Shown: positions 1-64,000 of the stretch, in pieces
How the letters are laid out: every line of letters starts with the position of its first letter
Numbering within the stretch: the stretch's first letter is position 1
From: Candidatus Woesearchaeota archaeon
GTDB taxonomy: Archaea > Nanobdellota > Nanobdellia > Woesearchaeales > ARS49
Assembly: GCA_003599055.1 (NCBI GenBank)
Contig: QZIM01000011.1
Span: 937-64,936, forward strand
Length of the DNA: 64,000 nucleotides
Reading direction: 5' to 3'
Position numbers and translations under genes: made by a program
The notes under the pieces: generated by a model
The model's database searches: none
Seen by the model: the letters and a program-made list of their open reading frames with translations, nothing else
What the model was told of the DNA's origin: nothing

Positions 1-3000
1 ACGGTAAATGTAAGCCCGTTCATTCCGGACGGGACCGTTCTTAACAACAGTGTGGTCGTTGCGTTCAATAATACGAAAGGTGAGAACCGTTCCGCATCGG
101 ATTCGGAATTGACAACAGTTGTTGCTGAACAGGTGGCGCCCAATGTTACCTTTATCTCTCCGGCAAACCAGTCGGATTTCCTGCTGAACGAGACGGTGAA
201 TATCACGGTGAACGTGACTGATGATACGGGGGTTGATACGGTGCTGATTGAGGTTACGTATCCGAACGGCACGATGGTAAACTTCACGGCGGATGTTGCG
301 GGTTCGTTCTACAATCTGACGTTCCTTGATTTGACGCAGCGCGGGAATTATACGGTTCGCGTGTTTGCGAATGATACGCTTGATAACCGCAATGATTCGG
401 TGTTTGTCGTGTTTACGCGCCGGCCGTTCAACATTATTGATGTGTTGAACACGACAAATAATTTTGTGCCGTACACGGTTGATGTTTTGGCAAATGCATC
501 GGGGCTTTTGGACCTTCAGTTGAACTTTACGGGAGGGCGGGTGCAGCAGCTCAATGTGACCGTGCACCCGGAGATATCGCCGTACAGCATTATTTACATC
601 GATGATGAGGTTCCGCTCAATCAGACGCCGCCGGGTAGTTTTGCGCACTACGCAATTGACCTTTCGTTTATCAACGTGACAAACGGGACGGCAATGGTGA
701 CTGCAATCGGAAATGAGCTGCTCTATGTGTGCAAGGACTATAACTTCTCGGGAAGGGAGTGTTTTGGGGACTGGGTTGCGAACAGGTCAATATCGCCGGG
801 TACAAATTACACGGTTTTCCTAACGCCTGAGGACCCGGGTTTCCTTGAGACGAGTGCGGCGGTTGATGTTGCCGTGGCGCCCATTAATTTCACCTCGTTT
901 GTGGTTGCATTCATTGACGATGCCGAGTCGGATGCATCATTCCGCATTATGAATACGAACGGAAGCATCATCGTGAATACCACGGACGTTGATACGACGG
1001 TTGATAATACTTCAAGAATAGACGTGATGATGCTCAACGCTTCGCATTTTGTCATCGCGTGGGTTGATGGGATAGATGACGATGTGCGGATGCAGGTCTT
1101 CCTCATCAACGGCACGAATGTGACGTCGCCGGCGGATGTGGACACAAATGTCGGCTTGAACTCTGATTTGGGCTTGGCGGAGATAGGGGACCGCTTCGCG
1201 GTTTGTTATGCGAATGACAATGATGGGGATGCGGACTTCCAGACGTTCTTCAACAACGGGACGCAGGCAGTGGGTGAGCTCAACGTTGATGGCGCGATTA
1301 ATCCGAGCGCAACGCTGCAGAACTTGGTTGATTGCAGCGGGGTGAACTCGAGCAGGTGGGTGTATTTCTACTTTGATGACGGGACAAATGATGCGACGTT
1401 TGCGATTGTGAATGAGACGGGTGCAAGCCAGGTGGGTCAGGTTGATGTTGATACGAATGTGGGTGAGACCGGGCAGGTCGCGGTGGCAACGCTTGCAAAC
1501 GACACGTTCGGGATGGTGTATTATGATAGTGCGGACCAGGATGTCACGATTGAGATTCGCTACATCAATAACACGGTGCGGCTTGCATCAACGGATATTG
1601 ACACTGATGCGGGAGTAATATCCCGGGTCGCGGCAGGAACCGTGCGGCGCAATGAGACAAGCGGCGAGGATACGTTTGTTGTCGCGTGGTGGGATAATGC
1701 CTCAAATGATATCAAGGCGGCGGTATACGCGCAGGATGGTGTTGAGATAACCGCGCCGTTCACGGTGGAAGCCCAGCCAAACCAGACGTTCCGCCTGCTT
1801 GACGTGCAGGGGCGTTCGCCGATTACGGGTACGGAAATCTGTCCGGGGAGGTTTGTGGTTGCGTACACGAACGGTTCGGGTGCAGGGGTATTCAGGGGCT
1901 TCTTTACAAACGGGACGGAGTGGGACGGCAGTTGTGACCTTGAAAATCCGCAGGTTTTCGATGTGCGGCCGTTCGCAGGCGCAATATACAACATCTCAGA
2001 TACCATTGAAATTGCGGCAAATGTGACTGATGATGTCGGGGTTGACACGGTGCTTGCAAACATAACGTTCCCGAACGGGACAGTGCAAACGCTGGTCCTT
2101 GTGCTCGTTCCGGGGACGAACAAATACAACGCGTCGTTCACGATTCCGATAACAGGCCTGTATAATGTGTCTTTCTTTGCGAACGACACAAGCGGAAAGC
2201 AAAACAATAGTGTGGTGACAAACTTCACCGCGGTTTTGGTCTTCCCGGCAATCAGCGCGTTCAAGACGGGCTCGCCCGACCCGGTGCCGAAAGGAACGCA
2301 GCTGGGTTATCAGGTTATTATCAATAATTCAGGGAACGGGACTGCGTACAACATAACGGTCGAAGAGTCATACCCGTCGGGCGTGCTCTTTGATGCAAGT
2401 GAGCCTGCGCCGGTTTTGGGCAACAATACGTTCAGCATAGGGGACTTGTTGCCAAACAGCACATTCCTGCTCAATATCACGGTGAATGTGAGTTCTGCAA
2501 TTGTGAACGGGACGGTTTTGAACAACTCATTTAACGTTACGTTTGCGAACGCGACAGGGGGCAATACCACGCTTGGGAACAGCACGCTGACAACGGTGCT
2601 CGGAGCCCCGGTTATCCTGAATATCAAGTCGGATTCACCCGACCCGGTGGTGAAGGGTCAGCAGTTGAATTATACGATTTTCATTAATAATACGGGTGAT
2701 GATACTGCGTTTAATGTGACGCTTTCGGAGTTCTATCCTGCGGGCGTTGTATTTGACGGCAGTACGCCGTTGCCGTCGGTTGGAAACGGAACGTTCCTGC
2801 TCGGGAACCTTTCACCCAATGAATCAGTTACGGTCAATATAACGGTGAACGTCAGTGTGTTCGTGCCAAATGGGACCGTGCTGACAAATGCGGTGAACGC
2901 GTCGTTTGTGAACAGTTCCGGTGTGAACGGTTCGGTTGTTGACAGTGAGGCAACCGTGGTCCGTGGGTTTGCAAATGTTCAGGTAAGAAAGTTTGATGAC

Positions 3001-6000
3001 CCTGACCCGGTGCTCAAGGGCCAGCAGCTTTTCTATCGGCTCGTGGTGAACAATACGGGTGATGAGATTGCGTATAACGTGACGGTAGTGGACAGCTATC
3101 CGGAGAACGTGACTTTTGATGCAAGCGCTCCTGCGCCCTCAAGCGGGAATGACACGTTCAGCATAGGAAACCTGTTGCCGAGTGAGGCGTTTGTCATAAA
3201 CATCACGGTCAACGTCAGTGCTAATGCAACGAACGGGACAATGCTGAACAACAGTTTCAACGCGACATTCGCCAATGCGAGCGGAGTCAATCTGACGCTC
3301 GCGAACAGCACGGCAACAACCGTGCTCGGCGCGGCAGTGCTGGTTGTGGTAAAGTCTGATTCGCCTGACCCGGTGGTGAAGGGCCAGTTGTTGAACTACA
3401 CGATTTTGGTGAATAACAGCGGGGATGACGGCGCGTTCAATCTGACAGTGGTTGACGGGTATCCTTTGGAGGTTGAGTTTGTCTCCGCAAGTCCCGCTCC
3501 CTCAAGCGGGAATGATACGTTTGCGCTCGGCAACCTGTCGCCGAATGCGACGGCGACGGTGAACATAACGGTGCGCGTGGGCAGGTTCACGGCAAACGGG
3601 ACCGTCCTCTCGAACACGGCAAATGCGTCGTTCCAAAGTGCGGGAGGTATCAACGGGACTGCATCAGATACGGAGTTGACGGCGGTTCTCGGATTCCCTG
3701 AGGTCACGACGTTCAAGACGGGAATTCCGAGCCCGGTGCTGATTAATACGACCTTGCGATACCAGATTACGGTAAACAATTCAGGGGACGAGATTGCCTA
3801 TAATGTGACGGTCGTTGAGCAGTATCCTGCAAATGTGACGTTCAACGGCTCAGACCCTGCGCCGGTGGGCGGAAACAATACGTTTGTGATTCCGGTGCTC
3901 GGTCCAAACAGCACAGGTACGGTGAACATCACGGTGAACGTGAGCTTCTTTGCGGGCAATGGTTCAATCCTGAACAACTCGTACAATCTGACGTTTGCGA
4001 ACAGTTCGGGAGTGAATCTGACGGTAGAGAACAGCACTGCGACTTTGGTGAGCGGTGTTGCGCTGCTTGCGGTTGAGAAGTCAGACAGCGTTGACCCGAT
4101 AGTGCGCGGGAATCTTTTGAATTACACGATTACGGTCGTAAATTATGATGATGAGATTGCGTACAATGTGACTCTTGTTGACAGTTATCCGCCGAATGTG
4201 TCTTTTGTGAGCGCATCTCCTGCCCCGTCGTTTGGCAATGGGACGTTCGCATTGGGTGCTCTTGCGGGCGGGCAGTCGCAGATAGTGTCAATTCAGGTTC
4301 GCATAGGCGCGCTCTTGCCGAACGGGACAGTGCTGAACAATTCTGCGAGCGTCACGTTTGCAAATGCAACCGGCCAAAATGCGTCGGTTGCGGCAGGCGA
4401 GGAGACAACGGTGCTTGGAGACGAATTCCCGGTGGTGTCGCTGGTCGCTCCGCAGAACGGGACAAATACCACGAACACGACAGTATTGTTCTATTATAAT
4501 GTGACTGACGATGTGAGTGATGTCTTGAGCTGCTCGCTTGACCTGAATGGAAGTGTTGTTGCAACGAACGGGTCCGTATTGAACGGAACCGCGTCAAATT
4601 TCAGTGCAAGCGGTCTTTCGCAGGGGAACAGGACGTGGGCGGTGCGGTGTACTGATGGGTCAAACAATACGAACACAAGTGAAACAAGGCAGTTCACGGT
4701 TGATTTCACGCCGCCGAACTTCATCAGTTTGACGTTCACGCCCGATGGCGCGGATGCGCTTGACCCGAACACGACTATTTTGCTCACGGCAGGAGTCACG
4801 GACAACTTTACTGCAGTTGATACGGTTGTCCTGCGCGTGCTGTACAACCTGTCGGGTTACATCAATATCACAATGGTCTATAATTCCTCGTCAGGGCTCT
4901 TTGAGGCAAATTTCACGCCGAACGCGTCAGGGAACTTTTCGTTCTTCCTTACGGCAAACGACACGCTCGGCAACAATGACACGAGTGTTGCGCTCAATAG
5001 GACAATCGAGTTTGAGTCGACGTGGGCGCGTGTGCCGGCCTCGTTTGGGGCGACGGCCGCGCCGATTGGTCAGAATGTTTCCGTAGGGACGCTTATTGTG
5101 AATAACACCGGGGACTTTAGTTTGTCATTCACGCTGAACAGCACGTTTGAGAATATGACGTTTAATGTGACGAATTTCACGCTTGCGCAAGGAGAGGTCG
5201 TGTTCATAGAAGTGAACGCGACTGCGCCGAATGCATTCGGCCAGTTCCCGTACAACATCACGATTAATGCGTCGGGGAATGCAACGCCGCAGTTTAACAT
5301 AACAACAGGGACGATTGTTGTTTCGGAGGATGCGTTCTTGTTCGCATCGTTCACGATTTTGCCTGCGCAGGTGACGCGGGGTCAGACGGGCGTGACGATT
5401 GAGGCAACGGTGACAAATATCGGAAATCAGAATGCGTCAAACGTGACGCTGAATATCACGCTTCCGCCGGATTGGGTTGTGACGGGTGGGTCGCTGAGCG
5501 GCAGTTTTGCTGAAATTGAGCCGAATGCGTCCGAGTCTATCGTTATCATTGTTGAGATTCCTGCAGGGGCAGTGCTTGGTTTCCGTGATGTAATTGCTGC
5601 TGCTGATGGTTTCAACGACAGCGGTGTGCAGCTCTCATCAATCAACCAAACTCTTGGGACGACAAGCCAGGTTGAGGTTGTTGCCGCATCGTCCTTTGGT
5701 CCGGGTGGCGGCGGTGGCGGTGGCGCGGGTGCCGGTGCGGGCGCAGGTGCTGCGGCAGGTGGAGGTGGCGGTGCGCCGGGAGCAGCGTTCCCAAGGACGA
5801 ACCGTGAGCGGCCGGTGCTGGTGACAAACGCAACGCTTGAGGTGCTGCGCGGCTCAAGGATTGTTTTCCCGCTGGAGGTTTTCAACTGGTACAATAAAAG
5901 TATGATGGAGCGGGTTGACCTTGAGGTTGAAGGAGTGTTGCAAAGGTATGTCTCCTGGTCGCCGCCGTTCCTTGAAAACATTCCGTATGCGCAAAGTAAG

Positions 6001-7059
6001 GTCTTTGAGGTTGAGATTGCATCCCCTCTGTATCAGGATAAGGCGGAGTTGAACGTGACGTTTATCATTACATCGCGGCTGGTCGGAGAGGTGCTTGACC
6101 TGCAGGCAGGGGTATCGCGGCCGGCGTCCGAGATGATTGTTGAGTATAAGACAATGCGGCTGCTGATTCGTGAGGTGACGATTGAGGAGATTGAGGAGTT
6201 GGCGACCGATGTCGAGCGGCTCTATGCGTTGGTTGTCGCGCGTGAGTATCCGACGAAGCGCGCGGACGCGCTGCGCTTGCTGCTCAGTGAGCGGCTTGCG
6301 GTGCGTGACTTTGAGGAGGCGGCGTACCTGTCGCAAAAGCTGCTCTTGCTTCTTGAGCGTGAGCTTGAGGCGGGAACGGCAATTGAGCGGCTCAAGGCGC
6401 ACATCAGGCGTGCGGAATCGGACGGGCTGGACGTGCGTGAGACGCAGAACGTTCTTGCGCTTGCAGTGAAGGCGTTTGAGCGGGAGGACTTTGACCGTGC
6501 GCTTGCGCTTGCGGATGAGGCGTTGACAATCGGGCTGATTGAGCGGGAGCGCGCGTTCAGTCTTCGGGTGTTCATTGTGCGGTATTGGTGGGCGCTCTTG
6601 ATTTCGGCGGCAGTGCTTGCCGTTGCGGGCAGGAAGGGATATCGGAGAGGGAAAGTGCGCTATATTGCGTTCCGGCTTGACAATATGCTGCACGAGCGCA
6701 TTGAAGTGCATCGTTTGCTGCGCGAGGCACAGGAGCGTTATTTCCAAAAGAAGGAAATCGGTGCGGCGGAGTTTAACCGCTCGATGCGCGGGCTGCAGGG
6801 CCGTCTTGAGCGGATTGTTGCCCAAAGTGCAATGTTGCGCCTGCAGCGCGCGCACCTGACATCGGTTCGGGCAGAACTGGAGGCAACACAAAATGAGCGT
6901 GAAAAGGCAGTGAAAGGTCTTAAGGACGCGCAGGATGCGTATTTTGTGAAGCGGATGATTTCGCAAAGGCGCTACGAGCTCCGCGTGGAAGTGCTCAAAG
7001 TGCTTATTACCGAGCTTGACAATGAGTTGGTGATGCTGAAAAAAAGGGTGAGAAAATGA
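1..7059 (+). CDS. Giant cell-surface glycoprotein/adhesin-like protein, 5'-truncated by the window edge (Ig-like modules, propeller-like blades, tandem DUF11-type repeats, Gly/Ala linker, coiled coil, one TM helix, cytoplasmic coiled-coil tail)
   Basis: 2335-aa ORF in the track. The frame stays open back to nt 1, and the first residues (TVNVSPFIPDGTVLNNS) match the internal repeat consensus, so the start lies upstream of the window. N-x-S/T sequons are very dense. Four modules share VTDDxGVDTV. There are ~50-aa FVVAWxD-type blades and six ~121-aa DPDPV...NxGxxxAxNVT repeats. A single TM (WWALLISAAVLAVAG) lies at about nt 6580-6625. Confidence 0.8.
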   Translation, partial: TVNVSPFIPDGTVLNNSVVVAFNNTKGENRSASDSELTTVVAEQVAPNVTFISPANQSDFLLNETVNITVNVTDDTGVDTVLIEVTYPNGTMVNFTADVAGSFYNLTFLDLTQRGNYTVRVFANDTLDNRNDSVFVVFTRRPFNIIDVLNTTNNFVPYTVDVLANASGLLDLQLNFTGGRVQQLNVTVHPEISPYSIIYIDDEVPLNQTPPGSFAHYAIDLSFINVTNGTAMVTAIGNELLYVCKDYNFSGRECFGDWVANRSISPGTNYTVFLTPEDPGFLETSAAVDVAVAPINFTSFVVAFIDDAESDASFRIMNTNGSIIVNTTDVDTTVDNTSRIDVMMLNASHFVIAWVDGIDDDVRMQVFLINGTNVTSPADVDTNVGLNSDLGLAEIGDRFAVCYANDNDGDADFQTFFNNGTQAVGELNVDGAINPSATLQNLVDCSGVNSSRWVYFYFDDGTNDATFAIVNETGASQVGQVDVDTNVGETGQVAVATLANDTFGMVYYDSADQDVTIEIRYINNTVRLASTDIDTDAGVISRVAAGTVRRNETSGEDTFVVAWWDNASNDIKAAVYAQDGVEITAPFTVEAQPNQTFRLLDVQGRSPITGTEICPGRFVVAYTNGSGAGVFRGFFTNGTEWDGSCDLENPQVFDVRPFAGAIYNISDTIEIAANVTDDVGVDTVLANITFPNGTVQTLVLVLVPGTNKYNASFTIPITGLYNVSFFANDTSGKQNNSVVTNFTAVLVFPAISAFKTGSPDPVPKGTQLGYQVIINNSGNGTAYNITVEESYPSGVLFDASEPAPVLGNNTFSIGDLLPNSTFLLNITVNVSSAIVNGTVLNNSFNVTFANATGGNTTLGNSTLTTVLGAPVILNIKSDSPDPVVKGQQLNYTIFINNTGDDTAFNVTLSEFYPAGVVFDGSTPLPSVGNGTFLLGNLSPNESVTVNITVNVSVFVPNGTVLTNAVNASFVNSSGVNGSVVDSEATVVRGFANVQVRKFDDPDPVLKGQQLFYRLVVNNTGDEIAYNVTVVDSYPENVTFDASAPAPSSGNDTFSIGNLLPSEAFVINITVNVSANATNGTMLNNSFNATFANASGVNLTLANSTATTVLGAAVLVVVKSDSPDPVVKGQLLNYTILVNNSGDDGAFNLTVVDGYPLEVEFVSASPAPSSGNDTFALGNLSPNATATVNITVRVGRFTANGTVLSNTANASFQSAGGINGTASDTELTAVLGFPEVTTFKTGIPSPVLINTTLRYQITVNNSGDEIAYNVTVVEQYPANVTFNGSDPAPVGGNNTFVIPVLGPNSTGTVNITVNVSFFAGNGSILNNSYNLTFANSSGVNLTVENSTATLVSGVALLAVEKSDSVDPIVRGNLLNYTITVVNYDDEIAYNVTLVDSYPPNVSFVSASPAPSFGNGTFALGALAGGQSQIVSIQVRIGALLPNGTVLNNSASVTFANATGQNASVAAGEETTVLGDEFPVVSLVAPQNGTNTTNTTVLFYYNVTDDVSDVLSCSLDLNGSVVATNGSVLNGTASNFSASGLSQGNRTWAVRCTDGSNNTNTSETRQFTVDFTPPNFISLTFTPDGADALDPNTTILLTAGVTDNFTAVDTVVLRVLYNLSGYINITMVYNSSSGLFEANFTPNASGNFSFFLTANDTLGNNDTSVALNRTIEFESTWARVPASFGATAAPIGQNVSVGTLIVNNTGDFSLSFTLNSTFENMTFNVTNFTLAQGEVVFIEVNATAPNAFGQFPYNITINASGNATPQFNITTGTIVVSEDAFLFASFTILPAQVTRGQTGVTIEATVTNIGNQNASNVTLNITLPPDWVVTGGSLSGSFAEIEPNASESIVIIVEIPAGAVLGFRDVIAAADGFNDSGVQLSSINQTLGTTSQVEVVAASSFGPGGGGGGGAGAGAGAGAAAGGGGGAPGAAFPRTNRERPVLVTNATLEVLRGSRIVFPLEVFNWYNKSMMERVDLEVEGVLQRYVSWSPPFLENIPYAQSKVFEVEIASPLYQDKAELNVTFIITSRLVGEVLDLQAGVSRPASEMIVEYKTMRLLIREVTIEEIEELATDVERLYALVVAREYPTKRADALRLLLSERLAVRDFEEAAYLSQKLLLLLERELEAGTAIERLKAHIRRAESDGLDVRETQNVLALAVKAFEREDFDRALALADEALTIGLIERERAFSLRVFIVRYWWALLISAAVLAVAGRKGYRRGKVRYIAFRLDNMLHERIEVHRLLREAQERYFQKKEIGAAEFNRSMRGLQGRLERIVAQSAMLRLQRAHLTSVRAELEATQNEREKAVKGLKDAQDAYFVKRMISQRRYELRVEVLKVLITELDNELVMLKKRVRK
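2240..4420 (+). repeat. Six in-frame tandem coding repeats, period ~363 nt (~121 aa), DUF11-type 'conserved repeat domain'
   Basis: Repeat units start near nt 2240, 2606, 2966, 3329, 3692 and 4055. Each carries (S/D)PDPV-KG-L-Y-I-V-NN-GD-A-NVTV-YP...NITVNVS...NGTVLNN...TTVLG. Confidence 0.85.
5698..5787 (+). repeat. Low-complexity GGN/GCN tract encoding a Gly/Ala linker (GPGGGGGGGAGAGAGAGAAAGGGGGAPGAA)
   Basis: Read directly from nt 5698-5787. It separates the extracellular repeat region from the C-terminal helical module. Confidence 0.9.
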
Positions 7060-8060
7060 AATGGATTGCGATAGTGCTGGTGTTGTCCGTGCTGGTTGCA
7101 GCGCAGGATTTGGATGGGTCTCAATGGAACAGTTCGGCAGGCGTTGAAAATAAGACGGTTGCCGTGGTGCCTGTTGCGGGAATTTCACACGCGTTATTTG
7201 AGCGGGCAAGGGAGGCGTATTTGAATGCGACGCTGGATGTGGAGCAGCTCAGGAGTGAGGGGTTGCCGTATCAGTCTCTTGAGGACCGGCTGTTTGTGAT
7301 GAACGAGTCGCTGGTAGGGCGCGATGAGGCAAAATTGCTGCAAACTGCAACGCTGCTCAACCAGTCGCTGGATGGAAGGGCAAAGGCGCAGGAATATTTC
7401 CGGATGATTAATCTTGCACGGCAGCAGGGGCTTAAGCCCGGGCAGGACTTCCGTTTGGTGATTCGTGAGGCAGAGGCAATTCGTCTTGAGAAGAACAGGG
7501 TGTTCGAGTTGCGCGACCTGTTGGCTGCGCTTGAGGCAGAGGTTGCGGCAAGCGAGGCGGGAAACAGTTCATCAGTGGTGGTCTCTCTTGAGAAAACAAA
7601 GGAGGCTTTTCTGTCCGAACGGTACGGTGAGTTTGGTGTGCGGTATAATGAGACGCGGTTGAGTCTTGAGGATGCGGAAGTGGCGCTTGCGCGGGAGCGG
7701 GCGTTGACTGCGCTTGCAGGAAGGACTATTGGCGGGTTTGTGCTGAAGAATTGGCGGGCGTTGTTGGTTGCGCTTGCCGTGTTGGCGGTGCTCGGCGTGT
7801 GGGGTTATTTGGAATGGCGCTATGTGTTTGCGCAAAGAAAATTCAGTGAATGTGTTGAGGGGATTGGTGCGGTGAAAGAGAGTATGCTTGCCGCGCAGCG
7901 TGACTATTATGCGGGGAAGCTGAGCAGGGCGACGTATGCGGGGAAGGTTGCGCAGTTGCACGAAAAAGAGCGCGACTTGAAGGCAAAGCGCGGTGTTTGG
8001 CAGGCGCGCAAGGAAGCGTTCAGGCGTACCGCGCTTCTTGCGCGGTTTAAATCTGGGTGA
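7056..8060 (+). CDS. Signal-peptide / coiled-coil / single-TM protein, paralogous to the C-terminal module of the upstream giant protein
   Basis: Its ATG overlaps the upstream stop (ATGA at 7056-7059). It has an N-terminal hydrophobic segment (IAIVLVLSVLVAA), a long helical region, a TM (WRALLVALAVLAVLGVWGY) and a basic helical tail. The tail aligns by eye with giant-protein residues around its own TM. Confidence 0.7.
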   Translation: MKWIAIVLVLSVLVAAQDLDGSQWNSSAGVENKTVAVVPVAGISHALFERAREAYLNATLDVEQLRSEGLPYQSLEDRLFVMNESLVGRDEAKLLQTATLLNQSLDGRAKAQEYFRMINLARQQGLKPGQDFRLVIREAEAIRLEKNRVFELRDLLAALEAEVAASEAGNSSSVVVSLEKTKEAFLSERYGEFGVRYNETRLSLEDAEVALARERALTALAGRTIGGFVLKNWRALLVALAVLAVLGVWGYLEWRYVFAQRKFSECVEGIGAVKESMLAAQRDYYAGKLSRATYAGKVAQLHEKERDLKAKRGVWQARKEAFRRTALLARFKSG

Positions 8061-9069
8061 ACACTTCCTGTTCGGGGTATACGACGATGCCTTTTTCCTT
8101 GATTTGCATTGCGACTATTTTTTTCTTGAATCCTGAGCCGCGCATTTTGAGGACTTCGAATGCGCTTTCGCGAATGTTGCCGGAGCGGACGTTGTAGAAG
8201 ACAAGGACTCCGTCTGCAAGGAATTCTTCAACGCCGGTGGTGGAGAGGCGAAGGACAGGGTCGGGGGTTTCGCTGATGAGGAATGCGCTTGCGCCGATGT
8301 CGTTGAAGAGCTTGAAGAGCTGTTCAAGGTAGAGCCGGTAGCTTTCTTCTTTTTCAAAGAGTGCTGCGGCAACGGCGGAGAGTGAGTCGAGCGCGATGCG
8401 GTCGGGCTCGAATCCTGCGGGGATGAGGAGGGGTTTGAGGTCGATGAGGAGTTCTCCGCGGACCTGTTCGAGCATTGCGTCAATTTGTCGGGTGATGTCA
8501 AGGGGGTTGAATTTTTGGATGACAAAGAGCCCTTTTTGCTCAAGGGGTTCTATGTCCCAGCCGAAGTCTTTCATATGTTGGCGGAGGCGGTCGGGTGTTT
8601 CTTCAAGGGTCATATACAGCACTTTTTGTCCTGCCTTTGCTGCTTCGTAGAGGGTTTGGAGGCAGAAGATGGTTTTGCCGCTTCCGGGCCCGCCGACGAT
8701 GAGGATGGTGCTGGCTTTTGGGATTCCTTTGTCAAAGAGCTGGTCGATTCCGGTAATGCCGGTGCCGATGTATTTTTCTCCGATAATGGGGATGGTTTGT
8801 TTTGGCATGCGGGATTGGGCAAGCCGTGCTTTGACCGCGCTGAAGTCCATGGGTGCGGTTTCTCTGCGTGGCAGGTCGGGCGTGTCGGGAGGGATTTGTT
8901 CTTGGGATGTTTTTTCCTGCACGATTTCTTCGTCCGGGGTTTCTTCGGTCTGTTCAGTTTCTTCCCAAGGGGGATGGTGCGGTTTCTGTGCGGGCGCGGT
9001 GTGTCGTGGCGCGTGGAGTGCGCTTTTTTTCTTTGGCTTTTTTTGGGATTCTTCGTGTCGGGGGTTCAT
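8047..9069 (-). CDS. KaiC-like (RecA-superfamily) single-domain ATPase with a low-complexity Pro/Glu/Lys N-terminus
   Basis: Motifs seen: GITGIDQLFDKGIPKASTILIVGGPGSGKTIFCLQ (Walker A) and VLYMTLEE. I chose the start at ATG 9069 (MNPRHEES) because it forms an ATGA overlap with the upstream gene's stop. The ORF-track start at 9099 remains possible. Confidence 0.8.
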   Translation of the reverse strand: MNPRHEESQKKPKKKSALHAPRHTAPAQKPHHPPWEETEQTEETPDEEIVQEKTSQEQIPPDTPDLPRRETAPMDFSAVKARLAQSRMPKQTIPIIGEKYIGTGITGIDQLFDKGIPKASTILIVGGPGSGKTIFCLQTLYEAAKAGQKVLYMTLEETPDRLRQHMKDFGWDIEPLEQKGLFVIQKFNPLDITRQIDAMLEQVRGELLIDLKPLLIPAGFEPDRIALDSLSAVAAALFEKEESYRLYLEQLFKLFNDIGASAFLISETPDPVLRLSTTGVEEFLADGVLVFYNVRSGNIRESAFEVLKMRGSGFKKKIVAMQIKEKGIVVYPEQEVFTQI

Positions 9070-10163
9070 CGTTCTTGGTCCTCCATCCAGGCAGTCCATT
9101 CTTCAAGGCTGACAATGATGTGCGGGGGCAGAAGTACCATTCGCGGGTCGATGGGGGTGTTTCGCACGCCGTCGCGGGTGTACGTGTCCTGCAGGGTGTA
9201 TGCGTGTCTTCGCACAAGTTTGCCGCTTTCGTCAAGTTCGTCAATGACGAGCGGGATGTTGCGCGCATCAAGCCTGAACACGATTTCGTGGGGTGCGTTG
9301 TTGCGGGCAAGGTACGTCTTGCTTTCGAGCTGCAAGAGGTAGGGCGAGCTGAGCTCGCGGCCGCGGTAGTGGATGCTGGTGTTTGAGAGGAAGGTTCCGC
9401 CGGGTGCGGGAAGGACGCGTTTTTGGGTGTCAATGCGAAGGGGGGTGTCTTTTGCGTACGCGGCCAGGTGTTCGTATGGGCTTTTGGTGTAGTAGGCGTC
9501 AATGAGGAGGGTGATGTCTTTTTCGCGGATTCCTCCGGTGAACATAAATGGGGAGCGGAAGTATTTGATGAATTGTTTTGGGATGAGTTCTGAATCGAGC
9601 TTGCGGTTTCGGGTGAGGTTGAGGGGGATGAGCGCGGCAGGGTAGAGTGATGAGCCTATTTGGCCGGTGGTGGTGAATTCTTCTTGTGTTTTGTGGGCGG
9701 TGTACCATTCGGGGCTGATGTCGCCGGGGTAGACGTAGAGGGTTGGCGTGTCAACGTTCCAGTAGAGTGTTCCGGGAGGGACAAAGGGCCATTCGCCGGT
9801 GCTGCGGTGTGGCCCTGCGGCGTAAACGGTGTTTTGGCCGTCAGAGTAGACGTAGGTTGCGGGCGCGCGCTCAAGCAGCTGTTGCGCAGGGGTTTTTTCT
9901 GAGTTGATAATGATGGGGGGTGCGGATGGCGGGCGGCTTGCGGTTTCAGGTTCTTGCGGCGCTTGTTGCGGGGCTGCAGGAGCGGTATATGCGCGCAATT
10001 GGGCGGGGGGGCACGCGCGAACATCGCGAACGAGTGTTTCGTCCCAGCACTGGATGAGGAGGTCGTGTACGACTGCAGGGGTGATGCTTGGGCCGGTTGT
10101 GAGTGCGAGCGCAACTCCGATGACGAGCACGGTCGTTCCCGCAAGGAGGGTCAGGTTTCTCAT
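9066..10163 (-). CDS. Membrane-anchored hypothetical protein (N-terminal TM, Pro/Ala linker, ~270-aa extracytoplasmic domain)
   Basis: 365-aa ORF with an N-terminal TM (LLAGTTVLVIGVALAL). It is translationally coupled to the downstream KaiC-like gene. I recognised no family motif. Confidence 0.6.
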   Translation of the reverse strand: MRNLTLLAGTTVLVIGVALALTTGPSITPAVVHDLLIQCWDETLVRDVRACPPAQLRAYTAPAAPQQAPQEPETASRPPSAPPIIINSEKTPAQQLLERAPATYVYSDGQNTVYAAGPHRSTGEWPFVPPGTLYWNVDTPTLYVYPGDISPEWYTAHKTQEEFTTTGQIGSSLYPAALIPLNLTRNRKLDSELIPKQFIKYFRSPFMFTGGIREKDITLLIDAYYTKSPYEHLAAYAKDTPLRIDTQKRVLPAPGGTFLSNTSIHYRGRELSSPYLLQLESKTYLARNNAPHEIVFRLDARNIPLVIDELDESGKLVRRHAYTLQDTYTRDGVRNTPIDPRMVLLPPHIIVSLEEWTAWMEDQER

Positions 10164-10249
10164 CGGGGATTTTCGGGCGGAAAGAGTATATAAAAGTTAC
10201 TTTTTTGTATACTGGTTTGGATTTCTATTTTCGCGTGTCGTTGAAAAAG

Positions 10250-10274
10250 AGTGGGCCCGAGGAGATTTGAACTC
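10250..10274 (-). repeat. Orphan 25-nt copy of the 3' end (T-loop to discriminator) of the neighbouring tRNA
   Basis: agtgggcccgaggagatttgaactc is identical at 10250-10274 and 10414-10438. The sequence next to the orphan copy does not complete a T-stem (CTGAG versus CTCCT). Confidence 0.8.
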
Positions 10275-10312
10275 AGTCCAACCCTGTGGGCTTGGCCAAG
10301 TTCAAATCTCCT
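10260..10312. repeat. Perfect 14-bp inverted repeat built from T-arm sequence (aggagatttgaact / agttcaaatctcct), 25-nt spacer
   Basis: Arms at 10260-10273 and 10299-10312, read directly. The second arm continues as ...ctcctgaggtcc, which resembles a plus-strand tRNA 3' end. Confidence 0.75.
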
Positions 10313-10415
10313 GAGGTCCTATGGTTGCGGAGCTTCTCGACAGACAGTACGCAGTTCTGTGCCCGCCTATGGGTGTACAGCAATTGCGTCAAATCTGTCA
10401 AGCGTAGCCGCTTAG

Positions 10416-10534
10416 TGGGCCCGAGGAGATTTGAACTCCCGACCACTGGTGTGCTTAGACACGCGCATTTTTTTGTGTGTGTTGCGCGTGGGGTCATATA
10501 AGACCAGCGCTATACCGGGCTAAGCTACGGGCCC
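10416..10534 (-). tRNA. Intron-containing tRNA, anticodon UAU (Ile) if the intron sits at the canonical 37/38 position
   Basis: Hand fold of the reverse complement: GGGCCCG-TA-GCTT-AGCCCGGTA-TAGC-G-CTGGT-CTTATA[45-nt intron]C-ACCAG-TGGTC-GGGAG-TTCAAAT-CTCCT-CGGGCCC-A. The intron holds an 8-bp stem (cacgcgca/tgcgcgtg). No CCA is encoded. Confidence 0.7.
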
Positions 10535-10559
10535 ATTGGGTTGCTTCTTCGCGGTTTTG

Positions 10560-10568
10560 TTTAAAAAG
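10560..10568 (-). promoter_or_regulatory. TATA-like box (CTTTTTAAA on the minus strand) 26-34 nt upstream of the tRNA 5' end
   Basis: Nearly the same box (CTTTTTAAA or CTTTTTATA) sits at the same distance upstream of all three tRNA genes in the window. Confidence 0.6.
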
Positions 10569-10704
10569 TATTCGTTGGGTTTGCGCGACATCGGTGAGGG
10601 AGGAGAAGAGTTTTTTCCCTGCGAACGAAGAGCCGGCTATGATTTTCTTCTCCGAACGAGCCGAGAAGCGCTTTTGTTCAAACTTTTGTTAAAAGTTTGG
10701 GTGT

Positions 10705-10765
10705 TAAGCTACGGGCCCATTGGGTTGCTTCTTCGCGGTTTTGTTTAAAAAGTATTCGTTGGGTT
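10705..10765 (-). repeat. Perfect 61-bp direct duplication of the tRNA 5' end (14 nt) plus its upstream TATA region
   Basis: taagctacgggcccattgggttgcttcttcgcggttttgtttaaaaagtattcgttgggtt is identical at 10521-10581 and 10705-10765. The duplicated TATA box is at 10744-10752. Confidence 0.9.
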
Positions 10766-10835
10766 ATTGGAAGTTTGTTCTTGATAACAGACAACTGAAA
10801 ACTGACGTCTGATAACTGACAACCATTACCGGCGT

Positions 10836-12413
10836 TTACGGGAGGGGGTGTTCGCTTTCGGTTCCCATAATTGCGTGGCTGATGCGGTGCTTGAATTGTT
10901 CTGCAAGGGTTTTGTCAATGATGTTGCGGTGGTGCAGGTCATCAACGTAGCCGTGCAGGCTTTCCAGGGTGAATTGGCCTTCGAGTTCTGCAAGCTCAAT
11001 GGGGCCGATGGGGCCAAGGAGTTCTGAGAATATTTGGTGGAGTTTTTTTTCGGTTTGTTCTTTGCCGGAGAAGAGGACGCGAATCGGCTTGATGTCAAGG
11101 ACGGGCTTTTTGGGGATGGTGAAGTGGACGGTGGTGCCTTTGCCGGTTTTGCTCTCTATCCAGATTTTTCCGTTTTGGGAGAGGACGATGCCGCGGCAGA
11201 TGGCAAGGCCAAGGCCGACGCCCGCGCGTTCCCGGTAGATGGTTTGTTCTGCCTGGTAGAATGGTTCAAAGAGCTTGAGTTGGTCTTTTGCGCTGATGCC
11301 GATGCCGAAATCCTGTACGCTGAAGTGGATGTAGTCTCCCGCGGGCTTTGCGGATACGATGACGCGGTTTCCGTTTGGGCTGAACTTGATTGCGTTTGAG
11401 AGGAGGTTGCGCAGGATTTGGGCGACGCGGTTGGGGTCAGCGGAGAGGGTGGGCAGTTTTGCAAGGGTGGTTTGGATGGTGATGTTTTTTTCCGGCATAA
11501 ATCCTTTCATATAGGTGGCGGTTTCTTTGACGGTTTCCGCAAGGTTGCAGGTTTGGAAGGTGAACTTGAGCCGTGCGGCTTCGATGCGGCTGATTTCAAG
11601 GAAGTCTGCAATGATGGTGTCGAGCCGGTCTGCGTTGCGAAGGACCATACTGACGCTGTCTCGCTGGCTTGCGGTGAGTTTGCCGAAATAGCCCTGTTCG
11701 AGCATTTGCAGTTGTGCTTTCATGGGGGTCATGGGGGAGCGCAGTTCGTGGGAGGTGATGGATAAGAAGCGGGTTTTTGCGGTGTCTATTTGTTTGCGTT
11801 CCGCGTCAATGTTGCCAAGGGCGGAGCTTGCTTTGTTAAAGACGTCGGCAAGCTCTTCAAGTTCGTCTCCGGTGCTGATGTTGGCGCGCGCGTTAAAGTT
11901 GCCCAAGCTGAGTTGGTGGGCGGCGGTGGAGAGGTTTTTGATGGGGGCAAGGAGTCGGGTTGTGATGCTGAGGCCCGCGATTCCGGCAAGGCTAAGGCAG
12001 ATGAGGAGGAATCCGACAATGGTGCCGAGGTTTTTTCGGAGTTGAGGGTCAGGGGTGTTGAGTGTGATGTGAAGGGCGCCGATGTCGCGAAGGGGATACG
12101 TAAGGTCGGAAGGGTCTGTGCTTGCGGCGCCGGTGATTGGAGGGGCGGAATGAGGCGGGGCAAGGGTGACTCGCTCGATTTCGGGGTAGTGTTCGGGGAT
12201 GCGTTCGAAGAGGGAATTGACTGCGGCGATGTTGCCGGTGGCAAGGAGCGGGACTGCTTCTTCTTCGATTGCGTGGGCAAGGGGGAGCACGCGTGCGTAT
12301 GCGTCAGGGGTGGGGGTTGTGCGGAAAAGGTGTTCTGCAAAGAGGAGTGTGCCGATGCCGGGCAAAAGGACAAAGCCGGCGAGGATGAGGGTGAGTTTGG
12401 TGCGAAGGTTCAT
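10836..12413 (-). CDS. Membrane sensor histidine kinase (2 TM + HAMP + HisKA + HATPase_c) with an extra ~90-aa C-terminal domain
   Basis: H-box ITSHELRSPMTPM, N-box LLSNAIKFS, G1 DFGIGI, G2 GVGLGLAICRGIV. ATGA overlap with the upstream gene at 12410-12413. Confidence 0.9.
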   Translation of the reverse strand: MNLRTKLTLILAGFVLLPGIGTLLFAEHLFRTTPTPDAYARVLPLAHAIEEEAVPLLATGNIAAVNSLFERIPEHYPEIERVTLAPPHSAPPITGAASTDPSDLTYPLRDIGALHITLNTPDPQLRKNLGTIVGFLLICLSLAGIAGLSITTRLLAPIKNLSTAAHQLSLGNFNARANISTGDELEELADVFNKASSALGNIDAERKQIDTAKTRFLSITSHELRSPMTPMKAQLQMLEQGYFGKLTASQRDSVSMVLRNADRLDTIIADFLEISRIEAARLKFTFQTCNLAETVKETATYMKGFMPEKNITIQTTLAKLPTLSADPNRVAQILRNLLSNAIKFSPNGNRVIVSAKPAGDYIHFSVQDFGIGISAKDQLKLFEPFYQAEQTIYRERAGVGLGLAICRGIVLSQNGKIWIESKTGKGTTVHFTIPKKPVLDIKPIRVLFSGKEQTEKKLHQIFSELLGPIGPIELAELEGQFTLESLHGYVDDLHHRNIIDKTLAEQFKHRISHAIMGTESEHPLP

Positions 12414-12946
12414 ATGCCTGTGCCTTCAATGGTGATGCACTTGTCGACGGCGACGCAAATTTTGCGCAGGAGCGCTTCTTCTTCCTGCACGGCATACATA
12501 ATCATCTTGGTTTGGGTTTGCTTGGTTTTGTTGACAAGGTCAATGATGAATCTGAGGACGTCGGTTTGTTTTTGGTAGACAAGAAGGTTGGTCACGCTGT
12601 CAAAGATGATGTAGTCAAATCCTGCTTTGAGGACTTCGTTGATGACAAGCGACATTTCGGTAAGTGAGCCGGGGGTGATGAGTTGGCAGCGGTTTTCTTC
12701 GGGCGCGGACTCGGTGAAGCTTTTGCTGATGGCGTCGATGAAGAAGAAGTTTCGCGCGCGGATGTTGTTTTTGGAGAACAGGGCGTCGATGGAGCGGAAG
12801 GTCTTGTTAAGGGTCACATAGCAGACGCGTTCGCCGGAGAGTTGGCGGGCAACGTCGAGGGTGACGCGGGGGTATTGCACGCCGGGCATAAGGATTACTA
12901 TGCTGGTGATTTCTTCAATTTCCTTGATGATGTTAAGGGAGGTCAT
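12410..12946 (-). CDS. Degenerate KaiC/RecA-like domain protein lacking a P-loop (pseudo-ATPase)
   Basis: IVILMPGVQYPRV replaces the Walker A motif (no GK[ST]). A Walker-B-like strand DYIIFDSVTNLL is retained. It is a clear paralog of 13290..13808. Confidence 0.6.
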   Translation of the reverse strand: MTSLNIIKEIEEITSIVILMPGVQYPRVTLDVARQLSGERVCYVTLNKTFRSIDALFSKNNIRARNFFFIDAISKSFTESAPEENRCQLITPGSLTEMSLVINEVLKAGFDYIIFDSVTNLLVYQKQTDVLRFIIDLVNKTKQTQTKMIMYAVQEEEALLRKICVAVDKCITIEGTGI

Positions 12947-13293
12947 GGGAGGTGTTTTTTTACGGATTGTACGAGTTCGCGGATGTCAAATGGCTTTTCG
13001 ATGAAGTCGGCAATGCCGTTTTGCTTGAGTTCTTTCTTTTCGGTATCGCTCACGCGAACCGCGCTGAGGTAAATGATGGGGATGTTTTTGATTTGTTTCA
13101 CGATTTCTCCGACAGGGGTTCCGGGCATCATAATGTCCATCACGATGAGTTTTGGGTTTGCGGTCCTGGCTTTTTTGAGTGCTTCGTCGGCGGTTGCGGC
13201 TTCAATGACGCGGTATCCTTCTTTTTCAAGGACGGCGCGGACCGTCGTGCGGATGTCTGCAATGTCGTCTGCGATGAGGATGGTTTCGTTCAT
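12943..13293 (-). CDS. Stand-alone response regulator receiver (CheY-like)
   Basis: ILIADD acidic pocket, phosphoacceptor context LIVMDIMMPG, YLSAV, EKPF lysine. 116 aa with no output domain. Confidence 0.9.
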   Translation of the reverse strand: MNETILIADDIADIRTTVRAVLEKEGYRVIEAATADEALKKARTANPKLIVMDIMMPGTPVGEIVKQIKNIPIIYLSAVRVSDTEKKELKQNGIADFIEKPFDIRELVQSVKKHLP

Positions 13294-13808
13294 GGGGCAT
13301 AGTGTGTTGTTTTGTCTACGTACATGCAGCAGCGCGGGATGAGGGTTTCCTGCTCATCGAGTGCGTAAAGGACTGCTTTTGTTTTTGTTTGCCGTATTTT
13401 GTTGATGAGGATGAAGATGTATGCCTCAACGTCTTCGGTGTCTTTGTAACTGAAGAGGTTGGTGAGGGAGTCAAAGACAAGGTAGTCGTAGTTTTTTGTA
13501 AGGAGGCTTCCGATGTGTGCGAATGCGCCTGCAAGCTCTTTTGGGGAGAAGAAGTGGACGTTTTTGGGGCTTTCATCCGGCTTTTTGATGGCGAGCGTGA
13601 TGACGTCAACGTAGGTGGTGTCTTTAAGTTGCGCGTTGTGTTTGGCAAAGAGTTGCTGAAGGGATTGGTAGGTCCGGTTAAGCGTGATGTAGCAGATTTT
13701 TTTGCCGCGAAGTGATTTGGCGGTGTCAACGATTGCGCGGTTGTATTCTGTTCCGGGAAGTAGGAGGAGCACGGTTTGGTTTTCTGCAAGTTCCTGGCGG
13801 ATGTTCAT
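13290..13808 (-). CDS. Degenerate KaiC/RecA-like domain protein lacking a P-loop (paralog of 12410..12946)
   Basis: VLLLLPGTEYNRA replaces the Walker A motif. DYLVFDSLTNLF is retained. There are 4-nt overlaps with both flanking receiver genes. Confidence 0.6.
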   Translation of the reverse strand: MNIRQELAENQTVLLLLPGTEYNRAIVDTAKSLRGKKICYITLNRTYQSLQQLFAKHNAQLKDTTYVDVITLAIKKPDESPKNVHFFSPKELAGAFAHIGSLLTKNYDYLVFDSLTNLFSYKDTEDVEAYIFILINKIRQTKTKAVLYALDEQETLIPRCCMYVDKTTHYAP

Positions 13809-14173
13809 GATACGAGTTTCTTGAGGGTTTTGATGAGCTCCGTTACATCGAATGGTTTTTGGATGAATCCGACGACATTTTTGTTTTGGAGGAGTTCTTC
13901 GCGTTCGGCATCGCTCATGCGGACAACGGAGATGTACGCGATTTTTGCGTGCTTGATTTTTTTGACGACTTCCTTGACCGGGGTTCCCGGCATCATAATG
14001 TCCATAAGGATGAGGTCAGGGGTGTGGGTTTTGAGTTTTTCAAGGGAGTCGTTTCCGTTTGAGCAGATAACGGTCTTGTATCCTTGTTTTTCGCAGATGG
14101 TTTTGAGTGTTGAGCGGATGTCTGCTTCGTCATCAACAATCATAACGAGTTTGCGTGAAGGAGATTTAGCCAT
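13805..14173 (-). CDS. Stand-alone response regulator receiver (CheY-like)
   Basis: Start chosen at MAKSPSRKLVMIVDDE (ATG 14173, preceded by GGTGA). Motifs: LILMDIMMPG, YISVV, QKPF. The ORF-track start at 14359 would add a non-receiver leader. Confidence 0.85.
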   Translation of the reverse strand: MAKSPSRKLVMIVDDEADIRSTLKTICEKQGYKTVICSNGNDSLEKLKTHTPDLILMDIMMPGTPVKEVVKKIKHAKIAYISVVRMSDAEREELLQNKNVVGFIQKPFDVTELIKTLKKLVS

Positions 14174-14210
14174 TGTCACCTCTTGTTTGGGATAATTGGC
14201 GGCTTCTTTC

Positions 14211-14218
14211 TTTAATAA
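14211..14218 (-). promoter_or_regulatory. TATA-like box (TTATTAAA on the minus strand) upstream of the REC/pseudo-KaiC/HK operon
   Basis: It lies 38-45 nt upstream of ATG 14173, in the only sizeable intergenic gap of the five-gene run. Confidence 0.4.
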
Positions 14219-14289
14219 GGTTTTCGCTAAAGGATGGGAAAAAAGGCAGGTCGGAGCATTTATATATGTGAAAACGCAGGATGCTTTTA

Positions 14290-15216
14290 ATGAAAGAGGT
14301 GTCTGTGGATGTTGGTGTAGTTCGTGCGGCGCCGGCGCACGCAGAGGGAATTGCGGCATTGTATGAGAAGGTGTATGCGGGAAAATATCCTCTTGCGGAG
14401 TTTCAGGACCCGCGGTTTATTGCAGGGGCTGTTCAGGATTCGCGGTACAAGTGGTTTGTTGCGCAAAAGGGGGGCGCGGTTGTTGGTTCAACGGTGGGGG
14501 TTGTCGCTCCGTGGAATAACAGTTGCGAATTGGGCAAGACCGTGGTTGACCCGGGCGAGGCAGGGGCGGGTGTTGCAAAGCAGATGTGTGCAAGGATGCG
14601 GGATAGTGCGCTTGAGGAGGGGGTGGAGGTTTTGTGGGGCGCGCTGCGCAATGAGCAGATGACGAAAATTGCAAGGCACGACGGGCTTGTGCTTGTGGGG
14701 TATCTTCCGGGCGCGCATCGGGTGGAGAATCGGGAGATTCATTTGTTGGGATATCGGCTTTCTGATGAGGCAAGGAGGAAGCGTGTTGCTCCTCTGAAGA
14801 ATCATTTGTATGATTTGCCGGGATTTCAGCGTATTTGTGCGGAGTTTGCCCTGCCGGTGGCGCAAGGGGAGTATCCGAAGGAAGTTGTGGTGAATCCCGG
14901 TCTTTGCGCAAACGCGGAGGTTGGGGTGTTGTATCACCCGTTTGATAAGTCTTGGGTGGTCACGCGTTGGGATGGCGTGTTGGATGTTCCCGAGTATATT
15001 GAGCTGACTGTTCTTGCGGATAAGGTTGATGAGATTGATAAGCTGGTGCACGCGGAGTTTGAGCAGGTCGCGTTTTTGCCGGCGTGGTATGAACGGGATG
15101 GGAAGCGGTATGATTGTATTCGTCTTGCAAGGGCGCTTCGGCGTCCGCTGGCTTCAGACAGGAGCATTCAGCCGCTGATGTATGCGCTGCGAAGGGATTT
15201 TGGGTTGCAGTCTTAA
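14290..15216 (+). CDS. GNAT-family N-acetyltransferase with a C-terminal extension
   Basis: N-terminal ~140 aa has a GNAT-like pattern (VVGSTVGV...ELGKTVVDPGEAGAGVAKQM). tttatatat at 14259-14267 sits ~27 nt upstream of ATG 14290, suggesting a leaderless start. ATG 14281 is an alternative. Confidence 0.6.
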   Translation: MKEVSVDVGVVRAAPAHAEGIAALYEKVYAGKYPLAEFQDPRFIAGAVQDSRYKWFVAQKGGAVVGSTVGVVAPWNNSCELGKTVVDPGEAGAGVAKQMCARMRDSALEEGVEVLWGALRNEQMTKIARHDGLVLVGYLPGAHRVENREIHLLGYRLSDEARRKRVAPLKNHLYDLPGFQRICAEFALPVAQGEYPKEVVVNPGLCANAEVGVLYHPFDKSWVVTRWDGVLDVPEYIELTVLADKVDEIDKLVHAEFEQVAFLPAWYERDGKRYDCIRLARALRRPLASDRSIQPLMYALRRDFGLQS

Positions 15217-15911
15217 ATCCAGTCAAGCATTGCGCGGTAGCTGCCGCCGGTAAAATAGGCGCCGTGGAGGATTTGTTCAAGTTTTTTGGGATTGGTCAGG
15301 TGTGCAAGCTGTTCGTCGCTTGCGCGGACGTGGTCGATGTCAAGGGTGCCGTGGCTTTTGATGAACTGCATTGCATTGTCGATGTTTGGAATTCCCGCGA
15401 GCCGAAGGCCCGTTTCAAATTTTTCGGCGTTAAGGATGCTGAGGTGTTCAAGGACTCCTTTTGCGCCGCGAATCGCGTGGGGGTGAAGGTGGGCGTCGTG
15501 AACGAAGTAGTTTCCGTAGAGTGCGGTTGCGTTCGGCGGTTCTTCGGTGATGAGGTGTGCGTGGCCAAGGGCGCGGATGTCGTTAAATGCCCAGGCTTCG
15601 TGGCCGTACTGTTCTTGGTGGTCGAATTCTTCGTCTGCGTAGTGGGCGAAGTGTTCGCTGATTTTTTTGTCTTCGTCATCGCCCAAGGCAAGTGCTTTGG
15701 CGGTTGCTTTGAGCATGGGGACGGTGTGCGCAACGTAGCTTGCGGTCATTTTGAGCCAGCGGGCGTACGCGCGGGTGAGTTCTTCAGTGGGTATTCCTGC
15801 GGTTTGTTTGCGTAGGATGGGGCCGAGATTGGGGTGTGCGTATAGTGCGGATTCAATGGCAATGGCTTCGCGTTCGAATGCGGCGATGACGTCGGTTGGG
15901 GTAAGTTTCAT
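15213..15911 (-). CDS. Heme-oxygenase-like / iron-containing redox enzyme family protein (tentative)
   Basis: All-helical 232-aa protein with E/H-rich motifs (HYADEEFDHQEQYGHEAW, HGTLDIDHV). Start chosen at MKLTPTDV (ATG 15911), next to an AT-rich divergent promoter region at 15931-15985. Confidence 0.4.
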   Translation of the reverse strand: MKLTPTDVIAAFEREAIAIESALYAHPNLGPILRKQTAGIPTEELTRAYARWLKMTASYVAHTVPMLKATAKALALGDDEDKKISEHFAHYADEEFDHQEQYGHEAWAFNDIRALGHAHLITEEPPNATALYGNYFVHDAHLHPHAIRGAKGVLEHLSILNAEKFETGLRLAGIPNIDNAMQFIKSHGTLDIDHVRASDEQLAHLTNPKKLEQILHGAYFTGGSYRAMLDWI

Positions 15912-16007
15912 AAGGGAGGGGTGATGGGCGTATTTAAGAGTTTTAAAATATAATTTATATAATTTATTAGGATTTTCATTAAGTACGGTATCGCCCTGCA
16001 GGATGAG

Positions 16008-16658
16008 GTGAAAAAGAAAGGTGCGGATGCGCATCCGTTTTTGCAGCGGGTGATTGCGAACAAGGAGTTGCAGTACGCGGACGGCTCGCTGTTATTGATG
16101 GGTGTTCCGTCCTTTTTGTTCGCGCTGAACAGTCTTGTCGTGATGCAGGAGTCGCTCGGGAAGGAGTTTGGGCAAAAGGGCTTAAGCGTATTTTATCATA
16201 TGCTCGGCTATCAGGCGGCGAATGCGGCAAAGATGATGATGAACCGTTTTGGTTTTCTAATTGAGCAGGCGATGCGGATGCAGCAGGGCCATTTGGATAT
16301 GCTGGGTGCGGGCAGGGTTGATTTTGTGCGGTTGGACCTGAAGAATGCGGAATTTATCCTTCGCGGGGAGCCGACGTTTGCGCGTGAGTATGTGCGCACG
16401 TTTGGCGTGCAAAAGCAGCCGGTGGACTGGATGGTGCGCGGCGGCGCGGCGTATATGCTGAATGCGTATTTGGGCCGGTCAGACTTGGTCGGTGTTGAGA
16501 CGCGTTGTATTGCAATGGGGCACAAGTATTGCGAGTTTATGGTGTGTCCGAAGAAAAAAGTGGGCGCAGGGTATAAGGCGCAGTTGCCGGCAGGGCTTGA
16601 GGTTGACCTGCTCAAAGTGGTTGAGAAGAACGCGCTTGGGATGCCAAAGCGCAGGTAA
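16008..16658 (+). CDS. V4R (4-vinyl reductase) domain protein, small-molecule-binding type
   Basis: C-terminal CIAMGHKYCEFMV cysteine signature and overall V4R-like layout. Confidence 0.55.
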   Translation: MKKKGADAHPFLQRVIANKELQYADGSLLLMGVPSFLFALNSLVVMQESLGKEFGQKGLSVFYHMLGYQAANAAKMMMNRFGFLIEQAMRMQQGHLDMLGAGRVDFVRLDLKNAEFILRGEPTFAREYVRTFGVQKQPVDWMVRGGAAYMLNAYLGRSDLVGVETRCIAMGHKYCEFMVCPKKKVGAGYKAQLPAGLEVDLLKVVEKNALGMPKRR

Positions 16659-17411
16659 CTATTTTCGTAGGTCGTGGATGACGATTCCTTTTTTGGTAAT
16701 CTCGAGCGGGTGGATGTCTTCGTCTGCTTTTGTTCCGCGCATTTTGCGGATGAGCAGGCTTCTGCTGTAATTGCCGCCCATGCTTTCAAACGAGAGGGAG
16801 ATGATTCCGTCTGCGATGAATTCGGAGACCGTGTCGCGCGTGAGGTATTCGCCTTTCTCGGGCGCTTCTCCCGTGACTAGTGTTGTGCAGCCGAGCTTTT
16901 TGAGGTCGTACAAGAAGGAGTAGATGAACCGTTTGACGACAAAGTCGCCAAGGATGGGCGGGGAAAAGAATGCTTTGTAATTCATAATGTCGCGAAGGGC
17001 AACGTCCTTGATGGGGGAGTACACGGGTGCGTTGACGGCAAGGGTTGAAAGTGAGTCAACGACGAGCCGCTTGATTTTTCGCTTTTGGACTTCCTGTTTG
17101 ATGAGTTCGATTGTTTTGTTGGTGAGTTCGGTGATGGGGATGTGCATAAGCGTGAGCATGCCGTTTTTTTCGTGTTTTGTAAGGTCAAGCCCGATTCCTT
17201 TTGCCTGGGTTCGGATGTCGTCAAGGCTTTGCTCAAGGGTGATGTACATGCTGCGTTCTTTGAACCGTTGTGCGCCGTTGGTGAGGTATTCGAGCGAGAA
17301 GAGGGTTTTTCCCGTGCCGGGGGTGCCGATAAGGAGAATCGTTGCGCCTTTGGGAAGCCCGCCTTGGGTGAGCTTGTCAAATCCTTTGATGCCGCTTGGG
17401 GTTCGTGCCAT
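16659..17411 (-). CDS. KaiC-like single-domain ATPase (intact)
   Basis: GIKGFDKLTQGGLPKGATILLIGTPGTGKTLFSLEY (Walker A), MYITLEQ, Walker B RLVVDSLS. GAGGTGA lies upstream of the ATG. The gene starts 3 nt after the stop of the PAS sensor gene. Confidence 0.9.
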   Translation of the reverse strand: MARTPSGIKGFDKLTQGGLPKGATILLIGTPGTGKTLFSLEYLTNGAQRFKERSMYITLEQSLDDIRTQAKGIGLDLTKHEKNGMLTLMHIPITELTNKTIELIKQEVQKRKIKRLVVDSLSTLAVNAPVYSPIKDVALRDIMNYKAFFSPPILGDFVVKRFIYSFLYDLKKLGCTTLVTGEAPEKGEYLTRDTVSEFIADGIISLSFESMGGNYSRSLLIRKMRGTKADEDIHPLEITKKGIVIHDLRK

Positions 17412-17414
17412 AAG

Positions 17415-18692
17415 TCACCTCTTTGCGCGTATGGTTCGCGCAGTGCTATTTATTGCTTGTGGGCTGATTTGGATGTTGCGGGGTGCGGGCTCTTCCGGAG
17501 GGTTCACCCAGTCAAACACTTGGCGTTCAAGGGTGAATATTTCGGAGAGGTCGCGAAGGAAGTGGATGGTGCCGCGAATCTGTCCGTCTTCGCCGGTGAG
17601 CGGGGTGATGTTGAGGGCGACAAGGGTTGCCGCTCCGTCTTTGAGCGTGAGGGGGAGGACAAAGTCGGTGATTGTTTTTCCGGAAAGGACGGATTGGATT
17701 GCTAATTCGATTTTTGTCTTCGCTTCGGGGGAGGTGAATGCGCGTGCAATCCAGGTGTTTTGGTGTGCAAGGTCGTTTTTTTCGTATCCGCTGAACTTGG
17801 TGAGGGTGGGGTTGCTCATAAGCAGTTTTCCGTCGGTTGCGAATGCGAGGATGGGAACGCCTGCGTTTTCGATGAGGCGTGAGATGAATGAGCGTTCTGC
17901 CGTGAGCGCGTGTTCGGTGCTTTTGAGGGCGGTGATGTCGCGGCCGACGCAAAGGATGGCGGATACCTTGCCGTTTTCATCCTTGACCGGGGTGAACGTT
18001 TCAAGGCTCCATTCGTGGTCTGCTTTTGTTTTGTGCTGGACTTCAATGGTGGTTGTTTTTCCGCGAAGGGCGCTTGCGAGTGCGCGTTTTGCGCGGGCGT
18101 GGTATGGTTCGCGAAGGACAGTGGTGATGAACGGTCTGCGTTCATCGTGTTGGGGAAGGTTGTGTTCTGCGCGGCCCGCTTCGTTCATAAACGTGATTTT
18201 TCCGTGTGCGTCAAGGAGGGTGATGCAGTCGGGTGAGCTTTGGGCAAGGGTGCGGTAGCGCTCTTCCGCTTCGCGTTTTTCGCGTTCGGCGCGCTCTTTT
18301 GCTTCAAGGGCTTCGCCGAGCTTGAGTTCTTCCTTTTTGAGCCCGACTTTTTCAACCGCGAGCTTGAGGGAGACAAGGACGCGGTCAAATGCGCGGGCGA
18401 GTTCTCCAAGTTCGTCTTGGCGTTCCTTGCCGCGCACGTGCGCATCAAGTTTTCCGCGGCTGATGTCTTCGATGGTTGCGGTGAAGTGTTGGATTCTGCG
18501 CGAGATGTGCACGGCATATATTCCGCCAAAGGCGGATGCGACAAGGAGGGGGAGGGCGGCAAGCGCGACCGTATTGAAGGTGAACGCGGATGAGGGGTAG
18601 TGAAGGAACACGACGAGGATGAAGTATTCAACGGCAAGGGCTGTTGCGCAAATGCCCAAAAGTGCGGTGACTATTTTTGTTTTCAGGTTCAT
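17415..18692 (-). CDS. Membrane HAMP + coiled-coil + two PAS domain sensor with no recognisable output domain
   Basis: Two N-terminal TM segments. HAMP (DELGELARAFDRVLVSL). PAS-like blocks (YRTLAQSSPDCITLLDAHGKITFMNEAG; FISRLIENAGVPILAFATDGKLLMSNP). No H-box or ATPase motifs. Confidence 0.8.
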   Translation of the reverse strand: MNLKTKIVTALLGICATALAVEYFILVVFLHYPSSAFTFNTVALAALPLLVASAFGGIYAVHISRRIQHFTATIEDISRGKLDAHVRGKERQDELGELARAFDRVLVSLKLAVEKVGLKKEELKLGEALEAKERAEREKREAEERYRTLAQSSPDCITLLDAHGKITFMNEAGRAEHNLPQHDERRPFITTVLREPYHARAKRALASALRGKTTTIEVQHKTKADHEWSLETFTPVKDENGKVSAILCVGRDITALKSTEHALTAERSFISRLIENAGVPILAFATDGKLLMSNPTLTKFSGYEKNDLAHQNTWIARAFTSPEAKTKIELAIQSVLSGKTITDFVLPLTLKDGAATLVALNITPLTGEDGQIRGTIHFLRDLSEIFTLERQVFDWVNPPEEPAPRNIQISPQAINSTARTIRAKR

Positions 18693-18769
18693 AACGGCTC
18701 TTTTTTAAGCGTGTGCAGGAACCGGTGCTTAAATAGTTAACGAGAATAGTCCGCTGCGCACCGCGTAAC

Positions 18770-18778
18770 CTTTTTAAA
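18770..18778 (+). promoter_or_regulatory. TATA-like box (CTTTTTAAA) 27-35 nt upstream of tRNA-Gly
   Basis: Same box and spacing as at the other tRNA genes in the window. Confidence 0.6.
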
Positions 18779-18804
18779 CCAACGCCATTCTTGCGAAACT
18801 ATTC

Positions 18805-18929
18805 GCGCCGTTAGTATAGCGGTAGTACGCTGCCTTGCCATTGGTTGAGTCGGGCAAGAAGCATCCGTATCCAGGATGCCCGACGAAAGCAAAGAGGCTG
18901 TAGCCCGAGTTCGAATCTCGGACGGCGCA
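18805..18929 (+). tRNA. Intron-containing tRNA-Gly (GCC), integration target of the adjacent element
   Basis: Hand fold: GCGCCGT-TA-GTAT-AGCGGTA-GTAC-G-CTGCC-TTGCCA[54-nt intron]A-GGCTG-TAGC-CCGAG-TTCGAAT-CTCGG-ACGGCGC-A. There is one U-U mismatch in the anticodon stem. The intron holds an 8-bp stem (gtcgggca/tgcccgac). Confidence 0.65.
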
Positions 18930-19010
18930 TCTGTACTGAAGTTGCAAGCGCTGCTTCTGCAATCTTGGGTAATACCAAGGTATAAAAGACGTCCAAGTGG
19001 AGAAACCCAC

Positions 19011-20249
19011 ATGGCGGAAAACGACATCTACAATTCGAAAGAGGCGTACGAGCGGATGGTTCGGAACTTGGCTGACTTCGCTGAGCCGGGACGGCACAAA
19101 GTGTATGTGTGCAAGAACCGCGAGAATCTGAAGTACATTGAGAAGCTTATTTTGCACTTCGAAGCGCGCGATTTGAGTTATGTGCGAAGGATTCGCTTGT
19201 TCGGCATGATGAAAATCGTGATGCACACTACGGAGAAGAACCTCAAGGACTGCACAAGGGACGATATCGACCGCATGGTTGCGTTCGTAAACAAGCAGTA
19301 CAAGAGTCCCAAGTCCGCAAGTGATTTCAAGCGCGATGTCAAGTTCATCTGGAAGATTATTCTTCCAGACCTTGATGAGAAAGGACGTCCTGACGAGACT
19401 GTCTTTCCTTACGTTGTGCGTCATCTCAGGCAAGTTATTGATAAGAGCAGGCAAAAGGCAAGGACAGACCGTATTTCTTGGAATGATTTTGAGAAGCTGT
19501 TGATATTCTTCAGCAAGAAGCCCTGCGTCCAAGCGTATTTGATGGTTGCTTTGGAGAGCTTGGGGCGTCCGCAAGAACTTTTATGGCGCAGAATCAAGGA
19601 CGTTGAACATCACGATAATTGTGCAAAGGTTCATATCACTGACCACGGCAAAGAGGGTACGGGGATATTGCAGTGCATCGATTCTTACCCGTATTTGACT
19701 TCTTGGCTTAATGTTCATCCCTTCAAGAAAGACCCCGAAGCGTTCTTGTTTGTTAATGAGCGCGGGGAACAGTATAGGCCTGCTGCTTTGAACAAGCATC
19801 TGCGTATTGCATGTAAGAAGCTTGGCATTAGCAAGATAACGTGTTACTCTATCAAGCGTAATGGGGTGACTTTTAGGCGCTTGCGGGGCGACAGTGACGT
19901 TGAGATTCAGCACGCGGCGCGCTGGACGAGCACAAAACAGCTTAAAACGTACGATTTGAGCAACCAAGAGGACGCGTTCAAGCTTGAGTTGGTCAAGCGT
20001 GGGCTTGTCAAAGCTGATGCAGGAATGGAGCACTTGCAACCATCGGCCAAGGCGTGCGTATTCTGCAAGTTCTCGAACAAGTTTACCGATGATATTTGCG
20101 TTCAATGCCAAAGACCGCTTGACAGGAAGAAGGTCGCAGAACTTGAACGCGAGCGGGAAATCAAAGCCCTCAACGACTTCATGAGCATACCGCAGATACA
20201 GGAGTTGTTTAAGACGGTGTACGAACTGAAGAGACAGATTGAGAATTAA
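19011..20249 (+). CDS. Tyrosine recombinase/integrase with a C-terminal zinc-ribbon
   Basis: The catalytic region resembles XerC/D (RNGVTFRRLRG...HAARWTSTKQLKTYD). C-terminal CVFCKF...CVQCQRP. Start chosen at MAENDIY (ATG 19011), because the longer ORF would run through the tRNA. Confidence 0.8.
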   Translation: MAENDIYNSKEAYERMVRNLADFAEPGRHKVYVCKNRENLKYIEKLILHFEARDLSYVRRIRLFGMMKIVMHTTEKNLKDCTRDDIDRMVAFVNKQYKSPKSASDFKRDVKFIWKIILPDLDEKGRPDETVFPYVVRHLRQVIDKSRQKARTDRISWNDFEKLLIFFSKKPCVQAYLMVALESLGRPQELLWRRIKDVEHHDNCAKVHITDHGKEGTGILQCIDSYPYLTSWLNVHPFKKDPEAFLFVNERGEQYRPAALNKHLRIACKKLGISKITCYSIKRNGVTFRRLRGDSDVEIQHAARWTSTKQLKTYDLSNQEDAFKLELVKRGLVKADAGMEHLQPSAKACVFCKFSNKFTDDICVQCQRPLDRKKVAELEREREIKALNDFMSIPQIQELFKTVYELKRQIEN

Positions 20250-20256
20250 CTCTTAT

Positions 20257-21309
20257 TCACTTTGAATTTTTGAGCGTTCGCAGAACTTCTTTCGCAACAA
20301 CTTCCGCCAATTTTGGTGGAACGGCATTTCCTACTTGTTGCCAAGCGGGCGAACCATATTCGCTGCCTTGACCCTTAATTCCAGATACAAAGTGATTGTC
20401 TGGAATCCCTTGAATGCGCTTAATCTCTTTTAGAGTAAGACGTCGATTGTTCCAATGAAATGGACCAACGGAGTTCCAGGGTTGCGCTTGAATGGTGGTG
20501 GATGGCTCATTCGGGTCGAGCTTTAGTAGAAATGTCCAGAACTTGGACCTATCTCCAAATAATACTTGTTTCTTGCTATACTCGCGCGTGTAGAAAATGT
20601 AATTCATACCAGGGGGAATCTTGTTCACTAGGTGACCGTGCTTTCCACCGATGCTCTTTCCTCCGTCGTGAACAAGGTGGTCGTCTAAATCTCCAATCAC
20701 TTCTCGAACAGAGACAAACTGCTTCAAGTCTTTTCCCGTTCCATGTGTTGGACGCGGAAACTCAAATTTGGTCTTCTTTCTAAAACCAATCAAAAATAAT
20801 CGTTTGCGTTTTTGCGCCACACCGTAGTCCGCAGCATTCAACACTTTATACTTGATATCGTAGTTGATTGAGTTATAGAAATTCAAGAGCTGATTGAAGT
20901 CGCGCCCTTTATTAGATGACAAAAGTCCCGCAACGTTTTCCATTATGAACGACTTGGGTTTGATTTCTTTTACGAGTCGTGCGAACTCAAAAATCATTAA
21001 TCCGCGTGCGTCTTTTGTGCCTTTACGTTTTCCTTCGTTCGATCGTGAAAATGGTTGACAGGAAGGACCTCCCACAATTAAATCCACTTTGCCACGTGAC
21101 CGCTTAATCTTTCTCAAAAGCGAACTCCCTTTGACTTCACTGACGTCTCTATCCTCAATAACGGTTTTTTTCCAGTTTTTTCTTAACGTCTCAATACAAA
21201 AAGGGTCATTATCAACTTGTGCAAGAATCCGAAACCCTGCACGTTCTATGCCTAAGTCCAATCCGCCCAATCCTGAAAATAGGCTGATTGCTTCAAACCT
21301 CTTTTTCAT
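20257..21309 (-). CDS. dcm: DNA (cytosine-5)-methyltransferase
   Basis: Motif I LFSGLGGLDLG, motif IV GGPSCQPFS, motif VI IMENV, motif VIII QKRKRLFLIG, motif X GNAVPP. Start chosen at MKKRFEAISLFSG (ATG 21309), 10 nt after the HerA-like stop. Confidence 0.92.
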   Translation of the reverse strand: MKKRFEAISLFSGLGGLDLGIERAGFRILAQVDNDPFCIETLRKNWKKTVIEDRDVSEVKGSSLLRKIKRSRGKVDLIVGGPSCQPFSRSNEGKRKGTKDARGLMIFEFARLVKEIKPKSFIMENVAGLLSSNKGRDFNQLLNFYNSINYDIKYKVLNAADYGVAQKRKRLFLIGFRKKTKFEFPRPTHGTGKDLKQFVSVREVIGDLDDHLVHDGGKSIGGKHGHLVNKIPPGMNYIFYTREYSKKQVLFGDRSKFWTFLLKLDPNEPSTTIQAQPWNSVGPFHWNNRRLTLKEIKRIQGIPDNHFVSGIKGQGSEYGSPAWQQVGNAVPPKLAEVVAKEVLRTLKNSK

Positions 21310-21319
21310 AGTAATCAAC

Positions 21320-23209
21320 CTACTTATTTTCTAGATATCTTTTAATTCTATCGTTTGCATTTGGAAATTGAACGGGTAATGGTACGTTCGTTAGTCCAGT
21401 GGCATCATAACTGAATAAAAGCCACTGTCCTTTCTTAAATGATAATGTTCTTTTTAACATATCGTCCGATGCTCCAAATGCGTCGCCTATGACTCTTCGG
21501 TCGTATTCTCTAGGCAGTTTTGATAGTAAGAAAGTATGGGGTTGTGAGAGAATTGATGTGTCGAGGTATGCAACTCTTTGTGTTGCAATTCCCAATCCCA
21601 ATCCAAATTTACGTCCCCTTCTAGCCAGCAAGGTACACGCTGCTTTTGATGCAACGTAACTGTCATCCAAATTGGAACCTTGTGGAATAAACTCGTCTGC
21701 CTCATCGTACACAAAGACTACATGAGGAGAAATCCTGCCAGTAATTCTTCTTGAGCCGCAAGCATAATTCACTAAATCGCTTGAGAAGTTGCGTAAATCA
21801 TCACCGCGATTGCTTTGCACAATAAGTATGCTCGGCTTGTCAGTCTTGCTTAATATTGCTTGTACCTGTGAAAGAGACAAGCACGCATTTTCTGGCAGAG
21901 GGTCAACTTTAGTTCGGTTTACATATTTCTCCAACTCGGTTTGCATATTTATCAAACAATTTTTCGCAGTGGTAGTGACTGCTATAGTTCTATTTGCAGA
22001 AGTTCTTGCAGGAGCAAGGGAACTCTGTGTGGCTTGACCTGCAGGTCTAGTGTAATCAATTAATTTGTCCTGTAGAATTGCTTGGTCAACATCTGCCTTG
22101 AGATTCTTTAAAACGTCCTCACTTGTAGACGCAACCCCCGAACCGATGAGGTGATGCTCGAGCATTTTCTTAACGTGCGGTTCCGAACCACCGAGATTGC
22201 CCTTGATACAGTCATAAAGTTTAGCCTTTAAGTCACTGACCGACGGCATATCGGAACCGGTACTGAACAAACGAATTTTGTTTTTCTGAAGCAACTCAAT
22301 CACGATTTTCTTGTACTTTTCACGCAAAGGAATCAGTTCTTTCGGAAGTAAAAGAGTTTTAACTATTGATTCTGCTGCTTCAGCTACCTTCGTCGTGTCG
22401 CCCCTCAGGACTGCTTCAGTTGCAATTGAACCAGGAAGGGAGTCCTCGCTTAACGATAGGATGTATGCATCATCTAAAGAATGTACGAGGTCAATTACGA
22501 GCGCGAGATACTCGGTCATAAAATCAAAAAGCACTACTTTGTTCGGTTCAGTCGTTTGTAACAAATTTGCCATGAGTTCACTGAGCAAGTTTGATTTACC
22601 TGCCCCAGTAAAACCAAATATTCCAAAGTGGGTTTTAAGCAAATCCTCAGTGCTCAATTTAACAGAAACGTCCTTATTCAAAATCAAGTTACAAGGGCTG
22701 ATTGTCTTGACACTTCCATCGATGAGACCTCGATTTACAATCATATTTACTTGTTCGTCAGTAAGCAAATGTGCGTCCTCGCCTATCATGGGCAGACTAT
22801 CGTCATTTTCTAATTTTGAACTGCCTGAGTTCTGTATGACTAATTGAAGACCAGTTGAGATAGTTTCTGCCTTGATTTTTGTCGTTTGCTCAATGGGCTC
22901 GTCTTGTTCCCAATCAACTTTAGCATTTCTTGCGGCTTCAACTACAAATCCGGGAAACGCACGCTCAGTATCTTTCGCTGAACTTCCTAGTGCGTAGTGC
23001 TTCGGAAAAACTGAAACAACTTCAAGTATGCTAAACGATGTACCGCTGCCAGAACTGTTAAAATTTCTAACCGCAATGAAACTGCCAACTTTGATTTCAA
23101 GGACATACGATTTTGTATAATCGAACCAGACTGAATAAACGTTATCTGAGGAGTTCTCAGAATCCATAGATACAACAACACCTTTAGGCTTATCTTTGAA
23201 ATATTTCAT
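21320..23209 (-). CDS. HerA-like (DUF87/FtsK-HerA superfamily) hexameric-type ATPase
   Basis: N-terminal HAS-barrel-like segment (VGSFIAVRNF...FSILEVVSV). Walker A GIFGFTGAGKSNLLSELM. Walker B VVFVYDEADEFIP. RGRKFGLGLGIATQRVAYLDTSILSQPHTFLLSKL is typical of HerA. GAGGTG lies upstream of the ATG. Confidence 0.8.
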   Translation of the reverse strand: MKYFKDKPKGVVVSMDSENSSDNVYSVWFDYTKSYVLEIKVGSFIAVRNFNSSGSGTSFSILEVVSVFPKHYALGSSAKDTERAFPGFVVEAARNAKVDWEQDEPIEQTTKIKAETISTGLQLVIQNSGSSKLENDDSLPMIGEDAHLLTDEQVNMIVNRGLIDGSVKTISPCNLILNKDVSVKLSTEDLLKTHFGIFGFTGAGKSNLLSELMANLLQTTEPNKVVLFDFMTEYLALVIDLVHSLDDAYILSLSEDSLPGSIATEAVLRGDTTKVAEAAESIVKTLLLPKELIPLREKYKKIVIELLQKNKIRLFSTGSDMPSVSDLKAKLYDCIKGNLGGSEPHVKKMLEHHLIGSGVASTSEDVLKNLKADVDQAILQDKLIDYTRPAGQATQSSLAPARTSANRTIAVTTTAKNCLINMQTELEKYVNRTKVDPLPENACLSLSQVQAILSKTDKPSILIVQSNRGDDLRNFSSDLVNYACGSRRITGRISPHVVFVYDEADEFIPQGSNLDDSYVASKAACTLLARRGRKFGLGLGIATQRVAYLDTSILSQPHTFLLSKLPREYDRRVIGDAFGASDDMLKRTLSFKKGQWLLFSYDATGLTNVPLPVQFPNANDRIKRYLENK

Positions 23210-23218
23210 GTTTGCACC

Positions 23219-25030
23219 TCATCGGAATGTATCTCGAATAACTCTGAAAGTTTTTGATAGTGGTTTTGACTTAAACGCCCATTCGCTTGAATCCAATAAA
23301 CCTACGACTCTCCTTTGTAACGATTTTGCACCCCAGTCTGCCTGATGCAGCGGGTCAGGATATCCGAGTGCTTCTGGAAAGTGATTTCTGACCAAGACTG
23401 CGAGCAAATACATCGTTAACACTTGCAACTTTGGAGGGCCTGTCGCTTCATCAAATAGCAATGGGTTTATTTCTCCCAACCCTTCAGTCTTTATTGAGAC
23501 TTTGGAAGAGTTCTTATCATCCCAGCCATCGTACGCGAGTCGGTCTATAAAAAGCGCATGGGAGGAAAGATTGCGGTCAGGAGAGAGAAAGAACTGTCCA
23601 AGTGACCGTAAAAAGATGCGTTCGGGTCGTGTAACTTCAAGTCCCATTCCTGTAAAGTAACCTTTGACCTGCCATTTGTTGTCCAGATATTCAGAGTGCA
23701 GGGTCATAAAACAAGAATCAAAATCAAATGTTGCCCACGGCGCGTTCAAAGTTAAGTCGACATTCGGCAGGAGTTCGGCAATAGCTCGGTCGGTGAGCGG
23801 AAGTGAAAAGTGCTTGAACTGGTCTCCCCCTCTGAGTAGATTTACGGTTCCTAAGAAATTCTTGTAGTAAAATCTAGACATGGAGTCCTTGACTATCCCA
23901 ATCAATAAGATTCTTCTTCGCCAGCATAATTCGATTAAAGCGCGTAATCCAATTCCGACAAGGAACATAATGTCTCTGGGAGAAAAGTATTCCAATTCAT
24001 TGGAATTTTTCAGTTTAAAACAAACGCCATGGGGGTCTTTTTGTCTGAATAATTTCTCGCAGACGGTCTCAAAAATTCTTAATGATTTTTGCCAGGATGC
24101 TCTGGGGTCGACATCAAACTCGAAGCTTTTTTCTGTCTCATTGAGTTTTCCTGCACCGATTCTTTCCAAAAAGCGGGCACCGGTCTCAAATGTGTCAGGC
24201 TGAAGTTTATCGCATTCCTTCGCCGTAATTTTTCGTTTCTCTCTCCAAGCGGCTTCAGCAATTAACCGAAAATGCGGTTGAAATCTTTTGGTCGATGGAA
24301 TTTCAAGCGTTCTATTAAATGGGTGTGCTAAAGCGATTTGGATATCGGCTTCAGAAAGCGATTCACCGTTAAAATCGCCTTTCCCGAGTGTGATGGAGCT
24401 GGGCGCAAAACTGGTATTTCCTAATATTCCTCCGACGCTGTTATCGATTAAGATTATTCGCGGGCAATCTGTAGCGGAAGAATTCGCCAATGAATATGCG
24501 AGATAGATTTCGGCAAGTTGCATTATTTTTGTATGCAAAGAACTTATCTCGGCAACCTCGGTATCATTGTAAACTATTGGGCCTTCTGCGGAAGTTTCAC
24601 CTTCAACAGAACTGCGCATAACATCAGGAGGAATTGGTACGAATGCAACCATTGAGACGTCTTTGTTAAACTCCCATCGGTTATATCTAAGTTTTCCGCC
24701 TGTTTCCGCAAATGAAATTGTTCCCTGTGAACCGTATGCGCCCCCATAGAAAGAAATGAAATTTGCCGACTGTTGCTTGTGACAACTGGCATCTATAGCT
24801 ACAAATCGTACTTCAGTACTTTCAAAAAACTGTTCTGCTATTCGTTTAATCTCGAGCCGTTTAATCTCATCTTTGAAGTCATCCGCGAATGACTTTACGA
24901 ATTTTTTAATCAACTCATCATATCGTTTTTTCAGACTCTTCGAATGAGTCTTTAGCCGCTCTGAGTATTCAGCCTGAGAACTCTCCAAACTCTGTTGATA
25001 TTGTCCATAGACCTTAGATATCTCCGACAT
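23219..25030 (-). CDS. Large NurA-like (RNase-H-fold) nuclease candidate, partner of the HerA-like ATPase
   Basis: Three blocks resemble the NurA signature strands: VRFVAIDAS, PRIILIDNSVGG and LLIGIVKDSMSRFY. The gene is directly upstream of, and co-oriented with, the HerA-like gene (9-nt gap). The assignment is by eye only. Confidence 0.5.
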   Translation of the reverse strand: MSEISKVYGQYQQSLESSQAEYSERLKTHSKSLKKRYDELIKKFVKSFADDFKDEIKRLEIKRIAEQFFESTEVRFVAIDASCHKQQSANFISFYGGAYGSQGTISFAETGGKLRYNRWEFNKDVSMVAFVPIPPDVMRSSVEGETSAEGPIVYNDTEVAEISSLHTKIMQLAEIYLAYSLANSSATDCPRIILIDNSVGGILGNTSFAPSSITLGKGDFNGESLSEADIQIALAHPFNRTLEIPSTKRFQPHFRLIAEAAWREKRKITAKECDKLQPDTFETGARFLERIGAGKLNETEKSFEFDVDPRASWQKSLRIFETVCEKLFRQKDPHGVCFKLKNSNELEYFSPRDIMFLVGIGLRALIELCWRRRILLIGIVKDSMSRFYYKNFLGTVNLLRGGDQFKHFSLPLTDRAIAELLPNVDLTLNAPWATFDFDSCFMTLHSEYLDNKWQVKGYFTGMGLEVTRPERIFLRSLGQFFLSPDRNLSSHALFIDRLAYDGWDDKNSSKVSIKTEGLGEINPLLFDEATGPPKLQVLTMYLLAVLVRNHFPEALGYPDPLHQADWGAKSLQRRVVGLLDSSEWAFKSKPLSKTFRVIRDTFR

Positions 25031-25063
25031 CTGACACTCCTGTCGAGTCAGGAAATATGAAGC

Positions 25064-25072
25064 ATATATAAA
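25064..25072 (-). promoter_or_regulatory. TATA-like box (TTTATATAT on the minus strand) upstream of the NurA-like/HerA-like/Dcm operon
   Basis: It lies 34-42 nt upstream of ATG 25030. No comparable box occurs in the 9-10-nt gaps between the three genes. Confidence 0.45.
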
Positions 25073-25097
25073 CTATCCTACGAACTCAACTCTGACC

Positions 25098-25817
25098 TTA
25101 CTTCAGCGCGCAGAGTTTATTATGAATCTTCCGCGCTACGATAATACTCTCTCCTGGAGGACTCAATCCAACTGGCGTGATGCTAATGACAAAATTCTTT
25201 ATTCGGAAGTGTATATTGTGGTGACCATTGAAATCGGAATACTCGACTCTTTCCTCTCCATAATCTCCTGTGTTCATTTTGGTATTTCCTTTATGCTGTT
25301 TCGCATCTGCCAATATGGTGCTCAGATAGTTTGAGGCAGCACCAGCACTATCGTAATCCCAAATAGAAATCTGTAATTGAGGAAGTCTTTGAGTGACTAA
25401 GTGCTTTAGGTGCGGAACGCCGCCAACCCGTACCTTGCTACCATCCGCAACAGTTATATCCAAGTCGCTATCGGGAATCGTATACTCTTCCCAACTGTTG
25501 CGTTCTTGAAACCTTTGGGGAAGTTCTGCCCTGTCGAGTGTAAACGCATCTAATCCGATATTAGCGGGGAATTGACATTTTTGTAGGCCGTCACTTACTG
25601 ATAATTGTTCTGTGCTGCTTGACTGCTGGATTGTTTGGGGTGTGTATTGTTCTATTTTTTCTGGGCACTCCTCAAGTGAATTTGCGGTGCTTCCATCAAA
25701 GCACTGTATCACCATTCTCTCAATTGCTTGTTTTTGAGCTGGCTGCTGAACGCAGGATATCAACAGCAGAACTACAAGACTGAACAATATGCTATTTCTT
25801 GATGTTGTGGTTTGCAT
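25098..25817 (-). CDS. Hypothetical lipoprotein/secreted protein (element cargo)
   Basis: N-terminal signal with a lipobox-like LLLISC. No family motif recognised. Confidence 0.55.
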   Translation of the reverse strand: MQTTTSRNSILFSLVVLLLISCVQQPAQKQAIERMVIQCFDGSTANSLEECPEKIEQYTPQTIQQSSSTEQLSVSDGLQKCQFPANIGLDAFTLDRAELPQRFQERNSWEEYTIPDSDLDITVADGSKVRVGGVPHLKHLVTQRLPQLQISIWDYDSAGAASNYLSTILADAKQHKGNTKMNTGDYGEERVEYSDFNGHHNIHFRIKNFVISITPVGLSPPGESIIVARKIHNKLCALK

Positions 25818-25870
25818 AGTGTTTGTTTAATAAATGAAGTATTTAAAATCTTTGTCTATCTGATGTCTAC

Positions 25871-26914
25871 TTATCGGATTTGTTCGAACTTTTTCACTTC
25901 TTGTTCGAGAGAATTACGGTCTTGGATGAGTTTTTGCTTTTCGTAATCGGGATTGTATCCGCCTTTTTTCAATAGTTCGCGGTTGTCTTCAATGAATTTC
26001 TCAAGTTCAAATGTGCTTCTGATTGCGATTCGTCCTGGTTCGGCTCTTTCTTGCATTTCTCGCTCAATATCGACGTTTTCGAGCGTCCGAAGTACGTCCA
26101 ATGAGACAAGGGAATACTCCATGCTGTTCTTTGCGCTTTTTATTCGTTGAATTTGTTCATTGTATTGAATCAGAACTTGATTCTCCTCTTTGGTAAGCGT
26201 GGGACGATTTGCAGGCGGAGGAACTGAAGTTTCTGTGCGATTGTTCTTCAATTCGTTTTGTACTGGTTTTGATGCTTGTCTTGGTTCGGGCGCAGGAGGC
26301 GAACCTGAGAATAAACTACCAAACCACGTGAACAGGAAGAAATCCTTGAAGACTACATAGTGCGTCTCATCTTTGGTTAAGCTAATATCAAACTTTACGG
26401 CATTGTCGGACATTTTATTCCCGTTCGTCTCAATAATTCTGCCGAAGGTTTCAACGGTGTATGTTATTTTGAACAAGCTTGATGCCATTCCGCTCGCAAA
26501 TTCATCTTGTTCCGTTTCTTGTTCTTTGACTGGGAAATGAATCTCATAGGTGAAGTAGTAATAAGGAAATTTGAACTCGCGACTGATTTTGTAGGAGTCC
26601 TTATTCATGAAGGCTGCCGTTTTCTCATCACCTTGAGACAGAAATAAGCTATCTGTTTGAGGGTCTACATCCGTGAATTGGTATGTTGCACTTTTCTCAG
26701 TCTCGGAATATGTGTATTTGCGGGTTATCGCAGGGTTCACCTGAAACTGCTCTTTCATGTTCTCAAGAATCATGGTAGAATCGGACTTGAAGGTGAGGGA
26801 TAAATCCACTTTTCCGCTTCTTTTGAGTTTCTGTTGGATGTCGATTTGGAGGCATCCTGTTAGTAGAAGCAGGATGAGGATGCTTCCAGCGATTGCTGTC
26901 TTGTTCATAGGCAA
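25871..26914 (-). CDS. Hypothetical lipoprotein with an internal TM and a C-terminal coiled coil (element cargo)
   Basis: Signal with a lipobox-like LLLTGC. Hydrophobic FFLFTWFGSLF mid-protein. Helical charged C-terminus. Confidence 0.55.
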   Translation of the reverse strand: MPMNKTAIAGSILILLLLTGCLQIDIQQKLKRSGKVDLSLTFKSDSTMILENMKEQFQVNPAITRKYTYSETEKSATYQFTDVDPQTDSLFLSQGDEKTAAFMNKDSYKISREFKFPYYYFTYEIHFPVKEQETEQDEFASGMASSLFKITYTVETFGRIIETNGNKMSDNAVKFDISLTKDETHYVVFKDFFLFTWFGSLFSGSPPAPEPRQASKPVQNELKNNRTETSVPPPANRPTLTKEENQVLIQYNEQIQRIKSAKNSMEYSLVSLDVLRTLENVDIEREMQERAEPGRIAIRSTFELEKFIEDNRELLKKGGYNPDYEKQKLIQDRNSLEQEVKKFEQIR

Positions 26915-27000
26915 TGCTCTGATTTGCTACATTGCTTATAATTCTTTTGTCCATCTGTTGTCGCTCTGACCTAATAAGTCAATCCGTTGTCTATCTGCCT

Positions 27001-27297
27001 ATGGACTTAGCGGGCAAGCAGTGGACGCTCTTCTCTTGGGTTAAGCGAGGAAAACAAAGAGTTGCTGTTCTGATTGCATTGCAACCAAATCAACCCGTAA
27101 CGGGGCAGGAATTGCGCAAAAAGATAAACGCAGAGGGTAAGATTCACCCCCTCAGCTTACGAGAAATATCACGTCACTTGACTGCGTTCAAAGACGAAGG
27201 GATTGCAGAGTGTTTGGATGAGAACGCACCTTACGGGAAGCACTATGTTTTGACAGATTTAGGGGTTAAGATTAGAGCGGAAGTATCAAAAGTCTAA
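27001..27297 (+). CDS. Small winged-helix (ArsR/PadR-like) transcriptional regulator
   Basis: RVAVLIALQPNQPVTGQELRKKIN...LSLREISRHLTAFKDEGIAECL...YVLTDLG is a typical wHTH pattern. Start chosen at MDLAGKQW (ATG 27001). Confidence 0.6.
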   Translation: MDLAGKQWTLFSWVKRGKQRVAVLIALQPNQPVTGQELRKKINAEGKIHPLSLREISRHLTAFKDEGIAECLDENAPYGKHYVLTDLGVKIRAEVSKV

Positions 27298-27299
27298 GT

Positions 27300-27755
27300 T
27301 TAGTTCTCAGACGGGAGAACTTCATCATCAAACTTAAGTTCTCCGTGCTTCTTGATGTGTTCTTCCCTTAATTCGTTCATGATTTTGGTTATGTCAAAGG
27401 TACGTTCGGGAGTCTTTGGGGTTATCTCTGCATTGATTTTCTGCCTTGTTCCGTGAATTGCTTCGTGGGCGCGTATCATAACTTGGAGAAGCTTCAAGCG
27501 ACCGTCAATGGTGAGATTTGGGTCATTCTTGATTTGTTCGAGATAGCGCAGAATCTCTACTGCGCTAATGTCTGCATCAACAACACAGTCTACAACGTCC
27601 ATTGCTGATTTTTTGCGGTCAGATGCCCAACGTGCAGCCCGTATTTTCGCTGCAAGTGTTTTTGTTGCACTGCGCACAGAACCGCCCATGCGGGCGATTT
27701 CTGAGCGTTCTTCGGGGCTTCTTTGTCGTAACGAGATTAGATGTTCCTGGCTCAT
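27300..27755 (-). CDS. Hypothetical protein (helical, basic N-terminus)
   Basis: 151-aa ORF inside the element. No motif recognised. Confidence 0.45.
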   Translation of the reverse strand: MSQEHLISLRQRSPEERSEIARMGGSVRSATKTLAAKIRAARWASDRKKSAMDVVDCVVDADISAVEILRYLEQIKNDPNLTIDGRLKLLQVMIRAHEAIHGTRQKINAEITPKTPERTFDITKIMNELREEHIKKHGELKFDDEVLPSEN

Positions 27756-27878
27756 TTCTGTTGTTATCCTGTGCTTATCAGTTGTTTGTTTTGTTTAAAA
27801 GCGTTCAGCCGTACAAATAACAAAACACACCTCTGCTTCGCAGGGTGTTTGTTTGGCATAAAAACAATATACTGCCTA

Positions 27879-28904
27879 CTAAACAATGAGTCCGTCGCTC
27901 TCACAGACTTGATAAATTCCCTTTTTGAGTTTTTTCAAGATGCCTGCGAGTTGGAACTCTTTAAGCACGGCATACACGGCAGTGTATCCGATGCCTTTAC
28001 TTTTGAGTTCCACAACCAATTGTTTAGCTTCAAAGCGACAGATTTTTTCCTTTGTTATCCAACCTATTGCGATTTTTTTGGCTTCTTCAAGAACACTTGG
28101 GGAGATAATCATTTCAGGACAATCAACTTGTTCAAGGTAGTGCCCTCCTGTTGATGTTTTAATAAGTTTGAATCGTATTGGTTCCGCTTCCGTGTTGTCT
28201 CTGCATTTTGTATTTCTCAACAAAAAGGTGTCTTTTTCTTTCTTAATAATCCAAACAAGGTCTGCCATTGCTGAGAAATCACTGCTTCCGCGCAGGCTTG
28301 CATTGGTGTCCCTCCCGCCGTTTTTTCGCACGTGATGTAAAAGCAGCCATGCACAATGATGTCGGTTGATGAGCCTAACGAGTACACTATGCAGTTTCCT
28401 CACATCTTCTGAGTTGTTCTCATCACCAGTAAGAAAGCGCGTTAGAGAATCGACGATTATCAAATCAGGCTTTATGCGTTCTATTAGCTCATCAAGGTCA
28501 TCAATTCGTTTGTCAATGGGCGAATTGAGTTTATAGTGATGATTCAACGCAAAATCAACGTTTACATTCTCTAAATCAAGGTCGTACCCTTTTGCGAGCG
28601 AAATGAGTCTATCCTTTAGGCGAACCAATCCATTCTCCTCATCGAGAATGAGGACTCTTCCAGGTTTAACATCGAAACCAAGAACTGCTCCCTGTTGGCT
28701 GCGTCCTACGTGTAAGCTTAACACTTGGCTGAGAAAGCTTTTGCAAGTTCCCTCTGCCCCTGCAAGTATGCAAATATTTTCTCGACCTACTATTCTATCG
28801 ACTATCCAACTTGGCGCAGGAATATTCGCCGTTGCCAATTCCCCCGCGCGCCAAATCTTCTTTGAACTTGTCTCTTCAGACTTGATGTGATTTGTTTCTA
28901 CCAT
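27879..28904 (-). CDS. RepA/DnaB-like RecA-family ATPase (AAA_25-type) with a C-terminal winged-helix-like tail; likely element replication protein
   Basis: Walker A ILAGAEGTCKSFLSQ, Walker B VLILDEENG, DLIIVDSLTRF, LLLHHVRKNG. Start chosen at MVETNH (ATG 28904) to avoid overlapping the upstream ORF. Confidence 0.7.
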   Translation of the reverse strand: MVETNHIKSEETSSKKIWRAGELATANIPAPSWIVDRIVGRENICILAGAEGTCKSFLSQVLSLHVGRSQQGAVLGFDVKPGRVLILDEENGLVRLKDRLISLAKGYDLDLENVNVDFALNHHYKLNSPIDKRIDDLDELIERIKPDLIIVDSLTRFLTGDENNSEDVRKLHSVLVRLINRHHCAWLLLHHVRKNGGRDTNASLRGSSDFSAMADLVWIIKKEKDTFLLRNTKCRDNTEAEPIRFKLIKTSTGGHYLEQVDCPEMIISPSVLEEAKKIAIGWITKEKICRFEAKQLVVELKSKGIGYTAVYAVLKEFQLAGILKKLKKGIYQVCESDGLIV

Positions 28905-28917
28905 TTTTTTCACCACA

Positions 28918-29220
28918 TTAATATCTGATGTATTTTTCAATGAGCCAAGATGCATGGTCGGTAAATTTGTACATTGCAACTTCTCTTCCACGACCAAAAC
29001 GTTCATCTGAATATTCAAGGTTCAGCAAGTCGTCTCCGAGCCATTTTAAGATGAGAAGTTCCGCGGGTAAATTTGAACCATCAATTTTGGCTTGACAAAC
29101 TCGTATTTGACGAATGAATTCTTTTTTCGGGATGAAGTAGTCATGCTCTTTTTGTCCTTCACGCCCTGCCCAATAAAAAGTACTGCATAAAATCAGCCAG
29201 TTCTTGTCTTTCATCATCAT
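28918..29220 (-). CDS. Hypothetical protein
   Basis: 100-aa ORF co-oriented with the RepA-like gene. It has a 4-nt overlap with the upstream small ORF. Confidence 0.4.
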   Translation of the reverse strand: MMMKDKNWLILCSTFYWAGREGQKEHDYFIPKKEFIRQIRVCQAKIDGSNLPAELLILKWLGDDLLNLEYSDERFGRGREVAMYKFTDHASWLIEKYIRY

Positions 29221-29405
29221 TTTTGCACCTCATTTCCCGTTTGAAAACCTAAACAACTTCTGATAAACTGTCCGCGCATTCCAGCAGGAACACGTCGCGC
29301 CAAAGATTCAAACTCTGGTTGCGTCAGTTTTATGCTAATCACTATTGCTCGCCGCCTTTGAAGTCTCGATAGACAATCGTAAGAAAGTTCACTTGAGAGT
29401 TGCAT
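29217..29405 (-). CDS. Small hypothetical protein (possible ribbon-helix-helix DNA binder)
   Basis: 62-aa ORF, first gene of the RepA-like run. The RHH guess rests only on size and the VISIKLTQPEFESLARR pattern. Confidence 0.3.
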   Translation of the reverse strand: MQLSSELSYDCLSRLQRRRAIVISIKLTQPEFESLARRVPAGMRGQFIRSCLGFQTGNEVQK

Positions 29406-29612
29406 TTTCGTTGCTCTCGACTTTTTCTGCTTTCGACTCTTTCAATAGCAGCGCAACCTTGTCAAGAAGTTCATCAAGGACTCTTTTTTTGTCAGTTGTC
29501 ATTAAATGCCTCCGCTCTCACAAGAGCAACTTACCAATGCTTTGAACATAGATTTATATGCGCGGAAGGTGTGTATTTCCCTTCTAGGGAAAATCTTTTA
29601 TTCCGAGAGACA

Positions 29613-30071
29613 ATGGGCGAGGACATGCGAGAAATAAGAGTGAAATTAAGGAAAGAACCAAATTCAGACCCTTCGCGTGCTGGTTTTTGTGTAACGGTGC
29701 CAAAGAAGATTCTCAAAAGGTTAACTGAGGAACACTGGGTAGATGGCTGGAACATAGAAAAGTTGCTTAAGAAGCGATTACTCATTTGTAATTTCGATGG
29801 GCGGGGCAGATTATTTTTTTCTCCCACGGACGACAGCATTTTTTTCCAATCTATGCAACGCGATTCCAAGAAAAAATATGGTGATGCTGCAAAGGGAGGA
29901 GTTGAGATGGCTTATGTGGTACGTGTTTATCGCAAGAAATCCATATCCGATTTAAAGGAAGAGATTGCCAAGATGGATGCAGCAATTCAGCGTGACCAAG
30001 AAAATATCCGCAGATGCCGTGAATGGAAAAACATCATTAAGAGTATAGTTAGAGATAAGGGAGCATCCTGA
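29613..30071 (+). CDS. Hypothetical protein with an AbrB/SpoVT-like N-terminus (possible antitoxin/regulator)
   Basis: GFCVTVPKKILKRL resembles the AbrB looped-hinge motif. Start chosen at MGEDMREI (ATG 29613). Confidence 0.35.
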   Translation: MGEDMREIRVKLRKEPNSDPSRAGFCVTVPKKILKRLTEEHWVDGWNIEKLLKKRLLICNFDGRGRLFFSPTDDSIFFQSMQRDSKKKYGDAAKGGVEMAYVVRVYRKKSISDLKEEIAKMDAAIQRDQENIRRCREWKNIIKSIVRDKGAS

Positions 30072-30127
30072 CTTTTTTGGTGGTGCAAGTCGTCAAACTT
30101 AAAAAGGTCGGACAGTTGTCAAATTCT

Positions 30128-30595
30128 ATGAACATCATGTTGGACACCAATATTTATGACAAACTTGCCGAGGACCAAGCGGTTCTTCAACAGATTGAGA
30201 CTGCGATAGCAAAGGGCGTGGTTTGTATCTTCACGACGCACATTCAGGAGGACGAAATAGACGCACTGAACAAGAAAGGGACAAAACCACAGGTCGTTAA
30301 GACGTATGTATCACTTACAAAAAAGAAGGTTCCTACTGCCGGTTTTGTGCTTGATGTATCGCGACTCGATGAAGCGTGCCTCGGGGGTGTAAATACCAAA
30401 GTTGCAGGACCTCATGGCACCCATGTAAAGGATGCTTTGATAGCAACGACGACGGACCGAGATAGTTGCACTCTTGTTACGGAAAACAAGACTGATTTCA
30501 AATATGTGAAATATCATGATTTCGAGGCCTTCAAAAAGTTACTGCAAAAAGTTTTAGCTCCAAAGGACGAGGTTTTAAATATAAAGAGCAATTAA
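30128..30595 (+). CDS. PIN-like domain protein (possible toxin)
   Basis: N-terminal MLDTNIY plus later acidic positions (EDEID, TTTDRD) fit a PIN-like arrangement. Start chosen at MNIMLDTN. It is the last gene before the right-hand repeat. Confidence 0.35.
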   Translation: MNIMLDTNIYDKLAEDQAVLQQIETAIAKGVVCIFTTHIQEDEIDALNKKGTKPQVVKTYVSLTKKKVPTAGFVLDVSRLDEACLGGVNTKVAGPHGTHVKDALIATTTDRDSCTLVTENKTDFKYVKYHDFEAFKKLLQKVLAPKDEVLNIKSN

Positions 30596-30789
30596 CGCTT
30601 GTTACTTAGGGCGTTAAGCACGGACGGCGCATGAGCAGGGCGAGTGCGGCGTTCGAGTCGGATAATCGGTGATGCAGTCGCTGATTTTTCTTACTTGGAC
30701 TGCGCATACGAATTAAAGTTGCCTGCGCTGCTTTGCGTGTCTTTTTTTTCGATTACTTAAAAGAGCAGCAGGTGGTCTGAGGGGTTTTC

Positions 30790-31263
30790 TCACTTCCTGA
30801 TAACTTCGTCTGCAAGGTTAAGGAGCGTTGTGCTTGCGGTGGTGGGCGGAGCGTTTTTGTCAAGGAGGATAATGCAGGCGATGTTATTTTTTTGGAAGTT
30901 GTCTGCGATGAATCTGATGAATCGTGCAAAGTGCTGGTCGGGGACGCGGATGCTAAGGGCGGTGAAATTGTCAAAGATGACAAGCGGGTTGGGAATGGTT
31001 TGCGCGATTTGGGTAATTGCGATGCTAAGGCCGGTGAGGTCGTCGGGGTTAAAGGGGATTGCGTTCACGGCTTCGGTTGAACTGGCCGTGGTATTGATGT
31101 AGAATTGTTGGTTTGTGTTGACGTTTGATTTTTTGAGTGTGTTTACAATCTGGTTGTGCGAGCGCGTGGTAAGGACAACGAGCGCGTTTTTTTGGTGCAG
31201 TTTGAGTTGGTTTATGAATTGGGGGAAGAGTTTTTCGCCGGCTGCGCTGATGACGGTAATCAT
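30790..31263 (-). CDS. Degenerate KaiC/RecA-like domain protein lacking a P-loop (third paralog)
   Basis: ALVVLTTRSHNQ replaces the Walker A motif. LVIFDNFTALS is retained. ATGA overlap with the upstream multi-TM gene. Confidence 0.5.
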   Translation of the reverse strand: MITVISAAGEKLFPQFINQLKLHQKNALVVLTTRSHNQIVNTLKKSNVNTNQQFYINTTASSTEAVNAIPFNPDDLTGLSIAITQIAQTIPNPLVIFDNFTALSIRVPDQHFARFIRFIADNFQKNNIACIILLDKNAPPTTASTTLLNLADEVIRK

Positions 31264-32012
31264 GGGAAGAGCCTCCGTTTCGCATCGGCGGCAAAAGTGA
31301 TGATGATGTAGCTGATGAGGTAAAGAAGGTCGATGGGGTGGCCGGTGGCGTACGTGTTGGCGGCAACGCTTGCGGCAAAGAGGATGTCAAAAATGATTCG
31401 GGTGCCGACGGCAACAGAGAAGAGGAGCCAGGGGGTTGAGAGGCGGTTGATATTCGGCAGGAGTGCCAGGAAGAGGGGGAGCATAAGCCCAAGGAGGAGA
31501 AGGTCATAGGAGACGTAAAGGACGTTGAAAAGGTGGTATGCTCCTTCTGCGCGTATGGCGGGAATGTGGAGGAGTGGCCAGACTGCGGCAAGGGTTGCAC
31601 ACGCGGCAAAGATGAATTTTTTGCGGGGGTTTGGGTCAAAGACGTCTTTGCGGACGAGGGTGCAGGCCGCAATCCAGATAAGGTATGCGCTTGTCCAGGA
31701 AACGTCCGGGAGTCCTCCGACGGGAACTTCTGTTTTTTGGATGAGTTCTGCATATGCCCAGAGTGCATCACCGACCATAAACAGGAAAAAGGCAATGCTG
31801 GTGAGCAGCCACGCGTTTTTTTCTTGGGTGAATGAGTGCGGTATTTTTTTCCAGACAAGGAGTGTGGCAAGGAATGCGCAAAGGGATACAATGACAAAGG
31901 AGAGGTCTCCGACAAGAGTGAGCGTCGGTTCGCTTTGGTTCGATGCAATGATGAGCAGGTAGAGCGCGGTTACAAAGAGTGCGGTAAGGGCAAGGAGTTG
32001 CGTTTTGCGCAA
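31260..32012 (-). CDS. Integral membrane protein (~7 TM), sensor-like
   Basis: 250 aa, almost entirely hydrophobic helices, translationally coupled to the pseudo-KaiC gene. Confidence 0.6.
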   Translation of the reverse strand: MRKTQLLALTALFVTALYLLIIASNQSEPTLTLVGDLSFVIVSLCAFLATLLVWKKIPHSFTQEKNAWLLTSIAFFLFMVGDALWAYAELIQKTEVPVGGLPDVSWTSAYLIWIAACTLVRKDVFDPNPRKKFIFAACATLAAVWPLLHIPAIRAEGAYHLFNVLYVSYDLLLLGLMLPLFLALLPNINRLSTPWLLFSVAVGTRIIFDILFAASVAANTYATGHPIDLLYLISYIIITFAADAKRRLFP

Positions 32013-32063
32013 GGGGGAACTGGCGGGGTCAGGAAGAATTGCGGTGTTTCGTGGGGTTTTTTT

Positions 32064-33401
32064 TCACGAGATGGTTGCCTCCTCAAATGGTCCGACGATT
32101 GCGAGTTGGGGGTTGACAAGGTAGCGTTGCGCGGCGTCCTGCATTTCTTCTGCAGTGACTGCGCTGAGGCGTTCGGGGTATTCGACGTCGTAGTGGTAGC
32201 CAAGGCCGACGGATTCGTAGAGTGCAAGGTAGTTGGCTTGGTCGGTGGTTTTTTGGTGGTCAAGGAAGAAGAATCCGCGGATTTTTTGTTTGACGATGGC
32301 AATTTCGTCTTCGCTTGCCTGTTCGGTTTTGATGCGTTCGATTTGTTCGGTGATGCCGGCAAGTGAGTCGTTGATGACTGCCGGCCTGCTTATCATGGCG
32401 ATTTTCAAAAAGCCGCCGGAGCGAACTGACGGGGCGATGCTGTACACGCTGTAGGCGAGTGCGCGCTTGTCGCGCAGTTCGTAAAAGAGTCGTGAGCCGC
32501 TGCCTGAGCCAAGGACTGCGTTGGCAAGGCGGAGCTTGATGAAGTCGGGATGCGTGGCAGGGGGCAACTGGTATCCTTGTTGGAGGTAGAAGCTTTCAAG
32601 GTCCATATGGCGTGTGCTTGTTTTGGGTTCGGTGCGGGGCGGTGCGGGGATGACTTCGGGCGGGGTTGGGCGCGGCTGCATTTTGTTCAGCGCGTTTCCG
32701 AGGGTGGGGATTAGGGTGTCTTTGCGCACGTTGCCTGCAGCGCCGATGACGATAAGGTTGGGGACGTACCACGTGCGGTAGTGGTTGACGATGTCATCGC
32801 GGCTGATGCGCGAAACGGTTTCCGCATACCCGTCGATGGGGTGCTGGTAGGGGTGTCCTTCGAACATTGTTTTCATAAAGAGTTCTTCGACCGTGACTGC
32901 GGGCTGGTCGTTTTTGCTGGCAATTTCTGAGAGGATGAGCGTGCGTTCTTTCTCTATTTCTTCCGGGGGGAACGTGCTGTGAATGAGAACGTCGGAAAGG
33001 ATGTCAATTGCGGTGTCGATGTGGTTGCTTGGGATGTCGATGAGAATTTCCGTGTATTCGGCGAATGTGCGCGCCTTGATGGTGCCGCCAAGGGATTCGA
33101 TTTCTGAGAGGATGTCCTGGCGGCTTCTTTTTTCTGTTCCTGCAAGGAGGAGGCGTGTGGTGAAGTGGCCAAGGCCGGGCAAGTCGCCGTCGGCGGCGAG
33201 CGACCGGCGGATGAGGACGTCGATTGCGGCAAGCCCTGCATCGGGGTTTTCCTTGACGATGATGGTGATGTTGTTTGCAAGGATGTATTTGCTGCCGGCG
33301 TCGGTGTGTTCTTCATAGGTGATTTGGCTCGCGCAGCCCGTAAGGAGCGTGGTGAGAAGAATAGTGAGTACTGATAACTGAACACTGAGCGCTCTTTTCA
33401 T
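32064..33401 (-). CDS. M16 (pitrilysin) family peptidase-like lipoprotein, non-catalytic subunit type
   Basis: Lipobox LLTGC. GLGHFTTRLLLAGTEKRS occupies the place of HxxEH. M16-like fold pattern throughout. Confidence 0.75.
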   Translation of the reverse strand: MKRALSVQLSVLTILLTTLLTGCASQITYEEHTDAGSKYILANNITIIVKENPDAGLAAIDVLIRRSLAADGDLPGLGHFTTRLLLAGTEKRSRQDILSEIESLGGTIKARTFAEYTEILIDIPSNHIDTAIDILSDVLIHSTFPPEEIEKERTLILSEIASKNDQPAVTVEELFMKTMFEGHPYQHPIDGYAETVSRISRDDIVNHYRTWYVPNLIVIGAAGNVRKDTLIPTLGNALNKMQPRPTPPEVIPAPPRTEPKTSTRHMDLESFYLQQGYQLPPATHPDFIKLRLANAVLGSGSGSRLFYELRDKRALAYSVYSIAPSVRSGGFLKIAMISRPAVINDSLAGITEQIERIKTEQASEDEIAIVKQKIRGFFFLDHQKTTDQANYLALYESVGLGYHYDVEYPERLSAVTAEEMQDAAQRYLVNPQLAIVGPFEEATIS

Positions 33402-34717
33402 GGTTTTGGTTTTACCTCGTAAAGGGTGTGTTGGGTGAAATAGTTTTGCGCGACGCGCTGGACGTCTGCAGAAGTGACGGCGTTCACCCGTGTTTCAAGT
33501 TCGGTGTAATCGCCAAGGTCGCCGCGAACCCAAGCTTCACCGATGTCAAAGCCGACCTGGAAGAGGTCTTCTTGTGAGCGGAGGTTTCCGGAGAGGAGGA
33601 CTGCTTTTGCGCGGGCAAGTTCTTGAGGAGTGACGGGTTCTGTCTTGAGCCGCTGAATCTGTAAGAGCAGTTCTGCAATTGCTTGTGCGCGCTTTTCCGG
33701 CTCGGTTACAATGAGGGTTTCAAAGACGCCGGTGTCCATAAGGGGTGCGTAGACGCTGTTGCCGCGAACGATGATTTCTTTTTCCTGTTTGAGGATGCGG
33801 TTCATTCGCGAGCTGTCGCCGACGGAGAAAAGTGTGTTAAGGACGATGAATGGGTACTTGTCAGGGGACCGGGCGTTGGGCGCGATGTAGCCAAGGGCGG
33901 AATACGCGTAGCCGACGTTTCGAAATGAGCTGTTGTAGCGAACGTCGGTGCGGGGCGGCTCTTTTGGAAAATCAATTGCGGGAAGTTCTTTTGGGGCAAG
34001 GTCGGAGAATGCCGCGCTGACCGTTTGGAGAATTTCATCAGAGTCAATGTCTCCTGCAACGACGATGTTCATATTGTTGGGTACGTACCACGTGTCATAG
34101 AATGAGGAAATGGTTTCTTTGGTTTGTGACAGGATGGTGTCCTTGTAGCCGATGATGGGGTGGCGGTAGGGGTGCGAGTCAAGGAGTAAGAGGCCGAATT
34201 GTTCATCCGTGTACCGTTCGGGCTCGTTGTATTGGAAGCGCTGTTCTTCCGTGACGACTTCTTTTTCCTTTTCAATTTCTGTTTCGTTGAATGCGGGGTT
34301 TTTGAGAAGGTCAACCATAAGGGGGAAAATAACGTTGAACTTGTCGCGGGGGACGGTGACAAAGTACATGGTCCAGTCGTGCGACGTCATGGCGTTCAGT
34401 TCCCCGCCGACTGATTCGACGCTGCGGTGGAACGACCCGACAGGTTGTGTTGCTGTTCCTTTGAACCAGATGTGTTCGAAAATGTGCGCAATGCCTTGCT
34501 GGCCGTTTGGCTCGTTGCGTGAGCCGACGCGTATCCAGAACTGAATCGTGACGAGGGGGAGCGCGTGCTGTTCTTTGAGCGTGATGGTAAGGCCGTTGGG
34601 GAGTTCGTGAACAGAGAGGCTTTTTTCGTGTGCGGGAAGGGGGACGTTTGCGGATGGCGTGCAGGCAACAAGGAGCAAACTGCCGGCTACCAACCACAAG
34701 AGCATCACCTTTTTCAT
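33398..34717 (-). CDS. M16 (pitrilysin) family zinc peptidase lipoprotein, catalytic subunit type
   Basis: Signal LLVAC. Inverted zinc motif GIAHIFEHIWFKGT (HxxEH). 4-nt overlap with the downstream paralog. Confidence 0.85.
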   Translation of the reverse strand: MKKVMLLWLVAGSLLLVACTPSANVPLPAHEKSLSVHELPNGLTITLKEQHALPLVTIQFWIRVGSRNEPNGQQGIAHIFEHIWFKGTATQPVGSFHRSVESVGGELNAMTSHDWTMYFVTVPRDKFNVIFPLMVDLLKNPAFNETEIEKEKEVVTEEQRFQYNEPERYTDEQFGLLLLDSHPYRHPIIGYKDTILSQTKETISSFYDTWYVPNNMNIVVAGDIDSDEILQTVSAAFSDLAPKELPAIDFPKEPPRTDVRYNSSFRNVGYAYSALGYIAPNARSPDKYPFIVLNTLFSVGDSSRMNRILKQEKEIIVRGNSVYAPLMDTGVFETLIVTEPEKRAQAIAELLLQIQRLKTEPVTPQELARAKAVLLSGNLRSQEDLFQVGFDIGEAWVRGDLGDYTELETRVNAVTSADVQRVAQNYFTQHTLYEVKPKP

Positions 34718-34747
34718 AAGGTGGCAAAGAGAAGGGGCGTTTATAAA

Positions 34748-35791
34748 TTATTTGATAACGGTCACTTCAACCGGCTGCTTGATTCCTTTGACCGGCACTT
34801 GCTTGTGAAAGACAGGGAGTCGTTCAACGAGCGGCCAGGCTTCGGGGTGTTCGAGGGTTTCGCGGCTGATGCAGATTTGGTCTTTGTCTGCGATGCTTTG
34901 GACGCGCGCTGCCTTGTTGACGGTTGTTCCGAAGTAGTCAAGGCGTGAGTTGAGCGTGACGGCAAGGCAGGGCCCGGTGTGGATGCCGACTTTAAGCGAT
35001 GCCGCTCCGCGGATGTCTTTGCGCTTGTTGAACTGTTTGAATGCGTCTTTGACTTCGATGCTTGCGGCAATGGCGTTTGCGGGGTGGGTGAATGTTGCCA
35101 TAACGGCATCGCCGATGGTTTTGATGACGGTTCCGTGGTTTTTCTTGATGATGTCAAATAAGAGTCCAAAGTGTTCGCGAACTATTCGGTATGCACCGCC
35201 GTCACCCAGTTTTTCGTAGGTGGCGGTGCTGCCGGAAAGGTCGGTGAAAAAGAAGGTGAGCGAGCCGACGGTGATGTGTTCGCCGGGAAGGGGCTTGTCG
35301 CGCTCGAACAAGTTCTTGAATTCTTCGGTGTTGATGACGTCGATTGCGCGCAGGTATTGTTCTTGTGCTGGTTTTCCATCAAAAGTGATGCGCGCAAGGT
35401 CAGGGTGGATGGTGAATGCGATTTCAACCGAGTGGTCAAGGGAGGGGGTGTTTTGGTGTTCGCACGCGGGGCAGACAAGCTTGCTTTTGACGTTTTGGAG
35501 CCCGCCCAAGCTTGCGCCGCCGTTGCATCCTTGGCAGTGGAGGAGGAAGTGAAGGTCAAAGAGCTTGTGCTTGGTTGCGACAAGGAATCCGCGGACAACG
35601 TCGGTAAGGGAGCGCTGCCACGCTTTGCTTAAGGTGACGAGGTTAAGGTGGGCGAGTTCATCAGGTGATGCTGCCCGTGCAAGCTCTTCGAGTCGGATTT
35701 TGATTTTGTCATCCGCGAGTTCCCTTTCTGCAAGGCGAAGGCGCGCGCGAAAGCGTGCCAGGTTCACTCCGTTGCCAAAGAGCCAGCTCAT
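34748..35791 (-). CDS. Class III adenylate/guanylate cyclase with an N-terminal zinc-ribbon domain
   Basis: Cyclase core FFFTDLSGSTATYEKLGD...IKTIGDAVMATF...VGIHTGPCL...DYFGTTVNKAARV. N-terminal HCQGCNG...CPACEH. Confidence 0.85.
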   Translation of the reverse strand: MSWLFGNGVNLARFRARLRLAERELADDKIKIRLEELARAASPDELAHLNLVTLSKAWQRSLTDVVRGFLVATKHKLFDLHFLLHCQGCNGGASLGGLQNVKSKLVCPACEHQNTPSLDHSVEIAFTIHPDLARITFDGKPAQEQYLRAIDVINTEEFKNLFERDKPLPGEHITVGSLTFFFTDLSGSTATYEKLGDGGAYRIVREHFGLLFDIIKKNHGTVIKTIGDAVMATFTHPANAIAASIEVKDAFKQFNKRKDIRGAASLKVGIHTGPCLAVTLNSRLDYFGTTVNKAARVQSIADKDQICISRETLEHPEAWPLVERLPVFHKQVPVKGIKQPVEVTVIK

Positions 35792-35848
35792 GGTGCGGGC
35801 GCCTTTGTTACCGTATAAATAGATTTTGGGGGTGGAGTATCGGCAAAC

Positions 35849-35857
35849 CTTTTTATA
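35849..35857 (+). promoter_or_regulatory. TATA-like box (CTTTTTATA) 26-34 nt upstream of tRNA-Val
   Basis: Same box and spacing as at the other tRNA genes. Confidence 0.6.
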
Positions 35858-35882
35858 CCCTTCCTGAGGCGTTTTGGCTTGC

Positions 35883-35955
35883 GGACTCGTAGTTTAGCGG
35901 CTATAACGGCTCGTTTACACCGAGCAGGTCGTCGGTTCGAATCCGACCGGGTCCA
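35883..35955 (+). tRNA. tRNA-Val (UAC), no intron
   Basis: Hand fold: GGACTCG-TA-GTTT..AAC-G-GCTCG-TTTACAC-CGAGC-AGGTC-GTCGG-TTCGAAT-CCGAC-CGGGTCC-A. Confidence 0.85.
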
Positions 35956-36037
35956 TAAAACGACAAGAGCGAAGCTCACGTGCGGGGATAGGCGCAGAGG
36001 ATTTGAACTTCCGACACGAACGACGTGAGTGGTGAGA

Positions 36038-36059
36038 GTTCGAATCCGCCCGAGGTCCA
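36038..36059 (+). repeat. Degenerate copy of the tRNA-Val 3' end
   Basis: gttcgaatccgcccgaggtcca resembles the tRNA's own gttcgaatccgaccgggtcca (35935-35955), with one mismatch and one indel. Confidence 0.6.
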
Positions 36060-36060
36060 T

Positions 36061-36510
36061 TTATACTTTCTTTTCAAGTACAAGGGTATGTCCTTCATCT
36101 TTTATTGGGTAGTATCCGTGTCGCAGGTAAAGCCGTTTCGCGGGGTTTTCTTTGAAAACGCGCAGTCTGATGATGTGAATGCCTCTCTTTTTAGTCGTTT
36201 TTTCCATAAGGGTGAGAAGGACTGTTCCTAATCCTTTTCTTCGAACGAATTTTGAAAGTTGTATGTTTCGAAGGTAGGTGAAATCATTTTCAAATTCAAG
36301 GTCGGTGAAGGCGACGCGTCTGTTTTTGTATTCGATGATGCTGATTCTTCTTTTATCAAAGTCTGAGCGAAAAACTGATGGTTTCCAGCCGCCAAGGTGT
36401 TTTGTGAAGTAGGTGAGCATATTTGATTTCAATAGTCGATAGACGAACCAATAATCGGCGCCAGTGCACTTGCGGAGTAGGAAAGTTCGGTCATTGACGC
36501 GGATTTTCAT
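36061..36510 (-). CDS. GNAT-family acetyltransferase
   Basis: Typical GNAT core (RNIQLSKFVRRKGLGTVLLTLMEKTTKKRG...FKENPAKRLYLRHGY). Confidence 0.8.
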   Translation of the reverse strand: MKIRVNDRTFLLRKCTGADYWFVYRLLKSNMLTYFTKHLGGWKPSVFRSDFDKRRISIIEYKNRRVAFTDLEFENDFTYLRNIQLSKFVRRKGLGTVLLTLMEKTTKKRGIHIIRLRVFKENPAKRLYLRHGYYPIKDEGHTLVLEKKV

Positions 36511-36594
36511 AAGTGCGGAGGTGCAAGAACTCTTAAAAAGCTACTGTTGCGCCGGTGCACAACCTTTAAATATCCTCAGGGGGGTTATCGTCGT

Positions 36595-37326
36595 ATGCAG
36601 GACCGCATTTATTCAATATTGGTTGAGCAGAATGAGATTAGTTGGAAGACTATCATTTTGGACTTGATTAACAGTGAGCAGATGGACCCCTGGGATGTGG
36701 ATGTTTCGCAATTAACGCAAAAGTATATTGAGAAGGTGCGCGAGCTTAAGGAGCAGTCGCTCAAGGTCGGCGGCAAGGTTGTTCTTGCAGCGTCTATGCT
36801 GCTTCGGATTAAGAGCAGTCGTTTGGTGAGTGATGATTTGGAGGATTTTGACCGTTTGCTTGCGGGTAACGATGTGAGTGCGGAGGCGTTTTATGATGGG
36901 CTTGAGCAGGAGTTGGCTGCGGGCGAGCAGGTCGGTCTTAAGGAGGACCTTGAGCTTTTGCCGCGGATGCCGCAGGCGCGCAGAAGGAAGGTTTCGGTCT
37001 TTGACCTCGTGCGCGCGCTCGAGAAAGCATTGGAGGTCAAGCAGCGCCGTGTGCTGAACACGGTTCCGCCGCCATTGCCGCTTCCTGAGCGCAAGTTTGA
37101 CCTGACGGCCGCAATTCAGGGGCTGCATCGCAGGATTTTGTCGCTTTTTGGTGCAAGAAAGAAGTTAACGTTCACCGACCTCCTTCCGGGTGAGTCGCGT
37201 GAGGAGAAAGTGTACACGTTTATGCCGCTTTTGCACTTGTCCAATCAGCGCAAGGTTGATTTGGTGCAAAATGAGGCGTTTGGTGAGATTCAGGTTCATT
37301 TGGTGGAGGCGAAAAATGTTCAGTGA
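36595..37326 (+). CDS. scpA: Segregation and condensation protein A (kleisin)
   Basis: N-terminal LDLINSEQMDPWDVDVSQLTQKYIEKV pattern and a C-terminal winged-helix-like region. ctttaaatat lies 22-31 nt upstream of ATG 36595. Confidence 0.7.
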   Translation: MQDRIYSILVEQNEISWKTIILDLINSEQMDPWDVDVSQLTQKYIEKVRELKEQSLKVGGKVVLAASMLLRIKSSRLVSDDLEDFDRLLAGNDVSAEAFYDGLEQELAAGEQVGLKEDLELLPRMPQARRRKVSVFDLVRALEKALEVKQRRVLNTVPPPLPLPERKFDLTAAIQGLHRRILSLFGARKKLTFTDLLPGESREEKVYTFMPLLHLSNQRKVDLVQNEAFGEIQVHLVEAKNVQ

Positions 37327-37480
37327 ACAGGAAAAGCAGTATTTGCGTGATGTTGTGAAAAGCCAGATTGAGGCGGCAAAGAAGGGCGAAAAGCGCGCGC
37401 TTGGCGCAACGCCTGCATTTTTGAAGGCAGGGCACGAGCTCGTTCATTTTCTTGAGGGGCTCTTGGAGAAGCTCAAATGA
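37316..37480 (+). CDS. Small helical hypothetical protein (54 aa)
   Basis: It overlaps the scpA end and is ATGA-coupled to the prefoldin start. Coding status is uncertain. Confidence 0.35.
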   Translation: MFSEQEKQYLRDVVKSQIEAAKKGEKRALGATPAFLKAGHELVHFLEGLLEKLK

Positions 37481-37902
37481 GTGACAATAAGGCGGAAGTG
37501 CAGAAGAAAGTAATGGAGCTTCAGATGTTGCAGCATCAGGCGCGAGAGGTTCAGCGTCAGGCGCAGATGCTTGAGCAGCAGGCGGGCGAGATGGAGCTTG
37601 TGCAGCAGGCAATTGACGACTTTTCGCGGGCAAAGGCAGGCAGTGAGTCGTTTGTGACGCTGACGCCGGGTGTTTTTGTGAAGGCAAGAATTGAGAATAC
37701 TGAGTCTGTGCTTCTCAATGTGGGCGGAGGCGCGGTTGTGGAAAAGGCAGTTCCGGATGCAAAGGAGTTGATTGCGCGGCAAACGCAGGAATTGCGCAAG
37801 ATGCAGGACGAGATGGTTGTCCAGTTGCAGAAGATTATGCAGCGCGCGGAAAAATCTCAAGAGGAGCTTCGCGCGCTCGTAAAGCAAAAGGAGTCAAAGT
37901 AG
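37477..37902 (+). CDS. pfdA: Prefoldin alpha subunit
   Basis: Coiled coil, then two beta-hairpins (SFVTLTPGVFVKARIENTESVLLNVGGGAVVEKAV), then coiled coil. It lies directly upstream of ftsY, as in many archaea. Confidence 0.8.
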   Translation: MSDNKAEVQKKVMELQMLQHQAREVQRQAQMLEQQAGEMELVQQAIDDFSRAKAGSESFVTLTPGVFVKARIENTESVLLNVGGGAVVEKAVPDAKELIARQTQELRKMQDEMVVQLQKIMQRAEKSQEELRALVKQKESK

Positions 37903-37913
37903 GGTGGCTTGCA

Positions 37914-39353
37914 ATGTTTGGTTTTCTCAAGGATAAGCTCAAAGGGGCGCTCGGGAAGTTAACAAAGAAGGTAGAGGAAGCGCCTGAAGAGGAAATCACG
38001 GTTGAGAAGGAAGTTGCAAAGAAGCCAAAGAAGGAAGAAAAGCCCAAAGCCGAAAAGAAGCCGCAAAAGAAGGAAGTTGAAAAGCCGGCAAAAAAGGAAA
38101 CTGCGGAAAAGAAGGAATCTTCGGTAAAGAAAAAAGAGGCGCCGGTTGAGGAAAGGGAAGCGCCGGCAATTGAAGGGCAAAAAGTTGCGCCTGCTCAAGA
38201 GAAGGTGCCTGAGCCGCGTGCCGTAACTGAAGAGCCGGCTCCAAAACAGGTGGCGGAAACGCCCAAAGTTGAGCCGGAGCCAATCAAAGTTGAGCAAAAG
38301 AAGGGCTTTTTTTCAAGGATTTTTGGCGGGAAGGAAGAGCCAAAGGCAGAAGTTAAGGCAGAAGTTCCGGTTGTCACGGTTGAGCAAAAGATTGAAAGAA
38401 GTAAGCCTGAGGTCAAGCCTGAAGTAAAGAAAGTTGAGCCAAAGAAGGCAGAGACCGAAATTGAGGCGCCTGCTGAGGAAAAGGGCTTTTTCCGCCGGAT
38501 GACGGAAAAAATTACGACAAAGAAGATTTCGCCGGAGCAGTTTGATGAGTTGTTCTGGGATTTGGAGCTTGCGCTGCTCGAGAATAATGTTGCGCTGGAA
38601 GTGATTGAGAAGATTAAGGCTGACCTGAAGTCAGCGATTGTCGAGCGGCCGGTGCCGCGCGGCCAGGTTGAGGAAACGATTGTGCACGCATTGCAGGAAA
38701 GTCTCAGCGGTCTTTTCATTGAAAGCCCAATTGACATCGTGCAAAAGGCAAAGGAAAAGAAGCCGCTTGTGGTCTGCTTTGTCGGTGTGAACGGCAGCGG
38801 GAAGACAACGAGCATTGCGAAGATGACGAAGTATTTGCAGTCAAACGGGCTGAGCGTGGTTCTTGCAGCGGCGGATACGTTCCGCGCGGCGGCAATTGAC
38901 CAGTTGCAGCTTCACGCGGACAATCTTGGCGTAAAACTGATTCGTCACGATTACGGTTCTGACCCTGCGGCGGTTGCGTTTGATGCGGTCAAGCACGCAG
39001 AGGCGGCCAAAAAGGATGTCGTGCTGATTGACACCGCGGGCCGTTTGCACAGCAATATTAATCTGGTTGATGAGATGAAAAAAATCGTCCGCGTGGCAAA
39101 GCCGGACCTCAAGATTTTTGTGGGAGAGTCAATTACCGGCAATGACTGTGTTGAGCAGGCGCGAAAGTTTGACGAGGCGGTGGGTATTGACGGCATTATT
39201 TTGGCAAAGGCGGACATTGACGAGAAGGGCGGCGCCGCAATCAGTGTGAGTTTCGTCACAAAAAAGCCGATTCTCTTCCTCGGGATGGGCCAGGAGTACA
39301 AGGACTTCCAGCCCTTTGATAAGGACAAGTTGCTTGCAAGTTTGGGGTTGTAG
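37914..39353 (+). CDS. ftsY: Signal recognition particle receptor FtsY with a long Lys/Glu/Pro-rich N-terminus
   Basis: NG domain motifs VGVNGSGKTTSIAKM, DTFRAAAIDQL, LIDTAGRLH, ILAKADID. Confidence 0.92.
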   Translation: MFGFLKDKLKGALGKLTKKVEEAPEEEITVEKEVAKKPKKEEKPKAEKKPQKKEVEKPAKKETAEKKESSVKKKEAPVEEREAPAIEGQKVAPAQEKVPEPRAVTEEPAPKQVAETPKVEPEPIKVEQKKGFFSRIFGGKEEPKAEVKAEVPVVTVEQKIERSKPEVKPEVKKVEPKKAETEIEAPAEEKGFFRRMTEKITTKKISPEQFDELFWDLELALLENNVALEVIEKIKADLKSAIVERPVPRGQVEETIVHALQESLSGLFIESPIDIVQKAKEKKPLVVCFVGVNGSGKTTSIAKMTKYLQSNGLSVVLAAADTFRAAAIDQLQLHADNLGVKLIRHDYGSDPAAVAFDAVKHAEAAKKDVVLIDTAGRLHSNINLVDEMKKIVRVAKPDLKIFVGESITGNDCVEQARKFDEAVGIDGIILAKADIDEKGGAAISVSFVTKKPILFLGMGQEYKDFQPFDKDKLLASLGL

Positions 39354-39413
39354 GATTGCCTACCGTCACCTTTAAATAACCTCTCTGCATTTCTTGTCAT
39401 AAAGAGGGGTGTT

Positions 39414-39950
39414 ATGTTTCAGTTGCTCTACGACCCGCTTGGGGAGATTAAGAAGGCAAGGCATCAGCAGTTTGGCAAGATTTTGCTCTACTTAGTTACT
39501 GCATCGCTCTTTTACACGGTCGGGCTTCTTTTCTTTGCGTGGAGGTATTTCCCTGAGCGTTTGACGCCGCCGATGATTGCGAATGGGATTTTGCTTGCTT
39601 TGTTTGGCATTATGACGGTTGTGCTGCTCGCGTCGTTCTTTTTTGCGCTTGCGTTTCACGTGCTTGACGGCAAGGGCGGCTATTATGAAGGTTTGGCAAT
39701 GACGGTTCTCGCGCTCGTGCCTGAGGCAGTGTTCACGTTTTTTGCGGGCGCGCTCACGTTTGCGCCGATGGGCATTTACGTTGGATTGGCGCTGCTTGCG
39801 TATGGGTGGGTGCTCGCGTTCGCGATTTTCTTCCGTGCGGGAAAAGAATTGTTCGAATTGGACTACGCGGGCGTTTTCGCGGGTTTTGTCGCAACGCTTG
39901 TTCCGCTCGTGTTTGTCGGGGTTCTTGGCTGGTTGTTGTACGGATTGTGA
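39414..39950 (+). CDS. Yip1-like integral membrane protein (5 TM)
   Basis: 178-aa polytopic protein. The Yip1-type call is tentative and based on topology only. Confidence 0.5.
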   Translation: MFQLLYDPLGEIKKARHQQFGKILLYLVTASLFYTVGLLFFAWRYFPERLTPPMIANGILLALFGIMTVVLLASFFFALAFHVLDGKGGYYEGLAMTVLALVPEAVFTFFAGALTFAPMGIYVGLALLAYGWVLAFAIFFRAGKELFELDYAGVFAGFVATLVPLVFVGVLGWLLYGL

Positions 39951-39954
39951 CGGT

Positions 39955-40629
39955 TCAGTTTGCCGTCTTTTCGTCTTCGGGCAGAAAAGTAATTTCGTTG
40001 CCGAATATCGTTCCGCGTTTGAGTGGGACGGGTCTCCAGGTGTCAACGACTAAATTCGCTTCAAGCCATTGGGAGAGTTCTTGCGGGTTGCCGATGGTTG
40101 CTGAAAGGCCCAATAGTTGAACATTCTTCAGCAGTTTTTTCATTATCGTAATCAGTATTTCAAGAGTCGGGCCTCGGTCTACGTCATTCAATAGGTGAAT
40201 TTCGTCAATAATCACGAGCCGGACAAAGCTTATCCAGGGCGCGTGGTGGCGAATCAATGAGTCAAGTTTTTCCGCAGTGCAGATAATGAGGTCGTACTCG
40301 GCAAGGTAGGGGTCGGTGGTGTCAAGGTCTGAACTGGTCTGGGTGATTTTGCACAAGTGTCCGTATTTGCGTTTGAACTCGCGGTTTTTTTCCGAGGCAA
40401 GTGCGAGCAGGGGCACGATGTAGATTGCTTTTCCTTTGCCTTCAAGGATGGTTTTCATCGCGGCCATTTCGGCAATTAATGTCTTGCCGGATGCAGTTGG
40501 CGTGCAAATTAAGAGCGATTTGCCGTTCAGGAGTCCTGCGTCCAGCGCTTTTTGTTGTGATGGGCGAAACGAGACAATGCCTTCTTTTTCGAGGACGTCG
40601 TGCGCGGGCTTGGGCAGGTCAATGTGCAT
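39955..40629 (-). pseudogene. Ski2/Hel308-like helicase truncated after the first RecA domain (224 aa)
   Basis: Motif I CTPTASGKT, motif II IIDEIHLL and motif III GLSATIGN are present. The ORF stops shortly after WRPVPLKRG, and there is no room for RecA2 or later domains before the convergent Yip1-like gene. Confidence 0.55.
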
Positions 40630-40712
40630 AGGTATTGTTGCTCAACACCTGCTTTTTAGTCCTTTCGGTGTCATATTGTCTGAGAACCGAAAACTGATTA
40701 CTGAGAACTCGT

Positions 40713-41024
40713 TTATCCGGGCTGGTATCTTCCCCGATAGAAGACGAAGCTCGGGTCGCTTGTTTGGCAGCGGCATTCAAAGAGTTCCATTGCTTCGTCG
40801 TAGCCGCCGGTGGGTATTCCGGGAAGTCCGTCTGAGCAGTGTGTTCCGCGGGAGCAGGCTTGTGCTGCGTCGCGTTCTTTGAACCAGCTGGTTCCTATTT
40901 TTTGTTCGCCGCTGAGTTTGCCCGTGACTTTGTCAAGTTCCGGCCCGCCAAGGACGATGATGAATGCGAATACTGCGGCGAGTGCGACGAATGCGAAAAT
41001 GATGAGTCCTGTGCTGTCATCCAT
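40713..41024 (-). CDS. Small N-terminally anchored Cys-containing protein
   Basis: TM GLIIFAFVALAAVFAFIIVLGG followed by a domain with CSRGTHC and CRC. Confidence 0.5.
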   Translation of the reverse strand: MDDSTGLIIFAFVALAAVFAFIIVLGGPELDKVTGKLSGEQKIGTSWFKERDAAQACSRGTHCSDGLPGIPTGGYDEAMELFECRCQTSDPSFVFYRGRYQPG

Positions 41025-41062
41025 GGTGTGCTCTCAAAAATAAAGGGAAAAAAAAGAAAAAA

Positions 41063-41458
41063 TTATGCCTGGACGCAGGCAAGCATTGGTTTTGCTGACG
41101 GGTCTGCGCTTTGGGCAAGACCGGGGCAGTAGTACCAGTTGCACAAGCGTCCGGGTATTGCTTCGTAGGGGATGTTGCCCTGTTCGCGGGTGCGGACTGC
41201 GCCGTTCGGGCATCGTGGCAGGTTGCTGCCTTCGAGTGCGGGAACAACGATTGCGTTGCCGATTTGGCCTGCTTGCATGCCCATAGGGACGCCGTCGTAT
41301 CCGACGGGTGCCGGTGTTTCAACGTTCGGCGGAAGCGGCGGAGGCGTGAATGCCTTGCCGGTTGCCGCGGGACTGGTGAACATAAGGACGAGGCCAACGA
41401 TGGCAAGGATTGCCACGATGCCTAAAAGCAAGATGTTCACTTCTTTTTTGTCTGCCAT
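41063..41458 (-). CDS. Small N-terminally anchored Cys-containing protein
   Basis: Start chosen at MADKKEVN (ATG 41458). TM ILLLGIVAILAIVGLVLMF, a Pro-rich linker, then a Cys-containing domain (RCPNG, LCNWYYCPG, ACV). Confidence 0.5.
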   Translation of the reverse strand: MADKKEVNILLLGIVAILAIVGLVLMFTSPAATGKAFTPPPLPPNVETPAPVGYDGVPMGMQAGQIGNAIVVPALEGSNLPRCPNGAVRTREQGNIPYEAIPGRLCNWYYCPGLAQSADPSAKPMLACVQA

Positions 41459-41489
41459 TGGATGTAACCTCCGCGCTTGCGCGCGACAA

Positions 41490-41762
41490 TCATGGGAGTC
41501 TGATGTATTGGGGGCGCCTGCAGTTGTTTTGCCCAATCATATCTTCACTGCAACAGTACAGGTCGTATTTGCCTTCGGTGCGAAGGAAGTACGCTGAGCT
41601 GGTGGCGCACGGGAAGGGAAGCATTTCTCCGCGAACCTGCGGGTAAACAGTTTCTCCTTGCACGATGTGGCCGGTTGGCTCATTGAGGATGAGATGAAGG
41701 GTTGCAAGCGCGCCCACAATTGCTACTATTGAGAGCACGATTGCCGCTGCACCTCTTTCCAT
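41490..41762 (-). CDS. Small N-terminally anchored Cys-containing protein
   Basis: TM AAIVLSIVAIVGALATLHLIL followed by PCATS, YCCSED and NNCRRP. Confidence 0.5.
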   Translation of the reverse strand: MERGAAAIVLSIVAIVGALATLHLILNEPTGHIVQGETVYPQVRGEMLPFPCATSSAYFLRTEGKYDLYCCSEDMIGQNNCRRPQYIRLP

Positions 41763-41806
41763 CTTTGTTTTTAACGTCGGATTCTATTTAAATCTTTTGG
41801 TAGCGC

Positions 41807-42178
41807 TTAGAATAAGAGTTCTTTTGCGGCAAAGATGACAAAGCCAAGAAGTCCGATTGCGGCCATTCCGACTGCGCTGATTTTGACGATGGTTTTGAAC
41901 TCGTCGCGGCTGGGTTTTTTGGTGACGCGAAGGACGCGCTTGCATTCGATGATGAATGTTTTGAGTTCGTCGTATTTTCGGGGGATTGGTGCGCCGATGC
42001 GTTTGACTTGCGCAAGGAGCCCGCGGGGGAGTTCATTTTGCGCAGAAGAGGGGGTTTCTTGCGAGGGCGCGGTTTCGGAAGGCATTTCTTCGGGCTGTTC
42101 TTCCTCGTGCATTTCAGGAGCGGGGTCTGCGGTTTGTTCTTCGGGTTTTGGTGTCTCTTGCCCGTTTTGATTGTTCAT
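41807..42178 (-). CDS. secE: Preprotein translocase subunit SecE (Sec61 gamma) with an acidic N-terminal extension
   Basis: C-terminus FIIECKRVLRVTKKPSRDEFKTIVKISAVGMAAIGLLGFVIF is the SecE signature. Start chosen at MNNQNGQ (ATG 42178). Confidence 0.8.
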   Translation of the reverse strand: MNNQNGQETPKPEEQTADPAPEMHEEEQPEEMPSETAPSQETPSSAQNELPRGLLAQVKRIGAPIPRKYDELKTFIIECKRVLRVTKKPSRDEFKTIVKISAVGMAAIGLLGFVIFAAKELLF

Positions 42179-42277
42179 TTGCTGCCCGCGTGAAGGTCGC
42201 TTTATATATTTTACTGCGGATGTGCAGAGAAACATTTAAAAAGCAGGGGCGCCTGAGAAAGAAAAAAAGAGGAGTGC

Positions 42278-42580
42278 ATGTTAACGCCCTATGATTGGAT
42301 TTATGGTATTGCGGTCCTGACGGCAGTCTTTTTGAGTGTGATTGCGGGATTGCTTGCGGCAAGCTTGTTTAAGCGCGCGTCCGAGCGTAAGGTGCTTCGC
42401 GCGTGGCGGCCGCTTATTTTGGCGCTCGTGCTTTTTGCCGTGCTTGAGATTTTCGGCGCGCTGAAAGTGTTCGGCGTGTATCCGACGGTGTGGGTGACGC
42501 ACGTGCTTGCAAGTCTTATTTTGATGTTGCTTATTGCCGCGCTGGTGACGCAGCGCGAGGTTGCGAGGGGTTGGGAATGA
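42278..42580 (+). CDS. Small 3-TM membrane protein
   Basis: 100-aa hydrophobic ORF, ATGA-coupled to the next 100-aa ORF. Confidence 0.55.
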   Translation: MLTPYDWIYGIAVLTAVFLSVIAGLLAASLFKRASERKVLRAWRPLILALVLFAVLEIFGALKVFGVYPTVWVTHVLASLILMLLIAALVTQREVARGWE

Positions 42581-42879
42581 GTCTTGCGGCAGCAGTGGCG
42601 CAGGTGGCTCCGCTGTACAACTTGGGTCTTGTTGTCATCGTGTTTATTTTGTTCATCAAGCTGTTTAACACGCCGGTGCGTGACCGCAGGGTGTACTTGA
42701 TGCCGTGGAAATTGATTTTCGGCGCGTTTTGCGTCTATGTTATCGAGGCAGTGCTGACGGTTTTGCGCGGCCAGGGCGTGCTGAACATTCCGATTCACAT
42801 TAATGGGTTCTTTGAGGTTGCAATTATTGTTCTGTTCATTTACGCGCTGTTGCTTCAGCGCGAGCACGCGGCAAAGTAG
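42577..42879 (+). CDS. Small 3-TM membrane protein (same size and topology as the upstream gene)
   Basis: Start chosen at MSLAAAVAQ (ATG 42577, overlapping the upstream TGA). Confidence 0.55.
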   Translation: MSLAAAVAQVAPLYNLGLVVIVFILFIKLFNTPVRDRRVYLMPWKLIFGAFCVYVIEAVLTVLRGQGVLNIPIHINGFFEVAIIVLFIYALLLQREHAAK

Positions 42880-42972
42880 TTTTTTCTGATGGCTTTCTTA
42901 TATTTCTGAGAACTGAACACTGATAACTGACAACGAATTACGGATAGCGAACTGCCAAAGACCAACCACAAA

Positions 42973-43326
42973 CTAGTGTTGCGTGATGATGCTGATTTTT
43001 TGCAGGGTAATCGTTTTGCCGTCACTTGCGGAAACAACTGCTTCTCCGTTTTGCGGTGCGGAGATGACGACGAGTTGTTCGTGGATGGTTGCCGTAAGGG
43101 GTTCGCTTACGGAAACAGTGTACTGGAGGGGGTCTCCGTCGGGGTCGAAGAATGATTTGGAGAGGTCTAAGCTGACAAGCCCGCCTTCGGCAACGTACTC
43201 TGTTGTGGGCGCGTCCCAAACGGGCGCAAGGTTTGCGGCAAATGCGCCGGTGGGGGTCATGCTGGAGAGTGAGGCAAGGATGCCGAGCATCAAAAGCAGG
43301 GTTGCAAGTTGGTAGGCGTGTTTCAT
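42973..43326 (-). CDS. Secreted single-domain protein, cadherin/Ig-like
   Basis: Signal peptide ending in SLSSMTPTGAFA. DLSKSFFDPDGDPLQYTV is a motif typical of cadherin-like domains. Confidence 0.6.
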   Translation of the reverse strand: MKHAYQLATLLLMLGILASLSSMTPTGAFAANLAPVWDAPTTEYVAEGGLVSLDLSKSFFDPDGDPLQYTVSVSEPLTATIHEQLVVISAPQNGEAVVSASDGKTITLQKISIITQH

Positions 43327-43619
43327 TGTTTCCTCAAGGGGATGCGCTTGGTTGTTTTGCAGTCATTGCACGTGATGGTTTTCATCTTGTTTTTGATGCG
43401 GGTGGTGCTGTTTTGTGCGGTAAGGTACGCATTGCATCCTTTGCACAGGCGCAGTTTGAGTTCGCGCGGGATGGGTGTTTTGGTGCGTTGGCTGATTGCG
43501 CGGGCGAGCGCAAGGTACCGTTTCGCATAGGATGGCCGCTTTGCGGCTTGTGCGAAAAGGGTTTCGATGCGTTCGAGCGCGATTCGTTTTTGGGCGAATT
43601 TGTGCCCGGTGCGCGCCAT
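43323..43619 (-). CDS. rnp4: RNase P protein component 4 (Rpp21/Rpr2 family)
   Basis: Helical N-terminus (IALERIETLFAQAAK...YLALARAISQRT) followed by a zinc ribbon (CKGCNAYL...CNDCKT). Start chosen at MARTGHKF (ATG 43619). Confidence 0.8.
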   Translation of the reverse strand: MARTGHKFAQKRIALERIETLFAQAAKRPSYAKRYLALARAISQRTKTPIPRELKLRLCKGCNAYLTAQNSTTRIKNKMKTITCNDCKTTKRIPLRKQ

Positions 43620-43691
43620 ATGTTTCCTCTTTTTCAGTATGCGTTTCGGATTTGCGAAATATATAAAAGTTTGGCTTTTGGCGGCGCACGT

Positions 43692-44744
43692 ATGGCGATT
43701 TGGCAGCGGTTGTTCAAAAAAAGGGTTAGTCAGGAAGAGTTGCCTTTGCATATTGCGGAGTTGCGGTCGGGGGAGGCGCGCGCGGCAGATGAGGCAAGGC
43801 AGGAGTTCTTGCAGGATGTTGCTCGTGCAAAGTCTGAACTTGCAGAAATGGTGACTGGTGGCGCGCAGCATTCGCTTGCGGGGATGGTGCTTGGCCGGCT
43901 TTCGGGTATTGAGTTGGGGAACGGTACGGATATGTCTGCGTTTATGCGGGAGATGCTTGAGTTGTGCGAGCATTCGGCACAGGGGCCAAGGGTGCGCCGT
44001 ATTGTTCTTCGTCTTGAGCCAAAGCTTGCGGTATTGCGGGAGAGTGAGGAGCGCGCAGCGGTTCTGGAGGAGGTTACGCGTGCGCTTGAGCAAAAAAGGC
44101 AGGTTGAGGCGGTGCGAAAGGCAGGTGAGGCAAGGCGTGCGGAAATTGATGCAATGTTGGCGGAAGTTACCGTGCAGATTGAGGACTTGCTTGCGCGCAA
44201 GGCAGAGTTGCAGGAAAGTGAGGCGTATGTTCGGCTTCGTGATGAGGCGCGCCGCGTGTCGGGAGTTCGCGAAAGAATTGAGGCGGAGATTCGGGCGGTC
44301 TTCGGGCCCGCGCGGGAGCTTTTTTTGCGGGCAAAAGAGGGTTCGGTTCTTGCAAAATATCGCGATAATCCGGTGGCGGCGCTCGCGTCTGATTTTTCCT
44401 TAAGGGTGATTAAGGAGGCGCAGGAGCTTGCGGCATCTGCGCGGGCGGACGGGCCGCTTGATGCGCGTTTGCTTGCAGCGGTTGCGGGGCTAAGAGAGGA
44501 TGTGCTGGGCCCGCTCGTGCACCGTTATGCGGCAGTGCGCAGGGTGCAAAAGCAGCTCAGGGAGGAAATTTTGCAGTCGGAAATCGTGCGCGAGCTTGAT
44601 GTGTTGATGGGCAATGTGCGCGAGCGTGAAGGCGTCCGTGACCGTTTGGTTGCGGAAAGGGAAAAGTTGGCCGTGCAGGGGGAGCGTGAAATTGATGAGC
44701 GTTTACGCGCGCTTGTCCGCCCGCTTGGGTTTGTTCTTGTGTAG
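43692..44744 (+). CDS. Coiled-coil hypothetical protein (350 aa, Ala/Glu/Arg/Leu-rich)
   Basis: Start chosen at MAIWQRLF (ATG 43692). aaatatataaaag lies 23-34 nt upstream, suggesting a leaderless start. The longer ORF-track version would run antisense over two supported genes. Confidence 0.55.
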   Translation: MAIWQRLFKKRVSQEELPLHIAELRSGEARAADEARQEFLQDVARAKSELAEMVTGGAQHSLAGMVLGRLSGIELGNGTDMSAFMREMLELCEHSAQGPRVRRIVLRLEPKLAVLRESEERAAVLEEVTRALEQKRQVEAVRKAGEARRAEIDAMLAEVTVQIEDLLARKAELQESEAYVRLRDEARRVSGVRERIEAEIRAVFGPARELFLRAKEGSVLAKYRDNPVAALASDFSLRVIKEAQELAASARADGPLDARLLAAVAGLREDVLGPLVHRYAAVRRVQKQLREEILQSEIVRELDVLMGNVREREGVRDRLVAEREKLAVQGEREIDERLRALVRPLGFVLV

Positions 44745-45863
44745 TGCGGCGATGCCGGGAAGGGTTTTTCCTTCGATGAATTCAAGCGCGGCTCCTCCGC
44801 CGGTGGAGAGGTGGGTGAATTTTTTCGCAAGGCCGAGTTTTTCAATTGCGGCAACGCTGTCTCCGCCGCCGATGATGGAGACTTTTTTTCCGTGCGCGAT
44901 TGCGCGCGCGATTGCAAGGGTTCCTGCATCGAACGGTTTTTTTTCAAAGAGGCCAAGGGGACCGTTCCAGAAGACGGTTTTTGCGCGTGCGATGATTGCA
45001 GAGTAGAGTTCGCGTGTTTCGGGTCCGATGTCAAGGCCTGCGCGGTTTTTCGGGAGAGCGTGAACGCTCACGGTTTTTTTGTTGTCAAGGACGACGTCGG
45101 GCGGGATGATGATTTTTTTTGTGCGGAGGAGTTTTCGCGCAAGGGGGACATAGTCTTTTTCTGTTTTGCTGGTGCCGGTCTCATTTCCTGCGGCGGCAAG
45201 GAAGGTGAACATCATTGCGCCGCCGATGAGGACTGCGTCTGCTTTTTTGGAGAGTTGTTCGATGAGTTGTATTTTGTCGGACACTTTTGCGCCGCCAAGG
45301 ACTGCAATGAAGGGCCGCTTGGGTTTTTTGAGCGCGCTGAGCATTGTAATTTCGTTGAGGAGCAAAGGTCCTGCAAAGCTGGGCAGATGGCGTGTGATTG
45401 CGTGGACGCTTGCGTGCGCGCGGTGGGATACGCCGAATGCGTCGTTGCAGTAAATGTTGGCAAGCCGGGCGAGTTGTTTGGCAAAGTGCGCGTCGTTGTG
45501 TTCTTCTTCGGGATGAAAGCGCAGGTTTTCAAGAAGGATGATGCGGTTTTTTGATGTGGCAACTGCGCGCTCGATTGCGCTTCCGGTGCAGTCGGGGAGG
45601 AATTCGACTTTTTTGCCGAGCAGTTTTTCAAGGCGGCGTGCGACTGGTGCGAGGCTGAATTCCGCGCGCTTTTTTCCTTCCGGCCTGCCAAGGTGGCTTG
45701 CGATGACGAGGGTGGCGCCGCGCGCAAGGAGTTTTTTGAGGGTGGGGATGGTTGCGCGGATGCGCTTGTCATTCGTGACCGTGCCGTTTTTGATGGGAAC
45801 GTTGTAGTCGGCCCGAAAGAGGATGTGTTTGTTGCGGACACGTGCGGAAAGGATGTTGCGCAT
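44703..45863 (-). CDS. pgk: Phosphoglycerate kinase
   Basis: RADYNVP, ASHLGRP, GGAKVSDKI and STGGGA motifs all present. Confidence 0.93.
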   Translation of the reverse strand: MRNILSARVRNKHILFRADYNVPIKNGTVTNDKRIRATIPTLKKLLARGATLVIASHLGRPEGKKRAEFSLAPVARRLEKLLGKKVEFLPDCTGSAIERAVATSKNRIILLENLRFHPEEEHNDAHFAKQLARLANIYCNDAFGVSHRAHASVHAITRHLPSFAGPLLLNEITMLSALKKPKRPFIAVLGGAKVSDKIQLIEQLSKKADAVLIGGAMMFTFLAAAGNETGTSKTEKDYVPLARKLLRTKKIIIPPDVVLDNKKTVSVHALPKNRAGLDIGPETRELYSAIIARAKTVFWNGPLGLFEKKPFDAGTLAIARAIAHGKKVSIIGGGDSVAAIEKLGLAKKFTHLSTGGGAALEFIEGKTLPGIAALHKNKPKRADKRA

Positions 45864-45938
45864 AAGTGGGCTAGTGCTGCAGCTCTTTTATTTCTTTGGT
45901 ACGATACGTTTTTATAGCGGGAATTCGTATGGTGCCTG

Positions 45939-46349
45939 ATGGAATTGCTTTTGTTTGTCCCTGCGCTGCGCATTGTTCTTGGGCTGCTCCTTATTGTGAC
46001 GGGAATTTTGAAGATTCCGAACCTGCGCGGGTTTTCCGTGATTGTGGCATCGTATGGCCTGTTGCCGCGTGTTCTGGTTCGGCCGCTTGCGTACGCGCAG
46101 CCGTTTGTCGAGTTTGTGATTGGCGCGTGGGTGCTTTCGGGAAAGCAGCTTTTTTGGGGTGCGCTTGCAGGGCTTGGCTTAATGCTCATCGCAAACGTGT
46201 TTGTCCTGTATGCGCTGGTGCAAAAGAAAAAGATGGACAATTGCGGGTGTTATGGGGTTGCGGTCAGGGTTCCGCTCACGTGGAAAAAGTTCGGGGAGAA
46301 CGTGGTGTGGACGCTGCTTTTTGCTCTGCTTGCGTTTGCTTCTTATTGA
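45939..46349 (+). CDS. MauE/DoxX-family membrane protein
   Basis: Four TM helices with the characteristic CGCYG motif. Confidence 0.6.
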   Translation: MELLLFVPALRIVLGLLLIVTGILKIPNLRGFSVIVASYGLLPRVLVRPLAYAQPFVEFVIGAWVLSGKQLFWGALAGLGLMLIANVFVLYALVQKKKMDNCGCYGVAVRVPLTWKKFGENVVWTLLFALLAFASY

Positions 46350-47359
46350 AGGGTGTTTTTCGGGACGCCGGAGAGGAACGCGTTGATGTTGTCAATAGTC
46401 GTGTCGAGTATTCGCATCAGTGCTTCGCTTGAGTTAAACGCGTTGTGCGGGGTCACGATGACGTTTGGGTTCTGAAGGAGGATGTGTTCTTCAAGGAGGG
46501 TTTTGAGGTCGCACGTTTTTTGGAATGTTTCGTGCAAAAGTTCGGTTTCTTCCTTGATTGCGCATTCTTCTTCAAGGACGTCAAGGCCGCACGCGGAAAA
46601 ATTGCCTTCTTTGAGCCCACGGAGGATTGCTTCTGTTTCGATGATGCCGCCGCGGGCGGTGTTGATAAGGACGCATCCTTTTTTGATTTTGCCGACGTTT
46701 TCCTTGTTGATGAGGTGGTGGGTTTCTTTGGTTTCGGGGAGGTGTACGGAGATGACGTCGCTTTGCGCGAGCAGGTCATCAAAGGGGACGTATGTGAAGC
46801 CGCATTCTTTTGCAAGGGCAGTGTTGGGGTATTTGTCCCAGGCGATGACGCGCATGCCGAATGCTTCTGCGTAATGGGCCATATGCCTGCCGATGCGGCC
46901 GGTGCCGAGGATGCCGATGGTTTTGTCTTGGAGGTCGAATCCGCGAAGCCCGGAAAGGTCGAAGTTGCCGTGTCTTGTTCGTTCGGCGGAGGGGATGATT
47001 TTGCGCGAGAGGGTAAGGAGCAGGGCCATTGCGTGTTCTGCGACGGTGTTTTCGCCGTAGGCAGGGACGTTGCACGCAATGATTTTTTTCTGTTTGCACG
47101 CGGCAAGGTCAATATGGTCGAATCCTGTGCTCATTGTGGTGACGAGTTTTGCGTTTTGGAGTTTGGCAAGTATTGGGTTGTTTATTTTGCTGTAGATGAA
47201 GAATGCAATGATGTCTGCATCTTTTGCCGCTCCTGCGTTTTGTTCGGTGAGCGGCTCTTCGATGAATTGGAGGGTGTGGCCTTTGAGGTGGTCCCGGATG
47301 TAGGTTTTTTTGTCGCCAAGTCCGAATTTTTCCAATTCAAAAAACGCGATGTTTGCCAT
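46343..47359 (-). CDS. D-isomer-specific 2-hydroxyacid dehydrogenase (D-lactate/phosphoglycerate dehydrogenase-like)
   Basis: NAD fold GILGTGRIGRHMA and catalytic region LINTARGGIIE...VTPHNAF. Confidence 0.88.
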   Translation of the reverse strand: MANIAFFELEKFGLGDKKTYIRDHLKGHTLQFIEEPLTEQNAGAAKDADIIAFFIYSKINNPILAKLQNAKLVTTMSTGFDHIDLAACKQKKIIACNVPAYGENTVAEHAMALLLTLSRKIIPSAERTRHGNFDLSGLRGFDLQDKTIGILGTGRIGRHMAHYAEAFGMRVIAWDKYPNTALAKECGFTYVPFDDLLAQSDVISVHLPETKETHHLINKENVGKIKKGCVLINTARGGIIETEAILRGLKEGNFSACGLDVLEEECAIKEETELLHETFQKTCDLKTLLEEHILLQNPNVIVTPHNAFNSSEALMRILDTTIDNINAFLSGVPKNTLQ

Positions 47360-47476
47360 TTTCTCTTTTTATAGGGCATATGGCGCGGCGGCCTATTTAA
47401 TCCTAGCGGTGTGCTTTTTTGACACAGGTGTGTCACTTTCACAATATTTTTAAAGGAGTTGTGTCAAAACCGTCGT

Positions 47477-48091
47477 ATGGAGAGTATTAACCAGCAGGTC
47501 TGGCAGGCAATGCGCTCTGACCCTGCGATTATGCAGGATATGCAGCGGGGGCTGATTAATATGCGCGCCTTAGCAAAGTTTCTGATTGATAAGTACGAAT
47601 TGCGCGCCTCGCTTGACGCCGTGATTTCAAGCATTCGCAGGTTTCCGATGCCTGCCGCGGCAGAGGAGGAGCGCGTGCTTCGCGCAATTTTCAAGGATTC
47701 AGTGGTGGGCACAACGAACAATATTGCGTGTGTCACGATTGCGCACCCGCCAAGCGAGGTGATTCCAAAGCTTGCGGGTCTTGCCCTGCAAAACATTCGT
47801 CTTGTAACGGGAATTGATGAGGTGAAGGTGCTCGTAAAGAACAGTGCGGCAGACCGGGTGTCAAAGTCGTTCAAGAATACGGAGGTTGTCCCGAACCTTT
47901 CGGAGATTTCAGTTATCGTCGCTGAAAAGGCAGTGAAGACCAAGGGAGTGATGGCGCGGATGGCGTCGGAAATCGCGCTTGCGGGTATTAACGTGCACGA
48001 GCTTTTGGTTTGCCCGCCGCAGTTCCTCATTTACGTTGCGGAAAAGGACATTGTGAAGGCGCACGAGAGAGTACTGAGTTTGACAGAATAG
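47477..48091 (+). CDS. ACT-domain regulator-like protein with an N-terminal HTH-like segment
   Basis: C-terminal ISVIVAEKAVKTKGVMARMASEIALAGINV is ACT-like. The call is tentative. Confidence 0.45.
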   Translation: MESINQQVWQAMRSDPAIMQDMQRGLINMRALAKFLIDKYELRASLDAVISSIRRFPMPAAAEEERVLRAIFKDSVVGTTNNIACVTIAHPPSEVIPKLAGLALQNIRLVTGIDEVKVLVKNSAADRVSKSFKNTEVVPNLSEISVIVAEKAVKTKGVMARMASEIALAGINVHELLVCPPQFLIYVAEKDIVKAHERVLSLTE

Positions 48092-48135
48092 TTTTTTAAC
48101 TACCAACTACTAACTACCAACCACAAACGAGGTGA

Positions 48136-49131
<996 letters not shown>

Positions 49132-49142
49132 GGTATCAAAAA

Positions 49143-49340
49143 ATGAGAAAAGAGCATAAGACTTTGCATTTTGTCGCCGCAACAATATTCACCATAGTGA
49201 CTTTTGTGCACGCGCTTCGCTTGGCGTTTGGCTGGCCGCTCGTGATTGCCGATTGGCAGGCGCCGATGTGGCTAAGCTGGCTTGCGGTCTTTTTGGCGGG
49301 AAGTCTTGCCGCGCTGATGTGGAAATACGCGCAAGGGTGA
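49143..49340 (+). CDS. Small 2-TM membrane protein
   Basis: 65-aa hydrophobic ORF immediately after gap. The ORF-track start at 49128 is an alternative. Confidence 0.4.
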   Translation: MRKEHKTLHFVAATIFTIVTFVHALRLAFGWPLVIADWQAPMWLSWLAVFLAGSLAALMWKYAQG

Positions 49341-49350
49341 TTTTGGATAG

Positions 49351-49387
49351 GACGTTTTTAGGCATCTTTGAGATGTCTAAAGACGTC
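49351..49387. terminator. Imperfect 16-bp hairpin between convergent genes, followed by T-rich tracts
   Basis: gacgtttttaggcatc-tttga-gatgtctaaagacgtc has 14 of 16 positions complementary. T/A runs at about 49432-49458. Confidence 0.45.
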
Positions 49388-49451
49388 TGAATGCAGTACT
49401 GTCTCGTCGATAGAAGGAAAATCTAAAAGAATTCAATTTTTATTATTTTTT

Positions 49452-50201
49452 TTATTGAATTATGCTGACTTTCACCATCTTCACTTCGGTCTTTGGCCGG
49501 TCGCTTGCGTCAGTCGGTGTGCTGCCGATTGCTTCCAAAACATCCAGCCCTTCAATGACTTCGCCAAAGATGGCGTGCCTTCCGTCAAGCCAGGGGGTGG
49601 GGACGAGCGTGATGAAGAATTGTGAGCCGCCGGTATTTGGTCCTGCATTCGCCATGGAAAGCAGTCCTTTCCTGTCGTGCTTGAGGCCGGGTCCGAATTC
49701 ATCCTTAATCGTGTAGCCGGGCCCGCCCATTCCGGTGCCGGTGGGGTCGCCGCCCTGTATCATGAAGTTTTTAATCACGCGGTGGAAGATGATGCCGTCA
49801 TAGAATCCTTTGGAGACAAGTGTTTTGAAGTTTTCAACTGTCTTGGGTGCCTTGTCGTCGTACAGTTTGATTTTCATGGTTCCTTTGCTTGTTTGCATTT
49901 CTATCAGGGTGTTGGTCATTTTTTCCTCCGATGTGGCTACTGCGCTGGTTGGCGTTTCGCGGGTTTCATTGAGCGCGGCGGCAGTTTCTTCTTTCATCTC
50001 GCCGTCAGGGCACGCGGCAAATGCGCAAGCAGGGCCTTGGCGTGAGACAAAGCTGCCGTCCGCGCATTCGCGTACGTCTGCCGTGCAGAAGACGGTTTCT
50101 GTTTCATTTGAGTAGCGTTCGGTTGTTTCTTGTGCGGGCGGTGTTGTGCTCGTGCAGGAAATAAGCGCGATGAGGAGTGCGGTTAAGAGTGTTTTTTTCA
50201 T
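49452..50201 (-). CDS. Cyclophilin-type peptidyl-prolyl isomerase, lipoprotein form with a Cys-containing N-terminal extension
   Basis: Start chosen at [16 protein letters not shown] (ATG 50201). Cyclophilin core [15 protein letters not shown]...[17 protein letters not shown]. Confidence 0.88.
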
Positions 50202-50596
50202 GAGCGTTTCTGGCTTCTTCTTTGATTTAAATCTTCCTGTTTGAGTTGTGCATCGTATGCTGCTTTGATTGGTATGTGTTTGATGCGGAGTTGGGTTTCT
50301 TCGCAAAGGTGTTGTCCTGCTTTGTGGCGCGCGTACGCGGCCCCGAGTGCAAATCCTCCTGCAAGGAGTCCTGCGAGTGTTCCTGTGCGAATGTCGTCTT
50401 GGTGAATTGCTGAGGCAGTAATGGTTCCGAATGCGATTGATGCAAGTGCGCTGCCGAGCATAACTCGTCCTGCGTAGGTGGCGCGTGCGGCTATTTCTTC
50501 GAGTGCGTTAAGGGATGCGTAGTATGCCTGGCGCGGGTCGGGGCGCGGTTGTGGTTCTGCTGCGCGGTACGCGCTCCAAAATTCGTCTTCATTCAT
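50198..50596 (-). CDS. Hypothetical membrane protein (2 TM)
   Basis: Start chosen at MNEDEFW (ATG 50596). ATGA overlaps at both ends. Confidence 0.45.
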
Positions 50597-51540
50597 TGTT
50601 TCACCAGTTTGGTAATGAAGAATCCTTCGGTGTCGTTGTCTTGCGGCCAAAGGCGCAGGCAGTGCCGAACGTCTTTGTGGTAGAGGGTTCCTTCGAATTC
50701 GGTGATTGCGGGCCCGTGTTTGATGGGGAGGTGTATTTCTTCAGTGCGCGCATCGCTTGCGGTGTCAAGCAGGTTTGAGATGACTCCTTCGTTCTCGTCG
50801 GGTTCTGTTGAGCACGTGCTGTAGACGAGGGTGCCGCCGGGTTTGAGGATGCTCCAGGCAGTCTTGAGCAGGGCTTGTTGGAGGCGCACAAGCCGTTTGA
50901 TGGCGTCCGGGTTCCACATAAGGATTGTTTTGGGTGATTTGCGGATTGTGCCGGTTCCCGAGCAGGGCGCGTCGAGTAATATGCGGTCAAAGAGTATTCC
51001 TGCTTTTGCGAACTGCTGGCCTTGCATCAGCGTGACAAGGACATTGGATGCGCCGATGCGCTGTAAGTTAAGCCCGAGTGCGGCGAGCCGCTCTCCTTTG
51101 ACGTCGTTTGCGATGAGGAGTCCTTGGTTGTTCATCATTGCGGCGAGTTGGCTTGTTTTTGAGCCGGGCGCGGCAGCCAGGTCCAGGATGAGTTCGCCGG
51201 GCTCGGCACCCAAAACGACCGGTGGAATCATGCTTGCGGCTTCCTGGACGTAGTAATAGCCGAGTGCGTGCTCAATCGTGTTGCCGACATCGAGCCGTCC
51301 TTTTTTGTGTTCGATGAAGAATCCTTCTTTGCACCACGGGACGGGCGCAAGGTTCCAGTCCGCGGCAAGTCTTTTTTTGCATTGTTCAACGGTAATCTTG
51401 AGCGTGTTGACGCGGATGCTTTTGCGCAAAAAGGACAGGCTGTATTTTTTGTAGGTTTCCCAGTCGGTGAGTTTGGAATAGCGCTCAACGAATGCGTCTT
51501 TGAAGACGTATTTGTCCGCGTCGGGAAAGGGGTTGAGCAT
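50593..51540 (-). CDS. NOL1/NOP2/Sun-family RNA (cytosine-5) methyltransferase
   Basis: SAM motif LDLAAAPGSKT. Catalytic cysteines in DAPCSGTG and YSTCS. Confidence 0.9.
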   Translation of the reverse strand: MLNPFPDADKYVFKDAFVERYSKLTDWETYKKYSLSFLRKSIRVNTLKITVEQCKKRLAADWNLAPVPWCKEGFFIEHKKGRLDVGNTIEHALGYYYVQEAASMIPPVVLGAEPGELILDLAAAPGSKTSQLAAMMNNQGLLIANDVKGERLAALGLNLQRIGASNVLVTLMQGQQFAKAGILFDRILLDAPCSGTGTIRKSPKTILMWNPDAIKRLVRLQQALLKTAWSILKPGGTLVYSTCSTEPDENEGVISNLLDTASDARTEEIHLPIKHGPAITEFEGTLYHKDVRHCLRLWPQDNDTEGFFITKLVKQ

Positions 51541-51591
51541 AGGGTTTTTCCAGGGCGGGTGTTTATAAGGTTATCGTGCAAAAAGTTTATA

Positions 51592-53340
51592 ATGGCGCAG
51601 CATTCGCGCAAGGGTATGGCAGTGTGGAATTTGTCGCACATTTACAATCCTGATGAGCGTGATGCGCTGGTTGCGGAGTTCAGGAAAAAGGTTGATGATT
51701 TTAAGAAAAAGCGCGCAGTGCTTGACGGCCTTTCTCCTAAGGAGTTTATGGGATTGCTCAAAGAGTACGAGTCAATTCTTGAAATTTCGTCAAGGCTGCA
51801 CGCGTTTGCCGCGCTGTGGCATTCGGAAAATACGGCTGACAGTAAGGCGAGCGCGCACGAATTGCAGGTGAGCCAGCTGACAACGGAGCTTGGCAATGAG
51901 CTTGTCTTTTTTTCGCTCTGGTTTGCAAAGTTGCCTGATGAGAAGGCAAAGCCGATTCTTGCGGAGGCGGGAAAATATTGGTACTATTTGGACCGCGTGC
52001 GTGCAGACAGCCCGTACTTGCTTGCCGAGCGTGAGGAGCAGATTGTAAATTTCAAGAATGTGAACGGTCCGTCGGCCATTACAAAGCTGTACGATATTTT
52101 CGCGGGCGGTTTTGTGTACGAATTTGAGGGAAAGCAGCTCACGCAGGAAGAAATCAATCAGTTTAAGGAAAGCACTGACCGCAAAAAGCGTGTGGCGTCC
52201 TATGACCTTGTGCTTGGGCGCTACGGAAAGGAGGAGGCGGTTCTTGGCGAGATGTACAAGAACATTGTGGGTGATTGGTTTTCCGAAAAAGTAAGGTTGC
52301 GCGGGTATAAGTCGCCGATTGGCGTGCGCAATCACTGGAATGATGTTCCGGATGAGGCGGTTGAGGCGTTGCTTTCAGTGGTGAAAAAGAATGTTCCGCT
52401 GTTTCAGGAATATTTTGCGCTGAAGGCAAAATTGGCGGGTCTTGACAGGATGGACCGCTATGACTTGTACGTGGCGCTTGAGGAGTCTGATAAGGAATTC
52501 CCGTACGAGGAGGCAAAGAAAATAACGCTTGACACGTACAGACAGTTTGATGAGCGCGCGTTTGCGATGGCGAAACAGATTTTTGATGAGGAGCGCGTGC
52601 ATTCGGATGTCGTGAAGGGGAAGCGTTCGGGCGCGTTTTGCTATTCGATTACGAACACGCTCGCACCGTATATCCTGCTCAACCACGTGGGCAGGCTTAA
52701 GGACGTGTTTACGATGATGCACGAGTTTGGGCACGGGATTCATTCGCTTGCGGCAAGGGACCAAACATCGCTTACGTTTCACAGTGCCTTGCCGATGGCA
52801 GAGACTGCGTCTATTTTCGGCGAGATGCTGCTTGCGCAGCGCTTGCTGAAGGAGTCTGGTGAAAGGGAAAAAATCGCGATTTTAACGCGACTTTTGGACA
52901 ATCAGTACGCAAGTATCGTGCGCCAGGCGTATTTTGTCATTTTTGAAATCGCGGCGCACGAGGCAGTGCAGAAGGGAGCAACGGTGGAGGAACTCAATGC
53001 GCTCTACCTGAAAACGCTTAAGGAACAGTTTGGCGCAATGGGCGTTCCTGATGTCTTTCAGCACGAGTGGAAGTACATTCCGCACATTTATCATTCGCCG
53101 TTTTATTGTTATGCCTACGCGTTTGGCAATTTGCTGACCCTTGCGCTCTACCGTATGTATGAAAAAGAGGGCAGGGAATTCGTGCCGAAATATCTCAAAT
53201 TGCTCAGCTATGGCGGCTCAAGGCCGCCTGCGGATATGCTCAGGGAACTCGGCGTTGACATCACCAAGGAATCATTCTGGCAGGAAGGGTTTGAGATTAT
53301 TCGTGAAGAACTTGAGGAGTTGAAGAAGCTCGTCAAATAA
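51592..53340 (+). CDS. pepF: Oligoendopeptidase F (M3B family)
   Basis: HEFGHGIH zinc motif and overall M3B pattern. Start chosen at MAQHSRKG (ATG 51592), 24-31 nt after gtttataa. The ORF-track start at 51268 lies antisense in the neighbouring gene. Confidence 0.85.
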   Translation: MAQHSRKGMAVWNLSHIYNPDERDALVAEFRKKVDDFKKKRAVLDGLSPKEFMGLLKEYESILEISSRLHAFAALWHSENTADSKASAHELQVSQLTTELGNELVFFSLWFAKLPDEKAKPILAEAGKYWYYLDRVRADSPYLLAEREEQIVNFKNVNGPSAITKLYDIFAGGFVYEFEGKQLTQEEINQFKESTDRKKRVASYDLVLGRYGKEEAVLGEMYKNIVGDWFSEKVRLRGYKSPIGVRNHWNDVPDEAVEALLSVVKKNVPLFQEYFALKAKLAGLDRMDRYDLYVALEESDKEFPYEEAKKITLDTYRQFDERAFAMAKQIFDEERVHSDVVKGKRSGAFCYSITNTLAPYILLNHVGRLKDVFTMMHEFGHGIHSLAARDQTSLTFHSALPMAETASIFGEMLLAQRLLKESGEREKIAILTRLLDNQYASIVRQAYFVIFEIAAHEAVQKGATVEELNALYLKTLKEQFGAMGVPDVFQHEWKYIPHIYHSPFYCYAYAFGNLLTLALYRMYEKEGREFVPKYLKLLSYGGSRPPADMLRELGVDITKESFWQEGFEIIREELEELKKLVK

Positions 53341-53413
53341 TTCAGTCAGCGAGTATTTTCTGTCATTTCCCCTGACAAAACTATTATAAGTCTCAGCGCG
53401 GGGGCAGTTTCTT

Positions 53414-55186
53414 ATGTTCTTGCGTTTGGTGAAGCAAGCAGAGACTGCAGTTCGGGATTTAACGGGGTTGTCTTCGTTGATTCGCTCTTTTTTGAAGGCT
53501 TCATTGTGGATGACTTTGCTGTTTGAACTGGTGAAGGTTCTTCCTCCGGTAATTTTCAAGTGGGTGATTGATGCGGTCGTCATCTTTGACCCGGCAAAAC
53601 CATTCTCCCTGAATGTGCTCGAATGGCTAATCTTGGGATATTTCGGTTCGCTGATAGTGATGACCGTTGTGGAGATGGTGACAAAGCAGGTGACGTATAA
53701 TCGAATCACGCGGATAGAGTATGATTTGACGTCGCGGGCGATGGAGAAGTTGCTGAAGCTGGATCTTGAGTATCACGTAAGGCAGAATACGGGGACAAGC
53801 ATTAACAAGGTGATGGGTGGTGTGCAACGCGTTAAAGATTTGCTGTACCTGATTTGTGAGCAGTTGGTTCCGAGCGTGCTGCAAAGTGGGATAACGCTTG
53901 CTATATTGTTTTACGCGCACTGGCTCATTGGCATTTCATTCGTCATTTTCGTTCCGTTGTTCATCATCATCTTGTTGCGCGGTTCGGTGAGGACGCAGCC
54001 GTTGCGTGAGGCGTATCATAAGGAGCATGAATTGCTTGCGGGAGTGGTGACGCAGAGTGTTGCGAATATCAGGACGGTGAAGGATTTTGATGCAGAGGGT
54101 GCTGAGCTTGAGCAGACGAGGGGTGTTTTGGCGCGTTATGTTGACCTCATTAACCGGCGGACAAGGCAGGGTTTGCGGAGTATGTTGTGGGAGGATATCA
54201 TAATCAACGTGGCTCGTTTTGTGACGCTTGCGCTCTCGGTTTGGCTCCTGACGCGGGGTCAGTTAACTGCAGGGTCGCTCGTGTTGGTTATGACGTTGTC
54301 AGAGAAGGCGTACTTGAACTTAGCTCGGTTGAGTCGTGCATATTATCGTATGCAGGATAGCGGGCCGTCGATTGAGCGCTTAAAGAGGATTAACGAGGAG
54401 CCGATTGTGGTAAAGGACAATCCTCAGGCGCCTCATAAGATAGTGAACGGGAGAGTTGTATTTGAGGGGGTATCATTCAGGTATGGTGGGTCGGGCGATG
54501 CATTGAAGAACGTGAGTTTCGAGGTTCCGGAAAGGAGCGTTGCGGCGTTTGTGGGGCGTAGTGGTGCGGGGAAGAGTACGGTGATGAAGTTACTCTTGCG
54601 GCACGCAGATGTGTCCGGGGGAAAGATTTTGATTGATGGCACGCCGATTAACGAATATTCATTTGAGAACTTGCGGGCAGGCATTAGTATCGTTTCGCAG
54701 GATGTGGAGTTGTTCAATGATACCATTGCGGGCAATATTGCGTATGGGGCATTGAACGCATCAAAAGCAGAGATTGTGCGCGCGTCGAAGCTTGCGCACG
54801 CGCACGAGTTTATTGTGAAGTTCCCGCAGGGGTATGATACGATGGTGGGTGAGCGGGGTGTCAAGTTGTCGGGCGGTCAGAAGCAGCGGATTGCGATTGC
54901 GCGTGCATTGGTCACGAATCCGAAGATTCTCATCTTTGATGAAGCGACGAGTTCTCTTGATTCGGAGAGTGAGCGGTATATTCACAAGTCAATTGTGAAC
55001 CTTTCAGGGAAGCTCACGTTGCTTATCATCGCGCATCGTTTTTCAACAATCGAGCACGCGGACAAGATTATCTTGCTTGAGGACGGAAAGGTGGCGGAGG
55101 TGGGTTCTCATAAGGAGTTGATGGCGAAGAAGGGTATTTTTGCAAGGCTAAGAAAATTGCAGGAACTTGGGGAAGTTTTCAGTTGA
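53414..55186 (+). CDS. ABC exporter, fused permease/ATPase (MsbA/MdlB-like)
   Basis: Six-TM N-terminal half. Walker A GRSGAGKST, signature LSGGQKQR, Walker B ILIFDEATS. Confidence 0.92.
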   Translation: MFLRLVKQAETAVRDLTGLSSLIRSFLKASLWMTLLFELVKVLPPVIFKWVIDAVVIFDPAKPFSLNVLEWLILGYFGSLIVMTVVEMVTKQVTYNRITRIEYDLTSRAMEKLLKLDLEYHVRQNTGTSINKVMGGVQRVKDLLYLICEQLVPSVLQSGITLAILFYAHWLIGISFVIFVPLFIIILLRGSVRTQPLREAYHKEHELLAGVVTQSVANIRTVKDFDAEGAELEQTRGVLARYVDLINRRTRQGLRSMLWEDIIINVARFVTLALSVWLLTRGQLTAGSLVLVMTLSEKAYLNLARLSRAYYRMQDSGPSIERLKRINEEPIVVKDNPQAPHKIVNGRVVFEGVSFRYGGSGDALKNVSFEVPERSVAAFVGRSGAGKSTVMKLLLRHADVSGGKILIDGTPINEYSFENLRAGISIVSQDVELFNDTIAGNIAYGALNASKAEIVRASKLAHAHEFIVKFPQGYDTMVGERGVKLSGGQKQRIAIARALVTNPKILIFDEATSSLDSESERYIHKSIVNLSGKLTLLIIAHRFSTIEHADKIILLEDGKVAEVGSHKELMAKKGIFARLRKLQELGEVFS

Positions 55187-56048
55187 TGGTCGCGCAGGTT
55201 TTTTTGGATGGTTGGTCGAGTTCGCGGTTTCCGGCAAAGCAGGAGTATCCTGCTGCAGTGCATTCTTGGTAAAATGCACAAATGTTTGCTTGGCTTTGCG
55301 GGTAGTCAAGGATGAAGGTGGTTTTGCCTTCTTTTCGTGCATGCTCAAGGAGGGCGAGTGCAGTGAGTGTTTCTTCAGTGTCTTGGAGGTCGTCATCATT
55401 GAAGTAGAGGTCTTCGCGTGCTATTCCGTCAATTGCGGGCACATATCCGGAAAGGCGCGTAAGTTCAAGTGCGTTTTGGGCGAAGATAAGAAAGCGAGGG
55501 TGTTTATTTTTTGCCGTGGTGCTGATGTTTTGAACAAATACGGACATTTGTTCCGCAGTTCCGATAGGGTGGCGCTCATATGCGTCTATCACGTCAAGAT
55601 ATACGCCGTCGTAGCCTGCGGTAATGATTGTGTCAAGCTGTTCAAAGATGATTTCCTGCCAGGCAGGGTCATAGTAGTCAACAAGGTAGTTTCCTTGCCA
55701 TTGGGGGTTTTCCTCCCGGATAAATCGTGGCGAGCCAACCGTCCAGTTATTTTTCCAGTAATCCCGGTAATTCTCAGCTTCTCCGATGCTGAGATAGGAG
55801 ATGATGATTTTTCCATTATTTTGAAGCGCGCGAATTTCTTCGGGAGTGAGGTGAGCATCATCAATGTCGATGATGAGAATGTCTGCATTGTTTGAGGCGA
55901 GAGTTTGAAAGTGAGCGTTTTGCAGCTGGATGTGAACCGCAGAGGGGTGTTTGGAGGGAGGGTTTATTTCCCGCAAAAATGAGTAACTGGTGAAAAAAAG
56001 GAGAAGCAGTCCAAGACAGAAGATTGGTGCGGCGTGGATAGCTTTCAT
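55179..56048 (-). CDS. Secreted TIM-barrel glycosidase-like protein (GH114 / endo-alpha-1,4-polygalactosaminidase-like, tentative)
   Basis: Signal peptide. ISYLSIGEAENYRDYW and GYDGVYLDVIDAY blocks resemble the GH114 family. ATGA overlap with the elp3 stop. Confidence 0.5.
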   Translation of the reverse strand: MKAIHAAPIFCLGLLLLFFTSYSFLREINPPSKHPSAVHIQLQNAHFQTLASNNADILIIDIDDAHLTPEEIRALQNNGKIIISYLSIGEAENYRDYWKNNWTVGSPRFIREENPQWQGNYLVDYYDPAWQEIIFEQLDTIITAGYDGVYLDVIDAYERHPIGTAEQMSVFVQNISTTAKNKHPRFLIFAQNALELTRLSGYVPAIDGIAREDLYFNDDDLQDTEETLTALALLEHARKEGKTTFILDYPQSQANICAFYQECTAAGYSCFAGNRELDQPSKKTCATIN

Positions 56049-57679
56049 ATTAGTTTCTTGCTCATATACGGCCCGTCCCGCGTATATCCTAATTTTGCGT
56101 AGTATTCGCGAACGCCGATTCCTGAAATGACGAGTATTTTTTTGCTGTTGTATTCTTCGCGTGCGATTCGTTCTGCTTCCGCCATCAGTTTTTTGCCAAG
56201 CCCTCTGTGTTGGACGTTTCCTTCTTCTCCAAGTGGTGTTGATTCGCCGTACACGTGCAGTTCGCGGATGCCTGCGTCTCCGCTTGAAATTTCCGGGCGG
56301 TGGCTTTCGGGGACAATGCGCAGGCGCAAAAAGCCAAGAAGCAGGTTGTTTTTCATATCATCAAAGCTAAGGAATATTTCGTCGCCTCCGCTTGCACGGT
56401 AGTTGGCGCGGTTCATTTGAACAGAGGTCCAGTCTATTTCGCGATTTTTGGGTTCTCGGCAGCGGATGCACACGCAAACAACGCCCTGTTCGAGGCATTT
56501 TTTTTCAACGAGCTGGCGCATATTGGTGAGGTTTGGGCCGGCATCGATGACGGTTGAGGGGATGTCGCGCTGGACGCGCATGATTCTGCACCAGGTTGGC
56601 ACGTGTTTTTTTGCGGCGACGATGATGTTTGCTGCTTCTTCGGTCGTGAGGGGTTTGTATTTTCCTGCCTTCCAGAGCCCGTAAAGCCCGGTTCCTTGAA
56701 GGACGGTGGTGGGATAAATTTTGAGCGCGTCAGGCATATAGTTTTCGTTGGAGAACAGTTCGGCGTAGTCTTCCGCGTCTGTTGCAGGGGTCGTGCCGGG
56801 AAGCCCGGGCATCATATGGTAGCCAATTTTCAGAAGGGAGTTACGCATAAGTTTGGTTGCTTCAATGGCGTCGGCGAGCGTGTGGCCGCGGTTCGTATAT
56901 TTCATGACGTTTTCACGAAGGCACTGCACGCCCATTTCAACACGGGTTGTTCCGAGGCGGAGCATTTCGTCAATGTGCGGTGCAAGGCACCAGTCGGGTT
57001 TTGTTTCTATGCAGAGGGCAACGCAGCGGATTGTTGCGCGTTCATTTCGTTCCTGTTCGTGCTCAAGCGTGCTTGTTCCTTTGAGCGCAAGGGCTTTTTC
57101 CTGGATGTGTTTGACGCGCACGGGGTCGCCGACTTTGCCGGGGAGTTCAAAAAAGTTCAGGAATTTTTCGCGGTTAAGCCCGTCCTGTAAAAACTGTTCG
57201 CCAAAATCGTTCATTCCTTTGAGGGCGTACGTAATGAATTCTTCCTGATACTCGCGCGAAAGTGCGGGGAAGGTTCCGCCCTGGATGATGACTTCGGTTT
57301 TGGTCGGGCTATGGCCGATGGCGAGGTATTGTTCAAGCCGGTTAAAGACGATGAGGTAGGGGTCATAGAAGTTGCGCTTTCCGCGAAGGGTTGAGGGCTC
57401 GCTGCCGGTGTAGCTTTGGGGTGTGTCGCCAAAGGGGCTGCCGGGCCCGCCCGGGCAGTAAAGGCATTTGCCGTGGGGACAGGCAAAGGGAGCAGTCATA
57501 AGGGCAAGGGGTGCAACGCCGCTTTGGGTGCGCATGGGTTTTGTCTGGATGGGTGTTCCCGTGCTAAGTGCGATGTGCGTGTCGCTTGGCGGCTGGGCTA
57601 TTTTGTGTTCTTTTGCGAGCGCTATTTTTGCTTTGGCAAGTGCTTCTTTGCCAAGTCCGCGAAGGGAGTGAAGGTCCAT
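56045..57679 (-). CDS. elp3: Elp3-type radical-SAM + GNAT tRNA-modifying acetyltransferase
   Basis: Radical-SAM cluster CPHGKCLYCPGG and a C-terminal GNAT (HRGLGKKLMAEAERIA). Confidence 0.9.
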   Translation of the reverse strand: MDLHSLRGLGKEALAKAKIALAKEHKIAQPPSDTHIALSTGTPIQTKPMRTQSGVAPLALMTAPFACPHGKCLYCPGGPGSPFGDTPQSYTGSEPSTLRGKRNFYDPYLIVFNRLEQYLAIGHSPTKTEVIIQGGTFPALSREYQEEFITYALKGMNDFGEQFLQDGLNREKFLNFFELPGKVGDPVRVKHIQEKALALKGTSTLEHEQERNERATIRCVALCIETKPDWCLAPHIDEMLRLGTTRVEMGVQCLRENVMKYTNRGHTLADAIEATKLMRNSLLKIGYHMMPGLPGTTPATDAEDYAELFSNENYMPDALKIYPTTVLQGTGLYGLWKAGKYKPLTTEEAANIIVAAKKHVPTWCRIMRVQRDIPSTVIDAGPNLTNMRQLVEKKCLEQGVVCVCIRCREPKNREIDWTSVQMNRANYRASGGDEIFLSFDDMKNNLLLGFLRLRIVPESHRPEISSGDAGIRELHVYGESTPLGEEGNVQHRGLGKKLMAEAERIAREEYNSKKILVISGIGVREYYAKLGYTRDGPYMSKKLI

Positions 57680-57709
57680 AGGCTATCGCCCAAGAAGCGG
57701 TTTAAAAAT

Positions 57710-58243
57710 CTATTCTGTGGTGAAGGTGATTTCGGTGAGGTGGAGCGTGGCGCTGTCGATAAGGATGTCAAGGTAGAGTTGGGGCTTGTTTTGGAGGCGC
57801 GCGTCAAGGAGGCAGGTTTCCATGCAGGCGGTGTCAAAGTTTCCTGCCTGGGCCATATATCCGTCGGGGATGTCGATTCGTTCTTCAAGGGATGTGTTTG
57901 GCTCGAAGAGAAGGTCGCTTACGGCAAGGCCGGTGATGTGTTTCATCGGGCTTTGTGTCTTGCGCAGGTTGGTGTAGACAAGGAGGCGTGTTTCTCCGTC
58001 GGTCAAATAGATGCGGACCGGTCCTGCGCCGTAGGTTTGCCCGCTGATGCTGAGCGAGCTGAGGTTGAGGTTGCCTGAAGGTCCGGTGAGGGTGAACCTC
58101 TGGCTTTGCGTGACTTCGATGTCAAGGTTTTGGCTGTGGGTGACGGTGGGGACATAGCCGGTGATGGTGGGGTTGCCAAGCGCAATGATGGTGATGATGG
58201 TGATGAGGCCGGAGAGGGAGAGAATGAGGCGGTCGGATTCCAT
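57710..58243 (-). CDS. N-terminally anchored hypothetical protein
   Basis: TM ILSLSGLITIITIIALG followed by a beta-rich ~150-aa domain. Confidence 0.5.
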   Translation of the reverse strand: MESDRLILSLSGLITIITIIALGNPTITGYVPTVTHSQNLDIEVTQSQRFTLTGPSGNLNLSSLSISGQTYGAGPVRIYLTDGETRLLVYTNLRKTQSPMKHITGLAVSDLLFEPNTSLEERIDIPDGYMAQAGNFDTACMETCLLDARLQNKPQLYLDILIDSATLHLTEITFTTE

Positions 58244-58251
58244 AGGGGCTT

Positions 58252-58968
58252 TTATGACGAGAGTTGTTTATAAAGTTTTTCGATTTCTTCGCGTTCGGCA
58301 GGGCTTGCGTTCTCTTCTGCTTTGGAAAGGACTTCTTGCCAGCTTTGTTTGATGGCAAGGTCAACTTGGGCAGGGAGTGGGGGGTGTTTGGGGGTTTGGG
58401 CGGAAGTTTGTTGCGTTGGTGTTGATTGGGGTGAAGGTGTTTCTTTGAGTTGGAGTGAGGGTGTTATTGGTGCGGGGTTTGCCGGCTTGTTTTTTGCTGC
58501 CGCGCGTGATGCCTGTACTTCGCTTATTTTTTTGCCGGCGCGTGCGGCGACCGCGTCAATGTTGGTTTTGAGGCGGGCGGCGAGTTTGGGTGAGAGGTCG
58601 TGGGCGAGTTTGTTCCAGATGTTTTTTGCGCGTTCAGTGAGTGGTACGGGTGCGGTGAGGTGAAGGCCGGGGTCGCCGGTTTGTTTCCATCGTTGTGTGG
58701 CTTCGTTAAGGACGTCGAGCGCTTCGGAGTCTGGTTCGGGCGGGGTGTCGTCGGGTTCGTAGGGAAGGTCAGGGATGTCGGGTTCGAAGGGAATTGGGCT
58801 GTCAGGGGCTGGTTCATCAGGAAACGGCTCATCGGTCTGTTGTTCTTCAGGAATCAAGTTCGGTTTTTCCGGCTCGGGCGGGGCTTCGACTGCGTCGTGG
58901 AGGAACCCGCGTATTTTTTTGGTGAACTTTTTTAGTGTGCTTTTTCGTTTTGCTGCCATTGTTCCCAT
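58252..58968 (-). CDS. Pro/Glu-rich low-complexity hypothetical protein
   Basis: 238-aa ORF with PEPD-type repeats (PFPDEPAPDSPIPFEPDIPDLPYEPDDTPPEPD). The start is uncertain (58968 or 58959). Confidence 0.45.
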   Translation of the reverse strand: MGTMAAKRKSTLKKFTKKIRGFLHDAVEAPPEPEKPNLIPEEQQTDEPFPDEPAPDSPIPFEPDIPDLPYEPDDTPPEPDSEALDVLNEATQRWKQTGDPGLHLTAPVPLTERAKNIWNKLAHDLSPKLAARLKTNIDAVAARAGKKISEVQASRAAAKNKPANPAPITPSLQLKETPSPQSTPTQQTSAQTPKHPPLPAQVDLAIKQSWQEVLSKAEENASPAEREEIEKLYKQLSS

Positions 58969-59417
58969 TCGTCTTCCGCGTCTGTTTCGCGGTATTGTTT
59001 TTGTGATTCGTAGAACTTGCCGAGTTCAAATGCGGCAAGGTGGAAGAGGGCGAGGATGCCAAGGGCGGCAAGGACGCTTGCGCCTTGTTGGGCGATGACG
59101 GTGGCAGCGGAGCTGGGGGATGCGAGGCGCAGGCCGAATATGGCGGTGAGCGCAATGAAGCTGGTTGCAAAGAGGATTGTGAGGAGAACGCGGGTGTTTT
59201 TGTGGCCGCTGTAGTGGTGTAGGGAGTGTGCGCCCATAAGGGAGACGGCAAGGGCGAGTGCGAGGAGCAAAAGGGAGTGGTCAGGGGTGCTTGGTTTTGG
59301 GATGACTTTGCAGCCGGGGCAGCTTGCAAGGGCGGTGGCTGATTCCTGCGGTTGGAAGGAAAGTCCGATGAGGGCGATGGCCATCACCGTTGCGGCGAAG
59401 ATGAGCAGCGGTTTCAT
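58932..59417 (-). CDS. 4-TM membrane protein
   Basis: 161-aa hydrophobic ORF with a CPGC motif after the first TM. 4-nt overlap with the upstream gene. Confidence 0.5.
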   Translation of the reverse strand: MKPLLIFAATVMAIALIGLSFQPQESATALASCPGCKVIPKPSTPDHSLLLLALALAVSLMGAHSLHHYSGHKNTRVLLTILFATSFIALTAIFGLRLASPSSAATVIAQQGASVLAALGILALFHLAAFELGKFYESQKQYRETDAEDEWEQWQQNEKAH

Positions 59418-59968
59418 GTGACAATGGTTTGGACGAGTGTGAAGAATAAATCGTTCTTTTCAGGGCAGGTGCCGTTGCAGTCGATGATTTGCTGCCATTG
59501 TTTGCGGGCGTTTTTGCTTTCGAGTTCCTCGATTTGGTCGTTGGCAATGCTCATTGCGCGCGAGAATTCAAGGAGGCGTTCGCTCTCTCCCCAGTATTTT
59601 CCGACGGCGATGAGGTTGATGAGGAGTGCGCTTTCGGGAAGTTCGTGTTCGTATGCGGCGACCGTGACAAGGACGAGGTCAAGGTATGCTTCGTCGGGGC
59701 AGCTCGTGGAAAGGCAGGAGGTCATGCGGTCCCATTGTTCTTTGATGTCTTCGTTGTCTGCTTGTGTTACAAGGTCGTCAAGGTCGGAAATGAGCCGGGC
59801 TTTGTCAAGCGCGCTTTCTGCGGAGCGCAGCTCAATTCCTTTGGTGATGATGGGGCGAATGGGGGCGTCAGACCCAAGGAGTGATGCTGCGGCAAAGATG
59901 GCAACAACCAAGACGAGAATGCCAAGGACAGGAACGACAACTTGGCCAACACCTCTTGAGACAGTCAT
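59414..59968 (-). CDS. N-terminally anchored helical hypothetical protein
   Basis: TM VVVPVLGILVLVVAIFAAASLL followed by a helical domain with paired cysteines (CLSTSC, CNGTC). Confidence 0.5.
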   Translation of the reverse strand: MTVSRGVGQVVVPVLGILVLVVAIFAAASLLGSDAPIRPIITKGIELRSAESALDKARLISDLDDLVTQADNEDIKEQWDRMTSCLSTSCPDEAYLDLVLVTVAAYEHELPESALLINLIAVGKYWGESERLLEFSRAMSIANDQIEELESKNARKQWQQIIDCNGTCPEKNDLFFTLVQTIVT

Positions 59969-60028
59969 ATAATGTGGTGCAGTGGAAGAGATTTAAAAAG
60001 GTTTGTAGGAACGAAAAAGTGAAAGTAA

Positions 60029-60763
60029 TTATTTCTTCGCAGGTGCTGCTGCGCCTTCTGCGGGCTTTGCGCCTTCGACCGGGAGCATTTCGTCAATCAT
60101 TGCGGTTGGAATCTTGGCTTCAATGAGTTTTGCCTTGATTGCTGCGCGTGCCTGTCCTGCCATGCTTTCAATAATCTGTTTGGCAGTGTTTTGGAAGTCG
60201 GTCTTTCTCTTTTCCATTTCTGCCATGAGGCGCTGTTTCTTCTCTTCGAGTTCGCGGAGTTCCTCTTGGGAGAGTTCGGTTTTTTCTGCCTTGATTTCCG
60301 CATCGTACATTCCTTTGTTGATGTCTTCGATGGTTTCCCAGGCGCGTTTGCCTTCTATCATGACGCCCATTGAGTTGCACGTGCCGGCGAGTTCTTTGAC
60401 TTTGCCGTACATATCTTTGCCGGAGAGGTCGTCTCCTTTCATTTTGGCGATTTTGATGACTTGTTCGATTTTGAGGTCGGCGATGAGGTCGGTTAAGGGG
60501 GTTCCGCTTCCTTTTTCAATGTGTGCTTCCTGCTTGATGAGTGCGGAGGCAGGCGGGGTTCCGACGGTGATAGTGATGTTTTTATCTTCGTCGACGATGA
60601 TTTTGATGGGGACTTGGACTCCTTTGAAGTCTGCGGTTTTCTTGTTGATTTCGGAGATGACTTGGCCGATGTTGACGCCTAAGGGGCCAAGGGCTGGGCC
60701 TAGCGGGGGTGCGGCGGTTGCTTTTCCGCCTTCAACCATTGCTTCAACAGTCTGTTTTGCCAT
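60029..60763 (-). CDS. rpl11: Ribosomal protein uL11 with a ~85-aa charged/helical C-terminal extension
   Basis: GGKATAAPPLGPALGPLGVNIGQV...TVGTPPAS core. About 160 aa are conserved, then a KAEKTELSQEELRELEEKKQ... tail. Confidence 0.9.
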   Translation of the reverse strand: MAKQTVEAMVEGGKATAAPPLGPALGPLGVNIGQVISEINKKTADFKGVQVPIKIIVDEDKNITITVGTPPASALIKQEAHIEKGSGTPLTDLIADLKIEQVIKIAKMKGDDLSGKDMYGKVKELAGTCNSMGVMIEGKRAWETIEDINKGMYDAEIKAEKTELSQEELRELEEKKQRLMAEMEKRKTDFQNTAKQIIESMAGQARAAIKAKLIEAKIPTAMIDEMLPVEGAKPAEGAAAPAKK

Positions 60764-60799
60764 TGTGTTTGCCCCGAAGGAGGGGATTTAAAAACCTTT

Positions 60800-61426
60800 C
60801 TATAGAAGGTCTTCTTCGGATTTCTCCGCGGGTGCGGCTTCGCTTTCCCTGCGGATGACTTTGACCGCGTCCATCTTGACCGTAATCGGGATGGGGACTG
60901 CGGCGCCGAGGAGTTCGACGACGACTTCTTCTTTGGTCTTGTCGATGCGCGTGATTTTTGCGTTCTCGCGCTTGAACGGCCCGGAGATGATTTCAACGAT
61001 GTCGTTCTTGCGGATGTCAACTTCGCGTTTGACCTGTTCGAGCATGTGTTCGATTTCTGAATAGTTGATTTCTTTGGGGAGGATGCCGCGTGCGTAGGGG
61101 ACGTTGAATGCGGCCTGTTCTGCGCTTTGGCGGTCGAGTGCCTCAACAAAGATGTAGCCGCGCATCCCGTGCGGGCGGATGACTGCGTAAACGGGCATTT
61201 TCTTTTTCTTGATGTTTGAGATGAGAAAGTCCATGACTTGGTCTTCGCGGTTTGCGGTGGTGCGAAGCGCGAAGAGTTTGGTGCCGAGCTCTTCTTTTTC
61301 TTCTTTTGGGGTTTCCTTTTTTTCTGCTGCTTCTTCGGTCTTTTCGGGTGCGACGTGCTGTGCGCCTGCGATGGACGGAAGGCCTGCGGGTGTCTTTTGC
61401 TCTGCTTCGTGCTCGTTTTCGTTCAT
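60800..61426 (-). CDS. spt5: Transcription elongation factor Spt5 (NusG family) with an acidic N-terminal extension
   Basis: NGN domain (LFALRTTANREDQV...GYIFVEA) and KOW (DIVEIISGPFKRENAKITRID). It lies directly upstream of rpl11. Confidence 0.88.
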   Translation of the reverse strand: MNENEHEAEQKTPAGLPSIAGAQHVAPEKTEEAAEKKETPKEEKEELGTKLFALRTTANREDQVMDFLISNIKKKKMPVYAVIRPHGMRGYIFVEALDRQSAEQAAFNVPYARGILPKEINYSEIEHMLEQVKREVDIRKNDIVEIISGPFKRENAKITRIDKTKEEVVVELLGAAVPIPITVKMDAVKVIRRESEAAPAEKSEEDLL

Positions 61427-61485
61427 GGGAAAGCTCCTAAGAATGATTTGAGGAGTGGGATGGGCGGGGGTTTATAAAGCTTGCG

Positions 61486-62661
61486 TTACTTGTCAGCCGG
61501 CTGGAACTGCTTGCCAAGGGTTGGCCCGCTTTGGCTGCTGTAGTGTGACTTGATGGCGTCTCCGTAGACAAGGGGGTTTCCTTTTTCGTCAAGGGGTGCA
61601 AGGCGCAGGCGTTCTACGCGCAAAAGCGCAAGGGGTTGTCCGTGGGCGATGGTGTAGCTGCCGCCGGTGATGCGAACTTCAAGGGTGATTGGGCGTTTGA
61701 ATCCGGGGTCGGCAAATCCTGCGTAGTGGCTTCTGCCTTCGGCGACGGTTTCGTCGTATGCGTCAAGGACGCCGCACAGGTCTGCGGGAAAGTGGAATGA
61801 TTCAAGGGTGCTCAGCAAATAGAACTCGTTGTTTTCAAGCGTGACTTCTTTCTCGCCCCGTTCAATTGCTTCAAAGTATTTTTGCCATTGTCCTGCGTGG
61901 CGGCCTTTGCCTGAGGAGAGGTCGTATTCGAGTTGGCTGCTGGGTTTTGCCTTGTACGCGATAATTTCATTGGTGTCAAGGTCAACGTTGAGGGAGACTC
62001 TGCCGCGTTTGATGCGTTCGGTGAGCGGTACGCGCTCATATGCAGTGTTGGAGAGAAGCGGTGTTTGCGCGTCGCGAAGGCGCAGTGATGCCTCATCGTA
62101 GCTTGCATCGCCGTATTTGAGGCGGAGTTGGCCAAGGGCGGTTCCTTTGCGTACGCGCACGTGCCAGCTTTGGGGGGTGATGAACATATAGAGTTGTCTT
62201 TTTCCGGGGGTGATGGTGTCGAATCGTTGGACGCCGCTTGCAATGACGCGGGTGAGCGTGTCGCTTCTGCCGGTGCTGCTTTTTGCGTTGATTTCGCCGC
62301 TGAATCCTTCGGGCAGGTTGGTTGATTCAAGGAGGGGTACGACAAATGTTTGGTGGCGGGTAAGGAGGGTGGTCTTGTGAGGGGCAAGGTCGCACCGATA
62401 TAATGTTTGCCGCTCAATTGTTTTTTCGATGTCTTCGTCTTTGCGGGGGAGGAATGCGCCGCGAACGCACGCTGCCCAGTCGCCTAAGCGAAGGTCGATG
62501 CTGCTTGGCTGGATTTGTCCTTCTGCAAGCGGTTCGGAAAGGAGGATTGCTCCCTTGTCGGCGGAGTCGCGCAGTTCTTGCGAAGGCAGGACGCCGTACG
62601 TCGAGCGGGGGGAGAAAAGTTCGGTTTGCAGGGGGGCGGGTTTTCCCTTTTTTTTCGCCAT
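61486..62661 (-). CDS. dcd: dCTP deaminase-like protein, long (~390 aa) form
   Basis: IQPSSIDLRLG, typical of the dCTP deaminase/dUTPase fold, and roughly double the usual length. Start chosen at MAKKKGKP (ATG 62661). Confidence 0.65.
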   Translation of the reverse strand: MAKKKGKPAPLQTELFSPRSTYGVLPSQELRDSADKGAILLSEPLAEGQIQPSSIDLRLGDWAACVRGAFLPRKDEDIEKTIERQTLYRCDLAPHKTTLLTRHQTFVVPLLESTNLPEGFSGEINAKSSTGRSDTLTRVIASGVQRFDTITPGKRQLYMFITPQSWHVRVRKGTALGQLRLKYGDASYDEASLRLRDAQTPLLSNTAYERVPLTERIKRGRVSLNVDLDTNEIIAYKAKPSSQLEYDLSSGKGRHAGQWQKYFEAIERGEKEVTLENNEFYLLSTLESFHFPADLCGVLDAYDETVAEGRSHYAGFADPGFKRPITLEVRITGGSYTIAHGQPLALLRVERLRLAPLDEKGNPLVYGDAIKSHYSSQSGPTLGKQFQPADK

Positions 62662-62814
62662 GCGCAGCGCTGTTTTTTCCTGTTTTATATGGTTTTGTCG
62701 GTTGCTTTTTGTATGTTCGACTGGTGGTGTTATCACTTTTTTCCGCAACTTCCCGAATGTTTATATATTCTGACAGCCGGGAACGGATAACTGACAACTG
62801 GAAAAAAAAGGGTT

Positions 62815-63744
62815 ATGGCAGAACTGCGAAAGGATTATTTTTTGGACCGCTGGGTGCTGATTGCGCCAAAGCGGGGCAAGCGTCCGCACGAGATTGAGCA
62901 AAAGGAGTTGCATCACGAGGGCGTCTGCAGTTTTTGTCCGGGAAACGAGTCGATGACGCCAAGGGAGATTGGCAGGATTCCGCAAAATGGCGGCTGGGCG
63001 GTTCGCTGGTTTCCCAATCCGTTTGCCGCGCTTGTTCCGGAAGGGAATGCTGCGCCAAGGACGGATAATCGCTTTTTTACGTTTGCGGGCGGGTTCGGCC
63101 ATCAGGAAGTGATTGCGGAGACGCCAAGGCACGATAAGCAGCTTGCCGATTTGTCCGAGGGTGAAATTGCGCAGGTGCTTGAAGTGTACGCGCGCCGGAT
63201 TGTTGAGCTTGAAAAGAAGGAACGAATCGCGTACGTTTCTGTTTTCAAGAATCACGGTTTTCAGGCGGGAACGTCGATTGTGCACAGTCACAGCCAGGTG
63301 TGGGCGATGGGTGTGATTCCGCGTGATGTTCAGGAAAAGCTCCGTGCGTCGGCAAAGTTTTTGCGCTGCCCGTATTGTGCAGTGATTGACGTTGAGTCAG
63401 TGGGCGCGCGCAGGTGTTTTGAAAACGCCGATTTTATCGCGTTCACGCCGTATGCGTCGCGGTTCAATTATGAGGTGTGGGTTTTGCCAAGGCAGCACGT
63501 GTCGCGTTTCGAGCAGCTGAACGTTAAGTCGCTTGCGGCAATTCTGAAAAAGGTGCTCGTGCGTGTTGGCAATTTGGATTATAATTTGACGGTGACGTAC
63601 GCGCCGAAAGGGCGTGACTTGCACGTGCATCTTGAGCTTTTGCCAAGGGTCGCGCTGTGGGGCGGGTTTGAGCTTGGGACGGGTGTCATCGTGAATGCAG
63701 TGTCGCCCGAGGACGCGGCGCGGTTTTACCGGGGTGAGTTGTGA
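62815..63744 (+). CDS. galT: Galactose-1-phosphate uridylyltransferase-like (HIT superfamily, GalT branch) nucleotidyltransferase
   Basis: Zinc motif CSFCPGNE and active site HSHSQV. Confidence 0.8.
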   Translation: MAELRKDYFLDRWVLIAPKRGKRPHEIEQKELHHEGVCSFCPGNESMTPREIGRIPQNGGWAVRWFPNPFAALVPEGNAAPRTDNRFFTFAGGFGHQEVIAETPRHDKQLADLSEGEIAQVLEVYARRIVELEKKERIAYVSVFKNHGFQAGTSIVHSHSQVWAMGVIPRDVQEKLRASAKFLRCPYCAVIDVESVGARRCFENADFIAFTPYASRFNYEVWVLPRQHVSRFEQLNVKSLAAILKKVLVRVGNLDYNLTVTYAPKGRDLHVHLELLPRVALWGGFELGTGVIVNAVSPEDAARFYRGEL

Positions 63745-64000
63745 GTTTTATCATATCGAACTTTGCGGGAAGTTTTGGCGTGTTTGATTTAGCGAGCAGG
63801 TTTTCGGGTGTTTTTATGGCGCACCAGGGGAAAGTTTTTCGCACGATTGCGGCAATTGAGCCAAAGGAGAGGCAAAATTGGGCGTATGGCGGGCAAGAGG
63901 TGAAGGCGGGTGCATTGTCGCTTTTTTTTGCGTATCGGCTGCCTGCCTTTTTTTATCAGGGCAGGGAAGCGGATGTTTTGCTTGACTGTCGGGAGATTTT
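63741..64000 (+). CDS. Partial ORF (3' end outside the window), hypothetical
   Basis: GTG at 63741 overlaps the galT stop (GTGA). The frame (MSFIISNFAGSFGVFDLASRF...) stays open to nt 64000. It is not in the ORF track because it is incomplete. Confidence 0.35.
   Translation, partial: MSFIISNFAGSFGVFDLASRFSGVFMAHQGKVFRTIAAIEPKERQNWAYGGQEVKAGALSLFFAYRLPAFFYQGREADVLLDCREI

Follow-up and report, generated by a model that had tools for sequence, protein, structure and literature searches.

Genetic Organization of the Receiver–iKaiC Operon

The analyzed window, a stretch of 64,000 nucleotides of DNA from a Candidatus Woesearchaeota archaeon, carries five co-directional ORFs on the minus strand in the order REC1, iKaiC-A, REC2, iKaiC-B, and histidine kinase. 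The five-gene operon described in the initial annotation was recovered in full, with all ORFs present, domains found by Pfam, and an ATGA sequence at each of the four junctions. The features of the operon are as follows:

13805–14173, minus strand: REC1, a stand-alone receiver of 122 aa (PF00072 match)
13290–13808, minus strand: iKaiC-A, a KaiC-like protein of 172 aa (family profile, motif mapping)
12943–13293, minus strand: REC2, a stand-alone receiver of 116 aa (PF00072 match)
12410–12946, minus strand: iKaiC-B, a KaiC-like protein of 178 aa (AF2 and Foldseek)
10836–12413, minus strand: sensor histidine kinase of 525 aa (Pfam HAMP, HisKA, and HATPase_c; hydropathy)
10851–11105, minus strand: C-terminal domain of the kinase, approximately 85 aa, residues 437–521 (conservation across kinases)
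14258–14267, minus strand: tentative TATA-like box, ATATATAAAT (read directly from the sequence)

The candidate TATA-like box lies approximately 90 nt upstream of the start codon of REC1. The REC1 ORF is open up to 14359, and its likely start is the ATG at 14173, which is preceded at a distance of 4 nt by the Shine–Dalgarno motif GAGGTGA and gives a protein of 122 aa that matches the length of its homologues. The 5′ end of the operon had been placed at 14218, but this position falls on a TTA codon and not on a start codon.

The ATGA overlaps are located at 12410–13, 12943–46, 13290–93, and 13805–08 when read on the reverse complement. Overlaps of 4 nt also occur, according to ORF coordinates, in at least six further same-strand ORF pairs of the window (e.g., 31260–63, 33398–401, and 56045–48); therefore, the four consecutive overlaps reflect a compact operon, which is probably translationally coupled, and are no special feature. 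iKaiC-A and iKaiC-B are 35% identical (5e-45), and REC1 and REC2 are 50% identical (5e-42). The receiver–iKaiC module was thus indeed duplicated in tandem, as had been proposed.

Receivers and Histidine Kinase

Both receivers matched the Response_reg profile PF00072 (REC1, 8.4e-20 and 71.4 bits; REC2, 4.5e-21 and 75.6 bits; cut-off, 30.2 bits) and hold the D-D-D-S-K set of an acidic pair, phospho-Asp, Ser, and Lys. The aromatic switch residue at position K-3 is Phe or Tyr in 52 of 54 proximal receivers, so that profile, phospho-acceptor residues, and aromatic switch are those of two-component receivers. REC1 shares a mean identity of 55% with the receivers that immediately precede iKaiC in other genomes, and REC2 bears DIMMPGTPV, the signature of the proximal receiver class.

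The kinase is composed of TM1, an extracytoplasmic loop of approximately 100 aa, TM2, HAMP, HisKA, HATPase_c, and the C-terminal domain. Hydropathy peaks at residues ∼5–29 and ∼127–156 mark the two hydrophobic segments, and all three Pfam matches exceeded their cut-offs (HAMP, 4e-10 and 40.3 bits; HisKA, 8e-16 and 58.3 bits; HATPase_c, 1e-28 and 99.9 bits). SHELRSP (in HisKA), LLSNAIKFSP, DFGIGI, and GVGLGL were found in the translation, which has the features of a class I sensor histidine kinase and, as read from its motifs, holds all of those required for autophosphorylation. The catalytic core is orthologous to that of the kinases that follow iKaiC in other loci (E values of 1e-84 to 1e-120), with differing sensor parts.

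The C-terminal domain was examined in 57 loci outside this genome, most of them from DPANN and some from Thermoplasmatota, together with the window as the 58th locus. Full-length copies occur in 28 kinase ORFs, those of 27 loci and of the window, and were detected in no other ORF across the 58 loci; three kinases carry a clear second tandem copy. Residues F10, G29, P30, E35, and Y51 are invariant. When seven of the domains were searched against Pfam, two gave weak winged-helix-like matches (MCM_C, 7.7e-6; Sulfolobus_pRN, 5.3e-5; HTH_36, 8.6e-4). These matches, and a motif Y...L.k.GII that resembles a recognition-helix/wing segment, would fit a membrane-tethered winged-helix regulator in which DNA binding by this domain is the true output and the receiver–iKaiC pairs only modulate it. 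Against this, a single match, that to Sulfolobus_pRN in one of the seven sequences, exceeded its cut-off (23.6 vs. 20.8 bits), the other matches stayed under theirs, five of the seven sequences had no Pfam match, the window's own copy gave none either, and a profile of the domain matched nothing among PDB sequences. We consider such a DNA-binding output very unlikely, but the conserved domain with its winged-helix-like matches could qualify the claim of an output free of DNA binding.

Fold and Family of the iKaiC Proteins

The AF2 model of iKaiC-B (pLDDT 90, pTM 0.88) was compared with PDB structures by Foldseek. Among the 219 matches at E ≤ 1e-3 were FlaH (4yds, 3e-7), KaiC (8zn5, 1.6e-6; 7wdc), PH0284 (2dr3, TM 0.74), PH0186, and 2zts; KaiC, FlaH, PH0284/PH0186, and RadA accounted for nearly all of the best 50 listed. 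The model thus assigns iKaiC-B to the RecA/KaiC superfamily, in agreement with the fold that the initial annotation had suggested for the proteins of approximately 175 aa.

At the level of Pfam profiles, iKaiC-A scored 17.6 bits (E 0.0025) against KaiC PF06745, below the gathering threshold of 26.6 bits, and iKaiC-B had no match to PF06745 at E ≤ 1. Both remained under the cut-off of DUF7504 (14.8 bits for iKaiC-A and 12.9 bits for iKaiC-B; threshold, 27 bits), and neither matched DUF835 or DUF7090 (thresholds, 33.1 and 27 bits, respectively). While the window iKaiCs lie below these cut-offs, several homologues pass, such as P0021 (DUF7504, 33.6 bits; DUF7090, 29.3 bits) and P0065 (DUF7504, 37.4 bits), so that the family falls between the DUF835, DUF7090, and DUF7504 models. 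Scores against the NCBIfam FlaH/ArlH models were 19 and 12 bits and thus remained far under the cut-offs (194 and 215 bits).

The family profile matched iKaiC-A at 2e-64, and orthologues of iKaiC-A were found in L001 (73%), L002 (62%), and L043 (55%). Homologues of iKaiC-B formed 78 clusters in an initial search; at E ≤ 1e-10, 1,927 representative clusters were obtained. A third P-loop-less gene noted earlier at 30790 is also real, although it is a distant paralog:

30790–31263, minus strand: iKaiC-C, a DUF835-like, P-loop-less paralog (Pfam below cut-off, family profile)

iKaiC-C has 18% identity and scored below cut-off with DUF835 (1.1e-6, 28.9 bits) and DUF7504 (2.8e-5, 25.1 bits); the family profile matched it at 4e-38, with its own sequence being one row of the alignment behind that profile. 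iKaiC-C is not adjacent to any receiver. It shares a 4-nt overlap with the upstream gene 31260–32012, and this gene pair was found again in L043.

Loss of ATPase Motifs in iKaiC-A and iKaiC-B

The iKaiCs were aligned with the two true KaiCs of the window, which lie on either side of the operon; a sensor gene that is associated with the operon by comparative context is also given:

17415–18692, minus strand: HAMP-PAS-PAS membrane sensor, output-less (Pfam)
16659–17411, minus strand: KaiC1, a true single-domain KaiC-like ATPase (PF06745, 2e-53; motifs)
8047–9099, minus strand: KaiC2, a true KaiC-like ATPase with an N-terminal extension of approximately 110 aa (PF06745, 5e-51)

KaiC1 holds GTPGTGKT, LEQS, and VVDS. 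Its GTPGTGKT aligns with -LPGTEYN in iKaiC-A and -MPGVQYP in iKaiC-B, and the Walker A Lys is replaced by Tyr. At the end of β2, true KaiCs have the catalytic Glu pair (TLEE/TLEQ), for which the iKaiCs have TLNK/TLNR (Asn-Lys); their strands IIFDS and LVFDS still contain the Walker B Asp. Of the motifs of a KaiC-type ATPase, Walker A and the catalytic Glu pair are hence missing and Walker B, hhhhD(S), is present. Both strings reported previously for the P-loop site, PGVQYPRV and PGTEYNRA, were found again in the translations, as were the Walker-B-like strands. No Walker A motif occurs at the P-loop position in any of 79 aligned homologues or 222 family proteins, and the loss is accordingly family-wide and not a lineage-specific decay.

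The lack of ATPase-defining motifs would also be expected if the genes were decaying, functionless, pseudogene-like KaiC paralogs in an accidental arrangement. The 1,927 representative clusters, conserved motifs, intact ORFs, fusions, and synteny in 53 of 57 loci leave this reading practically no probability, and it was ruled out on these conservation data.

The best-conserved residues of the family are Y25 (the position of the Walker A Lys), N47-K48-T49 (the position of the catalytic Glu), D71, S74-K75, and D116-S117 (Walker B). D116 is invariant in the 79 sequences, and N47 and K48 are at least 90% conserved. These residues either immediately follow β1 or are located at, or shortly behind, the C-terminal ends of β2–β4, a location that corresponds to the old nucleotide site; it could be a remodeled ligand site and not a dead one. 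The iKaiCs might then be ligand-gated or enzymatic effectors whose old ATP pocket was rebuilt to bind, or act on, a nucleotide, a second messenger, or a phospho-group. Such a pocket is supported by the near-invariant pattern along the crest of the old active site, which persists in 79 sequences with identities of about 30–60%. However, a Lys in place of the second catalytic Glu beside the kept Walker B Asp is the expected look of a charge-compensated empty site, no known nucleotide-binding motif was present among the 222 family proteins, and no enzyme family matched in Pfam and NCBIfam profile searches. We therefore regard a rebuilt, ligand-binding pocket as improbable.

Conservation of the Receiver–iKaiC Dyad Across Genomes

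Receiver and iKaiC are linked in 53 of the 57 loci, with the receiver directly upstream in 51 and fused to iKaiC in 2. As judged by gene order, this adjacency is nearly invariant across genomes, and the dyad extends beyond a single genome, as the reading of the initial annotation requires, to independent loci and a natural fusion protein. The REC–iKaiC fusions (P0079-P0092, L052, L053) belong to Thermoplasmatota; in P0079-P0092, the receiver is 46–51% identical to REC2/REC1 and the junction is direct. The model of a REC–iKaiC fusion had a pLDDT of 88 and a pTM of 0.72.

Among the 45 loci with room, an orthologous kinase was located within 1.3 kb downstream in 31. Gene neighborhoods thus show the kinase core and C-terminal domain co-occurring with the dyad. 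In the other 14 loci, the kinase is absent or distant and the receiver–iKaiC pair is still present. The kinases that neighbor the Thermoplasmatota fusions lack the C-terminal domain.

KaiC regulates the autophosphorylation of SasA in cyanobacteria. By the same token, iKaiC might act within the phosphotransfer step, either by docking on the kinase (e.g., on its C-terminal domain) as a scaffold or connector and presenting or sequestering the receiver, or by tuning kinase/phosphatase activity. The ATGA overlap of iKaiC-B with the kinase, the position of iKaiC between receiver and kinase in most loci, and the extra domain, which is confined to kinases of the receiver–iKaiC system and needs a partner or function, are consistent with this role. 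Conversely, because the pair persists without a nearby kinase and is fused in Thermoplasmatota, the invariant unit is receiver plus iKaiC and not iKaiC plus kinase. An action of iKaiC on phosphotransfer is thus rather unlikely in our estimate.

True KaiC genes recur in the neighborhood of the dyad. KaiC1 lies immediately downstream of the HAMP-PAS sensor, and in 15 of 25 loci with room the next gene after the kinase is a homologous (dCache-)HAMP-PAS gene, often overlapping it by 4 nt. The succession of kinase, HAMP-PAS sensor, and KaiC recurs, with KaiC after the sensor gene in several related loci. KaiC2 lies 1.7 kb downstream of the kinase and occupies the same relative position in L001, L002, L008, and others. 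A true KaiC within 6 kb was found in 17 of the 57 loci, only about 30%. KaiC directly flanks iKaiC in five loci that lack a kinase (L020, L034, L036, L046, and L051), and it is of the KaiC2 type in L020, L034, L036, and L051.

Proposed Mechanism

On balance, we favor the interpretation that the operon encodes a split REC–iKaiC response regulator, duplicated in tandem and equipped with its own kinase, which probably links two-component input to KaiC ATPases through protein contacts. The membrane kinase would sense an extracytoplasmic signal and phosphorylate the Asp of REC1 and REC2, a pairing predicted from operon linkage and conserved synteny. Phosphorylation would shift the α4–β5–α5 face of the receiver and thereby alter the conformation or oligomeric state of the cognate iKaiC. 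iKaiC, presumably unable to hydrolyze ATP, would serve as the effector domain; we infer a non-catalytic adaptor whose output is protein–protein interaction. It would most likely bind or co-assemble with the active KaiC1, with its HAMP-PAS sensor, and KaiC2, by which bacterial-type two-component input could reach the archaeal KaiC signaling hub. iKaiC-A and iKaiC-B would probably form a heteromer, because adjacent iKaiC–iKaiC genes and tandem iKaiC–iKaiC fusion proteins (P0284 and P0249) occur elsewhere. The conserved C-terminal domain of the kinase plays no role in the split-regulator model.

A wider proposal is more speculative, and we think it rather unlikely. Receivers, iKaiC, the kinase with its private C-terminal domain, the output-less Cache/HAMP/PAS sensor, and KaiC would constitute one conserved signaling machine, possibly the main two-component route in many DPANN archaea with small genomes. 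In this machine, iKaiC would be more than a passive adaptor. Its rebuilt pocket, with Tyr in the place of the P-loop Lys, Asn-Lys in that of the Glu pair, and an unchanged Walker B Asp, would read receiver phosphorylation; iKaiC would then insert into or cap the active KaiC ring, switching its ATPase or autokinase activity. If true, the rebuilt iKaiC would be a direct mechanical bridge from the His-Asp phosphorelay to KaiC-type timing/hub ATPases.

Comparison With Known Systems

In cyanobacteria, the output pathway runs through KaiC–SasA/CikA–RpaA, and KaiA has a pseudo-receiver domain. By analogy, the operon may likewise couple a KaiC-fold protein to a histidine kinase and receiver-fold domains via protein contacts. 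The KaiC of cyanobacteria has two domains, is active as an ATPase and autokinase, and acts upstream of the kinase, whereas the window iKaiCs are single-domain, inactive, and tied to receivers that appear genuinely phosphorylatable by sequence, and neither KaiA nor KaiB accompanies them.

The best structural match of iKaiC-B, ArlH/FlaH (PDB 4yds), shares the small single-domain KaiC fold. According to a bioRxiv preprint, this archaellum motor protein undergoes regulated oligomerization and binds its partner ATPase ArlI (bioRxiv 10.1101/2021.03.19.436134). ArlH is described as binding ATP and autophosphorylating, unlike the P-loop-less iKaiCs, and the operon has no archaellum genes. In Haloferax volcanii, genetic evidence places the KaiC-like CirA and the two-component regulator QarA in one quorum-sensing/motility pathway (PMC13464002). 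This combination of a KaiC-like protein and a two-component regulator in one archaeal signaling pathway resembles that proposed here, but CirA belongs to the active type of KaiC, QarA regulates by binding DNA, and the receiver–iKaiC dyad is lacking.

KaiC-like ATPases have been proposed to act as hubs of signal transduction in archaea (Makarova et al., 2017, summarized by Galperin et al., 2018, PMC5847659). Consistent with the hubs so summarized, the window has a true KaiC beside an output-less sensor, and KaiC genes recur near the cassette; the iKaiCs differ in not being ATPases and would serve the hub as accessory subunits or adaptors.

The closest known relatives are the response regulators cataloged as REC-DUF835 (iKaiC), iKaiC-REC, and MEDS-REC (Galperin, Makarova, Wolf, and Koonin, 2018, PMC5847659). 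In that work, REC-fused inactivated KaiC domains (iKaiC, DUF835, MEDS) are listed as archaeal output domains, protein–protein interaction is given as the main archaeal two-component output, and the iKaiC idea is credited to Makarova et al. (2017); therefore, the idea of an iKaiC output is not new. The window system differs in that receiver and iKaiC are separate ATGA-overlapping ORFs instead of one polypeptide, the module is tandem-duplicated in a DPANN-type archaeon, a dedicated orthologous kinase carries an extra C-terminal domain, and iKaiC-A and iKaiC-B lie under the Pfam cut-offs of DUF835, DUF7090, DUF7504, and KaiC. What is shared is a receiver coupled, as output, to a divergent and apparently inactivated KaiC-superfamily domain without ATPase motifs, and the Thermoplasmatota fusions P0079-P0092 have exactly this architecture. 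The operon represents a known type of response regulator in split-gene form and not a new kind of system.

Organization of the two-component operon

Five tightly packed ORFs were called on the minus strand of the window between positions 10836 and 14173:

13805-14173, minus strand, REC1, stand-alone receiver (Pfam receiver, 8e-20)
13290-13808, minus strand, iKaiC-A, KaiC-like protein without P-loop (172 aa)
12943-13293, minus strand, REC2, stand-alone receiver (Pfam receiver, 4.5e-21)
12410-12946, minus strand, iKaiC-B, KaiC-like protein without P-loop (178 aa)
10836-12413, minus strand, histidine kinase (525 aa; Pfam HAMP 4e-10, HisKA 8e-16, HATPase_c 1e-28)

The ORFs and Pfam matches bear out the five-gene operon of two receiver/pseudo-KaiC pairs and a kinase described in the initial annotation, with a correction at its 5′ end. 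The codon at the proposed limit, 14218, is TTA, and the ATG at 14173, which follows GAGGTGA, yields a 122-aa receiver resembling its homologues. A putative TATA-like element (ATATATAAAT), read from the sequence only, lies approximately 90 nt upstream of this ATG. As described before, the coding strand reads ATGA at all four operon junctions. These overlaps reflect a compact, probably translationally coupled operon and nothing more; 4-nt overlaps are frequent elsewhere in the window, and ATGA overlaps were rejected as a special feature.

The claim of a duplicated module also held: because iKaiC-A and iKaiC-B are 35% identical and REC1 and REC2 are 50% identical, the receiver-iKaiC module has been duplicated in tandem. 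In the translated kinase, the H-box reads SHELRSP and the N, G1, and G2 boxes are present, and hydropathy analysis placed a loop of approximately 100 aa between two hydrophobic segments. The closest relatives of the operon proteins come from metagenome bins of Woesearchaeota, Nanoarchaeia, Pacearchaeota, and Diapherotrites.

Fold and motifs of the iKaiC proteins

Searches of Pfam and NCBIfam with the approximately 175-aa proteins gave only sub-threshold matches to KaiC, FlaH, and DUF7504, and the family profile searched against PDB sequences reached KaiC at 0.0044 at best. Since profiles alone cannot place these proteins, structure prediction was needed. The AlphaFold2 model of iKaiC-B (79 homologues in the alignment) had a pLDDT of 90 and a pTM of 0.88, and Foldseek analysis of this model against the PDB retrieved FlaH (4yds, 3e-7), several KaiC entries, and the archaeal KaiC-like proteins PH0284 (TM 0.74) and PH0186. 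The RecA/KaiC fold proposed earlier is thus confirmed for iKaiC-B at the level of the predicted structure, and both iKaiC-A and iKaiC-B are assigned to the KaiC/RecA fold class on the basis of this model.

Motifs were mapped in a joint MAFFT alignment of the iKaiCs with ten true KaiCs, two from the window and eight from related loci. An hhalign comparison of the family profile with KaiC1, a true KaiC-like ATPase of the window, gave a spurious local match (probability 0.9%) and was discarded; the motif correspondence in the MAFFT alignment was clean instead.

ATPase motifs of true KaiCs and of the operon iKaiCs
Walker A: true KaiC, GTPGTGKT; iKaiC-A, -LPGTEYN; iKaiC-B, -MPGVQYP; Lys replaced by Tyr, one residue deleted
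Catalytic Glu pair: true KaiC, TLEE/TLEQ; iKaiC-A, TLNR; iKaiC-B, TLNK; Glu-Glu(Gln) replaced by Asn-Lys(Arg)
Walker B: true KaiC, hhhhDS; iKaiC-A, LVFDS; iKaiC-B, IIFDS; kept, D116 invariant

The alignment agrees with the earlier description of a lost P-loop and a kept Walker-B-like strand. Neither iKaiC-A nor iKaiC-B passed the membership test for the defining ATPase motifs, and both fell below the Pfam thresholds of KaiC, DUF835, DUF7090, and DUF7504. None of the 222 family proteins carries a Walker A motif at the P-loop position; therefore, the loss is ancient and family-wide, and not the lineage-specific decay that had been raised as an objection. Regular-expression matches to a P-loop in relatives fall within helix alpha1 or in C-terminal parts of the proteins instead of following beta1, and were dismissed as chance.

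The nearly invariant residues of the iKaiCs are Y25, Y43/T45-T49, D71-K75, D116-S117, and D168, most of which directly follow beta1 or are located at, or immediately beyond, the C-terminal ends of beta2-beta4 in the iKaiC-B model. In P-loop NTPases, the positions after beta1 and at the C-terminal strand ends form the crest of the nucleotide site. The conserved crest residues fit either a charge-compensated empty site or a rebuilt one, and a pocket rebuilt for ligand binding would be a rather improbable role for iKaiC. That the iKaiC genes are non-functional and decaying is refuted by the conservation, and we assign this explanation practically no probability.

Conservation of the receiver-iKaiC dyad

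A scan of one genome per prokaryotic species yielded 58 loci, whose ORFs were called and searched with profiles of the window proteins. At least 35 of the 58 loci are labeled as DPANN lineages, six as Thermoplasmatota, and three as bacterial, the latter probably being mis-binned contigs. Of 57 loci, 51 have a receiver gene on the same strand directly upstream of iKaiC, and two more (L052 and L053) have the receiver fused to iKaiC, so that the dyad of receiver and iKaiC is conserved outside this genome in 53 of 57 loci. A kinase clearly orthologous in its catalytic core (E value, 1e-84 to 1e-120) follows within 1.3 kb downstream in 31 of the 45 loci with room for it.

The typical gene order is distal receiver, proximal receiver (the one directly upstream of iKaiC), iKaiC, and kinase. 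REC1 and REC2 both fall into the proximal class, with 50–55% identity to proximal versus 30–34% to distal receivers, and they share DIMMPGTPV directly after the phospho-Asp. In proximal and distal receivers alike, the set of phospho-acceptor residues is complete and the aromatic switch residue is retained. The A/B duplication of the window is common only to its closest relatives, L001 and L002, and the module was duplicated independently in other lineages. iKaiC-A and iKaiC-B may function together as a heteromer.

A search with a fused protein as query returned 14 protein clusters (P0079-P0092), mostly full-length REC-iKaiC proteins of 311–335 aa; P0089 and P0091 are shorter than the others. 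The fusion receiver shares 46–51% identity with REC2/REC1, and its last helix passes straight into the N-terminal helix of iKaiC, the junction that read-through of an ATGA overlap would be expected to produce. The AlphaFold2 model of a natural REC-iKaiC fusion is confident (pLDDT 88, pTM 0.72) and suggests a defined inter-domain arrangement; it is not counted as support for a receiver-iKaiC contact over and above the existence of the fusion.

C-terminal domain of the kinase

The operon kinases have unrelated sensor regions and total lengths of 474–1,123 aa, and they have a C-terminal domain in common:

10851-11105, minus strand, C-terminal domain of the operon kinase (approximately 85 aa after HATPase_c, kinase residues 437-521)

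The motif of this domain is PVKEIKPIKLLFS ... F.E.LGPxG..EF..L ... Y...L.k.GII. It is present at full length in 28 kinase ORFs (27 loci and the window), and three kinases clearly have a second copy in tandem. No other ORF of the loci contains the domain, and unrelated kinases of the same loci lack it. A profile of the domain found nothing credible among PDB sequences and only a single 88-aa fragment in a 5.8-billion-protein database. The cassette defines a new kinase C-terminal domain. Weak winged-helix matches were obtained for two of seven sequences in a Pfam scan, and DNA binding by this domain as the true output is regarded as very improbable. iKaiC might also be a scaffold or modulator on the kinase side that docks on the C-terminal domain, which we consider unlikely.

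Neighboring sensor and KaiC genes

Among the 25 loci with room, 15 have the gene of a (dCache-)HAMP-PAS membrane sensor directly after the kinase gene; the sensor has no output domain, and the two genes often overlap by 4 nt. A true KaiC then follows the sensor on the same strand in eight loci. The related genes of the window are as follows:

17415-18692, minus strand, HAMP-PAS-PAS sensor, homologous to sensors following the kinase elsewhere
16659-17411, minus strand, KaiC1, immediately after the HAMP-PAS-PAS gene; same strand as the operon, 2.4 kb upstream of it
8047-9099, minus strand, KaiC2, the second true KaiC-like ATPase, downstream of the kinase by 1.7 kb, a position shared with L001, L002, and others

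KaiC directly flanks iKaiC in five kinase-less loci (L020, L034, L036, L046, and L051). The invariant unit is receiver plus iKaiC, and the kinase, sensor, and KaiC are frequent but dispensable neighbors.

We regard a split response regulator as the probable explanation of the cassette. The kinase would phosphorylate the receivers, and each phospho-receiver would act on its own iKaiC, an ATPase-dead effector domain. iKaiC would in turn act by protein-protein contact, most plausibly on the neighboring active KaiC-type ATPases. The analysis shows the domain identities, the state of the motifs, the fold, the synteny, and the fusion, whereas phosphotransfer, contact between receiver and iKaiC, and KaiC as the target are inferred from them.

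The ORF at 9066-10163 overlaps the KaiC2 start by 34 nt at its 3′ end; its 365-aa product has a hydrophobic stretch at the N terminus and matches nothing in Pfam. It is conserved between kinase and KaiC2 in the closest relatives only (L001 8662-9756, L002 9605-10795, and L043 8390-9553).

The third paralog, iKaiC-C (gene pair 30790-32012), has a 4-nt overlap with the upstream gene of a 250-aa protein (31260-32012). The latter was rejected as another iKaiC (hhalign probability 0.1%, no Pfam match). The pair recurs at L043 10739-12006 (9.8e-40 for the 250-aa protein) and is thus a second conserved dyad of iKaiC, distinct from the first and lacking a receiver.

Extent of the iKaiC family

When 1.84 billion representative proteins were searched with the family profile, 1,927 clusters matched at E ≤ 1e-10. 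Members score near the Pfam thresholds of DUF7090, DUF7504, DUF835, and KaiC, and these approximately 1,900 clusters represent an uncharacterized family caught only marginally by current Pfam models. Approximately 24 representative clusters are 275–315 aa long (for example, P0238, P0242, P0258, and P0270), and the six whose sequences were inspected have a C-terminal extension of approximately 110 aa with two hydrophobic stretches, which is probably a membrane anchor. P0284 and P0249 are iKaiC-iKaiC tandem fusions. P0296, P0301, and P0309 are proteins of 580–850 aa in which an internal iKaiC domain is flanked by sequence that has no annotation.

Other features of the window

The window has a very strong strand asymmetry: outside the low-GC island described below, almost all 2-kb bins have a GC skew between +0.15 and +0.34, and many of the long ORFs examined are on the minus strand. 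Two tRNA genes have long introns, which marks the host as an archaeon. The region 18805-30600 is probably an integrated mobile element: the ORF of a tyrosine integrase (18876-20249) overlaps the 3′ end of an intron-bearing tRNA (18805-18929), and next comes a block of approximately 10 kb with 42% GC, versus about 52% elsewhere, and no GC skew. Among the products of this block are a C5 DNA methylase, a HerA/FtsK-like ATPase, and an AAA_25 (RepA-like) protein, along with several unknowns; iKaiC-C lies just beyond the right edge of the element.

The stretch from the kinase stop codon to the next tRNA contains a perfect 61-nt direct repeat (10521-10581 and 10705-10765, 184 nt apart). The repeat consists of the first 14 nt of an intron-bearing tRNA (10416-10534, minus strand) and 47 nt upstream including a TTTTTAAA box; the additional copy is therefore a second tRNA promoter/5′ end with a different continuation, which could be an integration scar or a promoter for another small RNA. 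The 2,335-aa ORF at 52-7059 probably encodes a giant surface or adhesion protein, in which at least six DUF11 repeats occur together with Big_7 and NPCBM-associated domains; the next ORF overlaps it by 4 nt.

Comparison with known systems

Archaeal response regulators listed previously include iKaiC-REC (Methanosarcinaceae), REC-DUF835 “(iKaiC)” (36 proteins in Methanomicrobia and Thermoplasmata), and MEDS-REC, and archaeal two-component output was described as mainly protein-protein interaction (Galperin et al., 2018, PMC5847659). The same work presents archaeal signaling as a hybrid of bacterial parts and KaiC-based machinery and credits Makarova et al. (2017). Because iKaiC regulators and this type of output are already on record there, the initial proposal that pseudo-KaiCs are non-catalytic adaptors is essentially a published concept, supported here and not new. 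The window receivers and iKaiCs would work like such a regulator, but they are unfused and do not form one polypeptide. The searchable literature yielded no description of this specific form, with separate genes, tandem duplication, near-universal DPANN synteny, a dedicated kinase with a private C-terminal domain, and a recurring sensor-KaiC extension. The cassette establishes no new principle and brings no surprise in principle; it gives experiments a clearly delimited way into the connection of two-component systems with KaiC, making the proposal that archaeal signaling combines bacterial two-component parts with a KaiC hub accessible to an experiment with five small soluble proteins. Stand-alone receivers make up approximately 40% of archaeal response regulators, and most were found in no conserved neighborhood in the 2018 census, leaving their partners unknown (PMC5847659). 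The cassette is a clear exception to this rule, giving a large class of stand-alone receivers a specific conserved partner, the P-loop-less KaiC-fold protein, together with a dedicated kinase and a repeated association with true KaiC ATPases.

What the first reader, a model, noticed from the sequence alone, without database searches (positions are those of the whole stretch)
20257..25072. m5C methyltransferase + HerA-like ATPase + NurA-like nuclease operon on an integrated element: candidate unnamed restriction-type defence system
Seen in sequence: three co-oriented genes are separated by only 9 and 10 nt, with GAGGTG / AGGTTGA ribosome-binding-like sites. The order is NurA-like (603 aa), HerA-like (629 aa), then Dcm with all canonical motifs. 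There is a single TATA-like box upstream at 25064-25072, and the whole cassette lies in a lower-GC island. Established knowledge: HerA-NurA is the archaeal DNA-end-resection motor/nuclease pair, normally linked to mre11-rad50. HerA-family ATPases fused or coupled to effectors (SIR2-HerA, DUF4297-HerA) are validated anti-phage systems. A methyltransferase tightly coupled to a nuclease follows restriction-modification logic. Inference: this is a methylation-gated HerA/NurA DNA-degrading machine carried as mobile-element cargo. I know of no named system with this composition, but I cannot check that here.
Basis: partly seen in the sequence, partly recalled or inferred. Interest (0 to 1): 0.85.

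Follow-up and report, generated by a model that had tools for sequence, protein, structure and literature searches.

The report
NurA–HerA nuclease motor with cytosine methylase
A small mobile element in an archaeal genome carries a three-gene operon pairing a DNA-shredding motor–nuclease (HerA plus an unusually large NurA) with a DNA cytosine methylase, and relatives elsewhere swap the methylase for a different DNA-marking enzyme, so it is most likely an undescribed restriction–modification-type defence system.

Summary
Three minus-strand genes sit 9 and 10 nt apart behind one TATA-like box, on an ~11.7-kb low-GC element integrated at a tRNA gene.

- **Proteins.** The 603-aa protein has a NurA fold: the top 10 PDB fold matches are all NurA, and 31 of 59 homologs hit Pfam NurA. 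It also carries a hypervariable, probably winged-helix, insert of about 150 aa. The 629-aa protein is a HerA ATPase with intact Walker motifs. The third is a full-length C5 methylase.
- **Conservation.** NurA→HerA is adjacent in 69 of 72 genome loci. Of 50 loci with enough flank, 35 have a DNA-modification gene next to the pair: Dcm in 7 (all archaeal) and a DpdA-like TGT and/or DpdC-like DUF6884 in 28. The 11 loci with none nest inside modification-linked clades.
- **Interpretation.** This module swapping is what a restriction–modification logic predicts. PADLOC has no model for the nuclease, and no paper in the library describes this composition.
- **Caveats.** Function is inferred only. Two bacterial lineages keep the pair without a cis-linked modifier. 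A *Thermus* element uses NurA/HerA-like proteins for DNA donation.

Verdict: a credible new variant of modification-gated restriction.

The parts
25064..25072 (-). TATA-like box (TTTATATAT), the only obvious promoter element upstream of the operon
   Evidence: Read directly from the sequence. It lies 34-42 nt upstream of the ATG at 25030. Promoter function was not tested.
25035..25040 (-). Shine-Dalgarno-like GGAGTG ahead of the first gene
   Evidence: Read directly from the sequence.
23219..25030 (-). Enlarged NurA-like nuclease (603 aa): N-terminal long helix (aa 3-69) and an RNase-H-like NurA core split by an insert
   Evidence: AF2 model pLDDT 87.3, pTM 0.89. The top 10 Foldseek PDB hits are all NurA (9x1m_G at 4.9e-8; 2ygk_A with TMt 0.64). 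31 of 59 homologs hit PF09376 NurA, with the match running from about aa 75 to about 400-450 and skipping the insert. D80, E174, D196, D382, D414, D436, D438, H491, D559, H562 and D565 are at least 95% conserved in 60 sequences. The window protein itself has no direct Pfam, PDB-sequence or PADLOC hit.
23981..24433 (-). Insert within the NurA domain (aa ~200-350) containing a probable MarR-like winged helix; the most variable part of the protein
   Evidence: Homologs P0111, P0112 and P0113 hit MarR/MarR_2/HTH_24 at aa 255-303. Blocks aa 261-300 have the lowest conservation (majority fraction 0.28-0.29). The separate AF2 model of aa 197-352 has pLDDT 87.2. Its Foldseek list is dominated by MarR, DtxR and GntR wHTH proteins, but none is significant (best E 0.21).
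21320..23209 (-). HerA-family hexameric ATPase/translocase (629 aa)
   Evidence: PF01935 DUF87 at 1.5e-12. PADLOC PDLC01055 'HerA, Type III coevolved' at 9.7e-69. Nearest PDB sequences are T. kodakarensis HerA of the HerA-NurA complex (1.6e-12) and S. solfataricus HerA. It scores far below all NCBIfam HerA equivalog cut-offs.
22592..22615 (-). HerA Walker A (GFTGAGKS, aa 199-206)
   Evidence: Motif search plus conservation in 60 HerA sequences; G-K-S is invariant.
21698..21721 (-). HerA Walker B (VVFVYDEA, aa 497-504), followed by RRGRK (aa 530-534)
   Evidence: alignment to T. kodakarensis HerA.
20257..21309 (-). C5 cytosine DNA methyltransferase (350 aa from ATG; an upstream in-frame TTG at 21318 is possible)
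   Evidence: PF00145 at 1.5e-69 over the full length. TIGR00675 dcm at 1.8e-64. Best PDB match is M.HaeIII over the whole length, 2.8e-38. Motifs I FSGLG, IV PSCQ, VI ENV, VIII QKRKR and X GNAV are present.
18805..18929 (+). Intron-containing tRNA gene used as the integration target (attL side)
   Evidence: Rfam RF00005, 49.3 bits, 3.4e-8. ARAGORN calls 18835-18929.
18919..18930 (+). attL core, CGGACGGCGCAT, at the tRNA 3' end
   Evidence: Direct repeat D4 and the pairwise alignment.
30621..30632 (+). attR core, an identical 12-mer at the right-hand GC transition
   Evidence: GC rises from 0.45 to 0.53 between 30 and 32 kb. My rough estimate of the chance of a given 12-mer occurring in a 2-kb boundary zone is about 1e-4.
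18876..20249 (+). Tyrosine recombinase/integrase of the element (the likely true start is the ATG at 19011, after the tRNA), convergent with dcm
   Evidence: PF00589 at 5.4e-8; NF040815 XerA-like at 3e-7.
27879..29018 (-). AAA_25 (RecA/RepA-like) ATPase, the probable replication or maintenance gene of the element (context, not part of the system)
   Evidence: PF13481 at 1.4e-30.

Best explanation
This is a three-gene restriction–modification-type defence cassette carried as cargo on an ~11.7-kb element integrated at a tRNA gene.

- **Marking.** The Dcm enzyme, which resembles M.HaeIII, marks resident DNA with 5-methylcytosine at a short motif.
- **Degradation.** HerA is predicted to form a hexameric ATP-driven translocase and to dock a NurA-like nuclease, probably as a dimer, as in archaeal HerA–NurA complexes. 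DNA entering from a free end or break would be threaded through the ring into the RNase-H-fold active sites and degraded processively.
- **Self-protection.** DNA carrying the resident mark is spared. The most likely mechanism is that the hypervariable winged-helix insert in the NurA subunit reads the motif or mark and stalls or disengages the machine. This would act as a Chi-like 'stop' signal written epigenetically.
- **Mark swapping.** In sister clades the same core uses a different mark, written by DpdA-like TGT and DpdC-like DUF6884 enzymes (7-deazaguanine chemistry).

Shown: the protein folds, intact ATPase and methylase motifs, conserved acidic residues, operon structure, conserved linkage and mobile context. 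Inferred: complex formation, DNA degradation, which DNA is attacked, and how the mark protects.
For: 1. **Identities.** NurA fold; HerA with Walker A and B; full-length C5 methylase.
2. **Operon.** 9- and 10-nt spacers and a single TATA-like box.
3. **Obligate pair.** NurA→HerA is adjacent on the same strand in 69 of 72 genome loci with room.
4. **Linkage to DNA-modifying enzymes of two unrelated chemistries.** Of 50 loci with at least 2 kb of flank, 7 have Dcm within 1 kb, 28 have TGT/DUF6884 within 2 kb, and 4 more have one within 8 kb. TGT neighbours hit PADLOC DpdA (up to 1.8e-98). DUF6884 hits DpdC and PDC-M57A, and the literature describes it as having the YaaA-like DNA-binding fold (PMC11701544). 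One locus carries a Vut_1/YhhQ-type transporter next to the operon.
5. **Selection for linkage rather than frozen synteny.** Dcm occurs downstream on the same strand (window, L003, L008, L074, L088), downstream and convergent (L001), upstream on the same strand (L004, L005, L010, L023), and upstream and divergent (L089).
6. **Methylase replacement.** Dcm identity tracks NurA/HerA identity except in L007, where an unrelated Dcm (27% identical, 445 aa) has replaced it.
7. **Decay patterns typical of R-M.** NurA is frameshifted while TGT/DUF stay intact (L082, L083). In L017 one deletion removes the NurA C-terminus, HerA and the Dcm N-terminus together.
8. **Neighbours.** PstI-like REase with an Eco57I-like MTase, GmrSD, Vsr, an SLFN-like helicase, type III R-M, TA modules, HEPN, HNH, Prim-Pol and transposases.
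9. **Distribution.** The family is rare and patchy across archaeal and bacterial phyla: 378 of 1.84e9 cluster representatives. The Dcm type spans DPANN, Asgard, Thaumarchaeota, Bathyarchaeia and methanogens.
10. **Related HerA clade.** The HerA clade is the one described as co-evolving with type III CRISPR-Cas.
11. **Biochemical precedent.** T. kodakarensis HerA-NurA degrades both strands of dsDNA, and its authors suggest an antiviral role (PMC12977600).
Against: - There are no experimental data for any member.
- 11 of 50 evaluable loci have no modification gene within the sampled flank. In Armatimonadota (next to mutS) and Latescibacterota (with a UvrD helicase) the pair shows conserved synteny across species, which looks more like a stable chromosomal function than a mobile defence gene.
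- No domain with a recognised methyl- or deazaguanine-reading fold (SRA, EVE, PUA, YTH) was found. The wHTH assignment rests on weak hits.
- HerA-NurA needs DNA ends, and no endonuclease that would create them is encoded in the window. It is therefore unclear how circular or end-protected invaders would be attacked.
- Dcm motif IV is Ser-Cys rather than Pro-Cys, so activity is assumed, not shown.
- No relative was found on IMG/VR viral contigs. This is neutral for defence but gives no direct virus link.
- One TGT-type locus (L033) has Mre11/Rad50-like genes downstream, echoing the repair operon.
Confidence: 0.55

Rival explanations
1. DNA-processing or DNA-donation module of the mobile element, as in Thermus thermophilus ICEth1. 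There, a NurA-like nuclease and the HerA/FtsK-like ATPase TdtA, encoded with a restriction enzyme and a methylase on an ICE inserted at a tRNA gene, push DNA out of the donor cell ('transjugation'). Under this reading the methylase would protect or mark the transferred DNA.
For: ICEth1 has a strikingly similar inventory: integrase, insertion at a tRNA 3' end with direct repeats, type IIG REase, NurA-like protein, TdtA and an N4/N6 methylase. Both the NurA-like protein and the REase are needed for efficient transfer (PMC5365140). The window cassette is also on an integrase-bearing element at a tRNA gene. A Nitrosopumilus-type sub-clade carries Dcm-NurA-HerA-Eco57I-like MTase-PstI-like REase as one block.
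Against: Most homologous loci lack any integrase or ICE hallmark and sit among housekeeping or defence genes. No VirB4, TraG, relaxase or other transfer genes were seen. The conserved partner is a DNA-modifying enzyme of interchangeable chemistry, not a REase. The HerA's best model is the Cas-associated HerA, and conjugative ATPase models score only E of about 0.01-0.17. The ICEth1 NurA is 377 aa, so it lacks the insert that defines this family. Sequence relatedness to TdtA or TTC1878 could not be tested here.
Confidence: 0.12
2. The NurA-HerA pair is a self-sufficient anti-linear-DNA or DNA-end surveillance nuclease (RecBCD-like). The methylase or TGT genes would simply be neighbouring, functionally independent defence or 'orphan' modification genes that co-localise in islands.
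For: 11 of 50 loci have the pair alone. HerA-NurA complexes degrade dsDNA from ends without any modification partner (PMC12977600). Defence genes cluster generally, and L005 and L090 show dense islands.
Against: Spacers of 9-10 nt, and 16-nt overlaps in TGT-type loci, indicate co-translation in one operon. 35 of 50 loci have a modifier immediately adjacent, and only two enzyme classes recur rather than a random sample of defence genes. The 'none' loci nest within modifier-linked clades, so they look like secondary losses. Dcm co-diverges with the pair.
Confidence: 0.13
3. A DNA-repair paralogue: an alternative end-resection or lesion-processing machine. NurA-HerA would be coupled to base-flipping enzymes (Dcm with Vsr; TGT with the YaaA-like DUF6884) that recognise or process damaged or mismatched bases rather than marking self DNA.
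For: Canonical HerA-NurA is a repair-associated pair. The DUF6884 member YfjM was reported among interactors of abasic and RNA-base lesions (PMC11701544). There is synteny with mutS in Armatimonadota, with UvrD in Latescibacterota, and with Mre11/Rad50-like genes in L033. HhH-GPD glycosylases lie near two Dcm-type loci.
Against: The family is rare and patchy with cross-domain transfer. In the window it sits on a low-GC integrated element. There are defence-island neighbours. No mre11/rad50 genes are in the window. A sequence-specific M.HaeIII-like methylase has no obvious repair role. The hypervariable DNA-binding insert is typical of conflict systems.
Confidence: 0.08
4. An addiction (post-segregational killing) module that stabilises the integrated element. 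After loss of the element, methylation is diluted and the residual NurA-HerA attacks the chromosome. Defence against viruses would be secondary or absent.
For: The cassette makes up about 41% of an 11.7-kb element (4.8 kb). Type II R-M systems are known to behave this way (established knowledge). The methylase is the last gene of the operon and is convergent with the integrase.
Against: Many homologs are not on recognisable mobile elements. NurA-HerA needs DNA ends, so an intact circular chromosome would not be an immediate target. This reading is a sub-case of the best explanation rather than a true alternative.
Confidence: 0.1

Closest known systems
Archaeal HerA-NurA helicase-nuclease complex (S. 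solfataricus, P. furiosus, T. kodakarensis; PDB 2ygk, 3tal, 4d2i, 9x1l-9x1p)
   Same: Same two folds. The genes are adjacent and co-oriented. Walker A and B are intact, and conserved acidic residues sit at the start of the NurA domain (FVAID80). The expected mechanism is a hexameric translocase feeding dsDNA to a nuclease.
   Different: This NurA is 603 aa against about 320-450 aa, with a long N-terminal helix and an insert of about 150 aa that looks like a wHTH. Sequence similarity is too low for Pfam or PDB sequence hits on the window protein. There is no mre11/rad50 linkage. It is coupled to a DNA methylase and sits on a mobile element.
CRISPR type III-associated 'Cas-HerA / Cas-NurA' pair (Shah et al. 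2019, clusters 57/58; Vestergaard et al. 2014)
   Same: The HerA's best PADLOC model is PDLC01055 'HerA, Type III coevolved' (9.7e-69 for the window; 2.5e-81 over the full length for L041). In those systems HerA is 'always associated with NurA'.
   Different: The window has no cas genes or CRISPR array. The partner here is Dcm, or TGT/DUF6884 elsewhere. The NurA-like protein hits no PADLOC model.
HerA-effector anti-phage systems: SIR2-HerA (Nezha) and DUF4297-HerA (Gao_Her)
   Same: A HerA-family ATPase paired with one effector gene. Weak sequence similarity to their HerA subunits (PDB 8xau, 9c1m, 8j4u, 8wiv; 1e-10 to 3e-8).
   Different: The effector is NurA, not SIR2 or DUF4297. Those systems have no modification enzyme. 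The NCBIfam 'HerA_antiphage' equivalogs score 55-60 bits against cut-offs of 800-850.
Dpd 7-deazaguanine restriction-modification system (DpdA/B/C + DpdD-K)
   Same: The logic of 'unusual DNA mark plus ATP-driven restriction'. Sister loci of this family encode a DpdA-like TGT and a DpdC-like domain beside NurA-HerA.
   Different: The window has no TGT, DpdB or DpdC; it has Dcm. None of DpdD-K is present. The restriction part is NurA-HerA.
Thermus thermophilus ICEth1 tdtA operon (Tth111II - NurA-like - TdtA - methylase)
   Same: A NurA-like protein, a HerA/FtsK-like ATPase and a DNA methylase in one operon, on an integrase-bearing element inserted at a tRNA 3' end.
   Different: Its demonstrated function is DNA donation, not defence. 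It has an N4/N6 methylase and a type IIG REase. Its NurA is 377 aa, and TdtA is membrane-associated. Homology to the window proteins was not testable here.
Classical type II R-M with an M.HaeIII-like C5 methylase
   Same: The methylase is an ordinary full-length type II-like Dcm. Vsr genes accompany several homologous loci.
   Different: There is no recognisable sequence-specific restriction endonuclease. The candidate restriction component is a processive ATPase-nuclease pair.
HerA/FtsK-anchored 'capture' systems, the BREX-related capture system (HerA + TGT + GNAT) and MADS (mad8)
   Same: These are precedents for HerA/FtsK ATPases combined with DNA-modifying enzymes in predicted defence systems (PMC12839542). 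The window HerA hits PADLOC mad8 at 2.3e-17.
   Different: Those systems centre on PglZ/BrxC-like or DndFGH-like components and contain no NurA. None has the NurA-HerA-Dcm composition.
Tdp phosphorothioate-sensing system (TdpA/TdpB/TdpC), recalled from memory only
   Same: As I recall it, a HerA-like TdpA hexamer with a TdpB nuclease translocates on DNA and is inhibited by the self mark (phosphorothioate). That is the same 'mark stops the motor-nuclease' logic. PDB TdpA 8wet gives a weak hit to the window HerA (E 0.0074).
   Different: The mark is different. Sequence similarity is very weak. No TdpB-like chain appeared among the top 50 fold matches of the NurA-like model. The paper could not be read here, so this comparison is unverified.

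Membership tests
NurA nuclease family (Pfam PF09376) | RNase-H-like NurA fold | tested here: met
   The top 10 Foldseek PDB hits are all NurA, with probability 0.96-1.00 and TMt 0.64 to S. solfataricus NurA, from a model with pLDDT 87.3.
NurA nuclease family (Pfam PF09376) | Sequence match to the family HMM above the gathering score | tested here: inconclusive
   The window protein has no hit even at E <= 0.1. 31 of 59 homologs hit at E <= 0.01, and those inspected score 22.8-26.5 bits against a cut-off of 21.
NurA nuclease family (Pfam PF09376) | Conserved catalytic acidic/His residues (the D-E-D-H type active site of NurA) | tested here: inconclusive
   D80, E174, D196, H491, H562 and D565 are at least 95% conserved, and D80 lies where the Pfam NurA profile begins. 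Residue-by-residue superposition on a solved NurA active site was not possible.
NurA nuclease family (Pfam PF09376) | Encoded next to and working with a HerA ATPase | tested here: met
   69 of 72 loci have HerA starting within 600 nt downstream on the same strand. Physical interaction was not tested.
HerA / FtsK-HerA superfamily ATPase (PF01935) | HMM match and Walker A/B P-loop motifs | tested here: met
   PF01935 at 48.5 bits against a cut-off of 23.2. GFTGAGKS and VVFVYDEA are conserved.
HerA repair or anti-phage equivalogs (NCBIfam NF040819, NF040937, NF042943, NF042944) | Score above the equivalog cut-off | tested here: not met
   48.6-67.5 bits against cut-offs of 800-970. It is not an ortholog of any named HerA subfamily.
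C5 cytosine DNA methyltransferase (PF00145 / TIGR00675) | Full-length HMM match and motifs I, IV (catalytic Cys), VI, VIII, X | tested here: met
   235 bits over profile positions 1-322 of 324. The motifs were found, with motif IV as P-S-C-Q instead of P-C-Q.
Type II restriction-modification system | A cognate sequence-specific restriction endonuclease next to the methylase | tested here: not met
   No REase family hit on any operon protein. Only NurA and HerA accompany Dcm.
Gao_Her (SIR2-HerA / DUF4297-HerA) | A SIR2 or DUF4297 effector paired with HerA | tested here: not met
   The effector is NurA-like, and there are no SIR2 or DUF4297 hits.
Dpd system | DpdA (TGT-like) with DpdB/DpdC and DpdD-K genes | tested here: not met
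   None is present in the window operon. DpdA- and DpdC-like genes occur only in sister loci.
CRISPR type III accessory HerA/NurA | Location within or next to a type III cas cassette or CRISPR array | tested here: not met
   No CRISPR-like array in the 64-kb window, and no cas families among the island proteins scanned. The HerA sequence is nevertheless closest to that model.
ICEth1-type transjugation module | NurA/HerA-like genes required for DNA donation; membrane-associated TdtA; type IIG REase in the operon | not testable with these tools
   Only the element architecture could be compared (integrase, tRNA att sites). No REase is present in the window operon.

The most novel reading that the evidence does not exclude
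The window operon is one variant of a previously unrecognised, cross-domain class of restriction systems. In this class a processive HerA-NurA 'shredder' is restrained on self DNA by an interchangeable epigenetic mark: 5-methylcytosine in archaeal variants and a 7-deazaguanine derivative in the majority. The mark or motif would be read by a hypervariable winged-helix domain inserted into the nuclease. It would thus be an R-M system in which the mark works as a Chi-like stop signal for an exonuclease, rather than as a block to an endonuclease.
Probability: 0.35. Interest if true: 0.8.

Novelty: new variant of a known kind. Interest (0 to 1): 0.68.

Why it matters
If the inference holds, HerA-NurA would have a defined immune role coupled to DNA modification. 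Its physiological function in archaea is still debated: the 2026 T. kodakarensis study argues that it is not a resection enzyme and may be antiviral.

It would also add a restriction principle that differs from endonuclease-based R-M. A processive motor-nuclease would be gated by an epigenetic mark, and the mark-writing module can be exchanged (m5C or 7-deazaguanine) around a constant core.

The swap gives a natural experiment for how a restriction machine re-tunes to a new mark. The candidate reader is the hypervariable wHTH insert.

It would also extend DpdA/DpdC-type DNA modification to many archaeal and bacterial lineages with a new restriction partner.

Practically, the three- or four-gene cassettes are small enough to test directly in heterologous hosts.

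Tried and rejected
- **Direct annotation of the 603-aa protein.** Pfam, NCBIfam, PADLOC, PDB sequence and PDB profile searches gave nothing. The fold search and hits on homologs were needed.
- **IMG/VR viral contig scan** with the family profile: no relatives.
- **Metagenome contig scan.** I queried with the single window protein instead of the alignment.
- **Modelling the NurA insert alone.** The model was good, but Foldseek gave no significant hit (best E 0.21). Only the predominance of MarR-type wHTH proteins in the list is suggestive.
- **N-terminal extension of 290-327 aa in P0066 and P0069.** No Pfam or PDB hit and no similarity to Dcm. A PD-(D/E)xK-like 'D...IDLK' motif is only my reading of the sequence.
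- **Literature.** Ten searches (NurA/HerA with methyltransferase, defence, anti-phage, restriction-modification, DpdA, 7-deazaguanine, transglycosylase, DUF6884, CRISPR accessory, defense island) found no description of NurA-HerA coupled to Dcm or TGT.
- **Tdp system.** The paper I recalled could not be retrieved.
- **Large same-strand neighbours in loci with no modifier.** I considered that they might be hidden methylases. They are housekeeping genes instead: gyrB, IleRS, RmlD, ComEC, alkaline phosphatase and a serpin.
- **Canonical mre11-rad50-herA-nurA repair operon.** Rejected because no mre11/rad50 genes are in the window and the cassette lies inside a foreign island.

Full report

Yes. 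Three ORFs lie on the minus strand: 23219-25030 (603 aa), 21320-23209 (629 aa) and 20257-21318. The third gene most likely starts at the ATG at 21309, which gives 350 aa.

The junctions read TGA-ggtgcaaac-ATG (9 nt, with GAGGTG overlapping the stop codon) and TAG-gttgattact-ATG (10 nt). Upstream of the first gene are TTTATATAT (25072-25064) and GGAGTG (25040-25035).

The cassette sits in a compositional island. GC is 41-45% from about 19 to 31 kb, against 49-58% outside. The strong positive GC skew of the flanks falls to about zero inside the island.

**2. The element**

- Rfam finds an intron-containing tRNA at 18805-18929.
- Its last 12 nt (CGGACGGCGCAT, 18919-18930) recur at 30621-30632, exactly at the right-hand GC transition.
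- A tyrosine recombinase (18876-20249; PF00589, XerA-like) follows the tRNA.
- The island also encodes an AAA_25 RecA/RepA-like ATPase, small wHTH-like proteins and two probable secreted or lipoproteins.

The operon is therefore cargo on an ~11.7-kb integrated element and makes up about 41% of it. The 603-aa protein is 100% identical to an NCBI 'hypothetical protein' of a Candidatus Woesearchaeota MAG.

**3. The three proteins**

*Dcm.* It hits PF00145 at 1.5e-69 over the full length and TIGR00675 at 1.8e-64. The best solved relative is M.HaeIII over the whole chain (2.8e-38). Motifs I, VI, VIII and X are canonical. Motif IV is P-S-C-Q rather than P-C-Q, and this variant is shared with the closest orthologs.

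*HerA.* It hits PF01935. Walker A is GFTGAGKS, Walker B is VVFVYDEA, and an RRGRK segment follows; all are conserved. The nearest solved sequences are the HerA of the T. kodakarensis HerA-NurA complex and S. solfataricus HerA, followed by the HerA subunits of SIR2-HerA and DUF4297-HerA. It scores far below every NCBIfam HerA equivalog cut-off. Its best PADLOC model is PDLC01055, 'HerA, Type III coevolved' (9.7e-69). A homolog from a TGT-type locus matches that model end to end (2.5e-81). That model derives from the Cas-associated HerA/NurA pair.

*The 603-aa protein.* It has no direct hit in Pfam, NCBIfam, PADLOC or PDB sequences. However:
- 31 of 59 homologs hit Pfam NurA.
- An AF2 model built on 59 sequences (pLDDT 87.3, pTM 0.89) returns only NurA structures as its ten best PDB matches.
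- The Pfam matches start at about aa 75 and resume after aa 350. The NurA domain is therefore interrupted by an insert.
- In four homologs the insert hits MarR-type wHTH models at aa 255-303.
- The stretch aa 261-300 is the least conserved part of the protein.
- Modelled alone, the insert folds confidently (pLDDT 87.2). Its Foldseek list is dominated by MarR/DtxR/GntR wHTH regulators, but nothing is significant.
- D80, E174, D196, D382, D414, D436, D438, H491, D559, H562 and D565 are at least 95% conserved.

The 'NurA-like' call is therefore right. The protein is an enlarged, insert-bearing variant.

**4. Conservation and what travels with the pair**

The family is rare: 378 of 1.84 billion cluster representatives match at E <= 1e-3. 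It is spread across many archaeal and bacterial phyla.

NurA→HerA is adjacent on the same strand in 69 of 72 species-representative genome loci that have room downstream.

The Dcm trio recurs in Pacearchaeota, Methanocalculus, Hodarchaeales, Bathyarchaeia, Methanobacteriota, Hecatellales, Cenarchaeum, Nitrosopumilaceae and several metagenome contigs. The methylase occupies four different positions and orientations. In one locus (L007) an unrelated Dcm has replaced it.

In most other loci the neighbour is not Dcm. ORF clustering and Pfam show a TGT-superfamily protein and a DUF6884 domain, either split or fused in both orders. Typical arrangements are DUF6884-NurA-HerA-TGT or NurA-HerA-TGT::DUF6884, often with overlapping stop and start codons.
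- These TGTs hit PADLOC DpdA (up to 1.8e-98).
- DUF6884 hits DpdC and the candidate PDC-M57A.
- DUF6884 has the YaaA-like DNA-binding 'cantaloupe' fold, and DpdC belongs to that YaaA family (DUF328/PF03883).
- One locus has a Vut_1/YhhQ-type transporter upstream. From my own knowledge, this is the family of queuosine-precursor transporters.

Of 50 loci with at least 2 kb on both sides:

| Neighbour of the NurA–HerA pair | Loci |
|---|---|
| Dcm within 1 kb | 7 |
| TGT/DUF6884 within 2 kb | 28 |
| Modifier at 2-8 kb | 4 |
| None within the flank | 11 |

On an NJ tree of concatenated NurA+HerA, the Dcm loci form two groups. The loci with no modifier nest within modifier-linked clades. This tree is crude and should be redone by maximum likelihood.

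**5. Context**

Dcm-type loci are flanked by:
- Vsr (L005, L087 and two more);
- a PstI-like REase with an Eco57I-like MTase (a conserved five-gene block in L005, L010, L016 and L023);
- GmrSD and an SLFN-like helicase;
- type III R-M and TA modules (L090);
- HEPN, HNH and Prim-Pol (L088);
- transposases.

No conjugation genes recur. No relatives were found on IMG/VR contigs. The window contains no CRISPR array.

**6. Mechanism**

The best-supported reading is a restriction-modification-type system. NurA-HerA is the ATP-driven degradative component, and the linked enzyme writes the self mark. The strongest single argument is the substitution of two chemically unrelated DNA-modifying modules around a constant core, in tight operons.

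Supporting patterns are the co-divergence of Dcm with the pair, the replacement of Dcm in L007, and decay patterns typical of R-M. In L082 and L083 NurA is frameshifted while the modifier stays intact. In L017 one deletion removes all three activities together.

T. kodakarensis HerA-NurA degrades both strands from DNA ends, and its authors propose an antiviral role. I therefore propose that the machine attacks DNA ends and that the mark stops it, possibly read by the hypervariable wHTH insert. This step is inference.

**7. Caveats and rivals**

- Eleven loci lack a cis-linked modifier. In Armatimonadota (mutS neighbour) and Latescibacterota (UvrD neighbour) the pair looks stably inherited.
- L033 has Mre11/Rad50-like neighbours.
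- Thermus ICEth1 shows that a NurA-like protein, a HerA-like ATPase and a methylase on a tRNA-integrated element can serve DNA donation instead.
- Independent co-localisation, a repair function and an addiction function are also considered and scored lower.

**8. Known or new?**

PADLOC v2 has no model for the nuclease. Ten full-text searches found no description of NurA-HerA coupled to Dcm or to TGT/DpdA.

The nearest described items are:
- Cas-associated HerA/NurA;
- SIR2-HerA and DUF4297-HerA;
- Dpd;
- the HerA+TGT 'BREX-related capture' system;
- ICEth1;
- the Tdp system, from memory only and unverified.

The folds and the R-M logic are known. The composition, the insert-bearing NurA and the interchangeable marks appear undescribed, so this is a new variant of a known kind.

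Interest is 0.68. It is a coherent, testable candidate system bearing on the debated role of HerA-NurA, but it is entirely computational so far.

Noticed in passing
window 1-19000 and 31000-64000 versus 19000-31000: The host parts of the window have a persistently strong positive GC skew (about +0.1 to +0.38 per kb, cumulative 12.6 over 64 kb). Inside the island the skew is about 0. This is an unusually one-sided strand composition for the host.
   Followed up: no
window 18805-18929: The two tRNA callers disagree. ARAGORN reports a 95-nt 'tRNA-Asp (atc)' at 18835-18929, and Rfam reports a 125-nt full-model match from 18805. It is probably an intron-containing archaeal tRNA whose identity is mis-called.
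   Followed up: partly
window 21058-21066 (Dcm motif IV): The catalytic motif is G-G-P-S-C-Q (Ser-Cys) instead of the near-universal Pro-Cys. The variant is conserved in the closest system-linked orthologs (L001, L003, L008, L074) but not in the more distant ones.
   Followed up: partly
L005, L010, L016, L023 (Nitrosopumilus/Cenarchaeum-type loci): There is a conserved block: Dcm - NurA - HerA - Eco57I-like N6 methylase, followed in at least L005, L010 and L016 by a BsuBI/PstI-like restriction endonuclease. A classical type II R-M is thus welded to the NurA-HerA-Dcm trio, which recalls the REase+NurA+HerA+MTase operon of Thermus ICEth1.
   Followed up: partly
L090 (P0066, 934 aa) and P0069 (897 aa): These NurA-like proteins carry an extra N-terminal region of 290-327 aa with no Pfam or PDB hit. 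It contains a 'GGADADVVIDNQIIDLK' stretch that looks like a PD-(D/E)xK nuclease motif. No Dcm is adjacent in L090, but a type III R-M and TA modules are nearby.
   Followed up: partly
L017 8001-9583: This is a decayed locus. The first 366 aa of NurA are joined directly to the last ~170 aa of Dcm, so one deletion removed the NurA C-terminus, all of HerA and the Dcm N-terminus together.
   Followed up: no
L033 8672-11828: A calcineurin-like phosphoesterase (Mre11/SbcD-like) and an SMC_N/AAA_27 protein (Rad50/SbcC-like) lie directly downstream of the DUF6884-NurA-HerA-TGT operon in a Thermodesulfovibrio MAG. This echoes the archaeal mre11-rad50-herA-nurA cluster.
   Followed up: no
L020 3193-3999: A Vut_1 (YhhQ-family) transporter gene lies two genes upstream of DUF6884-NurA-HerA-TGT. 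From my own knowledge, YhhQ transports preQ0/preQ1, which fits a 7-deazaguanine-based mark.
   Followed up: no
L046, L047, L049, L053, L058, L059 (Latescibacterota): NurA-HerA is followed by a UvrD-family helicase whose best PADLOC hits are GajB models, and in most of these loci (not L049) it is preceded by a small conserved protein with no family hit. Only L047 and L049 retain a TGT gene. This is a distinct sub-architecture.
   Followed up: partly
window 25098-25817 and 25871-26914: Two island genes encode proteins with N-terminal hydrophobic or lipobox-like segments (…LLLISC…, …LLLTGC…) and no family hits. They may be surface proteins of the element, for example for superinfection exclusion.
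   Followed up: no
PADLOC model PDC-M57A versus DUF6884 proteins (L033, L041, L049): DUF6884 proteins of the TGT-type loci hit the PADLOC candidate-system component PDC-M57A (down to 8e-15). The NurA, HerA and TGT partners do not hit any PDC-M57 component. The DUF6884 module therefore seems to be shared with another candidate defence system.
   Followed up: no
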